Shown: positions 1-64,000 of the stretch, one piece after another
Numbering within the stretch: position 1 is the stretch's first letter
Layout of the letters: every line of letters begins with the position of its first letter
From: Terriglobia bacterium
GTDB lineage: Bacteria; Acidobacteriota; Terriglobia; Terriglobales; Acidobacteriaceae
Direction of reading: 5' to 3'
DNA: 64,000 nt
Assembly (NCBI GenBank): GCA_020073385.1
Contig: JAIQFH010000031.1
Location: 10,233-74,232 of the forward strand
Position numbers and translations under genes: made by a program
The notes under the pieces: generated by a model
The model's database searches: none
Seen by the model: only the letters and a program-made list of their open reading frames with translations
Told to the model about the DNA's origin: nothing

Positions 1-761
1 GTTGGGGCGACCTGATGCATCAACTGGCGCGCGATGTAGACAGAGAGTTCATCCGGAGACGAGAGTGTTTGGGCGTGAGTCTTGAAGTCGTCCACAGAGA
101 GCTTCAGGATGGTCTCGAGTTGCTGCAGCTCAAACTCGCTGCCCACTAGTTCGGGCGTGAAATAAGGAGTTTCATAGTTGTCGCGCAGCAGATGCTGATA
201 GTCGTTGTTGCTCCTCGAAGTCGCTGCGGCTAACAAACGCTTGGGCAGAATTACCCGCGCCCCGAAACCTGGCCCATAAGATCGATGACTGCTCTCCCCG
301 ATGCGGTTAAAGCCGTTGCTGGGCGCGACGACCCAGGCATCCGAAGACGGCCGCTTCAAATCCTTACGGAAGTATTCGAACACCGTGGGAGACTCAGGGG
401 AAACCGCAGCGAAATTGTTGAACGTTTCATAAACGCCGGTCGCCAGGCTGGCAGTCGCTACGTAGTGGCCCAGGATTCCATGATTGACCACTTGCGTAAA
501 GAAACTCGATTGCGGGATCAGGTCGCTCATCAGGTGCGGGATGTTTTTCTGCCCCTCGATCATGAAGGTTTCCTGATCGCGAGCTCCGCCGCCGAAGGTG
601 ACGACCACTACTTTTCGCTTGGGAGCCGACGACGCAGTCCTTGCCCAGGCCGGGCGAAAGAGGGCGCTACCCAGAGCTACGCCCGCAGCATCACGCAGGA
701 AATCACGTCGGGTGCGAGCGACGCATTGGCTGACTTCACGAGGGCTGGAGAGATATCGCAT
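1..761 (-). CDS. DUF1501 (sulfatase-like) family protein with Tat-type signal; C-terminus cut by window edge
   Basis: Absent from the ORF track because it is open at the edge. My minus-strand translation from ATG 761-759 reads MRYLSSPREVSQCVARTRRDFLRDAAGVALGSA...KVVVVTFGGGARDQETF...GILGHYVATASLATG. The RRDFL motif and overall pattern match my recollection of DUF1501. The listed plus-strand ORF 285..791 is its antisense shadow. Confidence 0.6.
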   Translation of the reverse strand, partial: MRYLSSPREVSQCVARTRRDFLRDAAGVALGSALFRPAWARTASSAPKRKVVVVTFGGGARDQETFMIEGQKNIPHLMSDLIPQSSFFTQVVNHGILGHYVATASLATGVYETFNNFAAVSPESPTVFEYFRKDLKRPSSDAWVVAPSNGFNRIGESSHRSYGPGFGARVILPKRLLAAATSRSNNDYQHLLRDNYETPYFTPELVGSEFELQQLETILKLSVDDFKTHAQTLSSPDELSVYIARQLMHQVAP

Positions 762-776
762 CACGATTCGATCCGG

Positions 777-2189
777 TTACTGCTTCGCTGATGTACGGTT
801 CTCCTCCGAGTACACGAATTGGCGAATTTCTGCCCTCTGCTTATCAAGGTCTGCGAGATGTTGGGCACGCTGCTCCTGGTACAGCGCAAACTGAGCCTGC
901 GCTTTGTCCTTTTGCCCGGTGTGCACGTAGGCTTGGCCCAGCCGGTAGTGCGCGTCGGCTATTTCGGAGTTGCGCTCCAACGCCATCAGATACTGCGGAA
1001 TTGCATCGGCATAATGAGTTTGATCCGACAGGAGATTCCCCAACTGGAAGTGCGCTTCGGAGAGCTTCGGGGCGAGTGTAATCGCCTTTCTGAGTAGAGC
1101 CTCGATCTGAGTCAAATCGACGGCGGGATCTTGCGCCCGTTTGCCCTTCCAGAGGCTGATCGCGTAGTAGTATTGCGCGCGGGCGTCGTTGGGCTGCAAC
1201 TCGGAAAATCGCCGGAACCGCTGGATCACCTCGTCGGCCTGGCTCGGCGAACTGTCGTAGGCTTTCGACAAGAACAGATAGCAGCGAGGATCAGAGGGAC
1301 TGAGATCGGCAGCGCGGAGAAGAGACTTGACCGCTTCGTCGTAGATGCCGCGCGAGTAGTATGCGATTCCCAGACCGATCGCCAGCCGAGCAGAAGCCGG
1401 GTAGCGATCTGTGGCGCTGCGGAAAACTTCAATCGCGGGCTCCAACGTGCGGTGCAGAAGAAGTTCGCTCGCCCAGTCGAAAAGATTCGATTCACTGGGA
1501 TCCTGGTGGGCTGCAGTCTCGAATTCATTGGCCGCAGCCACGAAGTTGCCATCCTTTTCCTCGATCTGGCCAAGAAGATTGTGCAGTTCCGCGGTGTCCT
1601 TGCCCTCTAAAAGAGCACGGACGACCTGGCGGGCGGGATCGTTATGATCCGTGAGCAGGTACGCCAAAGCTAAGTCGTAGCCGTTGTCGTAGGAAGCGGG
1701 GTTGATCTGTTGCGCTTGCTTGAGAAACGGGATAGCGTCCGGCAACTTGCCCTGCTTGATGTAGATTTCGCCCAGATTATGGTTGGCGTCATAATTCTTA
1801 GGCTCCAGGACCACAGCCCTCTTGAGTTGTTGTCGAGCGCCTTCCACGTCACCTAAACGAACGAGATTGGCGGCGAGGTTGATATGCGCGGCCGCTGAGG
1901 TCGGCTTGAGGCGAACGGCGGCCTCGAGGTGCGGTCTCGCCAATTCATCATGTGACTGCCCGGCGTAGACCATACCCAGCAGTTCCTGCGCCTCGAAGCT
2001 GTCGGGAACCTCGCGCAGCAGTTTCTCCAATTGTGTCGCGGCCTCTGGAAAGTGCCCTGCGTCGTATTGCGCGACGGCGGCCTGGAACTGGCGGTTAAGT
2101 TCCTGATCGCGGCTGGACGCAGCGGAACGACTCTGAGCGAATGAAAGGGTTGCGACCAAAGCATGCCCAAGAAGAGCAGTCAGTACCAT
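777..2189 (-). CDS. TPR repeat protein, secreted
   Basis: ORF 777..2315. The internal ATG at 2189 gives the signal-like start MVLTALLGHALVATLSFAQS. Repeated TPR-type A..Y/L..G motifs run throughout. Stop lies 15 nt before the DUF1501 start. Confidence 0.75.
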   Translation of the reverse strand: MVLTALLGHALVATLSFAQSRSAASSRDQELNRQFQAAVAQYDAGHFPEAATQLEKLLREVPDSFEAQELLGMVYAGQSHDELARPHLEAAVRLKPTSAAAHINLAANLVRLGDVEGARQQLKRAVVLEPKNYDANHNLGEIYIKQGKLPDAIPFLKQAQQINPASYDNGYDLALAYLLTDHNDPARQVVRALLEGKDTAELHNLLGQIEEKDGNFVAAANEFETAAHQDPSESNLFDWASELLLHRTLEPAIEVFRSATDRYPASARLAIGLGIAYYSRGIYDEAVKSLLRAADLSPSDPRCYLFLSKAYDSSPSQADEVIQRFRRFSELQPNDARAQYYYAISLWKGKRAQDPAVDLTQIEALLRKAITLAPKLSEAHFQLGNLLSDQTHYADAIPQYLMALERNSEIADAHYRLGQAYVHTGQKDKAQAQFALYQEQRAQHLADLDKQRAEIRQFVYSEENRTSAKQ

Positions 2190-2323
2190 GCAGCAGAGCC
2201 GACGTTGCGAGGTCACGGCGTCCTTATGGTAGCACCGCGCGTGGAACGCAAAGCAATTCAGCCGATGCCAAACAATCGAAGGCGCTCTGCGGGGAGCGCC
2301 TTCGATATCCAACACAACCGTGC

Positions 2324-5300
2324 TCAGAAATAGAGTTTCAAAGCGAGCTGAACCTCTCGCGAACTATAGGCACCATCGCGAGTCGATGCAGTCTCGCCAA
2401 AACTCCCGTCCTGCCCGGGGATGAAGTTTGTCGATCCTGAAACAGAATTAACTCCGTTACCTCCGAATCCGGGCGCGTTAAAGTTCGGATGGTTCAGGAT
2501 ATTGAAGAACTCCGCGCGGAATTCCATTCTCACGCGTTCGGTGACCTGGAAGTGCTTAAACAGGGAGAAGTCTAGCTTGTGGTATCCCGGCCCAGTGAAT
2601 TGCGACGGTTGCGCACCACCAAGAACGCCAAAGTCGGTGGTGAGGGGAACGCACCCGGTCGGACTGTTCGTAGGCACATACCCCGCTTTCGGATCAGCCC
2701 CGGCAGCCTCGAGTTGGCAAGGCTGTGCAAAAGCCGCCGGATTCAACAAGACTACTGCGCCGTTTTTCGGATCCACATGCCGCGACACATGCGGGTTTAC
2801 TCCCGGCAGGACAAAAGCGATGCAATTTGTGCCGGTAGAGGTACCAGTCGGGCACGCAAATTGTTGCGGTTGGCCGCCTTGTAAAGTGGCAATCCACTGC
2901 AAGCTCCAGCCTCCAGCCACGGCATTCGCAGCCCCGGAGGCATTCCCCATATAGCGTTTGCCCTTCCCGAAGGGAAGCTCATAAGCGCCGCTCAAATGCA
3001 CGACGTTGCGGACGTCGAAATTCGCCAAGGCATAATCGTGCTGAATGCCAAATCCAGGAACTTGCGGCGCACGGTAGCTGCCAGCGGACGAAAAGCCGTT
3101 CAGAAGGTCCCAAGCGTCCGAGCGCACCTTGGAATAAGTGTAGGTACCCAGGAAGGCCAGACCGCCGGAGAACCTCTTTTCAGCGGTGAATTGGAGGCCG
3201 TGGTAGTAACTACTGCCATTCGTGGTGGCATAGCTATTCCCGTAGCCAAAATCGGGGAACTGCACAAACTTCTGTCGGTCGAGGCCCTTGCCGGTGGAGT
3301 CTAAGTTGGGGAGAACTTGGGTGACCTGATTGGAACCAGGGAACACCTCCAAGTGCCGCCCTAAGGAAGTGACATAGCCCCCTTGAACCGAAAGTGAGGG
3401 CGTCAACTGATATTGCAGGGTAAGGTTGCCGCCCATCGAGTAAGGAGTTTGGTATTTGAATTGGATCCCGCGCAACCCGAGACCACTCGCATTGACAAGC
3501 GTCGGGTCCAGAGGGGTACAGGCGAACCCAGTTTCCAATGTGACTTCGCCGTTTGGTCCTACGTAGGGATTGGAGCAGCCAGTGTAGGTATACGGCGAGA
3601 TGTCATTGGGCGAGAAGAACGAGAAATTGAACTGAAACGGATAGTTCTCTCCCAGGTTCGGAGAGAAACCCCGGTTTTCAAACCCGTTATAGAAGAGCCC
3701 GAATCCGCCTCGGGCCACGAGCTTCGGGGTGGCCTGATAGGCAAAGCCGAAACGCGGAGCAAAATTCGCCTTTTGGGAGTCGCCCAGGCCCTTGCCGTAC
3801 TTGTTGGTGATGGCGAGTCCGATATTGTCCTTCGCGAGCAAACAGTTTAGGAAGTTAGCATTGGCTGGGTCAGTACAGTCAACTTGCTTCAGGAACGCGG
3901 CGTTTGGCCCGTCCGGGATAATGTACAGAGGCGACCCGGTAGGCGGTCCGCCCGGCGCAAAGTTTGCCTGATTGGCGTGATGCTCGTACACCAGCCCAAA
4001 GAAATCCCAGCGCAGGCCCAGGTTGACCGTCAACTTTGGAGATACTCTCCAATCATCCTGGAAATATGTGCCGTAGTAGTTCTTCCCGTTGTCAGTCAGC
4101 GAGATGTTGGACACGAAGATACTGTTCGGGCCTCCGGCATAGTTCACGGTTCCGCCATCTTGAGCTGCGATGGGAGAGAGCAGGAAATCAGCTCGGCCCG
4201 TGTTCCCTCCGTGGCCGCTGCCGGCAACGTCGGTGTAGGTCCCTCCGTAGTCGAACTCTCCGCGCGACCAGGGTGGCTGCAGCGTGGAGAACTTTACGTG
4301 TTGCCACTCGATGCCCATCTTGAACGTGTGCTTGCCGTAGATCTTGGTGAAGTCGTCGTTCAATTGAATGGTGGAACTCACTTCGTCAGAGGGCAGGAAT
4401 GCGTTCCCACCGAGGGTCGAAAGGCCGTTGATCCCGAACGCGGGCAGGCCGCCATTCTCATGCTGCTGCGGAATGCCCTGGATGCCGTACTTTGCGGGAA
4501 TGCCGCTTAAATCGTTGGCAGCCGGTGAAACACGCGTCGTGTGCAGATAATTTAATCCCGCGCGAGCCACGTTAACCATCGTGGGTGAAAAGCTGTGCGT
4601 CCAGACCAAGGCGCTCTGCTGAGCCAACGCAGTCTGAGGTCCTTCCTGGAAGGCGCCTCCGTCTGGTATCCCACCAAAGATAGCCGGGATGAAGTTGGGA
4701 TCGTCAACGTAGCTGAATCGGAAGAAAGTCTGATCTTTCGAGCTGAACGCGATATCCAGACGGGTGTCGAACGACTTCTTGTCCTCTTTGTCGATCGGCG
4801 ACACGTTGTAGTTATTCAAGAACGAAGTGCCCGTGGGCGATGGGTAGAGATTCAGCAGGGCAACCGCGTTGGGATCTAATCTCGAAGGATCGATGTTGTT
4901 CAGGTTGCAAGCGGATACGAGCGAAGTGAAGTCGATGCTATTGAATGGGCAGTTTCCGGTTCCGAACGTGTTTGCAGAGGTTCCTGTGTTCCAACTGAAC
5001 GGGTCGCGAACGAACCCGCTAGACAAGGCTGTCAGGCCCGTAACCGGATCAACAGCACCTTGGGCAATTGCGCGCGTCGTAGCAGGGTCCAAAACTGTGC
5101 CAACCGGCATCGTGCGCAACACGGTCTGCGGATCGTTTGTGTTGCAGTGTGCCGGGTCTCCGCACAAGATATCTGTCTTCGTACCCGACTGGAGCGTGAT
5201 CATATCCTGAAGATTGCTGTAAGGATTGGCGCCGCTTCTCTCCGCAGCGGTCGGAACCGTGCCGGCGTGGGGGATACCCTGTCTCCGGTTAAAGCCCTCA

Positions 5301-6229
5301 TAGTCCCCGAAGAAGAAAATCTTATTCTTGATAACCGGCCCCCCGAAGGTGACCCCATACTGGTTTTGCCGAAGTTCGCCCTTCTTGCCGCGTTCGAAAT
5401 AGTCTGCGGCGTCTAGCTTGTCGTTGCGGAAGAACTCCCACGCACTGCCATGGAATTCGTTCGTACCCGATTTAATCGTCGCGTTCAGCACCGCTGCGCC
5501 GGAGCGACCGAATTCGGCGCTGAAATTAGTGGTCTGCACTTTGAACTCCTGGATAGCGTCCACAGGAGGCAGCACAACGAAGTTGGTGCCGTTCAAAAAG
5601 TCGACCGTATCAGAGTTGTTGTCGATTCCATCCAGCATGTAGTTATTCTGCGCCGGACGCGAGCCATTAGCCGCGAAGGCACCGGAGGCGGCATTGCCGC
5701 GCGTGTCGGCCTGGGGCGAGTTCACGCCGGCCGCAAGTTGGGCCAGGAAGGTAAAGTTTCGACCATTTAAGGGCAAATCGTTTACATTCTTCTGGTCGAC
5801 GACTTGACCCACGGAAGCGTCCTGCGACTGAAGCAGAGGAGCGGTACTGGTCACTTCGACGGTTTCGCTGACGGCTCCCGTCTGCAACTGGAAGTTGCGT
5901 GTGACATTCGAACTCACGTTCACTGCGACGTGGAGTTCAGTCGCGGTTTTGAAACCTTGGACGGAGACCTCGAGCTTGTAGTTGCCGATGCGCACAGGGC
6001 TGAACCGATACAGTCCGTCCGATGCGGTAGTCGTGGTAAGACTGGCAGCCGTGCCCTCGTTTGTCAGAGTGACTTTCGCGCCATTGACCACGGCGCCGGA
6101 GGAGTCCGTGACCGTGCCTGTGATGGAACCCGTATCAACCTGGGCTTGGAGTGGGAGAACGCTGAGAATGACGCCAACTGCGAGAACGAAGGAACTGCGC
6201 AGAATCCAAGAACAGGCCGGTCGATTCAT
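2324..6229 (-). CDS. TonB-dependent receptor with N-terminal carboxypeptidase-regulatory-like domain
   Basis: ORF 2324..6280. ATG at 6229 is preceded by AAGGAGAG. Signal MNRPACSWILRSSFVLAVGVILSVLPLQAQ, then 'GSITGTVTDSSGAVVNGAKVTLTN' (CarboxypepD_reg-like), a plug region and a C-terminal beta-barrel ending '...LALKLYF'. Confidence 0.85.
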   Translation of the reverse strand: MNRPACSWILRSSFVLAVGVILSVLPLQAQVDTGSITGTVTDSSGAVVNGAKVTLTNEGTAASLTTTTASDGLYRFSPVRIGNYKLEVSVQGFKTATELHVAVNVSSNVTRNFQLQTGAVSETVEVTSTAPLLQSQDASVGQVVDQKNVNDLPLNGRNFTFLAQLAAGVNSPQADTRGNAASGAFAANGSRPAQNNYMLDGIDNNSDTVDFLNGTNFVVLPPVDAIQEFKVQTTNFSAEFGRSGAAVLNATIKSGTNEFHGSAWEFFRNDKLDAADYFERGKKGELRQNQYGVTFGGPVIKNKIFFFGDYEGFNRRQGIPHAGTVPTAAERSGANPYSNLQDMITLQSGTKTDILCGDPAHCNTNDPQTVLRTMPVGTVLDPATTRAIAQGAVDPVTGLTALSSGFVRDPFSWNTGTSANTFGTGNCPFNSIDFTSLVSACNLNNIDPSRLDPNAVALLNLYPSPTGTSFLNNYNVSPIDKEDKKSFDTRLDIAFSSKDQTFFRFSYVDDPNFIPAIFGGIPDGGAFQEGPQTALAQQSALVWTHSFSPTMVNVARAGLNYLHTTRVSPAANDLSGIPAKYGIQGIPQQHENGGLPAFGINGLSTLGGNAFLPSDEVSSTIQLNDDFTKIYGKHTFKMGIEWQHVKFSTLQPPWSRGEFDYGGTYTDVAGSGHGGNTGRADFLLSPIAAQDGGTVNYAGGPNSIFVSNISLTDNGKNYYGTYFQDDWRVSPKLTVNLGLRWDFFGLVYEHHANQANFAPGGPPTGSPLYIIPDGPNAAFLKQVDCTDPANANFLNCLLAKDNIGLAITNKYGKGLGDSQKANFAPRFGFAYQATPKLVARGGFGLFYNGFENRGFSPNLGENYPFQFNFSFFSPNDISPYTYTGCSNPYVGPNGEVTLETGFACTPLDPTLVNASGLGLRGIQFKYQTPYSMGGNLTLQYQLTPSLSVQGGYVTSLGRHLEVFPGSNQVTQVLPNLDSTGKGLDRQKFVQFPDFGYGNSYATTNGSSYYHGLQFTAEKRFSGGLAFLGTYTYSKVRSDAWDLLNGFSSAGSYRAPQVPGFGIQHDYALANFDVRNVVHLSGAYELPFGKGKRYMGNASGAANAVAGGWSLQWIATLQGGQPQQFACPTGTSTGTNCIAFVLPGVNPHVSRHVDPKNGAVVLLNPAAFAQPCQLEAAGADPKAGYVPTNSPTGCVPLTTDFGVLGGAQPSQFTGPGYHKLDFSLFKHFQVTERVRMEFRAEFFNILNHPNFNAPGFGGNGVNSVSGSTNFIPGQDGSFGETASTRDGAYSSREVQLALKLYF

Positions 6230-6402
6230 GAGCTCTCCTTTGAGCTTCCCCAAGCCCGCAACCGAGCGAGCCTGACGCACACAAAAACGCTACCCGACGA
6301 GCCGAAAAAGGGCTCGTTAGGACCAAATTGTTGAAGGACCCCAGTCCCTGCGGTTGGTCCGATGACTGCGCTTTTCGGATTAACCGCTTAACCTACCCAC
6401 GA

Positions 6403-6427
6403 ACGTAGTAGAAACCAATTACTACGT
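6403..6427. promoter_or_regulatory. Perfect 8-bp inverted repeat (ACGTAGTA-9nt-TACTACGT) in the divergent TonB-receptor/LacI intergenic region; candidate operator
   Basis: Read directly. A second imperfect CG-centred palindrome, GATTAACCGCTTAACC, lies at 6378-6393. Confidence 0.25.
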
Positions 6428-6545
6428 GTGTGTCCGGGGAATATCATGCCGTTCGTTGCGTTGTCAAGAATTTTCTTGTCGGCTATACTCCGCGCAGCTT
6501 TCATCGACCGCCATATCGTTAATGCTGAACGAGAAAATCTGAACC

Positions 6546-7547
6546 ATGAGTGTGACGATTCGTGATGTTGCCAAGGCTGCTGCCGTCTCTACCGCGACCG
6601 TCTCGAACGTCCTGAACAATACTGGCAAAGTGGGCCGCGAGACTCGGCGGCTCGTGCTCTCCACCGTCCGAAAGCTGGGGTACATACGCGACGTCCACGC
6701 TCGCCATCTGGCTTCGCATGACCGACGGACTCTGGGCATTATCGTCTCCGACATCGAGAACCCGTTTTTTCCCGAGGTGATCAAGAGTTTCGAAATTCGA
6801 GCGCGGCAACTCGGATACGACGCCATCCTGAGTGATACCAACTATGACCCGCGAAGGACGCGCCAAGCGGCCGAACGCATGATGGAACACAAGGTTCGGG
6901 GGGTTGCCATCATGACGTCGGAGATCAGCCTTCGGCTGGTGCACGAACTCGCACGCCGAAAAATTGCAGTGGCATTTCTCGATCTCGCTCCGGTTCAGGG
7001 ATACATGAGTAATTTGCGGATCGATTACCTGTCGGGCGTGGAACAGATTGTGAATTATTTGCACGAGAATGGCCATCGTCACATCGCTTTCGTGGCGGGG
7101 CGTCCTGGGCTTAAGTCCAATGTGGAGCGCTTGCAGGCGTACGAGAACTCGATGAAAAAGTTAGGATTGGAGCCCGGGCCGGTTCTGCGAGGTGACCTGC
7201 GTTTCGAGGGCGGATTTGCGGCAGGGGCAGCGATTGCCAAATTGTCTCCGCGCCCAACGGCCGTCGTGGCCGTGAACGACCTGACTGCGGTTGGTGTAAT
7301 CAAGGGTTTGCTGAACGCAGGGTGCCGCGTGCCTCAGGATATTTCCGTGACGGGATTCGACAAGACGCGGTTAGCCGAGTATTGCAACCCATCGATTACC
7401 ACCGTAGACATTCATCGTGAGACGCTGGGCCGCCTGGCCGCTGACGCCTTGCACGAATTGTCGAGCACGGTGAGCCCGCAGGGAAAAGAGTATCGAATCT
7501 CTTCGGAATTGGTGATTGGCGGGTCTTCCGGACCTTCTCCGCAATAA
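6546..7547 (+). CDS. LacI family transcriptional regulator
   Basis: N-terminal HTH 'MSVTIRDVAKAAAVSTATVSNVLNN', then a periplasmic-binding-protein-like sugar-binding fold ('VVAVNDLTAVGVIKGL'). Confidence 0.9.
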   Translation: MSVTIRDVAKAAAVSTATVSNVLNNTGKVGRETRRLVLSTVRKLGYIRDVHARHLASHDRRTLGIIVSDIENPFFPEVIKSFEIRARQLGYDAILSDTNYDPRRTRQAAERMMEHKVRGVAIMTSEISLRLVHELARRKIAVAFLDLAPVQGYMSNLRIDYLSGVEQIVNYLHENGHRHIAFVAGRPGLKSNVERLQAYENSMKKLGLEPGPVLRGDLRFEGGFAAGAAIAKLSPRPTAVVAVNDLTAVGVIKGLLNAGCRVPQDISVTGFDKTRLAEYCNPSITTVDIHRETLGRLAADALHELSSTVSPQGKEYRISSELVIGGSSGPSPQ

Positions 7548-7687
7548 TTGAGCTCTTGGTTGTTCTCGGCGAACAAGAGAAAGTTCGAAGCGCGCTGGAG
7601 CTTTTGTTGCAGGAACACCACGGCGCAAGATGGCTCAACAGATGCTGCAACTGCTATATTGATGGCTTCAGAGGTGGCATTCTGGGG

Positions 7688-10222
7688 ATGTCGGGGACCG
7701 CTTCGATGCAACCACCAAGCCCACGTTGTACAAGACAGTGGCTTGTTACATCCATCCTGTTGCTGGCTTGCGGTTCTGGTTACGCCCTACAGAAACCTTC
7801 CGAAAGTAAGAACGCGGGACCACCCGAAAGCGCTTCCAGGCTGGTACAAGCCCGAGGATTGATCGAGCACGGACAATTCGAGCAGGCAAAAAACCTGATC
7901 GAGGATCAGCTCAAGCTGGACCCGGGTGACGTCGAGGCATACAACCTTCTCGGAATTGTCGATACCAACCAGAAGAACTACAGCCAGGCCGAAGAAGCCT
8001 TCGAGCAGGCCTTGCGCGTCGATCCCGGATCAAAGACGACGCACAACAACCTTGGCAGTTTATATGTGGCCCAGCAAAAGTTCGATCTGGCGGAGAAAGA
8101 GTTCAACACGGTTCTGAAAACTTCTCCCGGTAATCGCGACGCCAACTATAACCTCGGGCTTCTCCTGATGGCCAAAGGCTCGCCGCTCCAGGCCGTATCG
8201 CACTTTCAGCGAATCCATCCGCAGACCGTGGAAACGCGATTCAACATCGTCCGCGCATATTTTGCCGCAGGAAAAAGTGCTGAGGCGCTCGCGCAGGCCC
8301 GCGAACTTTCAGCCGCGCACAAGCAAGACGTTCAACTGCATTTCACACTGGGCGTAGTGCTCGCCTCGGCCAAGCAGTACAGAGCGGCGCAACTTGAGTT
8401 GGAGCAGGCCAATGCGCTGCATCCGGAAACGTTTGAGATCCTTCACAATCTCGGGCAGGCATACTTGCGCGGACATGAATATGCCAAGGCGGATCTCACC
8501 TTGAACCGCGCCCTGAAGCTGAAGCCTGATTCGGTGGAGACCCTGTACTTGCTGGCGCAAGTTTATTCCGAGCAGAACCGCCCGGTGGATGCGCTTGAAC
8601 TGCTCGCGCGCGCACACAAAGCGGCTCCTGAAAATGCGGACGTAATCTTCTTGATGGCCCGCCTCAGCATGAGCCAGAACTACTTCGAAGACGCGATCCC
8701 GCTGCTCGAGTCGGGTCTGAAAATCGCTCCGCAGCGCGCGGACCTGCATGCCGCTCTGGGCGAGAGTTATTTCATGTCGGGCAAAGCGGAAAAAGCTATC
8801 GATGAGTTTAAAGCACTGATTGCTCTGGATCCATCCGCGCGCTCTTACGCATTCATGGGCCTATCGTACCGGCACCTGGGGCGTTTCGAAGAAGCTACGA
8901 AGTATTTCAACGAAGGCTTGAAGTTGGATCCGCACAACGCCTCGTGCCTTTACAACCTCGGCTACATTGAAGAACGTCAAGGCAACTCGGCGCGAGCCGA
9001 TGAATTGTTTCAGCAAGCACTCCGCGCTAACCCCGATTTTTCTGACGCACTGCTTGAGTTGGCGAACTTGCGCATGAAAGACAAGAAGTATGCCGAAGCC
9101 GTCGAACTTCTTCGCCACTATGTGAAAGTCGGCCACGATGTGGCCACCGGCTACTACAAGCTCGCCATGGTGGAGAGGAGCCTTCATCAGACGGCAGCCG
9201 CGCAGCGCGATCTGAGCGTCTTTCAGACGCTCTCGAAGAATTCCTCGACCGGGCCCATGCCGTATCAACATCTCTTCGACTATCTGAACAACCGGTCGCA
9301 ACTTTCGCCACAGGCTCGCACCGAACTCGACGCAGCTGAACTGAACGAGCAGATCAAGAAACATCCGGGACAGACGCAGGATCTCTACCTGCTCGCGGAA
9401 ACTTACCTCAAGTTGGGCGACGTCAGTAAGGCACGCGATGCGATTGCGCAGCTTGATCAGGTAAGCGCGGAAGACTATCGCACACAAACCGGAACAGGGG
9501 TTCTGCTGGCGCGATACCGTTTGTACGACGATGCGATACAGCACTTTCAGAATGCGCTGCACGCAAATCCTGACTCTGACGATGTCAAGTTTGATTTGGC
9601 GAATGCGTATTTTCGCAAGGGCCAGTACAAGGACGCCCTCGCGGCCACGCAAACAATTTCCACTACCGGGCAGCAGGACGATGCTTTTCTCGCGCTGCTT
9701 GGGGATATCGAAGCCCACCTGGACAACGCTGCCAAAGCAATGGGGATCTTTCGCTCCGCGATCGCGCGCAATCCCGACAACGAGCAGTATTATCTGTCGC
9801 TGACTTTGGTTCAGCTTCGCGGCAACGATCTCACCAGCGCCGAGCAAACCCTGCAGAAAGGGCTGACCCGCATTCCGGGCTCGGGAAAACTCATTTGGGG
9901 GCAAGGCCTGATCTCGGTCATGAAGGGCAATACGAAGCAGGCGGCGGAGCGACTGGAGCGCGCTGTCGATTTGTTGCCGGAGTGGGCCGGGAGTTACTCC
10001 ACGCTGGGCGTTTTCTACTATCAGACGGGACAGGTTGAAAAAGCGCGTGAAGTGCTCAACCGTTTCAAGGGCAGCAACGCGGGAGGGCTGGACATCAGCC
10101 GCATCGAAGACGCGCTGTCCAAAGCGCCAGTGAAATCGGCGGCAGGGGAACAGCCAATCCCAATGGTAGCCCGCCAACAGATGCTTCAATTTGCATTGCT
10201 GATTGCGGACCGCAGCTTGTGA
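7688..10222 (+). CDS. TPR repeat protein, secreted or lipoprotein-like
   Basis: ORF 7556..10222. ATG at 7688 gives MSGTASMQPPSPRCTRQWLVTSILLLACGSG. More than 15 TPR-like repeats follow. Confidence 0.75.
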   Translation: MSGTASMQPPSPRCTRQWLVTSILLLACGSGYALQKPSESKNAGPPESASRLVQARGLIEHGQFEQAKNLIEDQLKLDPGDVEAYNLLGIVDTNQKNYSQAEEAFEQALRVDPGSKTTHNNLGSLYVAQQKFDLAEKEFNTVLKTSPGNRDANYNLGLLLMAKGSPLQAVSHFQRIHPQTVETRFNIVRAYFAAGKSAEALAQARELSAAHKQDVQLHFTLGVVLASAKQYRAAQLELEQANALHPETFEILHNLGQAYLRGHEYAKADLTLNRALKLKPDSVETLYLLAQVYSEQNRPVDALELLARAHKAAPENADVIFLMARLSMSQNYFEDAIPLLESGLKIAPQRADLHAALGESYFMSGKAEKAIDEFKALIALDPSARSYAFMGLSYRHLGRFEEATKYFNEGLKLDPHNASCLYNLGYIEERQGNSARADELFQQALRANPDFSDALLELANLRMKDKKYAEAVELLRHYVKVGHDVATGYYKLAMVERSLHQTAAAQRDLSVFQTLSKNSSTGPMPYQHLFDYLNNRSQLSPQARTELDAAELNEQIKKHPGQTQDLYLLAETYLKLGDVSKARDAIAQLDQVSAEDYRTQTGTGVLLARYRLYDDAIQHFQNALHANPDSDDVKFDLANAYFRKGQYKDALAATQTISTTGQQDDAFLALLGDIEAHLDNAAKAMGIFRSAIARNPDNEQYYLSLTLVQLRGNDLTSAEQTLQKGLTRIPGSGKLIWGQGLISVMKGNTKQAAERLERAVDLLPEWAGSYSTLGVFYYQTGQVEKAREVLNRFKGSNAGGLDISRIEDALSKAPVKSAAGEQPIPMVARQQMLQFALLIADRSL

Positions 10223-12003
10223 GAATGGGTCATAAAGCTACATACCAACAAACTTTTCGCAGGCTGATCAGGCCTCGGGGAGCGATCCTCATTCTCGCTT
10301 TCTTAGCCGGCTTGGCATTGCACAGTAGCGTTCTGGCTGCGCAATCTTCTGCAAAGACGCAGGAGTCCGCTATCGCGGTGCGCTACACCGATGTTCGGGA
10401 GAGCGCGAAGATTACTTTCCAGCAGGACTCCACGCAGACGGACGAAAAGTATTATCTCGAGACCATGGGAACCGGTGTCGCGTGGATCGATTACGATCAG
10501 GACGGCTTGATGGATCTGTACTTCGTTCAGTCCGGCCCCACGGATCTCTACAAGCCGTCCCATCCGATTCGTAGCGCCCTTTATCACAACAACGGCGACG
10601 GAACTTTTACTGATGTAACGGAGAAAGCCGGTGTCGGCGCTGAAGGCCACTATGGCCAGGGCGTCGCCGTCAGCGACTTTGATAATGACGGCTATCCCGA
10701 CCTTTACGTCACCGGATACGGACGCGCCATTCTCTACCACAACAATGGCAATGGCGTTTTCACCGACGTTACTGCGAAATCCGGTGTTGCTGATGAAGGA
10801 GGATGGTCGACCAGCGCGGGATGGTTTGATTACGACAAAGACGGGTGGCTTGATCTGGTCGTGACCAACTACATTGAGTGGAGTCCCAAGAACAATCTCT
10901 GGTGCGGCGAACGGCGGCCGGGATATCGGTCCTACTGCCATCCAGGAAACTACAAGGGGCAGCGCATCAAGCTCTATCACAACAATCACGACGGAACTTT
11001 CACTGATGTGAGCGACGCATCGGGAGTGGGCAAGCCCGAGGCGAAAGGAATGGGCGTGGTTCTGGCCGATTTCAATAACGACGGCTGGACCGACATTGCC
11101 ATCGCCAACGATTCCTGGCCGAACTTTCTCTTCATCAACAAGCACAACGGGACGTTTGAAGACGTCTCACTTGTCTCAGGTCTGGCAGCCAGCGAAGACG
11201 GCCGCTACGAAGCGGGCATGGGGATCGACGCGGCTGACGTTGATGGCGACGGATGGATGGACGTTTACATCACGCATCTCGACTTCGAACTCAATCGTCT
11301 CTACCGGAATAGTCAGGACGGAACTTTCACAGATGAAACGTTCCGCTCGCGCATCGGAAATAAAGCGGTGCTGCTCAGCGGCGTCGCGGCCAAATTTCTG
11401 GACTACGACAACGACGGCTGGAACGACATCCTGCAATTGAATGGCGCCATGCTCGATAATGTCGCGCTCTATCATGGCGAGGTCTCCTACAAAGAGCCTC
11501 TGCTGATGTACCGCAATCTGGGCAAGGGCGAGTTCGACAAGGTTTCCGATTCGCTCGGACTGGACTTCACGCGCCCGATTGTCGGCCGTGGACTTGCGAC
11601 TGCGGACTACGACAATGATGGTGATATCGACATCGTTACCAATAACCGCGGCGACTTCCCTTCCCTGTTGCGCAACGACGGCGGAAATGCGAACAATTGG
11701 CTTACCGTGCAGTTGGTCGGCACAAAATCTAATCGCGACGGCATCGGCGCTTCGCTGAAACTCACTTCCGAAGGATTTGTACAAGTCGAACAGGCCAAGG
11801 GTGGGATGAGCTACATGTCGGCAAGCGATCCGCGCATTCATTTTGGACTAGGCAAGCGCGCGAAAATCGCATCGCTTGAAATCACATGGCCCAGCGGGCA
11901 GGTCGATCGATTGACAAACGTTCTGATCAACCAGATCATCACTGTGAAAGAGGGCGCAGGCCTTATCCCGCGCCAGTTTCCGAGAATTCCGAGCTCGAAA
12001 TGA
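10219..12003 (+). CDS. CRTAC1 family protein (FG-GAP/VCBS repeats plus ASPIC/UnbV C-terminal domain)
   Basis: Repeated 'DYDNDGW.D' FG-GAP motifs. C-terminus reads 'NNWLTVQLVGTKSNRDGIGASLKLTS...RIHFGLGKRAKIASLEITWPSG'. Start overlaps the upstream stop. Confidence 0.85.
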   Translation: MRMGHKATYQQTFRRLIRPRGAILILAFLAGLALHSSVLAAQSSAKTQESAIAVRYTDVRESAKITFQQDSTQTDEKYYLETMGTGVAWIDYDQDGLMDLYFVQSGPTDLYKPSHPIRSALYHNNGDGTFTDVTEKAGVGAEGHYGQGVAVSDFDNDGYPDLYVTGYGRAILYHNNGNGVFTDVTAKSGVADEGGWSTSAGWFDYDKDGWLDLVVTNYIEWSPKNNLWCGERRPGYRSYCHPGNYKGQRIKLYHNNHDGTFTDVSDASGVGKPEAKGMGVVLADFNNDGWTDIAIANDSWPNFLFINKHNGTFEDVSLVSGLAASEDGRYEAGMGIDAADVDGDGWMDVYITHLDFELNRLYRNSQDGTFTDETFRSRIGNKAVLLSGVAAKFLDYDNDGWNDILQLNGAMLDNVALYHGEVSYKEPLLMYRNLGKGEFDKVSDSLGLDFTRPIVGRGLATADYDNDGDIDIVTNNRGDFPSLLRNDGGNANNWLTVQLVGTKSNRDGIGASLKLTSEGFVQVEQAKGGMSYMSASDPRIHFGLGKRAKIASLEITWPSGQVDRLTNVLINQIITVKEGAGLIPRQFPRIPSSK

Positions 12004-13787
12004 ATTTTCCCCGCCGCCGCTTTCTCGGCTCGTCCGTAGTCGTTCTCGGCAGCAGCTTGCTCGATGCTCTCGCCACGCCATTGTGGAAGTGGAACCGCAG
12101 CCTTGCTCTTTCGTCAACGCGAGCTGCCTCTCCGGAATCTCCGGTGCAATTCGTCAACGTCGCCCGGGAAGCTGGACTCACGATCCCCAACGTCTGGGGA
12201 GGTGCTGATCATAAGCGCTACATCATCGAAGCCAAAGGCAGCGGTCTCGCATTCTTCGACTACGACCAGGATGGCTGGCTCGACATCTACCTGACCAACG
12301 GAACGCGCTTCGATGAGAAATGGGCGTCTGGTCAGGAGCCGACGTCACACCTCTACAAGAACAATCGCGACGGAACTTTCACCGACGTCACGGCAAAATC
12401 CGGACTGGCGCGCACCGGCTGGCAGACCGGGGTTTGCGTCGGCGATTACGATAACGACGGCTGGGACGACTTGTTCTGCTGCTTCTGGGGACACAACATT
12501 CTTTTTCACAATAACAGCGACGGCACGTTCACCGACGTGACGCGCAAGGCCGGCGTATACGACGAACGCGTGCGCTGGGGCTCAGGCTGCACCTTTCTGG
12601 ACTACGATCGTGACGGGCACCTCGACCTCTTCGTCTGCAACTACATTCAGCTCGATCCGAAAACAACAGGGTCACCCGGAGAATCGGCTACGTGCCAGTG
12701 GAAGGGGATTCCGGTGATGTGCGGCCCGCGCGGCCTCACTGGTGATACGAACGTTCTTTATCGCAACAACGGGGACGGCACGTTCACCGATGTCTCGCAG
12801 AAAGCCGGCATTCTTAAGCCTGGCCCTCGATATTCCATCACCGCGGCCAGCGCGGATTTTGATAACGACGGCTGGCCGGATATTTACGTGGCGGTCGATT
12901 CTGAACCGAGCATTCTCTTTCGCAACAATCATGACGGAACTTTCACAGACGTCGCCGTAATGGCCGGATGCGCCTACAGTGAAAACGGCCACGAGCAAGC
13001 CGGAATGGGCGTGGGCGTCGCTGACTACGACTGCGATGGCTGGTTCGACATCTTCAAGACTAATTTCGCCGACGACACGTGCAATCTCTATCACAACAAC
13101 GGCGATGGCACGTTCAGCGATGTGACATTCGCTTCGGGCATCGGCATCAACAATCAGTATGTCGCATGGGGCTGTGGGTTCGTTGATTACGATAACGACG
13201 GCTGGGCAGACATCATCCAGGTGAACGGTCACGTTTATCCCGAGATAGCCGGACACGCCATCGGCCAACAGTTTAAGAATCCACGGCTCGTTTACAGGAA
13301 TCTTGGCAATGGGCAATTCAAGGATGTTTCGTTGAGCATGGGTCCGGGCATTGCCGAGCGCTATTCCAGCCGGGGCGCGGCGTTTGGCGACTTCGACAAT
13401 GATGGTGACATCGACGTGCTGGTGTTGAACATGAACGATGTTCCATCTCTGCTGCGGAATGATGGCGGCAACAAGCAGAACTGGATCAAGATCAAACTGG
13501 TGGGAACCAAGTGCAATCTCACCGCGATCGGCGCCCGGGTACGCGTCGTGACCGGCAACCATTCCCAGATCGACGAGGTACGCAGCGGTTCGAGCGTCAT
13601 GTCGCAAAGCGACCTGCGTCTCCACTTCGGCTTGGGCAAGGCGCAATCTATCGACGTGATTGAAGTAAAATGGCCCACCACTCAGAAGATCGAGCGATTC
13701 ACTCAGGTGAAGGCCAACCAGATCCTTACGATCCGCGAGGGTAGTGGAATCGTCTCGCCTCCTTCGCCAACGAAGGGCGCCAAATGA
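12000..13787 (+). CDS. CRTAC1 family protein (second copy), Tat/Sec-type signal
   Basis: ORF 11886..13787. ATG at 12000 overlaps the upstream TGA (ATGA) and gives [19 protein letters not shown]. Architecture matches the previous gene ('[23 protein letters not shown]...[19 protein letters not shown]'). Confidence 0.85.
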
Positions 13788-14818
13788 AAGCTCTATTGCT
13801 CTCGGAGTATCGCCGCTTGGAATTCACAGACGTAGCGACACCGGAGCCGCAGCGGGGAGAAGTCGTGGTCCGGGTGGCAGCCTGTGGAATCTGCGGCAGC
13901 GATGTACACGGGTACGACGGCTCCTCGGGACGCCGGATTCCGCCGATCATCATGGGACATGAGGCGGCAGGTATTGTCGCCCGGATCGGCGAGGGCGTCG
14001 GTGGTTTTTCGGAAGGCGATCGCGTTACGTTCGACTCGACCGTGTATTGCGGCCAATGCGAGAACTGCCTGCGCGGTGAGATCAATCTCTGCGACCGTCG
14101 AGAGGTTCTCGGTGTCTCCTGCGGTGACTACCGTCGCGCGGGAGCGTTCGCCGAGTTCGTGTCGGTGCCGGCCCGCATCATTCATCGCCTTCCGGAAAAT
14201 CTGTCGTTTCATGAAGCGGCGTTGCTCGAGGCGGTTGCGGTGGCCTTGCATGCTGTTTCGCTGGCCACGATCCCGCCTGACAGCACCGCTTTGGTTGTAG
14301 GCGCCGGCACAATCGGGCTTCTGTTGCAGCAGGCATTGAGGGTGGCTGGGTGCTCGCGTGTATTCGTAGCCGACCCGGATAGCACGCGCCTCGCTCTCAG
14401 CCAAAGGCTCGGCGCGACCGAGACAATCTCTGAGAATGTCGTGGAACGGATTCGACAACTCACGAGTGGGTTCGGCGTGGATCTGGCCGTGGAGGCTGTG
14501 GGGAAAACAGAGTCCATGGGCACGGCGATCGACTGCGTCCGCAAAGGCGGAACGGTCGTTCTCGTGGGCAACATTACTCCCGAGGTCAAACTGCCCCTGC
14601 AGAAAGTGGTCTCGCGGCAATTGCGCCTGCAAGGATCGTGCGCCTCCGCCGGTGAATATCCGCGGGCGATCGAACTCATGTCCCGGGGAGAGATTCAGGT
14701 TAAGCCGCTTATCACCGCAGTCGCACCGCTCGCTGAAGGTCCACAGTGGTTCGAGCGGCTTTATGCCCGGGAACCGAACTTGATGAAAGTCGTGCTCACG
14801 CCGGGGAATCAGTCGTGA
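13784..14818 (+). CDS. Zinc-dependent alcohol/polyol dehydrogenase (MDR family)
   Basis: '[16 protein letters not shown]', 'GHEAAGIV', Rossmann '[10 protein letters not shown]'. ATGA overlap with the upstream gene. Confidence 0.85.
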
Positions 14819-15621
14819 ACCAGTCCTCGACGGGCCGCGGACTCTTCGATCTGAGTGGTCGAGTCGCGATCGTGACCGGTACCAGCCGCGGACTGGGGCA
14901 GACATTTGCGCGCGCTCTCGCTCGCGCCGGCGCTGACCTCGTGCTCACCAGCCGCAATGGCGCGTCCCTCAAGGAGTTTGAGGCCGAGATACAAGCGCTG
15001 GGACGTCGTGCATCGTCACTTGAACTGGATGTTCGCGATCATGCCAGCATCGAGCGCATGGTGGCTTCGGCGGAAGATGCTTTCGGGCATCTCGACATTC
15101 TGGTGAACAATGCGGGATGCAACATTCGTAAACCTGCGATCGATGTCACATGGGAAGACTGGAATCAAATCCTCGACACGAATCTTCGCGGAAGCTTCTT
15201 TGTGGCTCAGGCGGCGGCGCGGCGCATGATCCCGCGCGGCTACGGCCGCATTATCAATATCGGTTCGGTGACTAGCGTCGCGGGCTACGCTGGTCTCGCT
15301 CCCTACGGAGCGAGCCGCGGAGGCATCCGGCAACTAACGATGAGCCTTGCCGATGACTGGGGCAAACACGGAATCACGGTGAACTGCCTGGCGCCCGGAT
15401 GGTTCCGCACCGAGCAGAACAAGATTCTTTACGAGGATAAAGAATGGGTCGAACACCTTTCCGAACGCATTCCCGTAAAGCGTCCGGGCCGACCTGATGA
15501 CCTGGAATCGGCCGTGGTATTTCTCGCGGCGGAGTCGAGCCGCTACGTGACTGGCCAGACACTGCTCGTCGACGGAGGCATTTCGACCGGCGCCGTGCGA
15601 GCGTTGCCCAAAACTCGCTGA
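14815..15621 (+). CDS. SDR family oxidoreductase (gluconate-5-dehydrogenase/KduD-like)
   Basis: ORF 14746..15621. GTG at 14815 overlaps the upstream stop (GTGA). 'VAIVTGTSRGLGQ', 'NNAG', 'YGASRGG' (Y-x3-R/K region). Confidence 0.85.
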   Translation: MNQSSTGRGLFDLSGRVAIVTGTSRGLGQTFARALARAGADLVLTSRNGASLKEFEAEIQALGRRASSLELDVRDHASIERMVASAEDAFGHLDILVNNAGCNIRKPAIDVTWEDWNQILDTNLRGSFFVAQAAARRMIPRGYGRIINIGSVTSVAGYAGLAPYGASRGGIRQLTMSLADDWGKHGITVNCLAPGWFRTEQNKILYEDKEWVEHLSERIPVKRPGRPDDLESAVVFLAAESSRYVTGQTLLVDGGISTGAVRALPKTR

Positions 15622-15622
15622 T

Positions 15623-17581
15623 CTATTGATGAATTCTCGCCGCCCAGCCTCCGCCGCTCGCGAGTTGCAACTTCAACTTCGTGGCTCGATTCACCTGGGT
15701 CGTGGTCTTGCGATAGTCACTCGCGTTTCGATCCGCATTCACCCCATCCTGATAGGTATCCATCGTGAAGTTTCCATCGGGCAAGAACGACAGATCTATA
15801 TCGAGCGTGCGCGGACTCCAGTCGTTCATCGCCCCGACGTACCAATCCTTCCCATTCCTCCGCGCAACCACAACATAATCTGCAATGCGCGCGTCTAGCA
15901 CCTTGGTTTCGTCCCACTCGGTTGGAACAGGCCCGAGAAACTCCATGGTCTCGGGTTCTCGCAAGTAGTTTGACGGACTATCGGACAACATCTGCAACGG
16001 AGCGTCATAGACAACGTACATCGCCAACTGATGGCAGCGCGTGCCCATGGCCATGGGCTGACTATTGATCGCAGCGAACGTAGCTTTGGTCGCATTGCGC
16101 ATCGCGCCCGGTGTGTAGTCCATCGGACCGAGGAACATCCTGGTAAACGGCAGCGTTACGTTGTGTTCGGGTTCCGATTCCCTGCTCCACTTGCTCCACT
16201 CCATTCCGCGCACACCTTCGGCGTTGATCAGGTTGGGCCAGATGCGGGTCATGGACGCAGGCTTCTGGTCTCCGTGAAAATCCACCAGCATATGGCGCTT
16301 CGCGGCCTCGCGGCACACGCGATAAAAATAGTCGATCATGATCTGGTCGCTGCGCTGCATGAAATCGACTTTGATTCCCTTCACCCCCCATTTTTCAAAT
16401 TGATCGAGCGCAGGAATGAGCTGATCGTCGAGCGTCTTCCACGACGCCCATAGAATGATTCCGACATTCTTCTGTTTGGCGTAGGAAACCAACTCTTCCA
16501 TGTTGAGTTCCGGCGTCACCTCGAGCAGATTGCCCAGTTTGTACCAGCCATCGTCCAGAATGATGTAGGGGATTCCGTATTTCGCAGCGAAGTCGACGTA
16601 GTACTCGTAGGTTTTCGTATTAATTCCAGCAGGAAAATCGACGCTGGAGATGTTCCAGTCGTTCCACCAGTCCCACGCAACTTTGCCCGGCTTGATCCAC
16701 GATGTGTCCTCGAACTGCGCCGGCCGCTGCAGCAGATAGACAATCTGATTCGTGAGCAAATCGCCATCGTGGTCAGCGATACCGATCACGCGCCAGGGAA
16801 ACGTCCGCGTTCCTGACGTTACGGCGATATAGTCGGCGGTTTCCACGGGCTTGTAATCACGATCGCTGGTTTGCACTTCCTTCGTTGGATACGGTGGAAA
16901 GGTCGCAGCCAGACCAGGCCCGCCGGTTCCGCGCAACCAAAGGCCGGGATAGTCTTCGAGATCAGACTCGGCGATCGCAAGCTTCGCTCCCTGGCCGACG
17001 TCGATAATGGCGGGCAGCGTGGCGATGAATTCCGGAGCAATCTCGCTTAAATGTTGTGGCAGGTATTTGCGCTCGTTGTGCGAATAGAAGCTGTCTTCCT
17101 GCGGATAATAAACAACATAGTTCGTTGGGAAATTGAACGCCGACTCTTCGCCGTAAACTTTTACTTTCTCCTGCGGCAGCGATGTTTCGAAGCGGTAGGC
17201 CACGCCTTCGTTGTAGGCGCGGAATACAACGGAATACCCGCCATCCATTTTCAGCCGCAGCTCATTGTAGTGGTCCCGAATCTTGGCAAACTTCTGACGA
17301 ACTACGGGTTCAACCACCTGATCTGTTGAGTGCGTTTTAGCATCGATGACTTTGGGTTGCATACCCAGCTTGTTGTGCTCCACGTCCAGCAAAATCGTGG
17401 CGTTCTCCAGCACGGCCCTGCCCTTCAGAATCAGGTCATAGCGAATCCGATCCGCGGTTCGGATTCTGAGCTCGATTCGCCCATCCGGCGAGCGCAGATC
17501 GTGACTCGACTGCGCCGCTCCCTCTTGAATGAAAACACTGCTTAGAATTGCGAGAATGGCCAGTGCGAAAAGCGCCCTCAT
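15623..17581 (-). CDS. Glycoside hydrolase family 97 (alpha-glucosidase-like), secreted
   Basis: Signal MRALFALAILAILSSVFIQEGAAQ. 'SPDGRIELRIRT...YDLILKGRAVL', 'YIILDDGWY', 'WGVKGIKVDFMQRSDQIMIDYF...VDFHGDQKPASMTRIWPNLINAEGVRGMEW' match my recollection of GH97. Confidence 0.85.
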   Translation of the reverse strand: MRALFALAILAILSSVFIQEGAAQSSHDLRSPDGRIELRIRTADRIRYDLILKGRAVLENATILLDVEHNKLGMQPKVIDAKTHSTDQVVEPVVRQKFAKIRDHYNELRLKMDGGYSVVFRAYNEGVAYRFETSLPQEKVKVYGEESAFNFPTNYVVYYPQEDSFYSHNERKYLPQHLSEIAPEFIATLPAIIDVGQGAKLAIAESDLEDYPGLWLRGTGGPGLAATFPPYPTKEVQTSDRDYKPVETADYIAVTSGTRTFPWRVIGIADHDGDLLTNQIVYLLQRPAQFEDTSWIKPGKVAWDWWNDWNISSVDFPAGINTKTYEYYVDFAAKYGIPYIILDDGWYKLGNLLEVTPELNMEELVSYAKQKNVGIILWASWKTLDDQLIPALDQFEKWGVKGIKVDFMQRSDQIMIDYFYRVCREAAKRHMLVDFHGDQKPASMTRIWPNLINAEGVRGMEWSKWSRESEPEHNVTLPFTRMFLGPMDYTPGAMRNATKATFAAINSQPMAMGTRCHQLAMYVVYDAPLQMLSDSPSNYLREPETMEFLGPVPTEWDETKVLDARIADYVVVARRNGKDWYVGAMNDWSPRTLDIDLSFLPDGNFTMDTYQDGVNADRNASDYRKTTTQVNRATKLKLQLASGGGWAARIHQ

Positions 17582-17673
17582 CTGATGAACCTCCCGGAAA
17601 GCAGTCTTGAGTGCGAGAAACTCGGAATCTTACTCGGGAAGGCGAAGCATTACAAATCGGGGGCGTGCCTCGC

Positions 17674-18247
17674 TCATTTCTTCTGGCGCCCGGCGCGAAG
17701 CTTCTCCAGCACATCCGTGGTCTGAGCATCGGATGGATTGAGGTGGTGAGCGTGCTCCAGCACTGGCAACGCGGCGTCGTCTTCACCCAACATATAGAGG
17801 GTCGCGCCCAGCAGCACCACCGAACCGTAGAATTCGGGACGCAAACCCACCGCCGTCTCCAGCGGCGCGCGCCTCTGCGTATCGCTGCAAGCGGAAGTAG
17901 GTGAGTCCCAGGTTGTGCCAGGCCTCGAACGATTTCGAATCGAGCTGCACGGCGCGCTTCAGCGGATCGAGTGCTTCCTCGAAAGCACCCGCATCGCCGA
18001 ATAGTTGGCCGAGCAGAGTGAGTTTTTCTGGATCGTTGGGGCCGAAGACGCGGTGGCAGACCTCACGCGCCGTGGCTGGCGGTCCAGTCTGCAAGGCAGC
18101 GGTGCAGTCTCGCGCATCCTTTTCCGTGTTCTTGTGTGCGTCGCGAAACTGGGTGTAAAGGCTGAACTCGCGATCGGCATCCTGATCGCGTCCGGCGCTG
18201 GTATAGGCTCGTGCCAGCCGGTAATGTTGGAAAGATCTGCCCGCCAA
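17674..18247 (-). pseudogene. TPR protein remnant, frameshifted in a GC-dinucleotide run near 17864-17872 and apparently N-terminally truncated
   Basis: ORF 17783..18247 ends in nonsense (...EARAAGDGGGFASRIL). Shifting one frame at the gcgcgcgc run gives TPR-like 'APLETAVGLRPEFYGSVVLLGATLYMLGEDDAALPVLEHAHHLNPSDAQTTDVLEKLRAGRQKK*', with stop at 17674-17676. Confidence 0.5.
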
Positions 18248-18374
18248 TAAAGTTCATCGTATCGAAGAACCTTAGAGATTCACGGGGAGACTCGAATCCA
18301 GGGCCTGAGCCTGTCATGGTAGAGCTACAGTTTTCGCGTGTTGTCGTCCGTTTAGACGCTGGTCTCGTGGTCAG

Positions 18375-18818
18375 CTAATCCTTGTCCAAATACTCATCGG
18401 GAACATCGTCTTCAGGGACCTCATGGGTGTGCACTTCCCGTGTATCTTGATCGTCGGCTTCCTCCACACCCGCCACAGCGCCAGCCTCGAAGATGTTACC
18501 CTCTTCGACCAATTCGTCGACGCTTTCCGAATCCGCCTGCTCCGCTCGGGACAATCCCTGTAGGTCTCCCGATTGGCGAGCCAGGACTGCGCCTTCTCTG
18601 CCCCGGGACGACTCCAATTGTTGCGTGCGGCGGATTGGGGTCTTCAACCTGCCGGACGGACTTACCTTCGAGGATCTCTTCTTTTTCGATTGTTTCTTCT
18701 TGAGCGTCTTCTTCAGAGCCATCGCCTGTTTTTCACTCGACTTTTTCTTCGCCAGCTTTGAGGTTGCGATCTTTGACTTTGTTTGCTTGCTCTTAGATTT
18801 TTTTCTTCTGGAGGGCAT
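18375..18818 (-). CDS. Hypothetical protein: Lys/Ser-rich basic N-terminal half, acidic C-terminal half
   Basis: MPSRRKKSKSKQTKSKIATSKLAKKKSSEKQ...KKKQSKKKRSSK, then ...EEADDQDTREVHTHEVPEDDVPDEYLDKD. No family recognised. Confidence 0.45.
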   Translation of the reverse strand: MPSRRKKSKSKQTKSKIATSKLAKKKSSEKQAMALKKTLKKKQSKKKRSSKVSPSGRLKTPIRRTQQLESSRGREGAVLARQSGDLQGLSRAEQADSESVDELVEEGNIFEAGAVAGVEEADDQDTREVHTHEVPEDDVPDEYLDKD

Positions 18819-19008
18819 GGCTGCAGTCTAACACTGTTGTTAGTCGACGACCGCAACGCCGCCGAGATCAGGAGCCCTTGCAGCAAAACGACTTATCACT
18901 CTCACTCGGAGCCTGAATTGTGTCTACGGCCCAGTTCAAAGCGCCAACTGCCGATGGGCAAGTCCGGTATTTGAAAGAATCTACTCTTTGAACAGCAAGT
19001 CACAGCTT

Positions 19009-19310
19009 TTAAGCGTCAACGGCAGACCGGTTGCGTTTTCCTGGAATAAAGAGCAATCCCACGCTGCCCGCAATAGCAAAGATCACAACGTAGTAAAACA
19101 CGGCAGCATGACTGACGCGGTCCACAACAGACCAGCGACAGCGCTTGCGACCAATCCGAGAAGCCCAACGACTGCACTGTACCAGCCGACGGCACTGGCG
19201 CGCAGGAGTTCTGGCACGAAGTCCGAAGCAAGTGCCTTGCCGACCGACCGAAATATTCTCTGAAACAATCCGTAGAAAACGAACAAGAGGGCAACCACTT
19301 CCACGCTTCT
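19009..19310 (-). pseudogene. MFS transporter C-terminal remnant (last ~3 TM helices), frameshifted
   Basis: Two overlapping minus-strand ORFs in different frames together read 'VEVVALLFVFYGLFQRIFRSVGKALASDFVPELLRASAVGWYSAVVGLLGLVASAVAGLLW' / 'SHAAVFYYVVIFAIAGSVGLLFIPGK'. No upstream MFS sequence is present. Confidence 0.4.
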
Positions 19311-19507
19311 GGTACTCCGCGAATTTATATGCACAACACGCAGGGTCCACCAACTGGCTGCGATTCTCCTTCGTCGGTAGCAGGCGGAAGAAATCGCGAA
19401 AACTCCGTTCCCCTGCGTGTGGCGCATAAGCATCGACTGAGGTTCCAACCCAATCGGACGAATAACGGTAGACCAACGGCTTAGATCGATCTGCCTAACC
19501 CAAAAAC

Positions 19508-20356
19508 TCAGGCAGCTGCCTTTCGAGCTTGTTGCACCGACCTCACAAATTTCAGCAAGTCGCCGTTGACTTCATCCTGGTGTGTAGCCGTGAGACCGTG
19601 GGGTCTGCCGGGATAGTAAATTTCTTTGGCTCCCTTGATCAGCTTGGCCGATTTCTTCGCTGAATCTTTGATGGGCACGACCTGGTCGTCCTCACCATGC
19701 ATGACCAGCGCAGGCACGTCGAACTTCTTGAGGTCCTCGGTGAAGTCGGTCTCGGAAAATGCCTTGATGCTCTCGTAGCTATTCTTAAGACCGGCCTGCA
19801 TGCTCCATAGCCAAAACTGGTCCAGCATTCCCTGCGAGACCTTCGCCCCCGACCGATTAGCGCCATAGAACATTACGGCGAAGTCTTTGTAGAACTGCGA
19901 ACGATCGTTGAAGAGGCCCTTTCGCAGTCCGTCGAACACTTCGATCGGGATCCCTTCCGGGTTTGATGCGGACTTCACCAGGATCGGGGGCACAGCGGCG
20001 ATCAGAACCGCCGCGGCAACGCGTTTTGTGCCGTGTCGCCCGATGTAGCGCGTCACTTCGCCTCCGCCGGTGGAGTGACCGACCAGAGTGACGTCTTTGA
20101 GATCCAGTTCCTCAATGACCGCTGCCAGATCGTCGGCGTACCCATTCATGTCGTTCCCGGACGAGGCTTGGCTGGACCGGCCATGGCCGCGCCGATCGTG
20201 CGCAACCACACGGAAACCATTCTGGGCGAGGAAAAGCATTTGTCCGTCCCATGCATCGGCATTCAACGGCCATCCGTGGGAAAATGTGACGACCGGACCT
20301 TTGCCCCAGTCTTTGTAGTAGATTGTCGTGCCATCTTTCACCGTAATTGTGCTCAT
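19508..20356 (-). CDS. Alpha/beta hydrolase, non-heme haloperoxidase/arylesterase family
   Basis: '[61 protein letters not shown]', nucleophile elbow 'GHSTGG'. Confidence 0.85.
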
Positions 20357-20407
20357 ACAAATTTCCTCCTTGAGTTTTTGCGAAACAGAAATGCTTACGG
20401 TTTTGGT

Positions 20408-20797
20408 TTAGTTGGCCGGCACCAGCACCGGAGCGCCTTTGTCCTTCACGAAGAACACCACGAATTTCGCCGGTTTGGTTTGGCTTGCGTTCCGCCCAAC
20501 TACGTGGACATCATCTGGGCCTTCATAGAAGGTCTGCCCAGGTGTCAGAGTCGTTTCCTTTCCACCTCTCACCTGCATCACGATCGAGCCTTCCAGCACA
20601 TAAATAAACCCATACGCATTGTGGCGATGTATGGGGTCCGAACTGCCCGGTGGATACTCCACGGTGACCATCAGACCTTCCTTGCCAGGAGCCGTTGTCA
20701 GGTCTTTCGACAGGAGCGGCGTAACCTTGGCCTGCTGTGCTACCAGCGTGGCGGACATGAGACATGCGAGGGCCACAATTAGTTTTGGGAATGTCAT
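20408..20797 (-). CDS. Cupin domain protein, secreted
   Basis: Signal MTFPKLIVALACLMSATLVAQQ, then 'SDPIHRHNAYGFIYVLEGSIVMQV...G.TFYEGP'. Confidence 0.65.
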   Translation of the reverse strand: MTFPKLIVALACLMSATLVAQQAKVTPLLSKDLTTAPGKEGLMVTVEYPPGSSDPIHRHNAYGFIYVLEGSIVMQVRGGKETTLTPGQTFYEGPDDVHVVGRNASQTKPAKFVVFFVKDKGAPVLVPAN

Positions 20798-20808
20798 AAA
20801 TTAACCTT

Positions 20809-21090
20809 TCACTTGATCGATGCCATTTCAATCGGTCGTGTGTATTGGCCGGCACTTCGCCCGGCACTTCGCCCGGCACTTCGCAGTGACGCGTGGCTCT
20901 GCACGAGTTCCCGTTCAGCACACAGCCAGTCTTCGATGTGGTGTCCATCCTGCCGGCCACCTGACTCGTATAAACTGAAGGCGAGTTGGGCGATCTCTTC
21001 GTGTGTCGGGGAGAGGCGACGGCTGCCGTCCTTTCCCCTACGCCGTTGACCAGTGGTGTCCGCGGCGACGATATCAGCTCGCTTTTTCAT
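20809..21090 (-). CDS. DUF2934 domain protein with C-terminal (SAGR)x3 repeat
   Basis: 'HEEIAQLAFSLYESGGRQDGHHIEDWLCAERELV' matches the DUF2934 pattern as I recall it. The C-terminal repeat is encoded by the 12-bp tandem repeat. Confidence 0.6.
   Translation of the reverse strand: MKKRADIVAADTTGQRRRGKDGSRRLSPTHEEIAQLAFSLYESGGRQDGHHIEDWLCAERELVQSHASLRSAGRSAGRSAGQYTRPIEMASIK
20849..20884. repeat. Perfect tandem repeat, 3 x 12 bp (ccggcacttcgc)
   Basis: Read directly. It lies inside the DUF2934 CDS. Confidence 0.95.
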
Positions 21091-21901
21091 GTTTCTCTTT
21101 CTCCTTGGCCATCACTGCGACGCCTGTGGGCTGAGGATGCGCGCTCGGAATTTGTGCTGCAGGCTGAGTGAGCCAGGTTTCGAAGCGGATCTCGCCGAGT
21201 TGTGCGTTATTGCCTGGAAGCAGTGTTTTCTCGCTGAGTTTCGCTCCAGAGTAACGCGCGTTTGGGTCAGCGATGACTTCGCGCGGATCTTTGAGCGAGA
21301 CCAAACGCTGCCGGACTAGTTCATCCACGCGAAACTGTTCCGGCCCTCCTATTTCGACGATGCCGTTTAACGGCGGACCGACTGCAATCCTGCCCACACC
21401 ACTCGCGACATCGTCGGCGGCCATCGGCTAGAAAAGCACCGGTGGCAAATGCACTTTGTCACCGACCATGGAAATGTCGGCAAGGCCCTTGAGGAACTCG
21501 AAGAACTGCGTTGCATGCACGATGGAGTAGGGGATGGAAGATTCCTTAATCAATTTCTCCTGAGCAATCTTGGCCCGGAAGTAACCACTTTCGGCCAGCA
21601 ACTGCGTCCCCACAACCGATAACGCAACATGATGCCCGACCCCTGCCGCCGCTTCATAGCTCAGGAGGTTACGGGTTGATGTCACAAAGAAGTTCAGCAC
21701 TGCTGCGTCGTCCCAGGAGGGAGAGTTTGATACGTCAACGACTACCGAGGCGCCTTTCAGCACTTCGGCCAGTCCTTCACCCGTGAGGGTATTAACCCCT
21801 GTATTGGGCGCAGCCGCTACAGCTTCATGTCCGTGTTCACGAAGCTTGTTGACGAGCTTTGATCCGATCAGTCCAGTGCCGCCGATTACTACTATTTTCA
21901 T
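21074..21901 (-). pseudogene. NmrA-like NAD(P)H-binding SDR interrupted by an in-frame TAG (21428-21430)
   Basis: ORF 21428..21901 ('MKIVVIGGTGLIGSKLV...VHLPPVLF*') and ORF 21074..21424 ('MAADDVASGVGRIAV...') share one frame, separated only by TAG-CCG. The continuous reading is ...PPVLF*PMAADDVA... Confidence 0.65.
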
Positions 21902-22004
21902 GATTATCTCCTTGTCACTCTGAGCGACGCATTTCGCGAGGCCATCAGTCTCCTGTGTTCGCTAAGACAGAACCGCCGGTCGATTTGTGACACGATCTGT
22001 GAAT

Positions 22005-22549
22005 TTAATCTCGGCCAGATTTTTCATCGTGATCATGGTTCGCTGCGTTAATACGCACGGATTGCTTGCTGCCTCTCCCCAGACGTATCTGCATCATTTC
22101 CTTCAGTTTTCTTCGAGCCCTTGCAAGCTGCGCTTTCACTGTGGTTGGACAGCTGTCATTATTTTGACAATTCGTGACGCCAGATCCTCCGCACCGAAAC
22201 CTCAAGCTCCCGATCTCAGCACTCATCAAATCCGGTGCGGTGTATGTTGTCGGAGGTCAATGCGTATGTAGGCAAACTGCTTTTCGCAATGAGACACACC
22301 TCGTAGGTCCGGGCCGAAATCGTAAACGGCCGGCCGATGTTGCGGTGCCAGCAACCAAAGGTTCCCAAAAGGAAGTCGTGTATTCGACGTATCACTGCTC
22401 AACACGTTGGCAATCTGTTGTCCATTTGCTTGCCTCCGCTTTGCTCGCGCTTTGAGGCTGTTTTTCTTCTGAGGCGCTGATTCCTTCCATTCGAGGGCCA
22501 CTCCTTTGGAAGCGCACGTGCTTCTGTTGTGATCAATTCCGCATTTCAT
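22005..22549 (-). pseudogene. Possible ECF sigma factor relic split across two frames
   Basis: ORF 22005..22229 carries a region-4-like 'CPTTVKAQLARARRKLKEMM'. ORF 22226..22549 carries a weak region-2-like 'WLLAPQHRPAVYDF'. The frames differ. Weak call. Confidence 0.3.
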
Positions 22550-22693
22550 GTATCGCGTCCAATCGTGAACGGCATCCGAATATCTAGCAGATCAAGCTGG
22601 GGAACGCCGACCACACAAACGAGTGAATTCAGAGAGGAGCCGTATTGGACAAGTGCAGGAGCACCTCTAGCGCAAACCGCCTCGTCCCTTGGT

Positions 22694-23319
22694 TTTGATG
22701 TAGAGACCGGGGAACACGACGACGGACGTTCAGCTTTTGCCTTCGTGTGTCCGCGTCTGTTGGGCATCGCTTACCGCCTGCTCGGAAGTGCGGCGGAAGC
22801 CGAGGATATCGTGCAAGAGGTTTGGTTGCGGTGGCAATCGACGAATCGGAGAGTGGTTGAGAATCCCCCCGCATTCCTGGCGAAGACGACCACACGCGCC
22901 ACGAAACCTACATCGGGACGTGGCTTCCCGAACCGATGGACACCGCCAGTGATCCCGGATTAGGTGCGGAGCGCGGACAGGCATTGAAACGTGCGTTCCT
23001 GGTGCTGCTTGAAAAACTCTAGCCCACAGAACGTGCCGCGTATGTTCTGCGTGAAGCCTTCGATTACCCCTACTGCCAGATCGCGGACATCCTGCAAATG
23101 GAGGAAGCAAACGCCCGCCAACTCGTCTCCCGTGCCCGTAAACACATTGCAGATGGCCGGTGCACGTCCGTCAGTTCGAACGAGCAGCGGCGCTTTCTGG
23201 AGGCCTTTATCGGTGCCGCGCAGACGGGAGACATGGTCGCTCTGGAGGGTCTCTTCGCAGAGGATGTTGTCTCTTACACAGATGGCGGTGGATTTGTGCC
23301 CGCGGCGCTCTCTTTCTGA
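22694..23319 (+). pseudogene. SigJ-like ECF sigma factor relic (frameshift/deletion near 22895, in-frame TAG at 23020-23022, truncated C-terminus)
   Basis: Frame 1: 'PRLLGIAYRLLGSAAEAEDIVQEVWLRWQSTNRRVVENPPAFLAKTTTR'. Frame 2: 'RHETYIGTWLPEPMDTASDPGLGAERGQALKRAFLVLLEKL*PTERAAYVLREAFDYPYCQIADILQMEEANARQLVSRARKHI...GDMVALEGLFAEDVVSYTDGGG'. Confidence 0.6.
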
Positions 23320-23441
23320 ATGTTAGTCACACGCTTCACTCGAAAAGGCTTTGCTGGCTGTGCCGAAGAAGCAAGGCAGTAGCGATCTGACTAAACACAA
23401 TCCGATCGAAACGTCTCGAGATTGTCACCGGCCTGCATATT

Positions 23442-24761
23442 TCATGCTGCCGGGTCAATAAAGTTCCGCTCGGAAGGCCGTTCGACAGAAAATACACGTA
23501 CTTGGCGACGCTGGGTAAGGAAAGCAAATCCCCATTGGAGCAGAACAAACAATCGATTTGCGAATCCAATGAGGAAATAAATATGTACGCCTGCCCAGAC
23601 GAGCCATGCCGGGAACCCCGCAAAACGTGCGAACCGCAGGTCAGCCACTGCATACGTCCGACCAACGATCGCGAGATCGCCCTTGTCCCAATACCAGAAT
23701 GGTGCGGGCGCCTGGCGACCTTGTACGCGCCGCCGGATCACGTTGGCCACGTACTTGCCCTCCTGGATAGCCGGCTGAGCCACTCCCGGCATCACCATAG
23801 GAGTTCGCGATTTGATGCCCACCAGATTGCGGGTACATGCAACGATGTGAGCAGTATCACCAATTGCAAAAACATCCCGATGCCCTGGTACCGACAAGTC
23901 GGGCGCGACGATAATTTTCCCTGATTTGTCTGTCGGCGCATTCAGCCATCGCCCGGCCGGCGACGCAACTACACCCGCTCCCCACAGAACAGTGGCGGCT
24001 GGAACACGCTGTCCGCCAACGACAATTCCTGCCGAATCGACGGAGGTAACCAGAGCCTTGGTATATACCCGGACGCCTAGACTCTCAAGGTGCCGAAGCG
24101 CTTTCATGGAAAGGTGCTCAGGAAAGGTGGGCAGAATGCGGGGCGCTGCCTCATACAAGCAAATCCGAGCGGAGGCGGGATCTATATGCCGAAAATCATG
24201 GGCCAACGCCATGCGCGACATTTCAGCAAGCGTGCTGGCCATCTCAACCCCGACCGTCCCGGCACCGACCAGTGCGAAGGTTAGTTGACGTTCAATTTCG
24301 CCGGAAGCAGCCTGTCCGGAGGACGCCATTTCCTCAGCTCGCTCAAAAGCGAGCAAGATTTTGCCTCGAATCACGTCGGCATCATCGAGTGATTCGAGAC
24401 CCGGCGCAAACTTCCGCCATTCGTCGTGGCCGAAATAGTTGTATTGGATGCCGGTAGCGAGGATGAGGAAGTCGTATGGCAAGTCACGCTGTTTCAGATG
24501 AACGACACGTTCGCTCGAGTTGATGCCGGTGACTTCATCTAGCAGCACATCAACATTTTTTTGGCGACTAAGGATAGAACGCAGAGGCCCGGCGATCTCA
24601 TCACCGGAAAGCAGTCCCGTCGCGACCTGGTAAAGCATCGGGCGAAATAGATGGTAATTCCTCTTATCAATCAGCGTCAGGTTAACCGGGGCGCTGTGCA
24701 ACGCACGAGCTGCATTGAGACCACCGAAGCCACCGCCAACGATAATTACACGAGGGGTCAT
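23442..24761 (-). CDS. ndh: Type II NADH dehydrogenase (NDH-2), FAD/NAD(P)-dependent oxidoreductase
   Basis: 'MTPRVIIVGGGFGGLNAARAL...LIDKRNYHLFRPMLYQVATG', second Rossmann 'FALVGAGTVGVEMA', C-terminal membrane-anchoring helices. Confidence 0.85.
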   Translation of the reverse strand: MTPRVIIVGGGFGGLNAARALHSAPVNLTLIDKRNYHLFRPMLYQVATGLLSGDEIAGPLRSILSRQKNVDVLLDEVTGINSSERVVHLKQRDLPYDFLILATGIQYNYFGHDEWRKFAPGLESLDDADVIRGKILLAFERAEEMASSGQAASGEIERQLTFALVGAGTVGVEMASTLAEMSRMALAHDFRHIDPASARICLYEAAPRILPTFPEHLSMKALRHLESLGVRVYTKALVTSVDSAGIVVGGQRVPAATVLWGAGVVASPAGRWLNAPTDKSGKIIVAPDLSVPGHRDVFAIGDTAHIVACTRNLVGIKSRTPMVMPGVAQPAIQEGKYVANVIRRRVQGRQAPAPFWYWDKGDLAIVGRTYAVADLRFARFAGFPAWLVWAGVHIYFLIGFANRLFVLLQWGFAFLTQRRQVRVFSVERPSERNFIDPAA

Positions 24762-24861
24762 CGGCTCCTCCGAGACAAACCTGCAGCTATAGGATGAAAT
24801 CCTCCGGCGGTTCGATGCCTTAAAGCAGCCTTCCTAAGAGTACCCAGCTCACATTCGTAGC

Positions 24862-25194
24862 TTATGCAGCTCGCCAAATTGGCCCCGATTGTGCCCTCTC
24901 AGCACAGGTGGCCGCGCATTGACGGCACGCTTGGGCACACTTCTTCATCGTTTCGCCTTCGTGCTTTCCGCACTCGGCCGCGCAGGCTGTGCATAGCTCC
25001 GAACAGATAGCACACACCGGAATTTCATTGGTCCTGCGAGGTTGGTCGTACGTGATATTCGCGATCGCGATTCGAAACTGGCCGGTGCCGGTCGAAGTCC
25101 GCCGGGCGGCATGAACCGTGTTTGCATTCCGCTGGCGCATCGGTTGTGTTGCCCGCCAGTCGGCGAGCCATCGTATTTTAAGTATGTGATCCAT
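24862..25194 (-). CDS. DUF326-like Cys-rich four-helix-bundle (copper-binding) protein; N-terminal half degenerate
   Basis: The C-terminal 'CAICSELCTACAAECGKHEGETMKKCAQACRQCAATCAE' matches the DUF326 Cys pattern. The expected upstream Cys repeats are missing. Start assumed at MDHILK (25194). Confidence 0.4.
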   Translation of the reverse strand: MDHILKIRWLADWRATQPMRQRNANTVHAARRTSTGTGQFRIAIANITYDQPRRTNEIPVCAICSELCTACAAECGKHEGETMKKCAQACRQCAATCAERAQSGPIWRAA

Positions 25195-25285
25195 GGCAGT
25201 GTGCGGTTGCAAATTCGGACACAGTGCAGCAAAGCCAGGGCGGAGTCGCAATGAAGCGGGCCACCCATACAGGTTGCACAACTCT

Positions 25286-25822
25286 ATGGGCTGGCATTGT
25301 GCCTCGTGTCATCAGCTCATCACCAGCGTTAACAAGGGTCGGGTGGAGTGGCTAGCCTCGGAGGACGACCACGGTGCGACGATTTTAAGTGGGCTACGGT
25401 TGGTTCATCGCGAGTCCTGCAGGTACGATCCACAGAGCGTGTTCCGGAGCGGTCAAAGTGTGGTGGAAGGCTTGTCTCTCGAACGCTTCGTCGGCCCCGA
25501 CGGTCTAATTCTGCTGCTGTCACTTCTAGCGGCGGGTGAGCTACCTGCAGCAGAAGTCATCGAGATGGCAAAGCGAGTGCAAATTTCCCGCTACGAACTG
25601 GCCCGCAATCTTATAGGGCAACAGAATTTCCCCCAGGTTCTCCCATCTTCGTTGGGCCACGGATGTTACCTGCAATCGGAGATAGCGGAACTGATTTCGA
25701 CGTGCAATGACGCATCCAAGTTGGCGGGGACGACGGGACTCGAACCCGCGGCCTCTGCCGTGACAGGGCAGCAACGACGTGCAACTTATTGGATTTCAAC
25801 GGTACTGACAGCCCGTTCTTGA
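25286..25822 (+). CDS. Hypothetical protein whose 3' end reads through the tRNA fragment and repeat R1 (probably chimeric C-terminus)
   Basis: ORF 25193..25822; plausible start MGWHCASCHQLITSV at 25286. The last ~35 codons ('AGTTGLEPAASAVTGQQRRATYWISTVLTARS') translate tRNA-derived and repeat sequence. Confidence 0.35.
   Translation: MGWHCASCHQLITSVNKGRVEWLASEDDHGATILSGLRLVHRESCRYDPQSVFRSGQSVVEGLSLERFVGPDGLILLLSLLAAGELPAAEVIEMAKRVQISRYELARNLIGQQNFPQVLPSSLGHGCYLQSEIAELISTCNDASKLAGTTGLEPAASAVTGQQRRATYWISTVLTARS
25722..25771 (-). other. tRNA-Asp(GTC) 3' portion (anticodon arm to CCA) lacking acceptor-5' and D arm; att-like island junction
   Basis: Reverse complement: CTGCC-CTGTCAC-GGCAG AGGCC GCGGG-TTCGAGT-CCCGT CGTCCCC G CCA. 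The T arm is identical to the intact tRNA-Asp at 44156-44232. No matching 5' acceptor (GGGGACG) or D arm lies upstream. Confidence 0.75.
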
Positions 25823-25874
25823 TCCCCTAAGGAACTCTTTGACCGTGCTTATCGGACCCAAATCGGACCCGAAT
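25757..25874. repeat. Direct repeat R1 (~118 bp), partner of R2 at 44295-44412
   Basis: Aligned by eye at a constant offset of 18538 bp with no indels. I counted about a dozen mismatches. Contains the hairpin GGATTTCAACGG-N10-CCGTTCTTGATCC. Confidence 0.85.
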
Positions 25875-26081
25875 CTGCGCGAACTTTGGATGCCAGGAGT
25901 GTCTTCTTTCCCCAATGCGACCTCTCAGTGCAACCTGTGTATGTTCGGTCAGGTTGCTTCCGAATTGCTGACGGATCCGGAATGTACCGGTACAACACAC
26001 GTATGCCGTATACATGCAGATCATCCGCATCAGCAAAAACGAAAGTATCTCGTTATATGTATCGCTTGGAAGCCCTGCCGA

Positions 26082-27734
26082 TCATCCTTTCATATCAACG
26101 ACATAATCGAAGTCAAGGCCCGCGCTGTGCTCCGCCGAACTAATGTCTTTGCGTCGGCCAATCCAAAAGTAATCGTTGCCGTTCCAGTCCTTCGCATATT
26201 TCCACAGCCTTTGAACACGCAGGCCGGTGCGCGGTATCTCCTCTTCTCGGAGTTGCCAGGATTCCTCCAGAATCCGCGTACGATACTGCGGATTCTCAAT
26301 GCTTGCCGCCTCATCAGTGCGTGCGCGCCGGAGGTACATTTCCGAAACTGCAGAACCAGAAATAGATCTCTTGCGTCTGGGTACGTAAGGAATCCAATGC
26401 GAAGGTACAGGGCTCATCAACCGAAAAACCGGCATCGGGGAACCATTGGGGGGCTCTGTCGCAGATTCACGCCTGTTCTTGCCTTGAGCGGATTCAACAT
26501 CTCCGCGGTCAATCTTCTCGCCGGTTTGGTCCGTGTAGTGCTGTTCAACGGCCCAGACACTATTGGAGAGCTCATCGGGCACAAAATGGATCTCTTCCAC
26601 ACTATCCGTTTGAGCAAGAGTTGGAACAATGTTCGGCAAATACAGATAGCTGCCATCGACCTTGCTACTGCTCCCGTCTTGGCTGGACAGCGTAAAAACG
26701 GACCAAGCTTCCCCGCCCCATTCTTTGAGCGTGGGCTCCAAATCGGTTGCAATCCCGAACGAGTCGATGACGCGCACGCGTGAAAGCCGTTGTATGTCGC
26801 CCGGCTGCATCTCCACTGGTATGCAACACCAGTTATCGCAGTCGATCATCAGAAATTCTGCAAGGAGCATCTGCAAGAAGTTCGGTTCCGCGCTCGCTAG
26901 CAAGGTCACATTGGTATCGGCATCCTCGAACTCCCAGAAGCGCGCAGAAGGCATACCCGCAACCCGCAAGCTTCGTGGTAGCAGGCGAAAAGTCCTTTCC
27001 TTTTCCACGGAGAGACCGCTGACACTATTGACGTCAAAGTTGTACCAGTCCAATTCACGGCCGTCGTATTCGGACACGTGAAGAGTCAGACCTTCTCCTC
27101 TCAAATCACACTCATATTCAAGGCGCGAGGAATTCCACCAAGGCGAATGATTTTCGGTTTCAGTTTCAATGATTGATTCGAGTGGTTCACAGCCGAGTGG
27201 ATCGGTCCTGTTCGGTATCTTATTGATGGGGATCGAGGAGGCTACAATCTCGACCTGAGCGATCCCGCCCGTGTTTTCCGCTTCAAATTCGCCTGCCTGC
27301 CAGGCCCGTGCAAGAAGGTGCAAGGGATCTTTGATCCTAGCTTCGAATCCCTCCAACAAGTTTGGCGTTGTCGTATTCGGCAAGAGTTGTTGCGGTTCCC
27401 GGCCAGCGCCAATCACGACCTCAACCTGCGGAAGTTTAGTCCACACGGGCGCTCCCCCGGACTCGGTCCTTAGAGATTCGGCTGTCGTCGGCCCGGTCCG
27501 GAGAACAGACTGAGAAGCACGGTACGAAGCTGCTGGCTCAGTGCCTAGCTTCACATCGAAGGCGTACCTGCCATCGCGATCACTGGTCTCCAATGCAGGC
27601 GTTCTACGAGAATTATTTCTTACCCCACCTCTTCTGACGTGGATGGTGCCCCTCTCGTCCGCAACCGTACGGGATACCGCTACTCTAGGTGGTTCTGACG
27701 CTTTGTCATTTGCCTGTACCCTTCTGCTTGTCAT
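26082..27734 (-). CDS. Giant-operon protein E (550 aa), no recognised domain
   Basis: ATG overlaps the stop of D (ATGA). Motifs 'LLARAWQAGEFEAE' and 'ARFWEFEDADTNVTLLASAEPNFLQMLLAEFLMIDCDNWCCIPV'. No signal peptide. Confidence 0.8.
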   Translation of the reverse strand: MTSRRVQANDKASEPPRVAVSRTVADERGTIHVRRGGVRNNSRRTPALETSDRDGRYAFDVKLGTEPAASYRASQSVLRTGPTTAESLRTESGGAPVWTKLPQVEVVIGAGREPQQLLPNTTTPNLLEGFEARIKDPLHLLARAWQAGEFEAENTGGIAQVEIVASSIPINKIPNRTDPLGCEPLESIIETETENHSPWWNSSRLEYECDLRGEGLTLHVSEYDGRELDWYNFDVNSVSGLSVEKERTFRLLPRSLRVAGMPSARFWEFEDADTNVTLLASAEPNFLQMLLAEFLMIDCDNWCCIPVEMQPGDIQRLSRVRVIDSFGIATDLEPTLKEWGGEAWSVFTLSSQDGSSSKVDGSYLYLPNIVPTLAQTDSVEEIHFVPDELSNSVWAVEQHYTDQTGEKIDRGDVESAQGKNRRESATEPPNGSPMPVFRLMSPVPSHWIPYVPRRKRSISGSAVSEMYLRRARTDEAASIENPQYRTRILEESWQLREEEIPRTGLRVQRLWKYAKDWNGNDYFWIGRRKDISSAEHSAGLDFDYVVDMKG

Positions 27735-30700
27735 GGCGCCACGCGTTTCTGGTTCCGTTCAATAATTGAACGGGCATTTTCATTTTCCTTTGGAATACTG
27801 GACTTCCGTTGCCAGCCGAATGATTCCTTGGCCCAAGGTATGTAATCAGTCTTTGGTGCCAAAGGGATCCGGGCACTCTTCCCCTTTGCAGGCACCAAAC
27901 TGAACGCCCGCAAACCGAAACGGGTAATGCTCCCTTCCATGGAAGAGAGCGAACGAATACGCAAGAGCCGGATTGTTTCTTTCACAAGTAAAGCCAACTG
28001 CTCTTCGCTCCACGCGGTCTGCCTGTCATTCGCTGCGACACCTAAAAGGAAAGCATTGGGGGCTTGGCACTGCGGTGCGTCACGGTTGATGGCAATGGCC
28101 CCGGTGTGACTGGAACTGGGTTTGAAGACCGCCCACTCGGCCGCCACAAATCCTGCAAGAGGCGGCTGAGGGTTCGCACCATGAAGAAGCAGGTGACTGC
28201 CTACATACAGAGTCTCAGGATGCTTTGCATTGTCCCGTCTAGCATCATCAGGATTGGTGCTTTTGATGATCTTTGACACTCTGGCTTCAAGCGGGAGACA
28301 GTCAGCCATTTTGTACAACGAGACCAGCGGCTTCTGGATGTGCTGCCAGCGCTCCAGGATATCGGCAACCGGTGCCGGCGTTCCGAAATCGGAAATTGGA
28401 ATACTGTACGGCGGCCAGATTGGAAGTGCCTCCCCGTCGCAAGCTGTCTGCAATGCCCTAGCAACCGCCTGTAGTCCTTCGGCGGAACCAAGCTGGCTTC
28501 GTTTCACCTCTATGGACGCAAGCACCTCCTGAACATACCTGGCATAGGCATCCGGATTCGCAATAATCTCTTGAATGGCGTGCAGACGCAACGCTTCGGG
28601 AAGGCCGAACTTTGCCAAGGATCTCAGGTCGGTCTCCAATGCTGCTTTCTTTTTTCGAAGATCCTCGATCTCCTTATCACGGTCTCGCAGGGCGGACTGA
28701 TCACCGCTATCTTCTTGGCCAATGGTTCTCGCCGACCCAAGCAACGAGATCAACTCGCCACTGATCCTGGCCACGACACTCTTAAGGGTATTCCCTGCCG
28801 GATCCATCATAGGGAGGAGGCTCTCGACTCTTGTCAGAAGGCCATCCACCGCCGCCCGCTTAACGTCGAACAGGTCCACCTGCTTGGAAGGATCACTTAA
28901 AGGCTGCAAGTCCGTTGGGGTGATCGCCCTTGATTGCGAGATAACTTGTCGTAGGATCATTGCGCGATCCAGCAGTTCCGCTACACTCGGAACGTTCCCC
29001 GACTTGAACGCAAGATTGAAACTCAGCGGACACTCCTGATTCAAGAAGGCGTCGAGACTGCGGTCTGGCAACGGCCCGAACTTCCGACTCAACTCGCTGT
29101 TCTGCTGCTCCCAAAGACCGACAATGTGCGCCCGGCTGAGGAGTTTGACTAGCGCCTGCCCTCCCAACAAAATGTCTACCGGATCCAGGCCAAGATCCGA
29201 CTTCAGGGAAATGCTTCGGACGTCAATCTGTTCAGGCGATTTCGAGTTAGATACCGTCACCTGCACGACGCTTTGATCGAATCCTGAAAAGGCAGTTGCG
29301 CTAATTTTCGCCAACAACGGCTCGGCGATGATGCGGGGATTGGTCGTTGTCGCATCCACTATCGGAGAGGAGTCTATAAACAAGACACGATGCGGTGAAC
29401 TTTGGCCGTTCCTCCGAATCCTGACAAACTCTACTTCTCCGGGAGGCATTCCTCCACTCAGACATTGCATCCATGCGCTCACTCCAGCCGTATTACCGAG
29501 CGCCAGTTGATGCACGCTCTCCGCAACCACGAGGTCGCAGAACGCATCTTTCTCCTCCTGTAACTCATCCAGTAGCTTGATCACTTCTTCGCGTCTGGTT
29601 CCGTCGCCCTGGTTCCTCAATTGTGTGGCATTAGCCAAGAGCTTCTCGCCGTCTAGCAATGGCGAGAGAGCTGCCGCATTGTCCAGACCACGGGCGACTG
29701 AATAGTCGGTCCTGTATTCGTAAATCAAAGCATCCTGGCCCCGGTCGTGCAGCCAGCGCTCCGCGTGATATCCCAATATTTCATTCAGCCGAATGCCTTT
29801 CCGAAGTGCATTTAAGGTCCTTAACGCTTTTCGTACTCGGCGCGAGCACAGATTGAGCTGAAAAGGCCTCTTGTCACCGCCGAAACGGATTGCGGCAGAG
29901 CGAAGAATTCCAGCAGTCGTAGCCTGGGCGATGCTCGGAGCTATGACGTATCCGTCACTGTCCCCAGTCGCCGACTCGGTTCGCAGTTTTCCTATCATCC
30001 CGTAGTAGCCAATCAACAATTGCTTGTTGCCAGCTCTACGCTGAGCAGATAAGCGAAATGCCGCAAGGGAGGTCTGCCACGCGTCCGTGCGATGGTCGAC
30101 CAGGTCCAGCATCTCAAGTAGAAGAACTTCCAACTGGGTATCCGGAGTAGATGCAAGGAGACTGAGTGCATCGCTGAAATTACTGACTCGTTCGCGCAAG
30201 CCCTTCAGATTCGGATCTTGCGAGTTTGCCATTACAGCTATGGCATCTGGGAGGCCGCCTACGTCCTTTCCAGATTTCACAATTACTTCGGAAAGAAGCG
30301 AACTGAGGGCCAGAAGTACCAACCGGTACAACAGCGGAGTGTCGCGGTCTTCGGCCTCGGGATCCCCGAGCTCAAGTTCAGAGACGCGCTTGCGCAGTAG
30401 GTCTTTCAGATATTGGGCAGGCTGCCGATTCTCAGTTATGCCGCCCACTAAGGGGCAAACCACCGGGCGAGCACTACTACCTTTTGGTTTATCGGTGCCG
30501 TCTATACGGGGAGATACAGGGAGAACCTGGAGGATGCGACGGAGCACCTCGCCCTGATTCGGCGAACCTGGATGCATGACCGGAAGCCTAACTGCTGACT
30601 TGTCGAGGCTTTTGAGGGTTAGATCGCAGAATCGTCTTACAAAATTGAAACTTTTCTGTTCCTGAACCGGCGCGCTTCCGGGAGCTTCCACATCACTTGG

Positions 30701-32080
30701 AATCAGGATAGGCAGAATGCCGTACGGATTTCGATCGACGCGCATCGCAGGTAAGGGACCGCGGGCAAAAGCGTTGTTTGCCAAGTAATCCGCCAATGCT
30801 CGTGGGTCCATCAGTGATGGTGCCAGCCAATCAAAACCAGCTGTTAGGAATGGCAGCAACACCCTAGCCATCGCCTTGGCTTTACTTTCATCCTGCTGCT
30901 CCGCATTCCGCACTTTGTATAGGAGCGGGGAATCCACGGCCAAAGCATTTGCAAGGACGTCCGCATCAGTGGCGTCATTGACAGTCTGGCAAGCGTCCTT
31001 GTCATCCGTGGCAGCCGCCTGGCATTTGCGCTCGAAGTAACACGCTTCCCTCAGACCGGCAACGGGATCCGAGACCCACGGTCTGTATGCTGAACTTTGA
31101 CGTGGCGAGGTATTTGTGGGAGCATCTTGGGGAATAAAATCAATTTCCCCAGCAGCAATCTTGTCTTCAATAAATTCCTTTAGTTGCTCGGCCGCATCTA
31201 TCCGCCCCAGCCCTACCGCGATAATCCACTCTGAGGTAAGGGCCATATCCACATAGCTACCGGTTAGGCGGAGGCCCATGCCTAGCTTTACCGCTGCGTC
31301 GAAGTCAGAAAGCCAGCCGCCGAGGTTCAGACATGCTGGGCTATACGCCACGTCTTGTGCAATATCCGAGCTCTGTCCAATCAATGCAAGCTCACCGTTC
31401 TTCATCAAACCATACAGACCGATGCGCCGGGGCAATCCAAGAATTCCACACTTCGGTTGCGTGTCCCTCGGAGCGGTGTGGCCGGATCGCTGAAGGTGAA
31501 GCGCCCTATGGAAGCCAACCTGTGCGACGAGTGTTTGCCACGCCTCGTTGGCACTGGGATTGTCCCACCAATGAGCTCCTGCAACCTTACGATATGCATC
31601 TATCGCTGCGACCTCCTCGTCGGTTTCCGATTCAGGCTCTGTCCAATGCAAACTATCGTCGAAATACCAACGTACCCATAATTCCCTTTGCTGAATCTGG
31701 ACATCTTTAAATGCAAGGGCTTTCACACCATCTTGCTGCGGATTCTTGCTCGATGCCCAGGTAGGATTCGTGAGAGCGATTTTCAAACGCGCCCCCGGCG
31801 GGATGACCCGGTACTCCATCCTGAGAGGCAACAGAAGAATAGGTGCCGCAGGGAGCAGTTCCTGGGATTGGGGCGGACCACTAAACGGCGGCGCTGCTAG
31901 CCCCGCAACCATGGCGGATGATCCCTTGAAGAAATCGCGACGTGTGATCTGGAAACCGCTCTCTTTAGGCTTTATGAGCAGGTGCTGAGACTGCCCAATC
32001 ACGCTATTTCGCGCTACGACAGGGAACGTCTTTGATCGACGCCTACTTGAAGGAGATAGAGACTTAGTCGCTTTTAGCAT
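27731..32080 (-). CDS. Giant-operon protein D (~1449 aa) with twin-arginine (Tat) signal motif
   Basis: ORF 27731..32173. I prefer the ATG at 32080, which shares one nucleotide with the stop of C (TAATG). 'ITRRDFFKGSSAMVAGLAAPPF' is encoded at 31883-31945. The rest is orphan sequence with a coiled-coil-like stretch 'DKEIEDLRKKKAALETDLRSL'. Confidence 0.8.
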   Translation of the reverse strand: MLKATKSLSPSSRRRSKTFPVVARNSVIGQSQHLLIKPKESGFQITRRDFFKGSSAMVAGLAAPPFSGPPQSQELLPAAPILLLPLRMEYRVIPPGARLKIALTNPTWASSKNPQQDGVKALAFKDVQIQQRELWVRWYFDDSLHWTEPESETDEEVAAIDAYRKVAGAHWWDNPSANEAWQTLVAQVGFHRALHLQRSGHTAPRDTQPKCGILGLPRRIGLYGLMKNGELALIGQSSDIAQDVAYSPACLNLGGWLSDFDAAVKLGMGLRLTGSYVDMALTSEWIIAVGLGRIDAAEQLKEFIEDKIAAGEIDFIPQDAPTNTSPRQSSAYRPWVSDPVAGLREACYFERKCQAAATDDKDACQTVNDATDADVLANALAVDSPLLYKVRNAEQQDESKAKAMARVLLPFLTAGFDWLAPSLMDPRALADYLANNAFARGPLPAMRVDRNPYGILPILIPSDVEAPGSAPVQEQKSFNFVRRFCDLTLKSLDKSAVRLPVMHPGSPNQGEVLRRILQVLPVSPRIDGTDKPKGSSARPVVCPLVGGITENRQPAQYLKDLLRKRVSELELGDPEAEDRDTPLLYRLVLLALSSLLSEVIVKSGKDVGGLPDAIAVMANSQDPNLKGLRERVSNFSDALSLLASTPDTQLEVLLLEMLDLVDHRTDAWQTSLAAFRLSAQRRAGNKQLLIGYYGMIGKLRTESATGDSDGYVIAPSIAQATTAGILRSAAIRFGGDKRPFQLNLCSRRVRKALRTLNALRKGIRLNEILGYHAERWLHDRGQDALIYEYRTDYSVARGLDNAAALSPLLDGEKLLANATQLRNQGDGTRREEVIKLLDELQEEKDAFCDLVVAESVHQLALGNTAGVSAWMQCLSGGMPPGEVEFVRIRRNGQSSPHRVLFIDSSPIVDATTTNPRIIAEPLLAKISATAFSGFDQSVVQVTVSNSKSPEQIDVRSISLKSDLGLDPVDILLGGQALVKLLSRAHIVGLWEQQNSELSRKFGPLPDRSLDAFLNQECPLSFNLAFKSGNVPSVAELLDRAMILRQVISQSRAITPTDLQPLSDPSKQVDLFDVKRAAVDGLLTRVESLLPMMDPAGNTLKSVVARISGELISLLGSARTIGQEDSGDQSALRDRDKEIEDLRKKKAALETDLRSLAKFGLPEALRLHAIQEIIANPDAYARYVQEVLASIEVKRSQLGSAEGLQAVARALQTACDGEALPIWPPYSIPISDFGTPAPVADILERWQHIQKPLVSLYKMADCLPLEARVSKIIKSTNPDDARRDNAKHPETLYVGSHLLLHGANPQPPLAGFVAAEWAVFKPSSSHTGAIAINRDAPQCQAPNAFLLGVAANDRQTAWSEEQLALLVKETIRLLRIRSLSSMEGSITRFGLRAFSLVPAKGKSARIPLAPKTDYIPWAKESFGWQRKSSIPKENENARSIIERNQKRVAP

Positions 32081-34794
32081 TAAGGCAGCAACCTCCCGGC
32101 TGGAATTACCACTCGCACTGGCCTCTGAAACATCACCGAGGCAAGACTTGCTGCATGGCGATTTGCGCCCCATTTGCCCTGATCATTGGGGTTCTCTCTA
32201 CCATCCAACTTTGCGAGGTGAATTTCGCTACTGAAGTCTACGTAGCCTGATTTGCTCACGGTGACATAAGGCCAGGAGAGAGCGTCCCAAGTGGTAGGCG
32301 GATTGCCTGACTTCTTTTTTGGGTCGCGAGTTCCGACGTCAACCCCAAAACGGTAACGGCCGGGTGGCTGATACAGCACAAAGAATGACCGTTCATCTAG
32401 GTCGTTCACCGTCACTGGAAACCCGCAGTAGTAGATATCAGGTCGCAACTCACCCGAAAAAATCGGCTCAATATCTGTGCCAGCTCCGACCTTCCATTCC
32501 TTCGTTGATTGCTGGTTGAGGAGCACGTGAAATCCCGGATAACGATTTACGATCTCACCGCGAATGATAAAAACGATCTGGCCTTTTGGGCCCCCTCTTA
32601 AGTTCGAACCGAGCTGGTTGCCCCACGTGTTGATTGCCTCTATATCGTCTGTCATGTCGTCCGACGCTGGGGCGCCGCGGTCCCAGAAGCGTGCGAACAC
32701 TGTCGTTCGCAAATCGCTGGGGAATTCGCGCCACAGCAGCTCTTGATTCATTTCGTGGTTGCAGCCGACAAGAAACCCCTCGATGTATGCCGTGTCAGTA
32801 ACGAGCAGCCCGACTCTGTCCTTTGGGACCTCGTTAACACCCGGGAGGAGTTCTTCCGGACTCTCCTTGGCTAGATAGGAGGCCATTGGCGTTGGAATCC
32901 GCGGACCGCGCAGAATGAGAGTGGGATCCTCTATGCTGATGTCGCCCCCGTTCGAGATACGGCGCCTGAGTTGAAGAGCCGGCATCGCTGAAATTTGTGC
33001 AGCAATGCTGGCGCTAACACTCGCCGCATCGATATTCTTCATGTAAAAAAGCTCGTTCGTCTGCGGTCGGACACCAAAAAGCAGCTGTTCGCCCTGTTGT
33101 TGGCCGGTCTGGGGAAATAGCGCGTAGGTCCATTCTTTGTAATCATCTGCTCTCGGTTCCCAGCACCCAGCCTTTCGAACGGCGCTGCTGCCACCCTCAA
33201 GGGTCGCGGGGATCCCATAATCTGTGTCGGGAAAGCCGAGCAATGGTGGTGCACTCACCGTTTTGCGAAGCGTCCCCGCAATCTCTCGTCGGACACGTTC
33301 AGTTCGCTTCGCAAGGACCTTCCGCTCAACCAACGAGACAACACCGGATGGCACGCCGCTCTTGACAAAGGAGGCGCTCAACGTAGCGCCTGGCTCGGTG
33401 CCCCGCAGCGCAGGCAGAAAACGGTCACCGAGGATCACAAGAAGGGTCGGGTCGAGGCGTGAAAGGTGCTTTTCCTGAATTCGCTCGTTGAGCGCTTTCG
33501 CAACCTGAACCTGCATTATCAATCGGTTTGCAGCGAGAATCTCTCCGGCTTGCGACCAACACTGCGCCAAAAATTCTTCCTGATGGCGACGCACAATTCG
33601 TGCCCCTGTTCCGGCGGCAATGCGGTACCGGCGGTCAAGATTCACTTGGTTAAACCATGGGCTCTTGCCGGGCCATGGTTTGCCGTCGTCCGGAGCTTCA
33701 ACCTTTTCCTCTCGGCGGAAACGACAGCCATATGCAGGTAGCGTAAAGAGTGGGTCTTTCTCACGCGGCCCGTCCTCCGTCACATCCTCACCTGCTAAGG
33801 ACTCTTTCAATGTGGCTGTGAGACGTTTTGTCAGGCCATCTTGGGAATAGGCAACCGGTTCGGATTTGGGCGTGCGCAAAGCGCCTTGCGCTACGAACGT
33901 CAATAAAGGTTCCAAATAGTCAGGGTAGTATCCAGGATCGCCACCGAATATGGTCTCTCCGCAAAGCCCTTTCTTGCTGTCACCGACCGCAGCCAGATCG
34001 ATCGGCTTCAAATTGGTCGCCAGTGCTTCGAAGTCTTGTTGAGCCGAGACTGTGCAGCGCCATCGAGCGTAGTAGGGAAGCTTTAGGTCGGGTTGGTTCT
34101 GAGCAGCTTTCCAAGCAGGAGCGTTCCAAGGACTCGGATTTCCACTCTCGCCTAAGCCACGCAACCGCCCAGCTTCGTAAGTTGGAACGAGGAACACTGA
34201 GTACGATTTGTTTTTCTCTAATTGTCGTGGACACAACAACCGGCACAAACTAGGCGACTTAGTGACAACTCTATCGTCATCATTAGTCTTTTCAGTGCTA
34301 TCGGCCTGTACGTGGGCCCACGCCCAGGATTGCGACAGATCAGGAAGACTGTTTTCTGGAGATGTCACAGTGATGCAGGGCAGCGGTGAGGTCCCGGCTC
34401 CCCCGACTACGAACTCATCATCTTTAAGTGCCAGCAGTGCGATCCATGGTCGTAGTCGAGCGTTATTCGGGCCTTCTGCTTCGTCCAACGTGTAGCGCCA
34501 TGCGAGATCTGCTGGAACCATCTCAGCGTGAGCAAAGTAGTTGAACTCAAACCCGACGCTGCCGGGAGCGGGTTCCATGCGAGTGATAATCGCGTTGTCC
34601 GGTCTCAGAACATCGCCCGCTCCATAAAGCGCGATCTCCGTTGGTGGCTCTATGGGTGCGCCTTGCTGCACACCATCTGCAACTAGTTGAATGCTGACCG
34701 TGGCATGTCGGCGAACGCCGGCTTCCGTCGGAGCAAGCGCAATGTCCGCCAGCGGAGTTCTCGTCCAAGGAAGAAATTTGAACTGCTTGGGCAT
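32080..34794 (-). CDS. Giant-operon protein C (904 aa), no recognised domain
   Basis: Start lies 3 nt after the stop of B (TGAttcATG). N-terminus 'MPKQFKFLPWTRTPLADIAL...IALYGAGDVLRPDNAIITRMEPAPGSVGFEFNYFAHAEMVPADLAWRYT'. Confidence 0.8.
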   Translation of the reverse strand: MPKQFKFLPWTRTPLADIALAPTEAGVRRHATVSIQLVADGVQQGAPIEPPTEIALYGAGDVLRPDNAIITRMEPAPGSVGFEFNYFAHAEMVPADLAWRYTLDEAEGPNNARLRPWIALLALKDDEFVVGGAGTSPLPCITVTSPENSLPDLSQSWAWAHVQADSTEKTNDDDRVVTKSPSLCRLLCPRQLEKNKSYSVFLVPTYEAGRLRGLGESGNPSPWNAPAWKAAQNQPDLKLPYYARWRCTVSAQQDFEALATNLKPIDLAAVGDSKKGLCGETIFGGDPGYYPDYLEPLLTFVAQGALRTPKSEPVAYSQDGLTKRLTATLKESLAGEDVTEDGPREKDPLFTLPAYGCRFRREEKVEAPDDGKPWPGKSPWFNQVNLDRRYRIAAGTGARIVRRHQEEFLAQCWSQAGEILAANRLIMQVQVAKALNERIQEKHLSRLDPTLLVILGDRFLPALRGTEPGATLSASFVKSGVPSGVVSLVERKVLAKRTERVRREIAGTLRKTVSAPPLLGFPDTDYGIPATLEGGSSAVRKAGCWEPRADDYKEWTYALFPQTGQQQGEQLLFGVRPQTNELFYMKNIDAASVSASIAAQISAMPALQLRRRISNGGDISIEDPTLILRGPRIPTPMASYLAKESPEELLPGVNEVPKDRVGLLVTDTAYIEGFLVGCNHEMNQELLWREFPSDLRTTVFARFWDRGAPASDDMTDDIEAINTWGNQLGSNLRGGPKGQIVFIIRGEIVNRYPGFHVLLNQQSTKEWKVGAGTDIEPIFSGELRPDIYYCGFPVTVNDLDERSFFVLYQPPGRYRFGVDVGTRDPKKKSGNPPTTWDALSWPYVTVSKSGYVDFSSEIHLAKLDGRENPNDQGKWGANRHAASLASVMFQRPVRVVIPAGRLLP

Positions 34795-34797
34795 GAA

Positions 34798-37700
34798 TCA
34801 CACCTCGACCAGTGTTGCGGGGTCTGCAACGTGGGAGGCAAAAATCCTCCCCACTTTTCCGCGCGATTTTGCGTCGCTGCGGACCTTACTGAATGTGCCG
34901 GATACTTCCGCTTTCACTCCCGAGCTCGTTGCTTCGTCGGAAGCGACAATATAGGTAGTCGGCTGAACGTGGATTTGTTGTTTCAACAGGTCTTGATGCA
35001 CTGATCCGAACGTCTGTAGACCGGAAATGTCCGCGAAAGATCGTGCATACCAGCTTGAGGCAAACCTCTCCGGTATTATGTGCCCTCGGCCTAGATAGGT
35101 TGGCGTCTGTTCGTCATCGAGGAAGATGGTCTCATATTCGTCTGTCATCTCCACTACTGGGCTACTAGGTCCCACCAACGTGGCGGTTCCCTGGAGTTCA
35201 AATCCGCTGACATGGCTTTCACTTGCGGGAGCCTTGAGCTGCTCTTCGCCGCTGAGATCAAGGAACTGTCCTATCGCGAACCCAGCGCGGGCGTCTGTCG
35301 TTCGTGTCTCCAGCCCTTTCGCTGTCAAGTCAAACGTTCGAAACTGTCCTGCTAGGCGTGCTGTACCCAACTTCTCGATCGCCATCTTGAGCGGCAATGC
35401 GCGCTGAGAGAATCGCACGCCTGCAGCTGGATCAACAAATAGCCTCAGCGGTTTGTTGCTATCAGAAGCCTCCTCCGGGGGAGTCTCAACTCTCGCAAGG
35501 GCCACACCAGTCATCACTGTCTGCGGGACTATAGCCTCCCAGTATCTGGATTCCTTGGCAGCAGCCTTCAGGACCTCCAAAGGATCCAGTTCCGGCAGGG
35601 TCTCAGGCCTTTCCTGTCCGAATTTTGCGTTTACAGAGATCTTCACCTTATGCCCAAGAACTTCCGCCCATAGCTTTCCATTGAGGAAGTAGGGATTCGG
35701 GCCTCGCACGCGCAAGTCTCCACCAATCGCGCACATGATGTCTCCGTTGCGCAGCAGTGCGAGTGAAAGGCCTAGCGCAGCATCAAACGCAAATGGACTG
35801 AATAGCAGGATCGCATCAAAATAAGCATTCCCCTTAGCATCGAAGTCCCCAACAAGCCAAATGTGAGGCCCGTTGGCATAAATATCCAGGCAAGCGCCCA
35901 TCTGCGCACTATTGGAAGTTAAGGCAAAGTAGCCGGCCAGAGTCGCCTGAATATCCTTGTTCCCGAATCCGATGGTAAGGCGCTTCAACGCTGGGAAATT
36001 CGGGGGGGTGGGAAACTGGGGGTGAAATCCGCCAACAGAGAGAACGAAGTCCGCATTGTCGCCCCAACCAGTGCGAAGAGCCATCTCGCCGCTTAGTGGC
36101 CAGTCCAGGAGGCAGGAGTTGACAATGGCCGCATCCAGCGCAATCTGACGAGTATCAAAGTCGATCAGACCTAAGAAATCTATATTCAACTGGAGGATCG
36201 GCTCTATCTCATTCGGTAGTATTGCCGCGATCTGGCCTAGAATCAGAACCCGTGTTGCCGCACCCAACTCCAGGATGATACCTACTTTGGCCTGCACCAG
36301 GCTTGGCGTACCCCACTCAATTCGCGCACACGGTCCGAATAAGTGATGATCCTTTTGGGGGGGGAATACGGAAGCCATTGTCTCCAGAATCCGCACGGAA
36401 TCTTTAATTGGATTGTCAGGAAATAGCAGATTGTCCAAACTGCCGTCGCGAAGTGCTCCACGCAAGGTTTCGACGCTCGCGGTTCTATGCAGTCCCACAT
36501 AGCCGCCGACCCCAGTGAGTTTAAAACCAAGGCCAAGCTGAATTTCAAATTGGCCAAAGATGCTCGCGAGGAATGAGTAGCTGAGCCCTGCCGGTGGTTT
36601 AGTGTCCAGAATGGCAAAAGCCGAAAGGCTGAAATTCTCGAAGCCCAGGGCAAGTGCGCCTTTGTATCCGTTTTCGTCGATAATGAGCGTTCCGCCACCG
36701 GCAATCGGGCCGGAACTAACAGCGATGCCGATACCGTCTGGGCGCTTAAAAGTAACTTCAAGATCTGCCTTACCCAAGAGACCGGGCCTCGCAAAATCGA
36801 CAACGCCCTTGATGCCAATGTCTTGCACAATAGCAGTAGCCGGTCCGATTGAGACACCACCGGTGACAGCCGCCGCCAGGTTCAGGCTGTTCTCTTCTGC
36901 TTTGCCTGAGAAGTCGATCGTTTGGATGAAGACAGGTCCAAACTGCTTCCGGACCGGAATGGTGTAGTCGAGACCTGCCCCTCCCTGAAAGTGAAGGCCT
37001 CGTTTGTATGACAAGGTGAGAGCGAAATCGAAAGGTAGTCTCGAGGGCTGTTTGGGCATTACAGCCTGGAGAAAGGCGTCACCTTCGCTCGCCGCGAGGA
37101 CCAAGGCTCCACCCTTTAGGACGAACTCGGCACCTACATCACGTTCAGCAGTAGATGTGGTCACCAGCAAGCCAAGAGAAACGCTACTAGCCTCGAGTCG
37201 ACTTCCTGTCAGTTGCCCTATAACGATTGCGGGCGCCGAGCCCCCATTGATCACAACCCCGACGCGCAGAGTGGTGTCGAGCGCTACAGGACCGCCACTT
37301 TGATCCTTTGCCGAAATGTCCAGTCCAGCCTCCCGGATCTCAAGGAGGACATTGGCCCCAACCGAACCTTCAACAACAAGTGACGAGCCTTTACTCAGCG
37401 GAGTGGCCGCCGCTGCCGTACCCAAAAGGAACGGCTGCAACGCTACCCCTTCGAACGGTCTACCATTTGCACTCGCAACTTGTGCCAACAGAGGCATGAT
37501 CAAGAGACCGATTTCTGCGAAGCCCACATCTCGGTCCAAGAGTTCGTACACAGGCAACTCAATCGCCCGCTGCACGGCGAGTTCGTCTGCAGATAGACTC
37601 GGATACAGTCGCGAAAGCAGTCGGTTTGGTGCCAGTCGTTTTCGTGCTGGGATGGCCAAGCTATGCGCGGCGACTTCGATTAGGTCGAGAAATCTCGGAG

Positions 37701-38238
37701 CATCGAATGTCGCCAACCCCCAACCGTAGGCCTCTTTGAGCAGTCTTCCCGGACTTTGCAGCAGCCATGGAATCCGATCAAAATGCAGAATCCGCTGGGG
37801 AGGATTAATGGTAAGAAGCCCGAATGCTTGGAGGGCGGCATAAAGCCCAGGCCACTCGCCCTCCATATAGGTAAGGAGAACATCGTCTAATATTTGTGCA
37901 GGTGCCTGATCAAAAAAGTCTGGTGGCACCGTGACTCCTTGAAACATGGCCCGGAGATCGCGAAGTTTCTCGAAAAACTTAGCTAGGTGCGAACTGAGTT
38001 CGACATATTGTTGCAACTGGCTTTCAGCGGGAGATGTAAGATCTATGTGGTCGAGGGCGTCCGTAAGTTCCGCGAGGGCGCCGCGAACCCCATTCAAGGA
38101 ACTCGGTGCTGGAATATCCCAACCAAGCCTCTGCAGCCACTCGCGGAACCGACTTTCAGATGTCAGCCAAGTATCGGTGAGCCTCGCAGCCAAGCTGAGG
38201 TCGCCTATGATACGTTGGAAAGTAAACTGAAATGACAT
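34798..38238 (-). CDS. Giant-operon protein B (1146 aa); central/C-terminal region resembles DUF6603 (recollection only)
   Basis: Start lies 5 nt after the stop of A. The Gly/Ala-rich, beta-strand-like region 'GYKGALALGFENFSLSAFAILDT...GFKLTGVGGYVGLHR...WGDNADFVLSVGGFHPQFPTPPNFPALKRLTIGF' reminds me of DUF6603. Confidence 0.8.
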   Translation of the reverse strand: MSFQFTFQRIIGDLSLAARLTDTWLTSESRFREWLQRLGWDIPAPSSLNGVRGALAELTDALDHIDLTSPAESQLQQYVELSSHLAKFFEKLRDLRAMFQGVTVPPDFFDQAPAQILDDVLLTYMEGEWPGLYAALQAFGLLTINPPQRILHFDRIPWLLQSPGRLLKEAYGWGLATFDAPRFLDLIEVAAHSLAIPARKRLAPNRLLSRLYPSLSADELAVQRAIELPVYELLDRDVGFAEIGLLIMPLLAQVASANGRPFEGVALQPFLLGTAAAATPLSKGSSLVVEGSVGANVLLEIREAGLDISAKDQSGGPVALDTTLRVGVVINGGSAPAIVIGQLTGSRLEASSVSLGLLVTTSTAERDVGAEFVLKGGALVLAASEGDAFLQAVMPKQPSRLPFDFALTLSYKRGLHFQGGAGLDYTIPVRKQFGPVFIQTIDFSGKAEENSLNLAAAVTGGVSIGPATAIVQDIGIKGVVDFARPGLLGKADLEVTFKRPDGIGIAVSSGPIAGGGTLIIDENGYKGALALGFENFSLSAFAILDTKPPAGLSYSFLASIFGQFEIQLGLGFKLTGVGGYVGLHRTASVETLRGALRDGSLDNLLFPDNPIKDSVRILETMASVFPPQKDHHLFGPCARIEWGTPSLVQAKVGIILELGAATRVLILGQIAAILPNEIEPILQLNIDFLGLIDFDTRQIALDAAIVNSCLLDWPLSGEMALRTGWGDNADFVLSVGGFHPQFPTPPNFPALKRLTIGFGNKDIQATLAGYFALTSNSAQMGACLDIYANGPHIWLVGDFDAKGNAYFDAILLFSPFAFDAALGLSLALLRNGDIMCAIGGDLRVRGPNPYFLNGKLWAEVLGHKVKISVNAKFGQERPETLPELDPLEVLKAAAKESRYWEAIVPQTVMTGVALARVETPPEEASDSNKPLRLFVDPAAGVRFSQRALPLKMAIEKLGTARLAGQFRTFDLTAKGLETRTTDARAGFAIGQFLDLSGEEQLKAPASESHVSGFELQGTATLVGPSSPVVEMTDEYETIFLDDEQTPTYLGRGHIIPERFASSWYARSFADISGLQTFGSVHQDLLKQQIHVQPTTYIVASDEATSSGVKAEVSGTFSKVRSDAKSRGKVGRIFASHVADPATLVEV

Positions 38239-38243
38239 CTAAC

Positions 38244-45878: not shown

Positions 45879-47939
45879 CTATATGGCTGAGGGCCGCAGC
45901 TTCAGCCCGCGAAGCAACTGAGCGTTCGCGGCGACGATGATGGTGGAGAGACTCATTGCGACGGCGCCAACGCTCATGGGAAGATCGAGCCCCCAGCGGA
46001 CGAAAAGGCCCGCTGCGACCGGGATGGCGACAAGATTATAGGCGGTGGCCCAGACCAAATTTTGGATCATCTTGCGGTAGGTAGCACGAGAGAGCTCGAT
46101 CGCGCCTACAACGTCTCGCGGATCGCTCCGCACGAGTACGATTCCGGCCGATTCGATCGCCACATCGGTTCCCGCGCCAATCGCGATTCCAATATCCGCG
46201 GTTGCCAGCGCTGGTGCGTCGTTCACGCCGTCACCAACCATTGCGACTCTCTTGCCGTCCGCCTGAAAGCGCTTGACGGCCGATGCTTTGTCAGCGGGAA
46301 GAACCTCGGCTGCGACATCGTCTATACCGATACGCTTCGCGACCGAATCGGCCACCGTCTTGGAGTCTCCAGTGATCATCGCGACCCGAATACCAAGGCG
46401 ATGAAGTTCCTTGACGGCCTCGTTGGATTCGGGCCGAATCTCATCCTCGACGGCGAACGCGCCGAGCAGTTTCCCCTCGGTGACGACATAGAGAACCGTC
46501 CTTCCTTCGGACGCCCAGGCAGTCGTCGACTTTTCAACTTCTGGTGGCACCGTCACCTTGCCCTCACTCAGCAGCCGCGGTCCCCCAATAATGACGCTCT
46601 TGCCGTTTACGTGCGCCCGTGCCCCTCGACCGGGTAGCGCTTCGAAATCGACGGCTTGCAGCGTTGGCAGATTCCGGCGCCTGGCTTCCGCCACGATTGC
46701 TTTTGCGAGAGGGTGTTCGGAGGTGGCTTCGACGGCAGCAGCATCGGCAAACAAGTCACTCTCGCTGCTGCCCGGCGCGGCCGCGACTCCCGTCAATGCG
46801 GGCGTTCCGCGCGTGAGCGTCCCGGTCTTGTCAAAAATCACCGTGTCCAAATTGCGGGCACGTTCGAGTGCGAGCCTGTCCTTCACGAGAAGACCGTTCT
46901 GGGCTCCGAGTGAAGTGGAGATTGCAATCACGAGTGGAATCGCCAGTCCCAAGGCATGCGGGCACGCGATGATGAGGACTGTTGCCGTCCTGATCAGGGC
47001 ATGTTCTTTGTCTCCGGAGAGCCACCAGTAGGCGGAAGTAATTGCGCCGGAGGCGACGGCAACGTAGAAAAGGATTGCGGCGGCACGGTCGGCGAGAGCT
47101 TGCGTGCGAGACCCAGACGCCTGTGCAGCCGCTACTAGCCGCATGATGCCGGAAAGCGCCGTCTGCTCCCCGACTGCCGTGATGCGAACTCGAAGACTCC
47201 CGCCACTGGCAACCGTCCCCGCAATGACCTTGCCACCTGCCCCTTTCGCAACTGTCCGGGACTCGCCGGTGATCATCGACTCGTCAACATCGGCAGCCCC
47301 TTCGACGACCATGCCATCCGCCGGGACGCGGGTTCCGGGCCGAACAAGGACAATGTCCCCCATTTTCAACTCAGAAATTGGAACGGTCTGAGTCTCGGTT
47401 CCGCTTAGACGCTCAGCTGTGTCGGGGAGCAGCGCGGCGAGGGCATTGAGCGCGCCACGAGCTTGGGAAATGGCCTTCATTTCCAACCAGTGGCCCAGGA
47501 CCATGATCGTGATCAGCGATGCGAGTTCCCACCAGACTTCAATCTCAAAGAGACCGAAGGTTGCAGCGAGCGATGTCCCGAAGGCGACTATGATCGCCAG
47601 GCTGATGAGGGTCATCATGCCCGGCTTGCGGTCAGCAAGTTCGCGCCACGCCCCGCGGATGAAGACTAGCCCGCCATAAACAAAGACCACCGTTCCAAGG
47701 ATTGCGGGGATAAATTTCGAACCGGGGAAAGAAGGCGCTGTGTACCGAAGCCAATGTTGGACATCCGTCGACCAGAAGATCACGGGAATCGTGAGAGCGA
47801 AGCTCAACCAGAACTTGTCCCGAAACATAGCGACGGAGTGTCCAGCGTGACGGTCGTGGGTTCCATGGGTCTTTGACATTTTGTGGCCGGCATGTGGGTC
47901 CGCCTCATGTGCGTGGGCCGCATGTGTCATTTGGTCCAT
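45879..47939 (-). CDS. Heavy-metal P-type ATPase, CopB-like (P1B-3: His-rich N-terminus, CPH motif)
   Basis: 'MDQMTHAAHAHEADPHAGHKMSKTHGTHDRHAGH', 'IIACPHALGLAIP', 'FDKTGTLT', 'TGD', 'VGDGVNDAPALA'. Confidence 0.9.
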   Translation of the reverse strand: MDQMTHAAHAHEADPHAGHKMSKTHGTHDRHAGHSVAMFRDKFWLSFALTIPVIFWSTDVQHWLRYTAPSFPGSKFIPAILGTVVFVYGGLVFIRGAWRELADRKPGMMTLISLAIIVAFGTSLAATFGLFEIEVWWELASLITIMVLGHWLEMKAISQARGALNALAALLPDTAERLSGTETQTVPISELKMGDIVLVRPGTRVPADGMVVEGAADVDESMITGESRTVAKGAGGKVIAGTVASGGSLRVRITAVGEQTALSGIMRLVAAAQASGSRTQALADRAAAILFYVAVASGAITSAYWWLSGDKEHALIRTATVLIIACPHALGLAIPLVIAISTSLGAQNGLLVKDRLALERARNLDTVIFDKTGTLTRGTPALTGVAAAPGSSESDLFADAAAVEATSEHPLAKAIVAEARRRNLPTLQAVDFEALPGRGARAHVNGKSVIIGGPRLLSEGKVTVPPEVEKSTTAWASEGRTVLYVVTEGKLLGAFAVEDEIRPESNEAVKELHRLGIRVAMITGDSKTVADSVAKRIGIDDVAAEVLPADKASAVKRFQADGKRVAMVGDGVNDAPALATADIGIAIGAGTDVAIESAGIVLVRSDPRDVVGAIELSRATYRKMIQNLVWATAYNLVAIPVAAGLFVRWGLDLPMSVGAVAMSLSTIIVAANAQLLRGLKLRPSAI

Positions 47940-48097
47940 TTGAACTCCCTAGCCGGAACGATACGCCGCCAGGTTGCGTCGCAAGTATTCGTCAAACGTT
48001 GAGGATACAACCGATTGGTCGAGCCAGAGTGAGCACTCTCGCTCAGACGATCGGCACGTCGATTGCTAGCCTCAATACGAACCTAAGGAAGGTCATA

Positions 48098-48298
48098 ATG
48101 AATAGCACAACGGTTGTGAAAGATCCTGTCTGCGGCATGGACGTAGAAGCGGCTACCGCCGCAGGGAGAACCGAGCATAAAGGTCACACTTATTACTTCT
48201 GCGGTTCGATGTGTAAAGAGAAGTTCGACCTTAGTCCGGAACAATACCTGGGCAAGTCTGTGGGGACGGCGAAGAGCGACCATGGTTGCTGCAGCTAG
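48098..48298 (+). CDS. YHS (TRASH-type) metal-binding domain protein
   Basis: ATG at 48098 preceded by AAGGAAGG. 'VKDPVCGMDVEAATAAGRTEHKGHTYYFCGSMCKEKF'. Confidence 0.8.
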   Translation: MNSTTVVKDPVCGMDVEAATAAGRTEHKGHTYYFCGSMCKEKFDLSPEQYLGKSVGTAKSDHGCCS

Positions 48299-48676
48299 GT
48301 CCTAAGATGAACTGAGGCTTTGCGCGAAGCACAGATGCGTCTGACGAAGCTGCCAAAGTATAGAACGGCTGAGCCGAATGAAAGGGTCTCTGTGATGAAC
48401 CATGCATACGGATAGATGGGCGGATGTGGATTTGGACGCTGATCGGCGCACTCGTGGTGGTTTTACTGGTCGTCGCGATCAACAAGGTGTCCGCGAAATA
48501 GAGTGCGTTAAGAACCTGTCTGTGAAGTGACCTAAACTTGCGTCGGTCACACTTTCCGCTGGCAAAACGATTGAGCCCGACAGCCACTGTCTTGCAGGTT
48601 CGTAGTCGCGATTACAAGAGCCTGTGATCTCGGTCACAGCCCACGCGGGCTCGGCCCCATAATATACTTTAAGAAC

Positions 48677-49063
48677 ATGACGTGGCGGTTCAAACTCGTC
48701 GCTACCGCGTTAGCGGTCACCCTGTTGGCGATGCCAATGTCGGCGCTGACCTCGTGCTGGTGGCACATGTCGGCGGCCGAAAAGTGCAAGCCCCATTGCC
48801 CGATGATGAGCGGGCACGAACCTTCCGTCACGATTCAAGAAACACCCGGAAATACCTCTTGCTGCCAAGTGTCTGCTGCCAAGCCGACACCGGCTTCGAT
48901 ACCACAGGCTCCGACTGGTAGCGGCACTGTGGGCGTTACTCCATCACTCACTGTGTCGACGCTCGATGCTCCGGTTGCCCCGATCCAGACTTCACCGCCC
49001 GATCCTCTCGCCCGCGCATCGTGTCCCTCCCTGCAGTCCGTTTTCTGCACTTTCCTGATCTAG
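48677..49063 (+). CDS. Secreted Cys/Met/His-rich hypothetical protein (putative periplasmic metal-binding)
   Basis: Signal 'MTWRFKLVATALAVTLLAMPMSA', then 'CWWHMSAAEKCKPHCPMMSGH...TSCCQ'. Confidence 0.45.
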   Translation: MTWRFKLVATALAVTLLAMPMSALTSCWWHMSAAEKCKPHCPMMSGHEPSVTIQETPGNTSCCQVSAAKPTPASIPQAPTGSGTVGVTPSLTVSTLDAPVAPIQTSPPDPLARASCPSLQSVFCTFLI

Positions 49064-49155
49064 CATTGTCCCTTTTTGCTCATCCCTCTTAGGCCTAGTT
49101 GCCTAAGGTTTAAACACGCATTTTCAGCGTCGTCTGAGCAATAGAGAACACCCTT

Positions 49156-50511
49156 ATGATCAGGATAATAGTTGCTCTGCTTACGTTCGGTTGTTTATGG
49201 CCGGGCCTCGGTATCGCCCAACAGGTCGAGTCAACGTTAACGGTCCAGAAGCCTGCGACCGACACCGCTACCCAACCCGCGGGACGGTCGCCGGTTGCCC
49301 TCGAAGACCTGGTTCGCGAGGCTCTGCAGAAAAATCCGGCGGTTCAGAGCGCCTTGCATAGTGTGGAAGCACAGCGGCGACGCGTACCGCAAGCCAAGAC
49401 ACTACCCGACCCCACGGTTGGGATCGGCTGGGCTGGAAACATCACGCCTTTCAGCGTGCAATCGGGCGACCCTTCGAGCTACCGCGCCGTGGCTGCCAGC
49501 CAACAACTCCTTTATCCCGGCAAGTTGAAGCTACGCGGCGAAATTGCTTCGAAGGAAGCGGATGCTGCGTCGTCAGACCTTGAGGCGGTTCGCCGGCGCG
49601 TAACCACCGATGTAAAGACGGCCTACTTCGAATACTGGTTCTACGACAAGGCTATTCAGACCACGCTGAAAGACAAGGATCTGCTCTCTAAGCTCTCCCA
49701 GATCGCCGAAGCCCGCTATCGAGTTGGAAAAGGCGTTCAGCAGGACGTGCTCAGATCACAGGTGGAGATTTCATTACTGCTGCAACGGCTCACGGTTCTG
49801 CAACAGCAGAGAAATACTTCGCAGGCACGTCTGAACACTCTGTTGGCGCGCAGTCCTGAAGCGCCACTCCCACCTGCCGAGAATATTGAACGATCCCCGC
49901 TGAACTACTCGCTGGACGATCTCTACAGACTAGCGCGGCAGAATGATCCCGGCCTTCACCGCGAGGAGCAGATGATTGAACGCAACCAACTTGCCGTAAA
50001 CCTCGCGCAGAAGGATTACTACCCGGACCTGAGCGTCGGATACATGTATCAGCAGCGGCCCATGATGCCCGACATGCATGGTATGACGTTCACCGTGAAC
50101 ATCCCGGTCTTCTACAAGAGCAAACAACGCGAGGAAGTGAGACAGGCCACAGAGGAGCGGCTGTCAGCCGAGACCAGCCGCGACAATCGCAACAACGAAC
50201 TGAATTTTGAACTCAAGCAGCAATACCTGGCGGCCAAGGCTTCGGATGAACTTCTGCGGTTGTTCTCTGAGGGTGTGGTGCCACAGTCATCGTTGGCACT
50301 GGAGTCCTCGATGTCTGCTTATCAGGTTGGCACCGTGGATTTCCTCAGCGTCATAGGAAATTTCTCGACAGTCTTGAATTACGAAATCGACTACTACCGC
50401 GAGTTAGCGAATTACCAGACTGCGCTGGCCCGCATGGAGAGCATGGTGGGCGTGGACCTGACTTCGACGGCCGCGCAACCGGGCAACCAACACCCGGCGG
50501 GAAGGGAGTAA
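49156..50511 (+). CDS. TolC-family outer membrane efflux protein (CusC-like)
   Basis: Signal peptide and two OEP repeats ('LSLEDL...', 'YYPDLSVGYMYQ', 'VDFLSVIGNFSTVLNYEIDYYRELANYQTALARME'). Confidence 0.8.
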   Translation: MIRIIVALLTFGCLWPGLGIAQQVESTLTVQKPATDTATQPAGRSPVALEDLVREALQKNPAVQSALHSVEAQRRRVPQAKTLPDPTVGIGWAGNITPFSVQSGDPSSYRAVAASQQLLYPGKLKLRGEIASKEADAASSDLEAVRRRVTTDVKTAYFEYWFYDKAIQTTLKDKDLLSKLSQIAEARYRVGKGVQQDVLRSQVEISLLLQRLTVLQQQRNTSQARLNTLLARSPEAPLPPAENIERSPLNYSLDDLYRLARQNDPGLHREEQMIERNQLAVNLAQKDYYPDLSVGYMYQQRPMMPDMHGMTFTVNIPVFYKSKQREEVRQATEERLSAETSRDNRNNELNFELKQQYLAAKASDELLRLFSEGVVPQSSLALESSMSAYQVGTVDFLSVIGNFSTVLNYEIDYYRELANYQTALARMESMVGVDLTSTAAQPGNQHPAGRE

Positions 50512-50514
50512 ACA

Positions 50515-51948
50515 ATGTTTTACAAAGCCTTAAGAATTTCGGCGCTTGTCGCAGCAATCGCGCTAGCGGTAGGAGTGACCTTCGGCGGAAAAGTTTCGGC
50601 GCTCTTCCAAGGCCAACAAGCCACCTCGCAAACGGCCGCGAAAGGAGGCGAACGCAAGGTTCTGTATTGGTATGACGCGATGAGCCCGCAGCATCATTAC
50701 GACAAACCCGGAAAAGCGCCCGACGGCATGGACCTGGTGCCGCAATACGCGGAGGACAACGCTTCTCAGAGTCCCGCTGCAACCAGCACCTCGGAGCCGG
50801 GCGGCGCACGGAAGATCCTTTTCTGGTATGACCCGATGCATCCGGCGTACAAGTCTGACAAGCCAGGAATCGCGCCGGATTGTGGCATGCAACTGGTCCC
50901 CAAGTACGCCGACGATGAGACGGCAACATTGAAGATGCCGGCCGGCACCGTCAAGATCGCACCGGAGAAGCAGCAACTCATTGGCATAAGGAGCGCCACC
51001 GTCGAGCGGCAGTCTCTGGCGCGCACCGTGCGAACCACTGGTCAGCTCACCAGCGATGAGACGAAACTCGCGCATATCCACGTGAAGGTCAACGGGTACA
51101 TCGACAAGAGTTACGTCGATTTCGTGGGGCAACTCGTCAAGAAAGGCCAACCACTCTTCACGCTCTATAGCCCAGACCTTGTGGCCACCGAGGAGGAGTA
51201 TCTGATCGCAAAGCGCGGCGCGAAAGAGATGGGCTCCTCGCAATTCCCAGACGTGGCACAGGGATCGCAGTCGCTGCTGCATTCAACTCGTGAAAGACTC
51301 CAACTCTGGGACATCAGTGACGAGCAGATCAAGAAACTCGACGAGACCGGTGAGGTCACGAAGACTTTGACCTTCTACTCACCCGTCAGTGGCTTCGTGA
51401 CCGACCGTAAGGCCTTTCCACAAACCGCCGTTACCCCAGACATGGACCTGTATGTGATCAGCGACCTGTCCACAATCTGGGTAAATGCAGACGTGTACGA
51501 GTATGAGGTGCCGTTTGTGAAGGTGGGCCAAACGGCAGACATGCAACTCAGCTACTACGCCGGGAGGACCTACACCGGGAAAATCACCTACATTTATCCG
51601 ACTGTCGATCCCGTCTCCCACACGGTAAAAGCCCGCATCGAGTTTCCGAACCCTAATTTCGACTTGAAACCGCAGATGTTGGCAAACGTGCAGTTGAAGA
51701 TCAACTACGGCAAGCAGATTGTGGTACCCCAGGAAGCGATTATGGACTCCGGGGACAAACAGTACCTATTTGTCGTCCATGACGGCGGCGTGTTCGAGCC
51801 GCGTGTGATTCAGATGGGAGCGAAGCTCGAAGGCAATGTGGTGGTTCTGTCTGGCCTGAATGCGGGGGAGACCATCGTGACTTCCGGGAATTTTCTAATT
51901 GATTCCGAGAGTCGTCTAAAGAGCGCAATGGCCGGGATGCAGCACTAA
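50515..51948 (+). CDS. RND efflux periplasmic adaptor (CusB-like) with two N-terminal heavy-metal-binding repeats
   Basis: 'VLYWYDAMSPQHHYDKPGKAPDGMDLVP' and 'ILFWYDPMHPAYKSDKPGIAPDCGMQLVP' (nt 50659-50904), followed by an HlyD/MFP barrel-sandwich. Confidence 0.85.
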   Translation: MFYKALRISALVAAIALAVGVTFGGKVSALFQGQQATSQTAAKGGERKVLYWYDAMSPQHHYDKPGKAPDGMDLVPQYAEDNASQSPAATSTSEPGGARKILFWYDPMHPAYKSDKPGIAPDCGMQLVPKYADDETATLKMPAGTVKIAPEKQQLIGIRSATVERQSLARTVRTTGQLTSDETKLAHIHVKVNGYIDKSYVDFVGQLVKKGQPLFTLYSPDLVATEEEYLIAKRGAKEMGSSQFPDVAQGSQSLLHSTRERLQLWDISDEQIKKLDETGEVTKTLTFYSPVSGFVTDRKAFPQTAVTPDMDLYVISDLSTIWVNADVYEYEVPFVKVGQTADMQLSYYAGRTYTGKITYIYPTVDPVSHTVKARIEFPNPNFDLKPQMLANVQLKINYGKQIVVPQEAIMDSGDKQYLFVVHDGGVFEPRVIQMGAKLEGNVVVLSGLNAGETIVTSGNFLIDSESRLKSAMAGMQH

Positions 51949-51959
51949 GGAGACTCGTT

Positions 51960-52454
51960 ATGGCAAAGAAAGCATCGATTTATTCGGCCGTCGTCCTGAT
52001 CGTAGTTGCGGGCTTGTTCGCTGGCGGCTACTTGCTGATGGACCGCCGCTCCCAGACCGAATGCGGATTCTGCCAGCGTCACATCAATCCGAAAGCCCAT
52101 GTTGTAGCTGAAGTCGGTGGAAAGCGGCGCAATGTCTGCTGTGCGCATTGTGCGGTAACGGAGGCACGACAGGAGAAGAAGCCGCTGCGGCTGATCGAAG
52201 TGACGGACTATCCCACGGGGAAAATGGTGAGCCCAGAAGGAGCATGGTTTGTCGAGGATAGCCGGGTGATCGCCTGCGAACACGACATGTCCAAGATGGA
52301 TGAATCCAAGCACGCGGAACAGTTGGCCTTCGATCGCTGCTCCCCCGGCACATTCGCGTTCAGCGACCGGAAAGCAGCAGAGACGTTCGTGGCCCAGAAC
52401 GGTGGCGTTTTGCGGAGCCTACCTGAAGTGCTGGCGGAGGCCCAGTCGCGATGA
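51960..52454 (+). CDS. Membrane-anchored Cys-rich protein with NosL-like layout (putative copper chaperone)
   Basis: TM helix 'IYSAVVLIVVAGLFAGGYLL', 'ECGFCQRHI...VCCAHCA...VTDYPTG...FAFSDRKAAETFVAQNGGVLRSLPEV'. ATGA overlap with the downstream RND pump. Confidence 0.5.
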   Translation: MAKKASIYSAVVLIVVAGLFAGGYLLMDRRSQTECGFCQRHINPKAHVVAEVGGKRRNVCCAHCAVTEARQEKKPLRLIEVTDYPTGKMVSPEGAWFVEDSRVIACEHDMSKMDESKHAEQLAFDRCSPGTFAFSDRKAAETFVAQNGGVLRSLPEVLAEAQSR

Positions 52455-55400
52455 TTAACCGAATAATCGATATCTGTGCGAAGAACAAATTCCTCGTTCT
52501 GCTCTTCATCGGCGTGGGCGTCCTCGTTGGCTGGCATTCGATGAAGAACACGAAGCTGGATGCGATTCCCGACCTGTCTGACACGCAGGTCATCGTTTAT
52601 TCCAAGTGGGACCGCAGCCCGGACATCATGGAAGATCAGGTCACGTACCCGATCACCTCGGCGTTACTTGGCTTGCCGAAGGTGAAAGACATCCGTGGCT
52701 TTTCGGACTTCGGGTATTCGTACGTCTACATCATCTTTGAAGAAGGCACCGACATTTACTGGGCACGCTCGCGAACGCTTGAGTATCTCAATTCTGTGGT
52801 CCCACGCTTGCCGAAAGGTGTGGAGGTTGAGTTAGCGAAGGATGCCACCGCTGTCGGCTGGGTATATCAATACGCTTTGGTCGATACCACCGGGCAATAC
52901 AGCATTGAGAAGATACGGAGCTATCAGGATTGGTATCTGCGTTATGCGCTTCAATCCGTGCCTGGCGTCGCCGAAGTGGCGCCCTTGGGCGGCTTCGTTC
53001 GGCAGTACCAAGTCAATATCGATCCCAACAAGCTGCTTGGCTACAAGATCCCGATCAACATGGTCGTGGACGCCATTGGGAAGAGCAACAACGATGTCGG
53101 CGCCCGGTTGGTCGAGATGGCCGGTCGCGAGTACATGGTGCGGGGACGCGGCTACATCAAATCGCTCGATGACATTGCCAACATTGTCGTCTTGTCAAAC
53201 CCGCAGACCGGCACGCCTGTGCTGGTGAAGGACCTTGCCACCGTTACCTTCGGGCCCGATATGCGGCGCGGCGTCGGTGAATTGGATGGCCAAGGGGAGG
53301 CGGTCGGCGGTGTCGTCATCATGCGGTTTGGAGAAGACGCGCAGAAGGTGATTGAGCGCGTGAAGCAAAGGATCGCAGATATTGCGCCCACACTGCCGAA
53401 GGGGATGAAGATCGTCACCACCTATGACCGTTCGGACCTGATCGACCGCTCAGTCGATAACTTGAAGCACACTCTGATTGAAGAGCTGGTCATCGTCAGC
53501 CTGGTGATCATGATCTTTCTGTGGCATTTCCCCAGTGCCATCATTCCCATCATTACGATTCCTATCACAGTGATCCTGGCGTTCATTCCCATTCAGATGA
53601 GCGGCATGTCCGCCAATATCATGTCGCTCGGAGGAATCGCTATCGCCATCGGAGCGATGATTGATGCGGCGGTCGTCGTTGTCGAGCAGACACACAAGAA
53701 GCTTGAGCACTGGAATGCGGAAGGGCGGCCTGGCGACTATCACCAAGTCGTGATCTCGGCCGTGAAGGAAGTCGGGGGAGCTAGCTTCTTCGCGCTGCTC
53801 GTGATCGCCGTCGCATTCCTCCCGGTGTTCACGCTCGAAGCGCAGGAAGGCCGCCTGTTCAAGCCACTGGCATTTACCAAGACCTTCGCCATGGCGATCG
53901 CGGGAGTTCTGGCCATTACGCTCGATCCTGCGATGCGGTTGTTGTTCACTCGCATGGATAAGTTCAAGTTCCGTCCGCGATGGCTGGCAGCAGGTGTAAA
54001 CAGCGTGCTCGTTGGCACGATCCACAGCGAAGACAACCACCCCATCAGCCGTCCGCTGATGAAGCTCTACCACCCCGTGGTTGAGTTCGTGCTCGAACAC
54101 AAGTGGAAAACGATTGCCGCAGCCGTTATTGCCATGGTGCTGACCGTTCCGGTGTTCTTTCGGCTCGGCTCGGAGTTCATGCCGCCGCTTGATGAGGGCA
54201 CTCTACTGTATATGCCTACGACCTTGCCCGGCATGTCGGTAACCGAAGCCTCACGGCTGTTGCAGGTGCAAGACAAGATCATCAAGAGCTTCCCTGAGGT
54301 CTACCGCGTGTTCGGCAAGGCAGGGCGTGTGGAAAGTGCCACCGATCCCGCACCCTACTCCATGATGGAGACAGTTATTACACTGAAGCCCCAATCCGAC
54401 TGGCCGAAGAAGGAGCGCTGGTATTCGAAGTGGGCTCCCAACTGGTTAGGCAGCACGCTCGGTCGATTCTGGCCGGAGCACGGCACCACTCAGGAACTGA
54501 TCTATGGCCCCGGAGGTCTAAACGAAGCGCTGACGATGCCGGGCATCGCGAATGCCTGGACTATGCCGATCAAAGCGCGTATCGACATGCTAACGACCGG
54601 CGTTCGCACGCCGCTTGGCATCAAGGTCCTCGGTTCCGATCTAAGCGAGATCGAGAAAGTCGGCGGACAAATCGAGATGGCATTGAAGGACATCCCCGGT
54701 ACAACCAGTGTGTTTGCTGAACGGACGACCGGCGGCTACTTCCTCGATTTCGATCTGAAACGAGATCAGCTCGCTCGCTACGGACTGACCGTGGACGATG
54801 CCAATGACGTTCTGATGTCGGCCGTGGGCGGTGAACCGATAACCACCACGATTGAGGGTCGGGAACGGTACTCGGTCAATGTTCGATACTTGCGCGATTA
54901 TCGTAGTGACATCGGCGCACTGCAGCGAGTGCTGGTCAACACGCCTTCGGGTGCGCAGATCCCGTTGGGGCAGATTGCCGACATCTCGTTGAAGACCGGT
55001 CCCGGCATGATCCGCGATGAAAACGGTCGTCTCAGTGGATATGTCTATGTTGATGTCTCGGGACGAGATATCGGCAGCTACGTTACCGATGCGAAAAAAG
55101 TCGTGGCAGAGAAGGTGAGCGTCCCCGCAGGCTATCAACTTGTCTGGAGCGGCCAGTACGAATCGATGGAGCGTGTAAAAGAGCGCCTGAAAATCGTTGT
55201 GCCGATCACGCTTTTCATCGTGTTCCTGTTGCTGTACCTCAATACCAAGTCCACGGTGAAGACGTTCATCATCCTGCTCGCTGTGCCGTTCTCAGCGATC
55301 GGCGCAATCTGGTTCCTCTACCTCTTGAACTACAACATGAGTATTGCGGTATGGGTCGGTCTCATCGCGCTGCTCGGAGTGGATGCCGAGACCGCTGTGT

Positions 55401-55771
55401 TCATGTTGCTGTACCTGGATCTTGCCTACCACGACGCCATCAGCAAGGGCCGAATGACCACGTGGGATGATCTGCGGGAGGCCATTGTGGTAGGAGCCGT
55501 GAAACGTCTCCGGCCGAAGGTGATGACGGTTGCCTGCATGCTGTTTGGACTGCTTCCAATTATGTGGTCGGTGGGGTCTGGCGGAGATGTGATGAAGCGC
55601 ATCGCCGCCCCCATGATCGGTGGGATCATCACATCGTTCCTGATGGAACTCATTATTTATCCGCCAGTCTTCGCAATTTGGAAATGGAACTTCGAGGTAA
55701 AGCCGAAGCTCAAACAGCGGGGACCCAAGGAACTTGAGCCGAGGGGCGTTGGGGAGCCGGTACATGCATAG
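52451..55771 (+). CDS. CusA/CzcA family heavy-metal efflux RND transporter
   Basis: 1106 aa, 12-TM RND architecture. N-terminus 'MINRIIDICAKNKFLVLLFIGVGVLVGWHSM...IPDLSDTQVIVY'. Confidence 0.9.
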   Translation: MINRIIDICAKNKFLVLLFIGVGVLVGWHSMKNTKLDAIPDLSDTQVIVYSKWDRSPDIMEDQVTYPITSALLGLPKVKDIRGFSDFGYSYVYIIFEEGTDIYWARSRTLEYLNSVVPRLPKGVEVELAKDATAVGWVYQYALVDTTGQYSIEKIRSYQDWYLRYALQSVPGVAEVAPLGGFVRQYQVNIDPNKLLGYKIPINMVVDAIGKSNNDVGARLVEMAGREYMVRGRGYIKSLDDIANIVVLSNPQTGTPVLVKDLATVTFGPDMRRGVGELDGQGEAVGGVVIMRFGEDAQKVIERVKQRIADIAPTLPKGMKIVTTYDRSDLIDRSVDNLKHTLIEELVIVSLVIMIFLWHFPSAIIPIITIPITVILAFIPIQMSGMSANIMSLGGIAIAIGAMIDAAVVVVEQTHKKLEHWNAEGRPGDYHQVVISAVKEVGGASFFALLVIAVAFLPVFTLEAQEGRLFKPLAFTKTFAMAIAGVLAITLDPAMRLLFTRMDKFKFRPRWLAAGVNSVLVGTIHSEDNHPISRPLMKLYHPVVEFVLEHKWKTIAAAVIAMVLTVPVFFRLGSEFMPPLDEGTLLYMPTTLPGMSVTEASRLLQVQDKIIKSFPEVYRVFGKAGRVESATDPAPYSMMETVITLKPQSDWPKKERWYSKWAPNWLGSTLGRFWPEHGTTQELIYGPGGLNEALTMPGIANAWTMPIKARIDMLTTGVRTPLGIKVLGSDLSEIEKVGGQIEMALKDIPGTTSVFAERTTGGYFLDFDLKRDQLARYGLTVDDANDVLMSAVGGEPITTTIEGRERYSVNVRYLRDYRSDIGALQRVLVNTPSGAQIPLGQIADISLKTGPGMIRDENGRLSGYVYVDVSGRDIGSYVTDAKKVVAEKVSVPAGYQLVWSGQYESMERVKERLKIVVPITLFIVFLLLYLNTKSTVKTFIILLAVPFSAIGAIWFLYLLNYNMSIAVWVGLIALLGVDAETAVFMLLYLDLAYHDAISKGRMTTWDDLREAIVVGAVKRLRPKVMTVACMLFGLLPIMWSVGSGGDVMKRIAAPMIGGIITSFLMELIIYPPVFAIWKWNFEVKPKLKQRGPKELEPRGVGEPVHA

Positions 55772-56597
55772 ACTCCAGTGTCCTATCGCCGCCCAGGTCA
55801 TGCTGTTTGTGCTCACATTGCCTGCCTGGTCGCAGACGCAACGTTACGCCGTCCCGGCGGCTTCGGTCGCAGATAATTTTGCGGCCCACCGCCAGGCCCT
55901 GGACAGTGCAGCCGATTCGGCTTTGACGAATATGATGCGGGAGGCAGCAGCGAGTAGTCAGATCGTTGTAGGCGGAACCAAGACTACACCCCTGCCCAAT
56001 GCGAATGTTCTGCACCAGTTCGCGGAGCAATACTGGAACGGCAACGATCAAGCCGTCCGTCGCGCTGTTGCGAGAGTGGTGGAACTCAAACCGGTCTTAG
56101 CTCCCATCTTGCAGGATGAAGGAGTTCCAGACGAAATTGCGGCCATCGTGTTAGTGGAAAGCGGTGGGCAGCCGACCGCGCTCTCCCCCAAAGGCGCACG
56201 GGGAATCTGGCAGCTCATGCCGAACACCGCACGTCGTTTTGGTCTCACCATAAATAGTGAGACTGATGACCGACTGGACATCCTGAAATCAACGCGGGCT
56301 GCAGCGCGTTACCTCCGCGATCTGCACGAACAGTTCGGAGACTGGTCGCTCGCTCTTGCGGCATATAACGCAGGCGAGATAGTTGTGCGAAACGCCGTTT
56401 TAAGGTCTGGCAGCAAGGATTTCGCGCTTTTGAGCAGCAAGCGGCTGATTCCAGCAGAGACGAGAGCATACGTTCCTGCCGTGATGGCGGCGTCGAACTT
56501 GTTCGCCCCCAACGGCCTGCTCGGTGGCAGCCCCACCCAAATTCTTCGGAGCCAAGCGATACTGTACGCACAACCAACAAGTGGGCCTCAGCAATAA
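55764..56597 (+). CDS. Lytic transglycosylase (SLT domain), secreted
   Basis: ATG at 55764 overlaps the RND pump stop by 8 nt (ATGCATAG). 'VESGGQPTALSPKGARGIWQLMPNTARRFGL...AYNAGE'. Confidence 0.8.
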   Translation: MHRLQCPIAAQVMLFVLTLPAWSQTQRYAVPAASVADNFAAHRQALDSAADSALTNMMREAAASSQIVVGGTKTTPLPNANVLHQFAEQYWNGNDQAVRRAVARVVELKPVLAPILQDEGVPDEIAAIVLVESGGQPTALSPKGARGIWQLMPNTARRFGLTINSETDDRLDILKSTRAAARYLRDLHEQFGDWSLALAAYNAGEIVVRNAVLRSGSKDFALLSSKRLIPAETRAYVPAVMAASNLFAPNGLLGGSPTQILRSQAILYAQPTSGPQQ

Positions 56598-56670
56598 ACT
56601 CGGGGTCTTCAGCGATGCACTGAAGTTGTGTCGTTAGCGATCGCGAACAACAGCAGAGGTGGGACAACAA

Positions 56671-57090
56671 ATGGAATACCTGATTGGCTTGATCTTGTCT
56701 TTGGTTGTGGCTGGTTTCGCCATCATTGTCGGCTTTGACCGCGACCGTTCCTTTTATCCGACCGTGCTCATCATAATCGCCTCATATTATGTGTTGTTTG
56801 CTGTAATGGGAGCTTCCGGGCGGACACTCGTTATTGAAATCTTTGCGGCCAGCGGATTTCTCCTATTTGCCGTACTCGGCTTCAAAAGAAATCTTTGGTT
56901 GACTGTCGCTGCCACTGTTGGGCACGGATGTTTTGACTTCGTCCATCATTTGTTTATCGCAAATCCGGGGGTACCGCGTTGGTGGCCTGGATTCTGTTTG
57001 GCATTTGATGTGATTTTTGGAGGATCATTGGCCGTGCATCTGATGAGGCGATCTATACGTTCGCGCAACCCGGACCGGCGCACACCTTAG
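56671..57090 (+). CDS. Hypothetical integral membrane protein (~4 TM)
   Basis: 'MEYLIGLILSLVVAGFAIIVGF...YPTVLIIIASYYVLFAVMG...FAASGFLLFAVLGF'. Confidence 0.5.
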   Translation: MEYLIGLILSLVVAGFAIIVGFDRDRSFYPTVLIIIASYYVLFAVMGASGRTLVIEIFAASGFLLFAVLGFKRNLWLTVAATVGHGCFDFVHHLFIANPGVPRWWPGFCLAFDVIFGGSLAVHLMRRSIRSRNPDRRTP

Positions 57091-57146
57091 CTCAAGGCCG
57101 CCATCTCTTTTCTCATCCGCTTGTTGTACCACTGGCAGGAAAGAAA

Positions 57147-57224
57147 TGGCAGGAGCGACGGGACTCGAACCCGCGGCATCCTGCGTAACTGGCAGGCGTT
57201 CTAAACAGCTGAACTACGGCACCC
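57147..57224 (-). pseudogene. Degenerate tRNA-Asp copy (psi-tRNA)
   Basis: Aligns with tRNA-Asp 44156-44232 along its whole length. It has a 1-nt insertion and a mismatch in the acceptor, and its anticodon loop is CAGTTAC (no U33). The upstream spacer and 'ggccgtgccgtgacaagg' (57289-57306) also parallel the intact locus. Confidence 0.65.
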
Positions 57225-57490
57225 GCATACTAACGACCGTGTGCTCCTTCCGGTTCCCTCCAATACGCTTCTGTTCCCTCACGTATCATTCGGCCGTGCC
57301 GTGACAAGGAAACCAGATATCCATACGGACTCATCCCCTGTCCACTGGGTCCTTCGCACAGAATCCGTAAACCCTCAGGCTATATAAGCAGCCGTAATAA
57401 GCTCCTTTCCAAAACTCATTGGACGACAACAATCGCCCGCGTTACGGTGCTAAGAAACAGCGATGTGATGGATCGCTGTCGGAGGCGCTC

Positions 57491-57826
57491 ATGTCGCATT
57501 TGTCTCACACACACCTTCAATATCCGAAACGCCGCGTTTTTCGCGATGGGCTAGCAACTTCGAAACTCTCACTTGCTGCTCTTCTCATCCTCGTCCCCAT
57601 AGCGGCCCATGCTCAGGGGTCTCCGTTCGACAACGGTTTCACCGCACTGCAGACGCTGTTCACGGGGACCGTCGCGAAGGTTGCAAGCCTGATCGCCATC
57701 GTGATCGGTGGATACCAGTTCGCCCATGGCGAACCAGGCGGTAAGAAAGCCTTGGCTGGAGTGGCGGCCGGCACGGGAATCGCGGTGCTCGCCGCCAACG
57801 TACTGACATGGCTCTGGGGCGTCTAG
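57491..57826 (+). CDS. TrbC/VirB2 family pilin
   Basis: ATG at 57491 follows GGAGG. Signal '...LSLAALLILVPIAAHAQ', then two hydrophobic helices 'VAKVASLIAIVIGGYQFAHG...LAGVAAGTGIAVLAANVLTWLWG'. Confidence 0.7.
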   Translation: MSHLSHTHLQYPKRRVFRDGLATSKLSLAALLILVPIAAHAQGSPFDNGFTALQTLFTGTVAKVASLIAIVIGGYQFAHGEPGGKKALAGVAAGTGIAVLAANVLTWLWGV

Positions 57827-57882
57827 CTCACGATCAAACCGAGAGCGATCCCAATCACACCCAATTGAGCCGCGAGGGCATC

Positions 57883-58179
57883 ATGCAGGAAATCAATCTC
57901 AAGCGACGCAACCGAGTCTTCAAGAGCTTGCACAAGCCCCTTACGTACTTGGGCGTTGAACGCACCGTCTTCTACTTTGTGTGCGTCGGCGCGGTCGGAG
58001 TTTTCAATCTTTTCGAGAGTCTTCTTGCCGGGATTGTCGTCTTCATCGGCGGTTTCATCTTTGGTCGCTGGGCGACGAATGCTGACCCGGCGATGCTGCG
58101 AATTCTCGCCCAGAGCGAGCGCTTCAAGACGCGCTACGACGCCGCCAAGCAGGATATTCCATTGGTCGAGGTGCGATAA
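57883..58179 (+). CDS. VirB3/TrbD-like T4SS protein
   Basis: 'RVFKSLHKPLTYLGVERTVFYFVCVGAVGVFNLFESLLAGIVVFIGGFIFGRWATNADPAMLRI'. Its stop abuts the next ATG. Confidence 0.65.
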   Translation: MQEINLKRRNRVFKSLHKPLTYLGVERTVFYFVCVGAVGVFNLFESLLAGIVVFIGGFIFGRWATNADPAMLRILAQSERFKTRYDAAKQDIPLVEVR

Positions 58180-60138
58180 ATGCTCCGCCTAGATCATGTC
58201 ATTAAGCCGTGGAAGGAATCGGGAGCGCTGAACTCCCAGATAAATCTGTACGGCTTCTGGAATGAGCAAGCGTTCCTAACAAAAAGCGGGGACCTCGGAA
58301 TAGTTCTGCGAGTTCGTGGTGTCGACTACGAAAGCCTCGACCAGACGGCGCAAGAGTACGCGGTAAAGAGACTCGAAGCCGCTTTGAAGACTTTCGGGGT
58401 TGGATTTCACATATATCAATATCTGTTCAAGACGAACCGGCCTGACATTCCGTTCCGGGAATACGAAGACCCGGTCATACAGGCCGCGGTCGATCAGAGA
58501 AAGCAGTTCTTCCGCGAGAAGCTTGATCGCCTGTTCGACATCGAAATCTTCTACGCGATCGTCATCGAGGGTACCCGTTCGAGGACAGGAGTTACGGCAG
58601 CAATCTCACGCCTGGCCCACGACCCCAAGGGCAGCCTTCAAGAACTGAAAACCCAATTTTCGAATGACAAGCTGAAAGTCCTTCTGAGGGAACAAATCGA
58701 GGGTGATTTGATCAAGCTGGAACAACGCGTTAACAGCTTCGTCCGGCAACTCTCCGATTTTGTTCAGATCGACATTCTTTCGCAGAACGAATGCTTCCGG
58801 TTCCTGCGATGCCTACTGAACTATGACGACTGGCGGATTGACGGCTACCCAAGTGAAACCCAGTTTCTTGACTATCAAGTTGCGAATTCCGATATTGAGG
58901 CCGAACGAGATCATTTGCGGGTCGGCGATCACTATGTCCGTGTGCTCACAATTAAAGAGGCCATCAGCGAGACCAAACCACTCGTTTTGAGACACCTCTT
59001 GGAAATTCAGGCGAATTTTTGCGTGGTGACCGAGTGGGCACCAATTGACAACTCTGTCGCTCGGAAAGAGATCACGAAGCGCAAGCGGCACTTCAATGTC
59101 TCAAAATCGTCGTTCATTTCAACAGTGCATAGCGACGCCGCAACGGCGAATCCTCGCGATTTACTGATCGACGAGTCGAAACAGGCGGACATCGATAATC
59201 TCGGCGATTGCCTCCGTGTCCTCGGAGATGGGCAAGCACTAGGCGACTTCTCTCTCACGATCATTCTCTATGCGGACGAGAAGAAGACGTTGGATACAGT
59301 CCTCCCCGATGTCGTACGGATATTCACCAGCGCCGATGGCACCCTCTTTTCCGAGACCTACAACCAACTCAACGCCTACTTTGCCATCGTGCCCGGCAAT
59401 TACAGGCACAATCTGCGCAAACTGTTCCTGCTCAACTCGAACTATGCGGACATCTCGTTCCTGTTTACGGTGCATCCCGGCCAGACGTGGAACGGACATC
59501 TCGACCGCGAATACCTCGCGGTGCTTGAAACCGACAATGCCACACCCTACTACCTAAACCTGCATGAACGCGAGGTGGCCCACACTCTTATTCTTGGCGC
59601 AACCGGGTCTGGAAAAACCACGTTGCTAAACACGCTGGCGCAGTCGATTCCCAGCCGCGAACGCATCGTAATCATCGAGGATACGACTGAACTTGCGATC
59701 CAGAAGCCCAACGTTTTGGCCGTCGAATGCCAAACAGATACCTACAAGTCGCCGGTATCCTTCGAAGATCTTCTTAAGAGCGCTTTGCGGTGGCGCCCCG
59801 ACCGAATCATTTTGGGCGAAGTCCGGGGCACCGAAGCGCGGACACTGCTAGATTCCTTCAACACTGGACACTCCGGATCACTGGCAACAATCCACGCCAA
59901 TTCGGCGACCAAAGCGCTGCGCCGTTTCGCCAACTTGGTGATGCGCGGCCATCAGCAATCGACTATCGAAGACATCGAAGCTGAGATCGGTGAAGCGGTT
60001 GATTTCGTGATCCATATCGAGCGGCAACCGGGACGACGCGCCGTCCGCGAAGTAATCCGGCTTAACGGCTATGACCGCCAAGCCCAAAGATTTGTTTGCG
60101 AGCAGATCTTCCCGTCTGTGAATGGAGTTGCCGCATGA
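58180..60138 (+). CDS. Chimeric T4SS ATPase: VirB4/TrbE N-terminal ~470 aa joined at the Walker A motif to a VirB11/TrbB-type C-terminal ~180 aa
   Basis: N-terminus 'FLTKSGDLGIVLRVRGVDYESLDQ...' (CagE/TrbE/VirB4-like) up to 'VAHTLILGATGSGKTT'. It then reads 'LLNTLAQSIPSRERIVIIEDTTEL...RWRPDRIILGEVRGTEARTLLDSFNTGHSGSLATIHANSA' (VirB11/CpaF-like). Junction near nt 59596-59625. Confidence 0.65.
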   Translation: MLRLDHVIKPWKESGALNSQINLYGFWNEQAFLTKSGDLGIVLRVRGVDYESLDQTAQEYAVKRLEAALKTFGVGFHIYQYLFKTNRPDIPFREYEDPVIQAAVDQRKQFFREKLDRLFDIEIFYAIVIEGTRSRTGVTAAISRLAHDPKGSLQELKTQFSNDKLKVLLREQIEGDLIKLEQRVNSFVRQLSDFVQIDILSQNECFRFLRCLLNYDDWRIDGYPSETQFLDYQVANSDIEAERDHLRVGDHYVRVLTIKEAISETKPLVLRHLLEIQANFCVVTEWAPIDNSVARKEITKRKRHFNVSKSSFISTVHSDAATANPRDLLIDESKQADIDNLGDCLRVLGDGQALGDFSLTIILYADEKKTLDTVLPDVVRIFTSADGTLFSETYNQLNAYFAIVPGNYRHNLRKLFLLNSNYADISFLFTVHPGQTWNGHLDREYLAVLETDNATPYYLNLHEREVAHTLILGATGSGKTTLLNTLAQSIPSRERIVIIEDTTELAIQKPNVLAVECQTDTYKSPVSFEDLLKSALRWRPDRIILGEVRGTEARTLLDSFNTGHSGSLATIHANSATKALRRFANLVMRGHQQSTIEDIEAEIGEAVDFVIHIERQPGRRAVREVIRLNGYDRQAQRFVCEQIFPSVNGVAA

Positions 60139-60470
60139 TTCGAGTTGACGCGATCGCCGAAACAATCAAAGCGATGGTTGAGATCATGGTGAGAATTCCG
60201 CAATGCGTCCGCGTAACGCCTCAAATCTCAAATGACACTGTCGGCCGTCAGGTCACTTCTTTCGACATCGATGTTCACGACTCAGACCGCGGACGACTGA
60301 TTGGAAGAGGCGGAGCTAACATGCGCGCCTTGCGAGTGCTTCTTAACTCTGCAGCCTATGTTTGTGGAACGCGTTATCGGGTCACTTGCAACCAAGCATC
60401 AGAAGGAGCGGGCGGCATGCGCAAGCGTGCTCATGAGCGCTACAAATTCGCGCACCACGGCGACGCCTAG
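60135..60470 (+). CDS. KH-domain protein
   Basis: ATGA overlap with the upstream gene. 'DRGRLIGRGGANMRALRVLL' (GXXG KH signature). Confidence 0.55.
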   Translation: MIRVDAIAETIKAMVEIMVRIPQCVRVTPQISNDTVGRQVTSFDIDVHDSDRGRLIGRGGANMRALRVLLNSAAYVCGTRYRVTCNQASEGAGGMRKRAHERYKFAHHGDA

Positions 60471-60515
60471 CTCCGTCGCAAAAAGCAAGTCAATCGCAAC
60501 AGGGAGGAAACGATC

Positions 60516-60800
60516 ATGGCTCTTCTAGAGATCACGCAATCGCGGCAGATTACCGCCACGATCCGACTAGACGAAAAGGTTGCCGCTCAGGTGGATCAGT
60601 ATGCGGCATTCATCCACGCGCCGGCCGATGAGGTAGTGAATCACGCACTGGACTATGTGTTCAGCAAGGACCGGGAGTTTCAGGAGTACCTGAAGTCTGC
60701 TGAGGCAACTGCCGCCGCTCCGAGTCTGCGGATTCGCAGGGTACCGCAACCTGCAGAGCAGCGGGAGAAACCTGCGCGGGCAAGGAAAGCCAGTGCATAG
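60516..60800 (+). CDS. Hypothetical protein (94 aa)
   Basis: ORF only. Possibly RHH-like: 'ITATIRLDEKVAAQVDQYAAFIHAPADEVVNHALDYVF'. Confidence 0.4.
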   Translation: MALLEITQSRQITATIRLDEKVAAQVDQYAAFIHAPADEVVNHALDYVFSKDREFQEYLKSAEATAAAPSLRIRRVPQPAEQREKPARARKASA

Positions 60801-60914
60801 CCATCCGAGTTCGGGCCGGAGCGATTGGCTGTCGGCACTCAGACCGGGGCTGGGAACCTTTGCGACGCTTCGCGTCGGGAGAATTTTGACACTCCACCCC
60901 TGATAGGGAGCTGT

Positions 60915-60935
60915 TTAGGTTCCTTCGGAACCTAA
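60915..60935. promoter_or_regulatory. Perfect 9-bp inverted repeat TTAGGTTCC-TTC-GGAACCTAA; candidate oriT/operator hairpin
   Basis: Read directly. A second hairpin, CGACGC-TTC-GCGTCG, lies ~50 nt upstream. Both sit in the intergenic region before the accessory/T4CP/relaxase genes. Confidence 0.3.
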
Positions 60936-60945
60936 TGCGGTTTCT

Positions 60946-61389
60946 GTGACAACAAAGAACCTATCGAGACGCGGGAACCCGTTAGCTTCCCGTTTCCAAC
61001 GCCGAAATGAGCGCCTGATGCTACTTGATCGTTGCGAAATCGATAGGAAAAAAGGCGCGGTGCGAGGGCGGGAAAGCCGTAATCGGTCACTGAATACTAA
61101 GTTGACAGCGACCGAATTTGCGGCGGTCGAGGTGGCAGCTGCAGCGAACGGGTGTGCCTTGGGCGAGTGGGTTCGCGATGTGATCTTGCAGCAACTGCGC
61201 AGTGTATCGGCCAGCGATCCATCCCTGGCGGAGATTCTCGGGGTCCGCTTGCTCTTGGTAAACGTGTTGCGCCCTTTGGCCGCAGGCCAGACTCTCTCGC
61301 CGGAGGCGTTCGACAAACTACTCGACGAAATCAGCGAAGCGAAGCACCAACTCGCGGAGAACTTGGTTGCTTCCGCAGGAAGAAAATAG
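60946..61389 (+). CDS. Putative relaxosome accessory protein (MobC/RHH-like)
   Basis: 'LNTKLTATEFAAVEVAAAANGCALGEWVRDVILQQL' resembles MobC-type RHH proteins. Position is immediately upstream of the T4CP and relaxase genes. GTG start. Confidence 0.45.
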   Translation: MTTKNLSRRGNPLASRFQRRNERLMLLDRCEIDRKKGAVRGRESRNRSLNTKLTATEFAAVEVAAAANGCALGEWVRDVILQQLRSVSASDPSLAEILGVRLLLVNVLRPLAAGQTLSPEAFDKLLDEISEAKHQLAENLVASAGRK

Positions 61390-61392
61390 GCA

Positions 61393-63402
61393 ATGGCAAT
61401 GACAAAATGGGGCCGCAAGGAAACCGTCATCTGGCCACCCCACAGCCCGATTTACACCTATGGCGCAGTATTCATAGCGGTCGTTCTTACTGGACTATTT
61501 CTTTACTGCCGGTTCAGCTTCGGTAACACTCTCCTCCAGCGTTTCTATACGCCAATCTACATCCGATCGAGTGTTGCAAGCGCACTCGGGGTGAGCCGCA
61601 GAGACAACTACCGAATGCTCATGGTAGGCGCTCGCGGAATTCCGCCTCGACTGGCGACGAACGCCGACGTGACAGGCGGCGAGACGCTGCAGCCAGGCGG
61701 CAAGTCCATTCCGCTTGCGCTCTCACGGCACGCCTTGCAGAGCGGCTACGTTCTTCTTTACCTGGGACCGGAGCAGAGCTATACCGATGTGTCCTTGAGT
61801 GCCTACCTCAAGAGTGCGGTTTATGCCGGTGACGGTCTTCTCGACCTCTACAAGCTTCCGCTCCTTTTCGGTCTGGCATCACTGGCCATCCAGCTCCCGT
61901 TCTCTATCGCCAAGGACGTTCGACGGCGCAGGGAGCTGAGGTACGGTCGACGACTGAAAGGTCCCGAGATGATGACGCCGAAGGAGTTCAACGGCAGGGT
62001 TGCCGGAGATGGCATCGGTATCAAGACCGACGGGATGACGGCGATGATCCGGATACCGGAAAGGGCCGAGGCCCAGCACGTCCAGATCATCGGAGATACC
62101 GGCGCAGGCAAGACGGCCATCATGCTACAGATCCTTCGACAGATAAAAACTCGTGGCGATTCGGCGATTGTCTACGACCCCGCACGGGAGTTCGTCCAGC
62201 GCTTTTACGACCCGAAGAATGGTGACGTGATCCTTAATCCGCTCGATAAGCGGTGCCCTTATTGGGGGCCCGCGGAGGAACTGCGCCGCCGATCCGAGGC
62301 GAAGGCTGTGGCTGTGTCCCTGTTCCAGCCACCGCAGGACAAAAAGGGTGAGTTTTTCATCGAGTCCCCACAGAAGATATTCGCCTTCCTGATGGCCTAT
62401 GGCCCAACACCAGAGGAATTGGTGAAGTGGATGTCAGACCCGCAGGAGATCGACCGAAGGCTGAAAGGGACGGAGCATGCTCACCTGATCGACCCGAAGG
62501 CGGAACATCAGCGGGCTGGTGTTCTTGGCTCGCTTGGATTGGTCGCTGACAGCCTCCGCCTTCTCCCGAAGAAAGGCGACGGGAATGGCGAATGGTCGGC
62601 CACGGAGTGGGCCGAGACACGACAGGGATGGATCTTCATCACTTCACTCCCAGCAGAACGTGAGGCACTCCGGCCGCTCCAAAGTCTTTGGATCGACCTG
62701 CTCGTCTTGCGTCTCCTAAATGAGCCGAAGAACGGACAAAAGCGGGCATGGTTCGTGATCGACGAGTTGGCGAGCTTGCAAAAGCTCCCTCAACTGCACA
62801 CCGCGATTACGGAAAATCGAAAAAGCAGGAATCCGGTGATTCTGGGTTTCCAGGGTAAGGCCCAATTGGAATACCTTTACGGCCATTTGGCTGAAGTCAT
62901 GCTTTCCCAACCGGCAACCAGCATTTGGTTGAAGACGAAGGAGCCGAGTGCTGGCGAGTGGGTCAGCAAATTCATCGGGAAGGTCGAGATCGAACGGCTG
63001 CGCGAAACCCACTTCGATGGCTCCCGCGCTGGGCGAAACTTCGCGCTGGACCGGCAGATTGAACCGCTGGTAATGGAGTCCGAAATCTCCGGACTCCCGG
63101 ACCTCCATGCCTACATGAAGTACGAGAACTATGTGACACGCTTCTCATTCCCGTACTTCGAAATGCCGGTTGTCGCCAGTGACTTCGATCTCCGCGATAC
63201 GCCCGAGGACAAGCTCCCCTACGATCCGAAAAACATCGGAGCGCCTAAGTCCCAACCGCGCCCACTTGAGATCAAGCCGGAGCCAAATGTGCCAACGCCG
63301 CCGCAGCGAAAAGCGCCCCGGACGGCTACCGAGATACCGCAGCGGGAGACGGAACTAGAGACGAACGTAAACGCCCAACAAAGCCTCAATCTTCGGGGAT
63401 AG
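61393..63402 (+). CDS. Type IV secretion coupling protein (VirD4/TraD/TraG family)
   Basis: Two N-terminal TM helices, Walker A 'IIGDTGAGKTAIM', Walker B 'WFVIDELASLQKLPQL'. Confidence 0.85.
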   Translation: MAMTKWGRKETVIWPPHSPIYTYGAVFIAVVLTGLFLYCRFSFGNTLLQRFYTPIYIRSSVASALGVSRRDNYRMLMVGARGIPPRLATNADVTGGETLQPGGKSIPLALSRHALQSGYVLLYLGPEQSYTDVSLSAYLKSAVYAGDGLLDLYKLPLLFGLASLAIQLPFSIAKDVRRRRELRYGRRLKGPEMMTPKEFNGRVAGDGIGIKTDGMTAMIRIPERAEAQHVQIIGDTGAGKTAIMLQILRQIKTRGDSAIVYDPAREFVQRFYDPKNGDVILNPLDKRCPYWGPAEELRRRSEAKAVAVSLFQPPQDKKGEFFIESPQKIFAFLMAYGPTPEELVKWMSDPQEIDRRLKGTEHAHLIDPKAEHQRAGVLGSLGLVADSLRLLPKKGDGNGEWSATEWAETRQGWIFITSLPAEREALRPLQSLWIDLLVLRLLNEPKNGQKRAWFVIDELASLQKLPQLHTAITENRKSRNPVILGFQGKAQLEYLYGHLAEVMLSQPATSIWLKTKEPSAGEWVSKFIGKVEIERLRETHFDGSRAGRNFALDRQIEPLVMESEISGLPDLHAYMKYENYVTRFSFPYFEMPVVASDFDLRDTPEDKLPYDPKNIGAPKSQPRPLEIKPEPNVPTPPQRKAPRTATEIPQRETELETNVNAQQSLNLRG

Positions 63403-63411
63403 TAACTGCGA

Positions 63412-64000
63412 TGCTGACCATTTCCAAGCCGCTTTCCGCTGGCCAGGCACAGACCTACCACCATAGGGAATTCACCGCGAAGGAGCAGAACTATTGGTCG
63501 CAACGCGGCGTCATCGCAGGCGAATGGCAAGGGCGACTCGCCGCTCAGTTCGGTCTGGCCGGGATGGTCTCCGGAGAGGACTTCGCGACACTCAGCCAAG
63601 GCCAGCATCCACAGACGGGCGAGCAGCTGGTGCGCCAACGAGCGTCATATGAATATCAGGATGCCGACGGCAAGACCATCAAGACGATGGAGCACCGAGC
63701 CGGGTGGGATGCGACCTTTTCCGCGCCCAAATCTGTCTCGCTGACCGCGCTTGTCGGCGGCGATGAGCGTGTACGCGAAGCACATCGGGAGAGCGTAAGT
63801 GTTGCCCTCGACCAGCTCGAACACTACACGCAAGCCCGCATCGGGGGCAATCATCCACCTGAGACTACGGGCAGATTTATCGCCGCCAAGTTCGAGCACG
63901 ATACCGCCCGCCCCGTCGATGGCTACGTCGCGCCACAACTGCACACACACGCGGTTGTTTTCAATGTCACCGAGCGCGACAATGGCCAGCCGCGCGCGAT
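63412..64000 (+). CDS. MobF (TrwC/TraI-type) conjugative relaxase, N-terminal part (runs off the window)
   Basis: Absent from the ORF track because it is open at the edge. My translation: 'MLTISKPLSAGQAQTYHHREF...NYWSQRGVIAGEWQGRLAAQFGLAG...HRAGWDATFSAPKSVSLTAL...FEHDTARPVDGYVAPQLHTHAVVFNVT'. Confidence 0.8.

What the first reader, a model, noticed from the sequence alone, without database searches (positions are those of the whole stretch)
25722..25874. Island junction: tRNA-Asp 3' half fused to a ~118-bp repeat that recurs 18.5 kb away beside the intact tRNA-Asp
At 25722-25771 (minus strand) there is a well-formed tRNA-Asp anticodon arm (GTC), variable loop, T arm and acceptor-3'/CCA, with no 5' acceptor or D arm. 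Its T arm is identical to that of the intact tRNA-Asp at 44156-44232, while its anticodon-stem and acceptor sequences differ, so it derives from a different allele. This is the classic signature of integration into a tRNA gene: a hybrid intact tRNA at one end and the displaced 3' portion at the other. Overlapping the fragment, R1 (25757-25874) matches R2 (44295-44412) at a constant 18538-bp offset, at roughly nine of ten positions by eye. R2 sits outside the island, beyond the 5' side of the intact tRNA, and ends in a remnant anticodon arm 'ttgccctgtcacggcacggcc'. R therefore looks like the arm of an attP-type site used twice, implying tandem insertions by related elements. The host ORF 25286-25822 reads through the junction, so its C-terminus is probably chimeric.
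Basis: seen in the sequence. Interest (0 to 1): 0.65.

Follow-up and report, generated by a model that had tools for sequence, protein, structure and literature searches.

The report
Tandem island junctions at tRNA-Asp
The tRNA-Asp half-gene and its 118-bp repeat mark where cargo islands without an integrase are chained head to tail in a soil acidobacterium, each island starting with its own complete spare tRNA-Asp instead of repairing the host gene it splits.

Summary
A 50-nt tRNA-Asp 3' half lies at 25722-25771 (-). It is fused to a repeat, R1, that matches R2 at 107 of 118 positions at a constant 18,538-bp offset.

The intact tRNA-Asp at 44156-44232 ("type I") is not the rebuilt target gene. 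The fragment belongs to a different allele ("type II"). A near-identical contig (99.6%) carries that allele whole on the same flank, with no island.

R is a conserved ~120-nt attP arm. I found 48 distinct copies in Terriglobia, always fused to the type II anticodon arm. Its GGGTCC repeats recur next to a 405-aa tyrosine integrase in relatives.

Across about 150 loci, the sequences left and right of the anticodon loop CTGTCAC combine freely. The combinations include native 5' half + loop + spacer + whole type I tRNA. This places the crossover in the loop.

The window therefore holds a tandem array:
- Element X: 13.0 kb, copper efflux.
- Element Y: 18.5 kb, unknown giant proteins.
- A conjugative module upstream.

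Neither X nor Y encodes an integrase. Both begin with a substitute tRNA-Asp. The closest precedent is phage "tRNA-dependent lysogeny". I rate this a new variant of a known kind, of moderate interest.

The parts
25722..25771 (-). 3' part (positions 27-76) of the native-type tRNA-Asp(GTC), 'type II': anticodon arm, variable loop, T arm, acceptor 3' strand, CCA. It is the right-hand partner (C'-B' side) of the junction.
   Evidence: Sequence. Identical to the 3' part of full-length type II genes in L189, L057, L059 and L112.
25760..25766 (-). Anticodon loop CTGTCAC, the inferred strand-exchange (overlap) region. Equivalent loops lie at 44298-44304 and 57301-57307 (TTGTCAC).
   Evidence: Left and right partners assort independently around this heptamer. 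Loop-to-loop distances are 18,538 and 13,003 bp.
25772..25875 (-). R1, the P arm ('R_A') at the right end of element Y, with the arm-type direct repeat GGGTCCGATTTGGGTC at 25855-25870.
   Evidence: 48 distinct R_A copies are conserved over about 120 nt up to the loop.
25876..44155 (-). Cargo of element Y: cupin, BTAD regulator, TatA, a 230-aa protein, an M64-like 675-aa protein, DUF6603 (1146 aa), and proteins of 904, 1480 and 550 aa. No integrase.
   Evidence: Pfam; NCBIfam and PADLOC; tblastn with the integrase.
44156..44232 (-). Complete tRNA-Asp(GTC) 'type I' (GGGGGCG..CCTGC CTGTCAC GCAGG..CGCTCCC GCCA): an element-borne substitute tRNA and part of the left-end (P') module of element Y.
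   Evidence: Rfam 71 bits. The same gene follows the spacer in 81 loci.
44233..44309 (-). Purine-rich spacer (44233-44288) plus a remnant of the type II anticodon arm and variable loop, TTGCC CTGTCAC GGCAC GGCC (44289-44309).
44310..44413 (-). R2, the P arm ('R_A') at the right end of element X, with the arm repeat at 44393-44408.
44414..57146 (.). Cargo of element X: SAM methyltransferase, TetR, P-type ATPase, YHS, CusC/CusB/NosL-like/CusA efflux, SLT transglycosylase. No integrase.
57147..57312 (-). Left-end module of element X: degenerate type I-like tRNA (57147-57223; anticodon loop CAGTTAC), spacer, and loop remnant TTTCC TTGTCAC GGCAC GGCC (57292-57312).
   Evidence: (D7).
57419..64000 (+). 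Conjugative module upstream of the array: TrbC/VirB2, VirB3, VirB4 and the T4 coupling protein. A TrwC relaxase lies just beyond the window.
25286..25822 (+). Conserved gene of unknown function (relatives typically 159 aa). Its last ~40 codons here are the flank, the antisense tRNA half and R1.

Best explanation
The finding is the right-hand attachment junction of an 18,538-bp integrase-less island (Y). Y is the last unit seen in a head-to-tail array. All positions below are read in tRNA sense, which is the minus strand of the window.

Shown:
- Relatives carry a native tRNA-Asp of 'type II'.
- Tyrosine integrases of one large family sit beside that gene.
- Each element ends in a conserved ~120-nt P arm. 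The arm is fused to the 5' strand of the type II anticodon stem. R1 and R2 are the R_A version, which carries GGGTCC arm repeats.
- Elements begin in one of two ways: (a) the rest of the type II gene, which rebuilds the target, or (b) GGCAC-GGCC, a 55-80-nt purine-rich spacer and a complete, different tRNA-Asp ('type I').

Inferred:
- Strand exchange occurs in the anticodon loop CTGTCAC.
- A type (b) element therefore splits the native gene without restoring it, and supplies its own tRNA-Asp instead.
- New elements enter at the att site of a resident one, which builds the array.

The array in the window is: conjugative module, loop, pseudo-tRNA(I), X (13.0 kb, copper efflux), R2, loop, spacer, tRNA(I), Y (18.5 kb), R1, loop, type II 3' part, flank.

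Also inferred:
- X and Y are moved in trans by an R_A-cognate integrase. Such an integrase is encoded in a co-occurring strain.
- X and Y can travel with the neighbouring conjugative element.
For: 1. Unoccupied site. L189 is 99.6% identical to window 24997-25772. It then continues with the type II 5' half, giving a whole tRNA plus 74 nt that are absent from the window.

2. Native target. Full-length type II tRNA-Asp lies next to integrases in contigs of 1.5 Mb and 866 kb (L057, L059). GGGTCC or GGGGAC arm repeats lie between the tRNA and int, and an HTH_17 gene lies beside int.

3. Free assortment around the loop. Left partners include R_A, R_B, at least four other arms, and the native 5' half. 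Right partners are either the type II 3' part or spacer + tRNA(I).
- L093/L106 and L137 read 5' half(II) - loop - GGCAC GGCC - spacer - tRNA(I).
- L137 shares the upstream flank CGTTGATTTGGCGAGT with L112. In L112 a whole type II gene is followed by P', int, a P arm, a loop, a spacer and tRNA(I).

4. No hybrids. None of 48 distinct full-length tRNA-Asp genes is a type I/type II hybrid.

5. R_A conservation. It is conserved over ~120 nt in 48 distinct copies. The R-anticodon arm junction occurs in 35 GTDB species, 33 of them Acidobacteriota.

6. Arm repeats. The R_A repeat GGGTCCGATTTGGGTC recurs as GGGTCCGTTTGGGTC beside integrase P0001 in L005, L052 and L059.

7. Cargo swapping. L010 is identical to the window from X through R2, spacer and tRNA(I). 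It then carries 3.2 kb of different cargo, a second R_A-spacer-tRNA(I) unit and an ars operon.

8. Other arrays. Contigs with two junctions include L028, L047, L076, L112, L141 and L142.

9. No integrase in X or Y.

10. Assembly breaks. Several assemblies break exactly at 25772, 25756 or inside R2, as expected at a polymorphic repeat junction.
Against: - No excised circle or Y-less junction was observed, so current mobility is unproven.
- The array's left end, and any integrase of this genome, lie beyond reach. There is no att site up to about 73.4 kb.
- The P' module of X and Y lacks GGGTCC arm repeats.
- The loop-to-CCA module also has a sharp breakpoint right after CCA (window versus L010).
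- In L195 and L190 a type I unit abuts the same flank at the same nucleotide. The loop-crossover model does not by itself explain this.
- The searches that built the partner table were seeded on fixed motifs, so its counts are not frequencies.
- Whether type II is the only other tRNA-Asp gene, and so whether type I is needed, is unknown.
Confidence: 0.72

Rival explanations
1. A single 18.5-kb island entered the tRNA-Asp gene at 44156-44232 by a crossover in the shared T arm or 3' end. That gene is a host/element hybrid, and the fragment at 25722 is its displaced 3' part.
For: The T arm and variable loop are identical in the two copies. Cargo diverges from sibling contig L010 immediately after the CCA of the intact tRNA.
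Against: A T-arm crossover predicts mixed acceptor and anticodon types. None occurs in 48 distinct genes. The fragment's full-length partner is a different gene, found whole on the same flank in L189. The intact tRNA always comes with the same spacer and loop remnant, whatever lies to its left.
Confidence: 0.04
2. The same array, but strand exchange is at the extreme 3' end of the tRNA (CCCGCCA). Units then run from CCA to CCA. R - loop remnant - spacer - whole tRNA(I) would be the right end of X, not the left end of Y.
For: There are sharp breakpoints right after CCA. They are seen in window versus L010. They are also seen in 15 pairs of >=98% identical cores with unrelated downstream DNA, and where type I units abut the same flank in L190 and L195.
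Against: This model cannot produce native 5' half - loop - spacer - tRNA(I) (L093, L137). It cannot explain the many different left partners that start exactly at the anticodon stem or loop. The fragment begins exactly at the anticodon stem, the usual mark of anticodon-loop sites (my knowledge of Williams 2002).
Confidence: 0.14
3. No site-specific recombination today. R and the tRNA pieces are fossil scars or a dispersed repeat, and the arrangement arose by homologous recombination and duplication.
For: No integrase in the window. Many type I copies are decaying, including 57147-57223 and several loci. The breakpoints at CCA would fit homologous recombination between tRNA copies.
Against: R is never found away from the type II anticodon arm and is always in the same orientation. 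Its arm repeats match those beside integrases. Near-identical strains differ by presence or absence exactly at the loop. Cores of >=98% identity sit in unrelated contexts.
Confidence: 0.1

Closest known systems
tRNA-dependent lysogeny of actinobacteriophages (Fionnbharth and others; Guerrero-Bustamante & Hatfull 2024, PMC10865867)
   Same: A tyrosine-integrase site overlaps a host tRNA gene. The common core is too short to rebuild the tRNA. [quoted passage not shown] Close relatives use the same attB in the ordinary, rebuilding way (Boilgate versus Fionnbharth; here type II 3' part versus spacer + tRNA(I)).
   Different: Here the carriers are not phages. They are integrase-less cargo islands chained to a conjugative element, in Acidobacteriota. 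The substitute tRNA lies 55-80 nt from the core, inside the attP arm. The common core is about 16-21 bp, not 10. Dependence on the substitute tRNA has not been tested.
Genomic islands in tRNA genes with an anticodon-loop crossover (Islander database, PMC4383910; Williams 2002, from my own knowledge)
   Same: A displaced tRNA fragment starts at the anticodon stem and lies in direct orientation. The integrase sits beside the tRNA in autonomous relatives. Arm-type repeats are present. Relatives have an empty site.
   Different: The island's own end does not regenerate the target. The island itself has no integrase.
Tandem accretion of ICEs with cis-mobilizable elements or IMEs (review PMC5704250), ssrA islands of Dehalococcoides (PMC3146451) and tycheposon arrays (bioRxiv 10.1101/2020.12.28.424599)
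   Same: Successive insertions at one att site. Internal hybrid att sites. Integrase-less cargo units flanked by att repeats. A conjugative module in the same array. Strain-level cargo swapping.
   Different: Each unit here brings a whole substitute tRNA gene. The arm families (R_A, R_B and others) mix at one target. Mobilisation has not been demonstrated.

Membership tests
tRNA-targeting tyrosine-integrase genomic island (classical) | Displaced 3' tRNA fragment in direct orientation at the distal end | tested here: met
   25722-25771, positions 27-76
tRNA-targeting tyrosine-integrase genomic island (classical) | Target tRNA regenerated at the proximal end from host 5' and element 3' parts | tested here: not met
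   The intact gene at 44156-44232 is a different allele. No hybrids in 48 genes. No type II 5' half in the window.
tRNA-targeting tyrosine-integrase genomic island (classical) | Integrase gene inside the island | tested here: not met
   Pfam on all sizeable ORFs of X and Y. tblastn with P0001 found nothing.
tRNA-targeting tyrosine-integrase genomic island (classical) | Unoccupied target in a close relative | tested here: met
   L189: 99.6% identity, whole type II tRNA on the same flank
tRNA-targeting tyrosine-integrase genomic island (classical) | Arm-type repeats shared with the site next to the cognate integrase | tested here: met
   GGGTCC-N5-GGGTC in R1 and R2 and between tRNA and int in L005, L052 and L059
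tRNA-dependent lysogeny-type integration | Common core too short to rebuild the tRNA at either junction | tested here: met
   L093 and L137: 5' half - loop - GGCAC GGCC - spacer. Shared core is YTGCY CTGTCAC GGCA, plus GGCC.
tRNA-dependent lysogeny-type integration | [quoted passage not shown] | tested here: met
   tRNA-Asp(GTC) type I at 44156-44232 and in 81 related loci
tRNA-dependent lysogeny-type integration | Element tRNA is required because the disrupted host gene is essential and unique | not testable with these tools
tRNA-dependent lysogeny-type integration | Carrier is a temperate phage | tested here: not met
   No phage genes in X or Y. A conjugative module is adjacent.
ICE with accreted cis-mobilizable elements | Two or more units in direct orientation separated by hybrid att sites | tested here: met
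   Loops at 57301, 44298 and 25760
ICE with accreted cis-mobilizable elements | Conjugation genes in the same array | tested here: met
   VirB2, VirB3, VirB4, T4CP and TrwC
ICE with accreted cis-mobilizable elements | ICE integrase of the same att specificity; composite excision | not tested
   The left end lies beyond the DNA I could fetch.

The most novel reading that the evidence does not exclude
Soil Acidobacteriota (Terriglobia) carry a large family of cargo cassettes that insert in the anticodon loop of the native tRNA-Asp without repairing it. Each cassette brings a complete substitute tRNA-Asp as part of its attachment arm. Arm and left-end modules are interchangeable among at least three integrase subfamilies. 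The locus thus works as an open-ended cargo array. It would be served in trans by integrases and exported by a neighbouring conjugative element. This would be 'tRNA-dependent integration' outside phages and outside Actinobacteria.
Probability: 0.5. Interest if true: 0.7.

Novelty: new variant of a known kind. Interest (0 to 1): 0.55.

Why it matters
Island-finding tools look for a rebuilt tRNA plus a displaced fragment. If the substitute tRNA is really needed, it ties the host to the element in an addiction-like way, as shown for some mycobacteriophages. That would extend the principle to non-phage islands in a dominant soil phylum. The array also shows how metal-resistance and unknown gene clusters are swapped between near-identical strains in sediments and wetlands.

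Tried and rejected
- Displaced 5' half at 57.3 kb. I considered that the 26 nt left of the loop (GGGGATG...) are the displaced native 5' half. It is only about 50% like the true 5' half and is unique to this genome. I left this open rather than claim it.
- Left end of the array. A protein search with the methylase from L007 returned only 97% relatives.
- Laying Logan contigs on the junction. This showed branching and foreign tRNA 5' halves, but it could not prove excision because only contigs are kept.
- Synteny of the 159-aa gene in more distant genomes (L191, L193). There is no tRNA beside it there, so this was uninformative.
- NCBIfam and PADLOC on Y's cargo found nothing.
- Composition. 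GC is 0.51-0.56 in Y and 0.54-0.62 in the flanks, which does not delimit the islands.
- A remnant of the R_B arm in the window: none found.

Full report
**1. Observation**

The window has three ARAGORN tRNA genes: tRNA-Leu(gag) at 1864-1947, tRNA-Asp(GTC) at 44156-44232 (-), and a 94-nt "Leu-tag" call at 57147-57240.

The minus strand of 25722-25771 reads CTGCC CTGTCAC GGCAG AGGCC GCGGG TTCGAGT CCCGT CGTCCCC G CCA. These are tRNA positions 27-76 and nothing more.

Compared with the intact gene:
- The T arm and variable loop are identical.
- The anticodon stem differs: CTGCC/GGCAG versus CCTGC/GCAGG.
- The acceptor 3' strand differs: CGTCCCC versus CGCTCCC (family D5).

R1 (25757-25874) matches R2 (44295-44412) at 107/118 positions at a constant 18,538-bp offset. 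Both ends of the match are sharp.

57147-57223 is 90% identical to the intact tRNA-Asp (D7; Rfam tRNA 45 bits). Its anticodon loop is CAGTTAC and its acceptor stem is mismatched. The same loop remnant, TTTCC TTGTCAC GGCAC GGCC, lies about 65 nt upstream of it.

**2. Surroundings**

The organism is an uncultured Terriglobia-type acidobacterium from sediment or wetland metagenomes. Evidence: and the named relatives.

| Segment | Content |
|---|---|
| Y, 25.9-44.1 kb | cupin, BTAD regulator, TatA, an M64-like protein, DUF6603, four large unknown proteins |
| X, 44.4-57.1 kb | methyltransferase, TetR, P-type ATPase, CusCBA-type efflux system, SLT |
| 57.4 kb onward | TrbC, VirB3, VirB4, coupling protein; TrwC relaxase and a restriction system just beyond the window |

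No integrase is found in X or Y.

**3. R is a widespread att arm**

An exact search for the R end plus the fragment's anticodon arm hit 35 GTDB species, 33 of them Acidobacteriota.

Two arm families precede the arm:
- R_B, which begins with GGGGACGTTAAGGGGACG.

R_A is conserved over about 120 nt in 48 distinct copies and is variable beyond that.

Two things can follow the loop:
- The full 3' part seen in the finding ("type II").
- GGCAC GGCC + a purine-rich spacer + a whole tRNA-Asp of the 44156-44232 kind ("type I").

**4. Which tRNA is the target**

A sibling-strain contig (L005) carries R_B + type II 3' half + GGGTCCGTTTGGGTCC + a 405-aa tyrosine integrase. That integrase has more than 1,400 relatives.

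In contigs of 1.5 Mb and 866 kb, such integrases sit beside a full-length type II tRNA-Asp, GGGGACGTAGTTCAGTTGGTTAGAACG CTGCC CTGTCAC GGCAG... The arm repeats lie in between and an HTH_17 gene is adjacent.

The decisive contig is L189. It is 99.6% identical to window 24997-25772. It then continues with the type II 5' half, giving a whole tRNA plus 74 nt not present in the window. So the fragment is the 3' part of a type II gene, and a near-identical strain lacks X and Y at this joint.

No type I/type II hybrid exists among 48 distinct full-length genes.

**5. Where the exchange occurs**

I scanned JGI metagenomes for the loop + GGCAS GGYC + the start of the spacer.

Around CTGTCAC the two sides assort freely:
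- Left partners: R_A, R_B, at least four other arms, unique sequences, and the native type II 5' half (L093/L106, L137).
- Right partners: the type II 3' part, or spacer + tRNA(I).

L137 and L112 share the native upstream flank CGTTGATTTGGCGAGT:
- L112 has a whole type II gene, P', an integrase (36% identical to P0001), a P arm, the loop, the spacer and tRNA(I).
- L137 has the split 5' half joined to the loop, spacer and tRNA(I).

Homology of the 57.3-kb unit to the others also starts at the stem or loop.

From this I infer exchange in the anticodon loop. The stem strands would serve as core sites, as in other anticodon-loop integrases (Williams 2002, my knowledge).

Elements with the second kind of left end therefore split the native gene without rebuilding it, and carry a same-isotype substitute.

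**6. The window as an array (tRNA sense)**

Order: conjugative module - loop (57301-57307) - pseudo-tRNA(I) - X - R2 - loop (44298-44304) - spacer - tRNA(I) - Y - R1 - loop (25760-25766) - type II 3' part - flank.

Unit lengths are 13,003 and 18,538 bp.

L010 is identical from X through R2, spacer and tRNA(I). It then carries 3.2 kb of other cargo, a second R_A-spacer-tRNA(I) unit and an ars operon.

Seven other contigs show two junctions in direct orientation.

Many assemblies end at 25772, at 25756 or within R2. Logan contigs branch there too.

**7. The ORF**

ORF 25286-25822 belongs to a conserved family of 455 homologs, typically 159 aa. Homology stops near residue 136.

The window's tail...TCNDAS KLAGTTGLEPAASAVTGQ QRRATYWISTVLTARS, is flank, then antisense tRNA half, then R1.

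P0241, the product of L189, instead continues RSNQLNYVP, which is the antisense of the type II 5' half. The chimeric-tail claim holds.

**8. What remains unexplained**

- The loop-to-CCA module also breaks sharply right after CCA (window versus L010).
- In L195 and L190 an R_B-loop-spacer-tRNA(I) unit abuts the same flank at the same nucleotide. The "type II 3' part" and "spacer + whole tRNA(I)" thus behave as interchangeable left-end modules. The cause could be homologous recombination between tRNA copies, a second recombinase, or simply the end of the conserved module. I cannot tell which.
- The flank itself may be an older module. In L005 and L052-L055 it ends in R_B + a type II half + P' + integrase. 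The window lacks that arm.
- The left end of the array and its integrase were out of reach.
- No excision product was seen.

**9. Comparison and verdict**

The mechanism most resembles tRNA-dependent lysogeny (PMC10865867). The architecture resembles tandem accretion of ICEs with cis-mobilizable elements (PMC5704250) and tycheposon arrays.

It fails two defining tests of a classical tRNA island: no regenerated target and no integrase. It is also not a phage.

I rate it a new variant of a known kind. Confidence in the array and loop-exchange reading is about 0.7. Confidence that the substitute tRNA is required is about 0.5.

Noticed in passing
window 57147-57223 (-): A type I-like tRNA-Asp pseudogene (anticodon loop CAGTTAC, acceptor mismatches) sits between the SLT gene and trbC. 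ARAGORN reports it as a 94-nt tRNA-Leu(tag); Rfam gives tRNA at 45 bits.
   Followed up: partly
window 26082-43334 (-): Cargo of Y is a co-oriented cluster: cupin, BTAD regulator, TatA, a 230-aa protein, an M64-like 675-aa protein, DUF6603 (1146 aa), and proteins of 904, 1480 and 550 aa. It has no NCBIfam or PADLOC match. Function unknown.
   Followed up: partly
window 55734-56597 and 52451-55771: The start of the SLT (VirB1-like) gene overlaps the stop of cusA. The lytic transglycosylase is therefore separated from trbC/virB3/virB4 by the pseudo-tRNA unit and fused to the copper-efflux operon.
   Followed up: no
window ~19025-19330; L002 15440-16636: The MFS transporter gene is truncated by about 1.2 kb relative to a 99.6% identical strain. 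Beyond it, three strains (window, L002, L005) carry three different sequences.
   Followed up: partly
L005 10735-12238; L052-L055: In a 98.7% sibling strain, found in the same samples, the flank of the finding ends 60 nt after the MFS gene. There it carries R_B + a second type II 3' half + GGGTCC repeats + integrase P0001 + an HTH_17 gene. The 'host flank' may itself be an older module.
   Followed up: partly
L190 1191-1266: An 89% relative has, on the same flank, a type I-like tRNA whose anticodon arm reads CTGCC GTGACGC AGCAG. This looks like an inverted loop. ARAGORN calls it Val(gac). It could be an inversion, decay or an assembly artefact.
   Followed up: no
L070 13200-13310, L112 4090-4120; L057, L059: Each integrase subfamily has its own arm repeat: GGGTCCG-N4-GGGTCC, GGGGACG-TTAA-GGGGACG, and GGCACA-AAAA-GGCACA. 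All share the same anticodon-arm core.
   Followed up: partly
L006 1-255 vs window 25501-25755: One 4.8-kb contig is identical to the window up to 25500 and then unrelated. It is either a further strain variant inside the conserved gene or a chimeric contig.
   Followed up: no
window 10219-13787: Two adjacent FG-GAP/ASPIC-type repeat proteins account for the multi-copy direct-repeat families D1-D3 and D8. They are unrelated to the finding.
   Followed up: no
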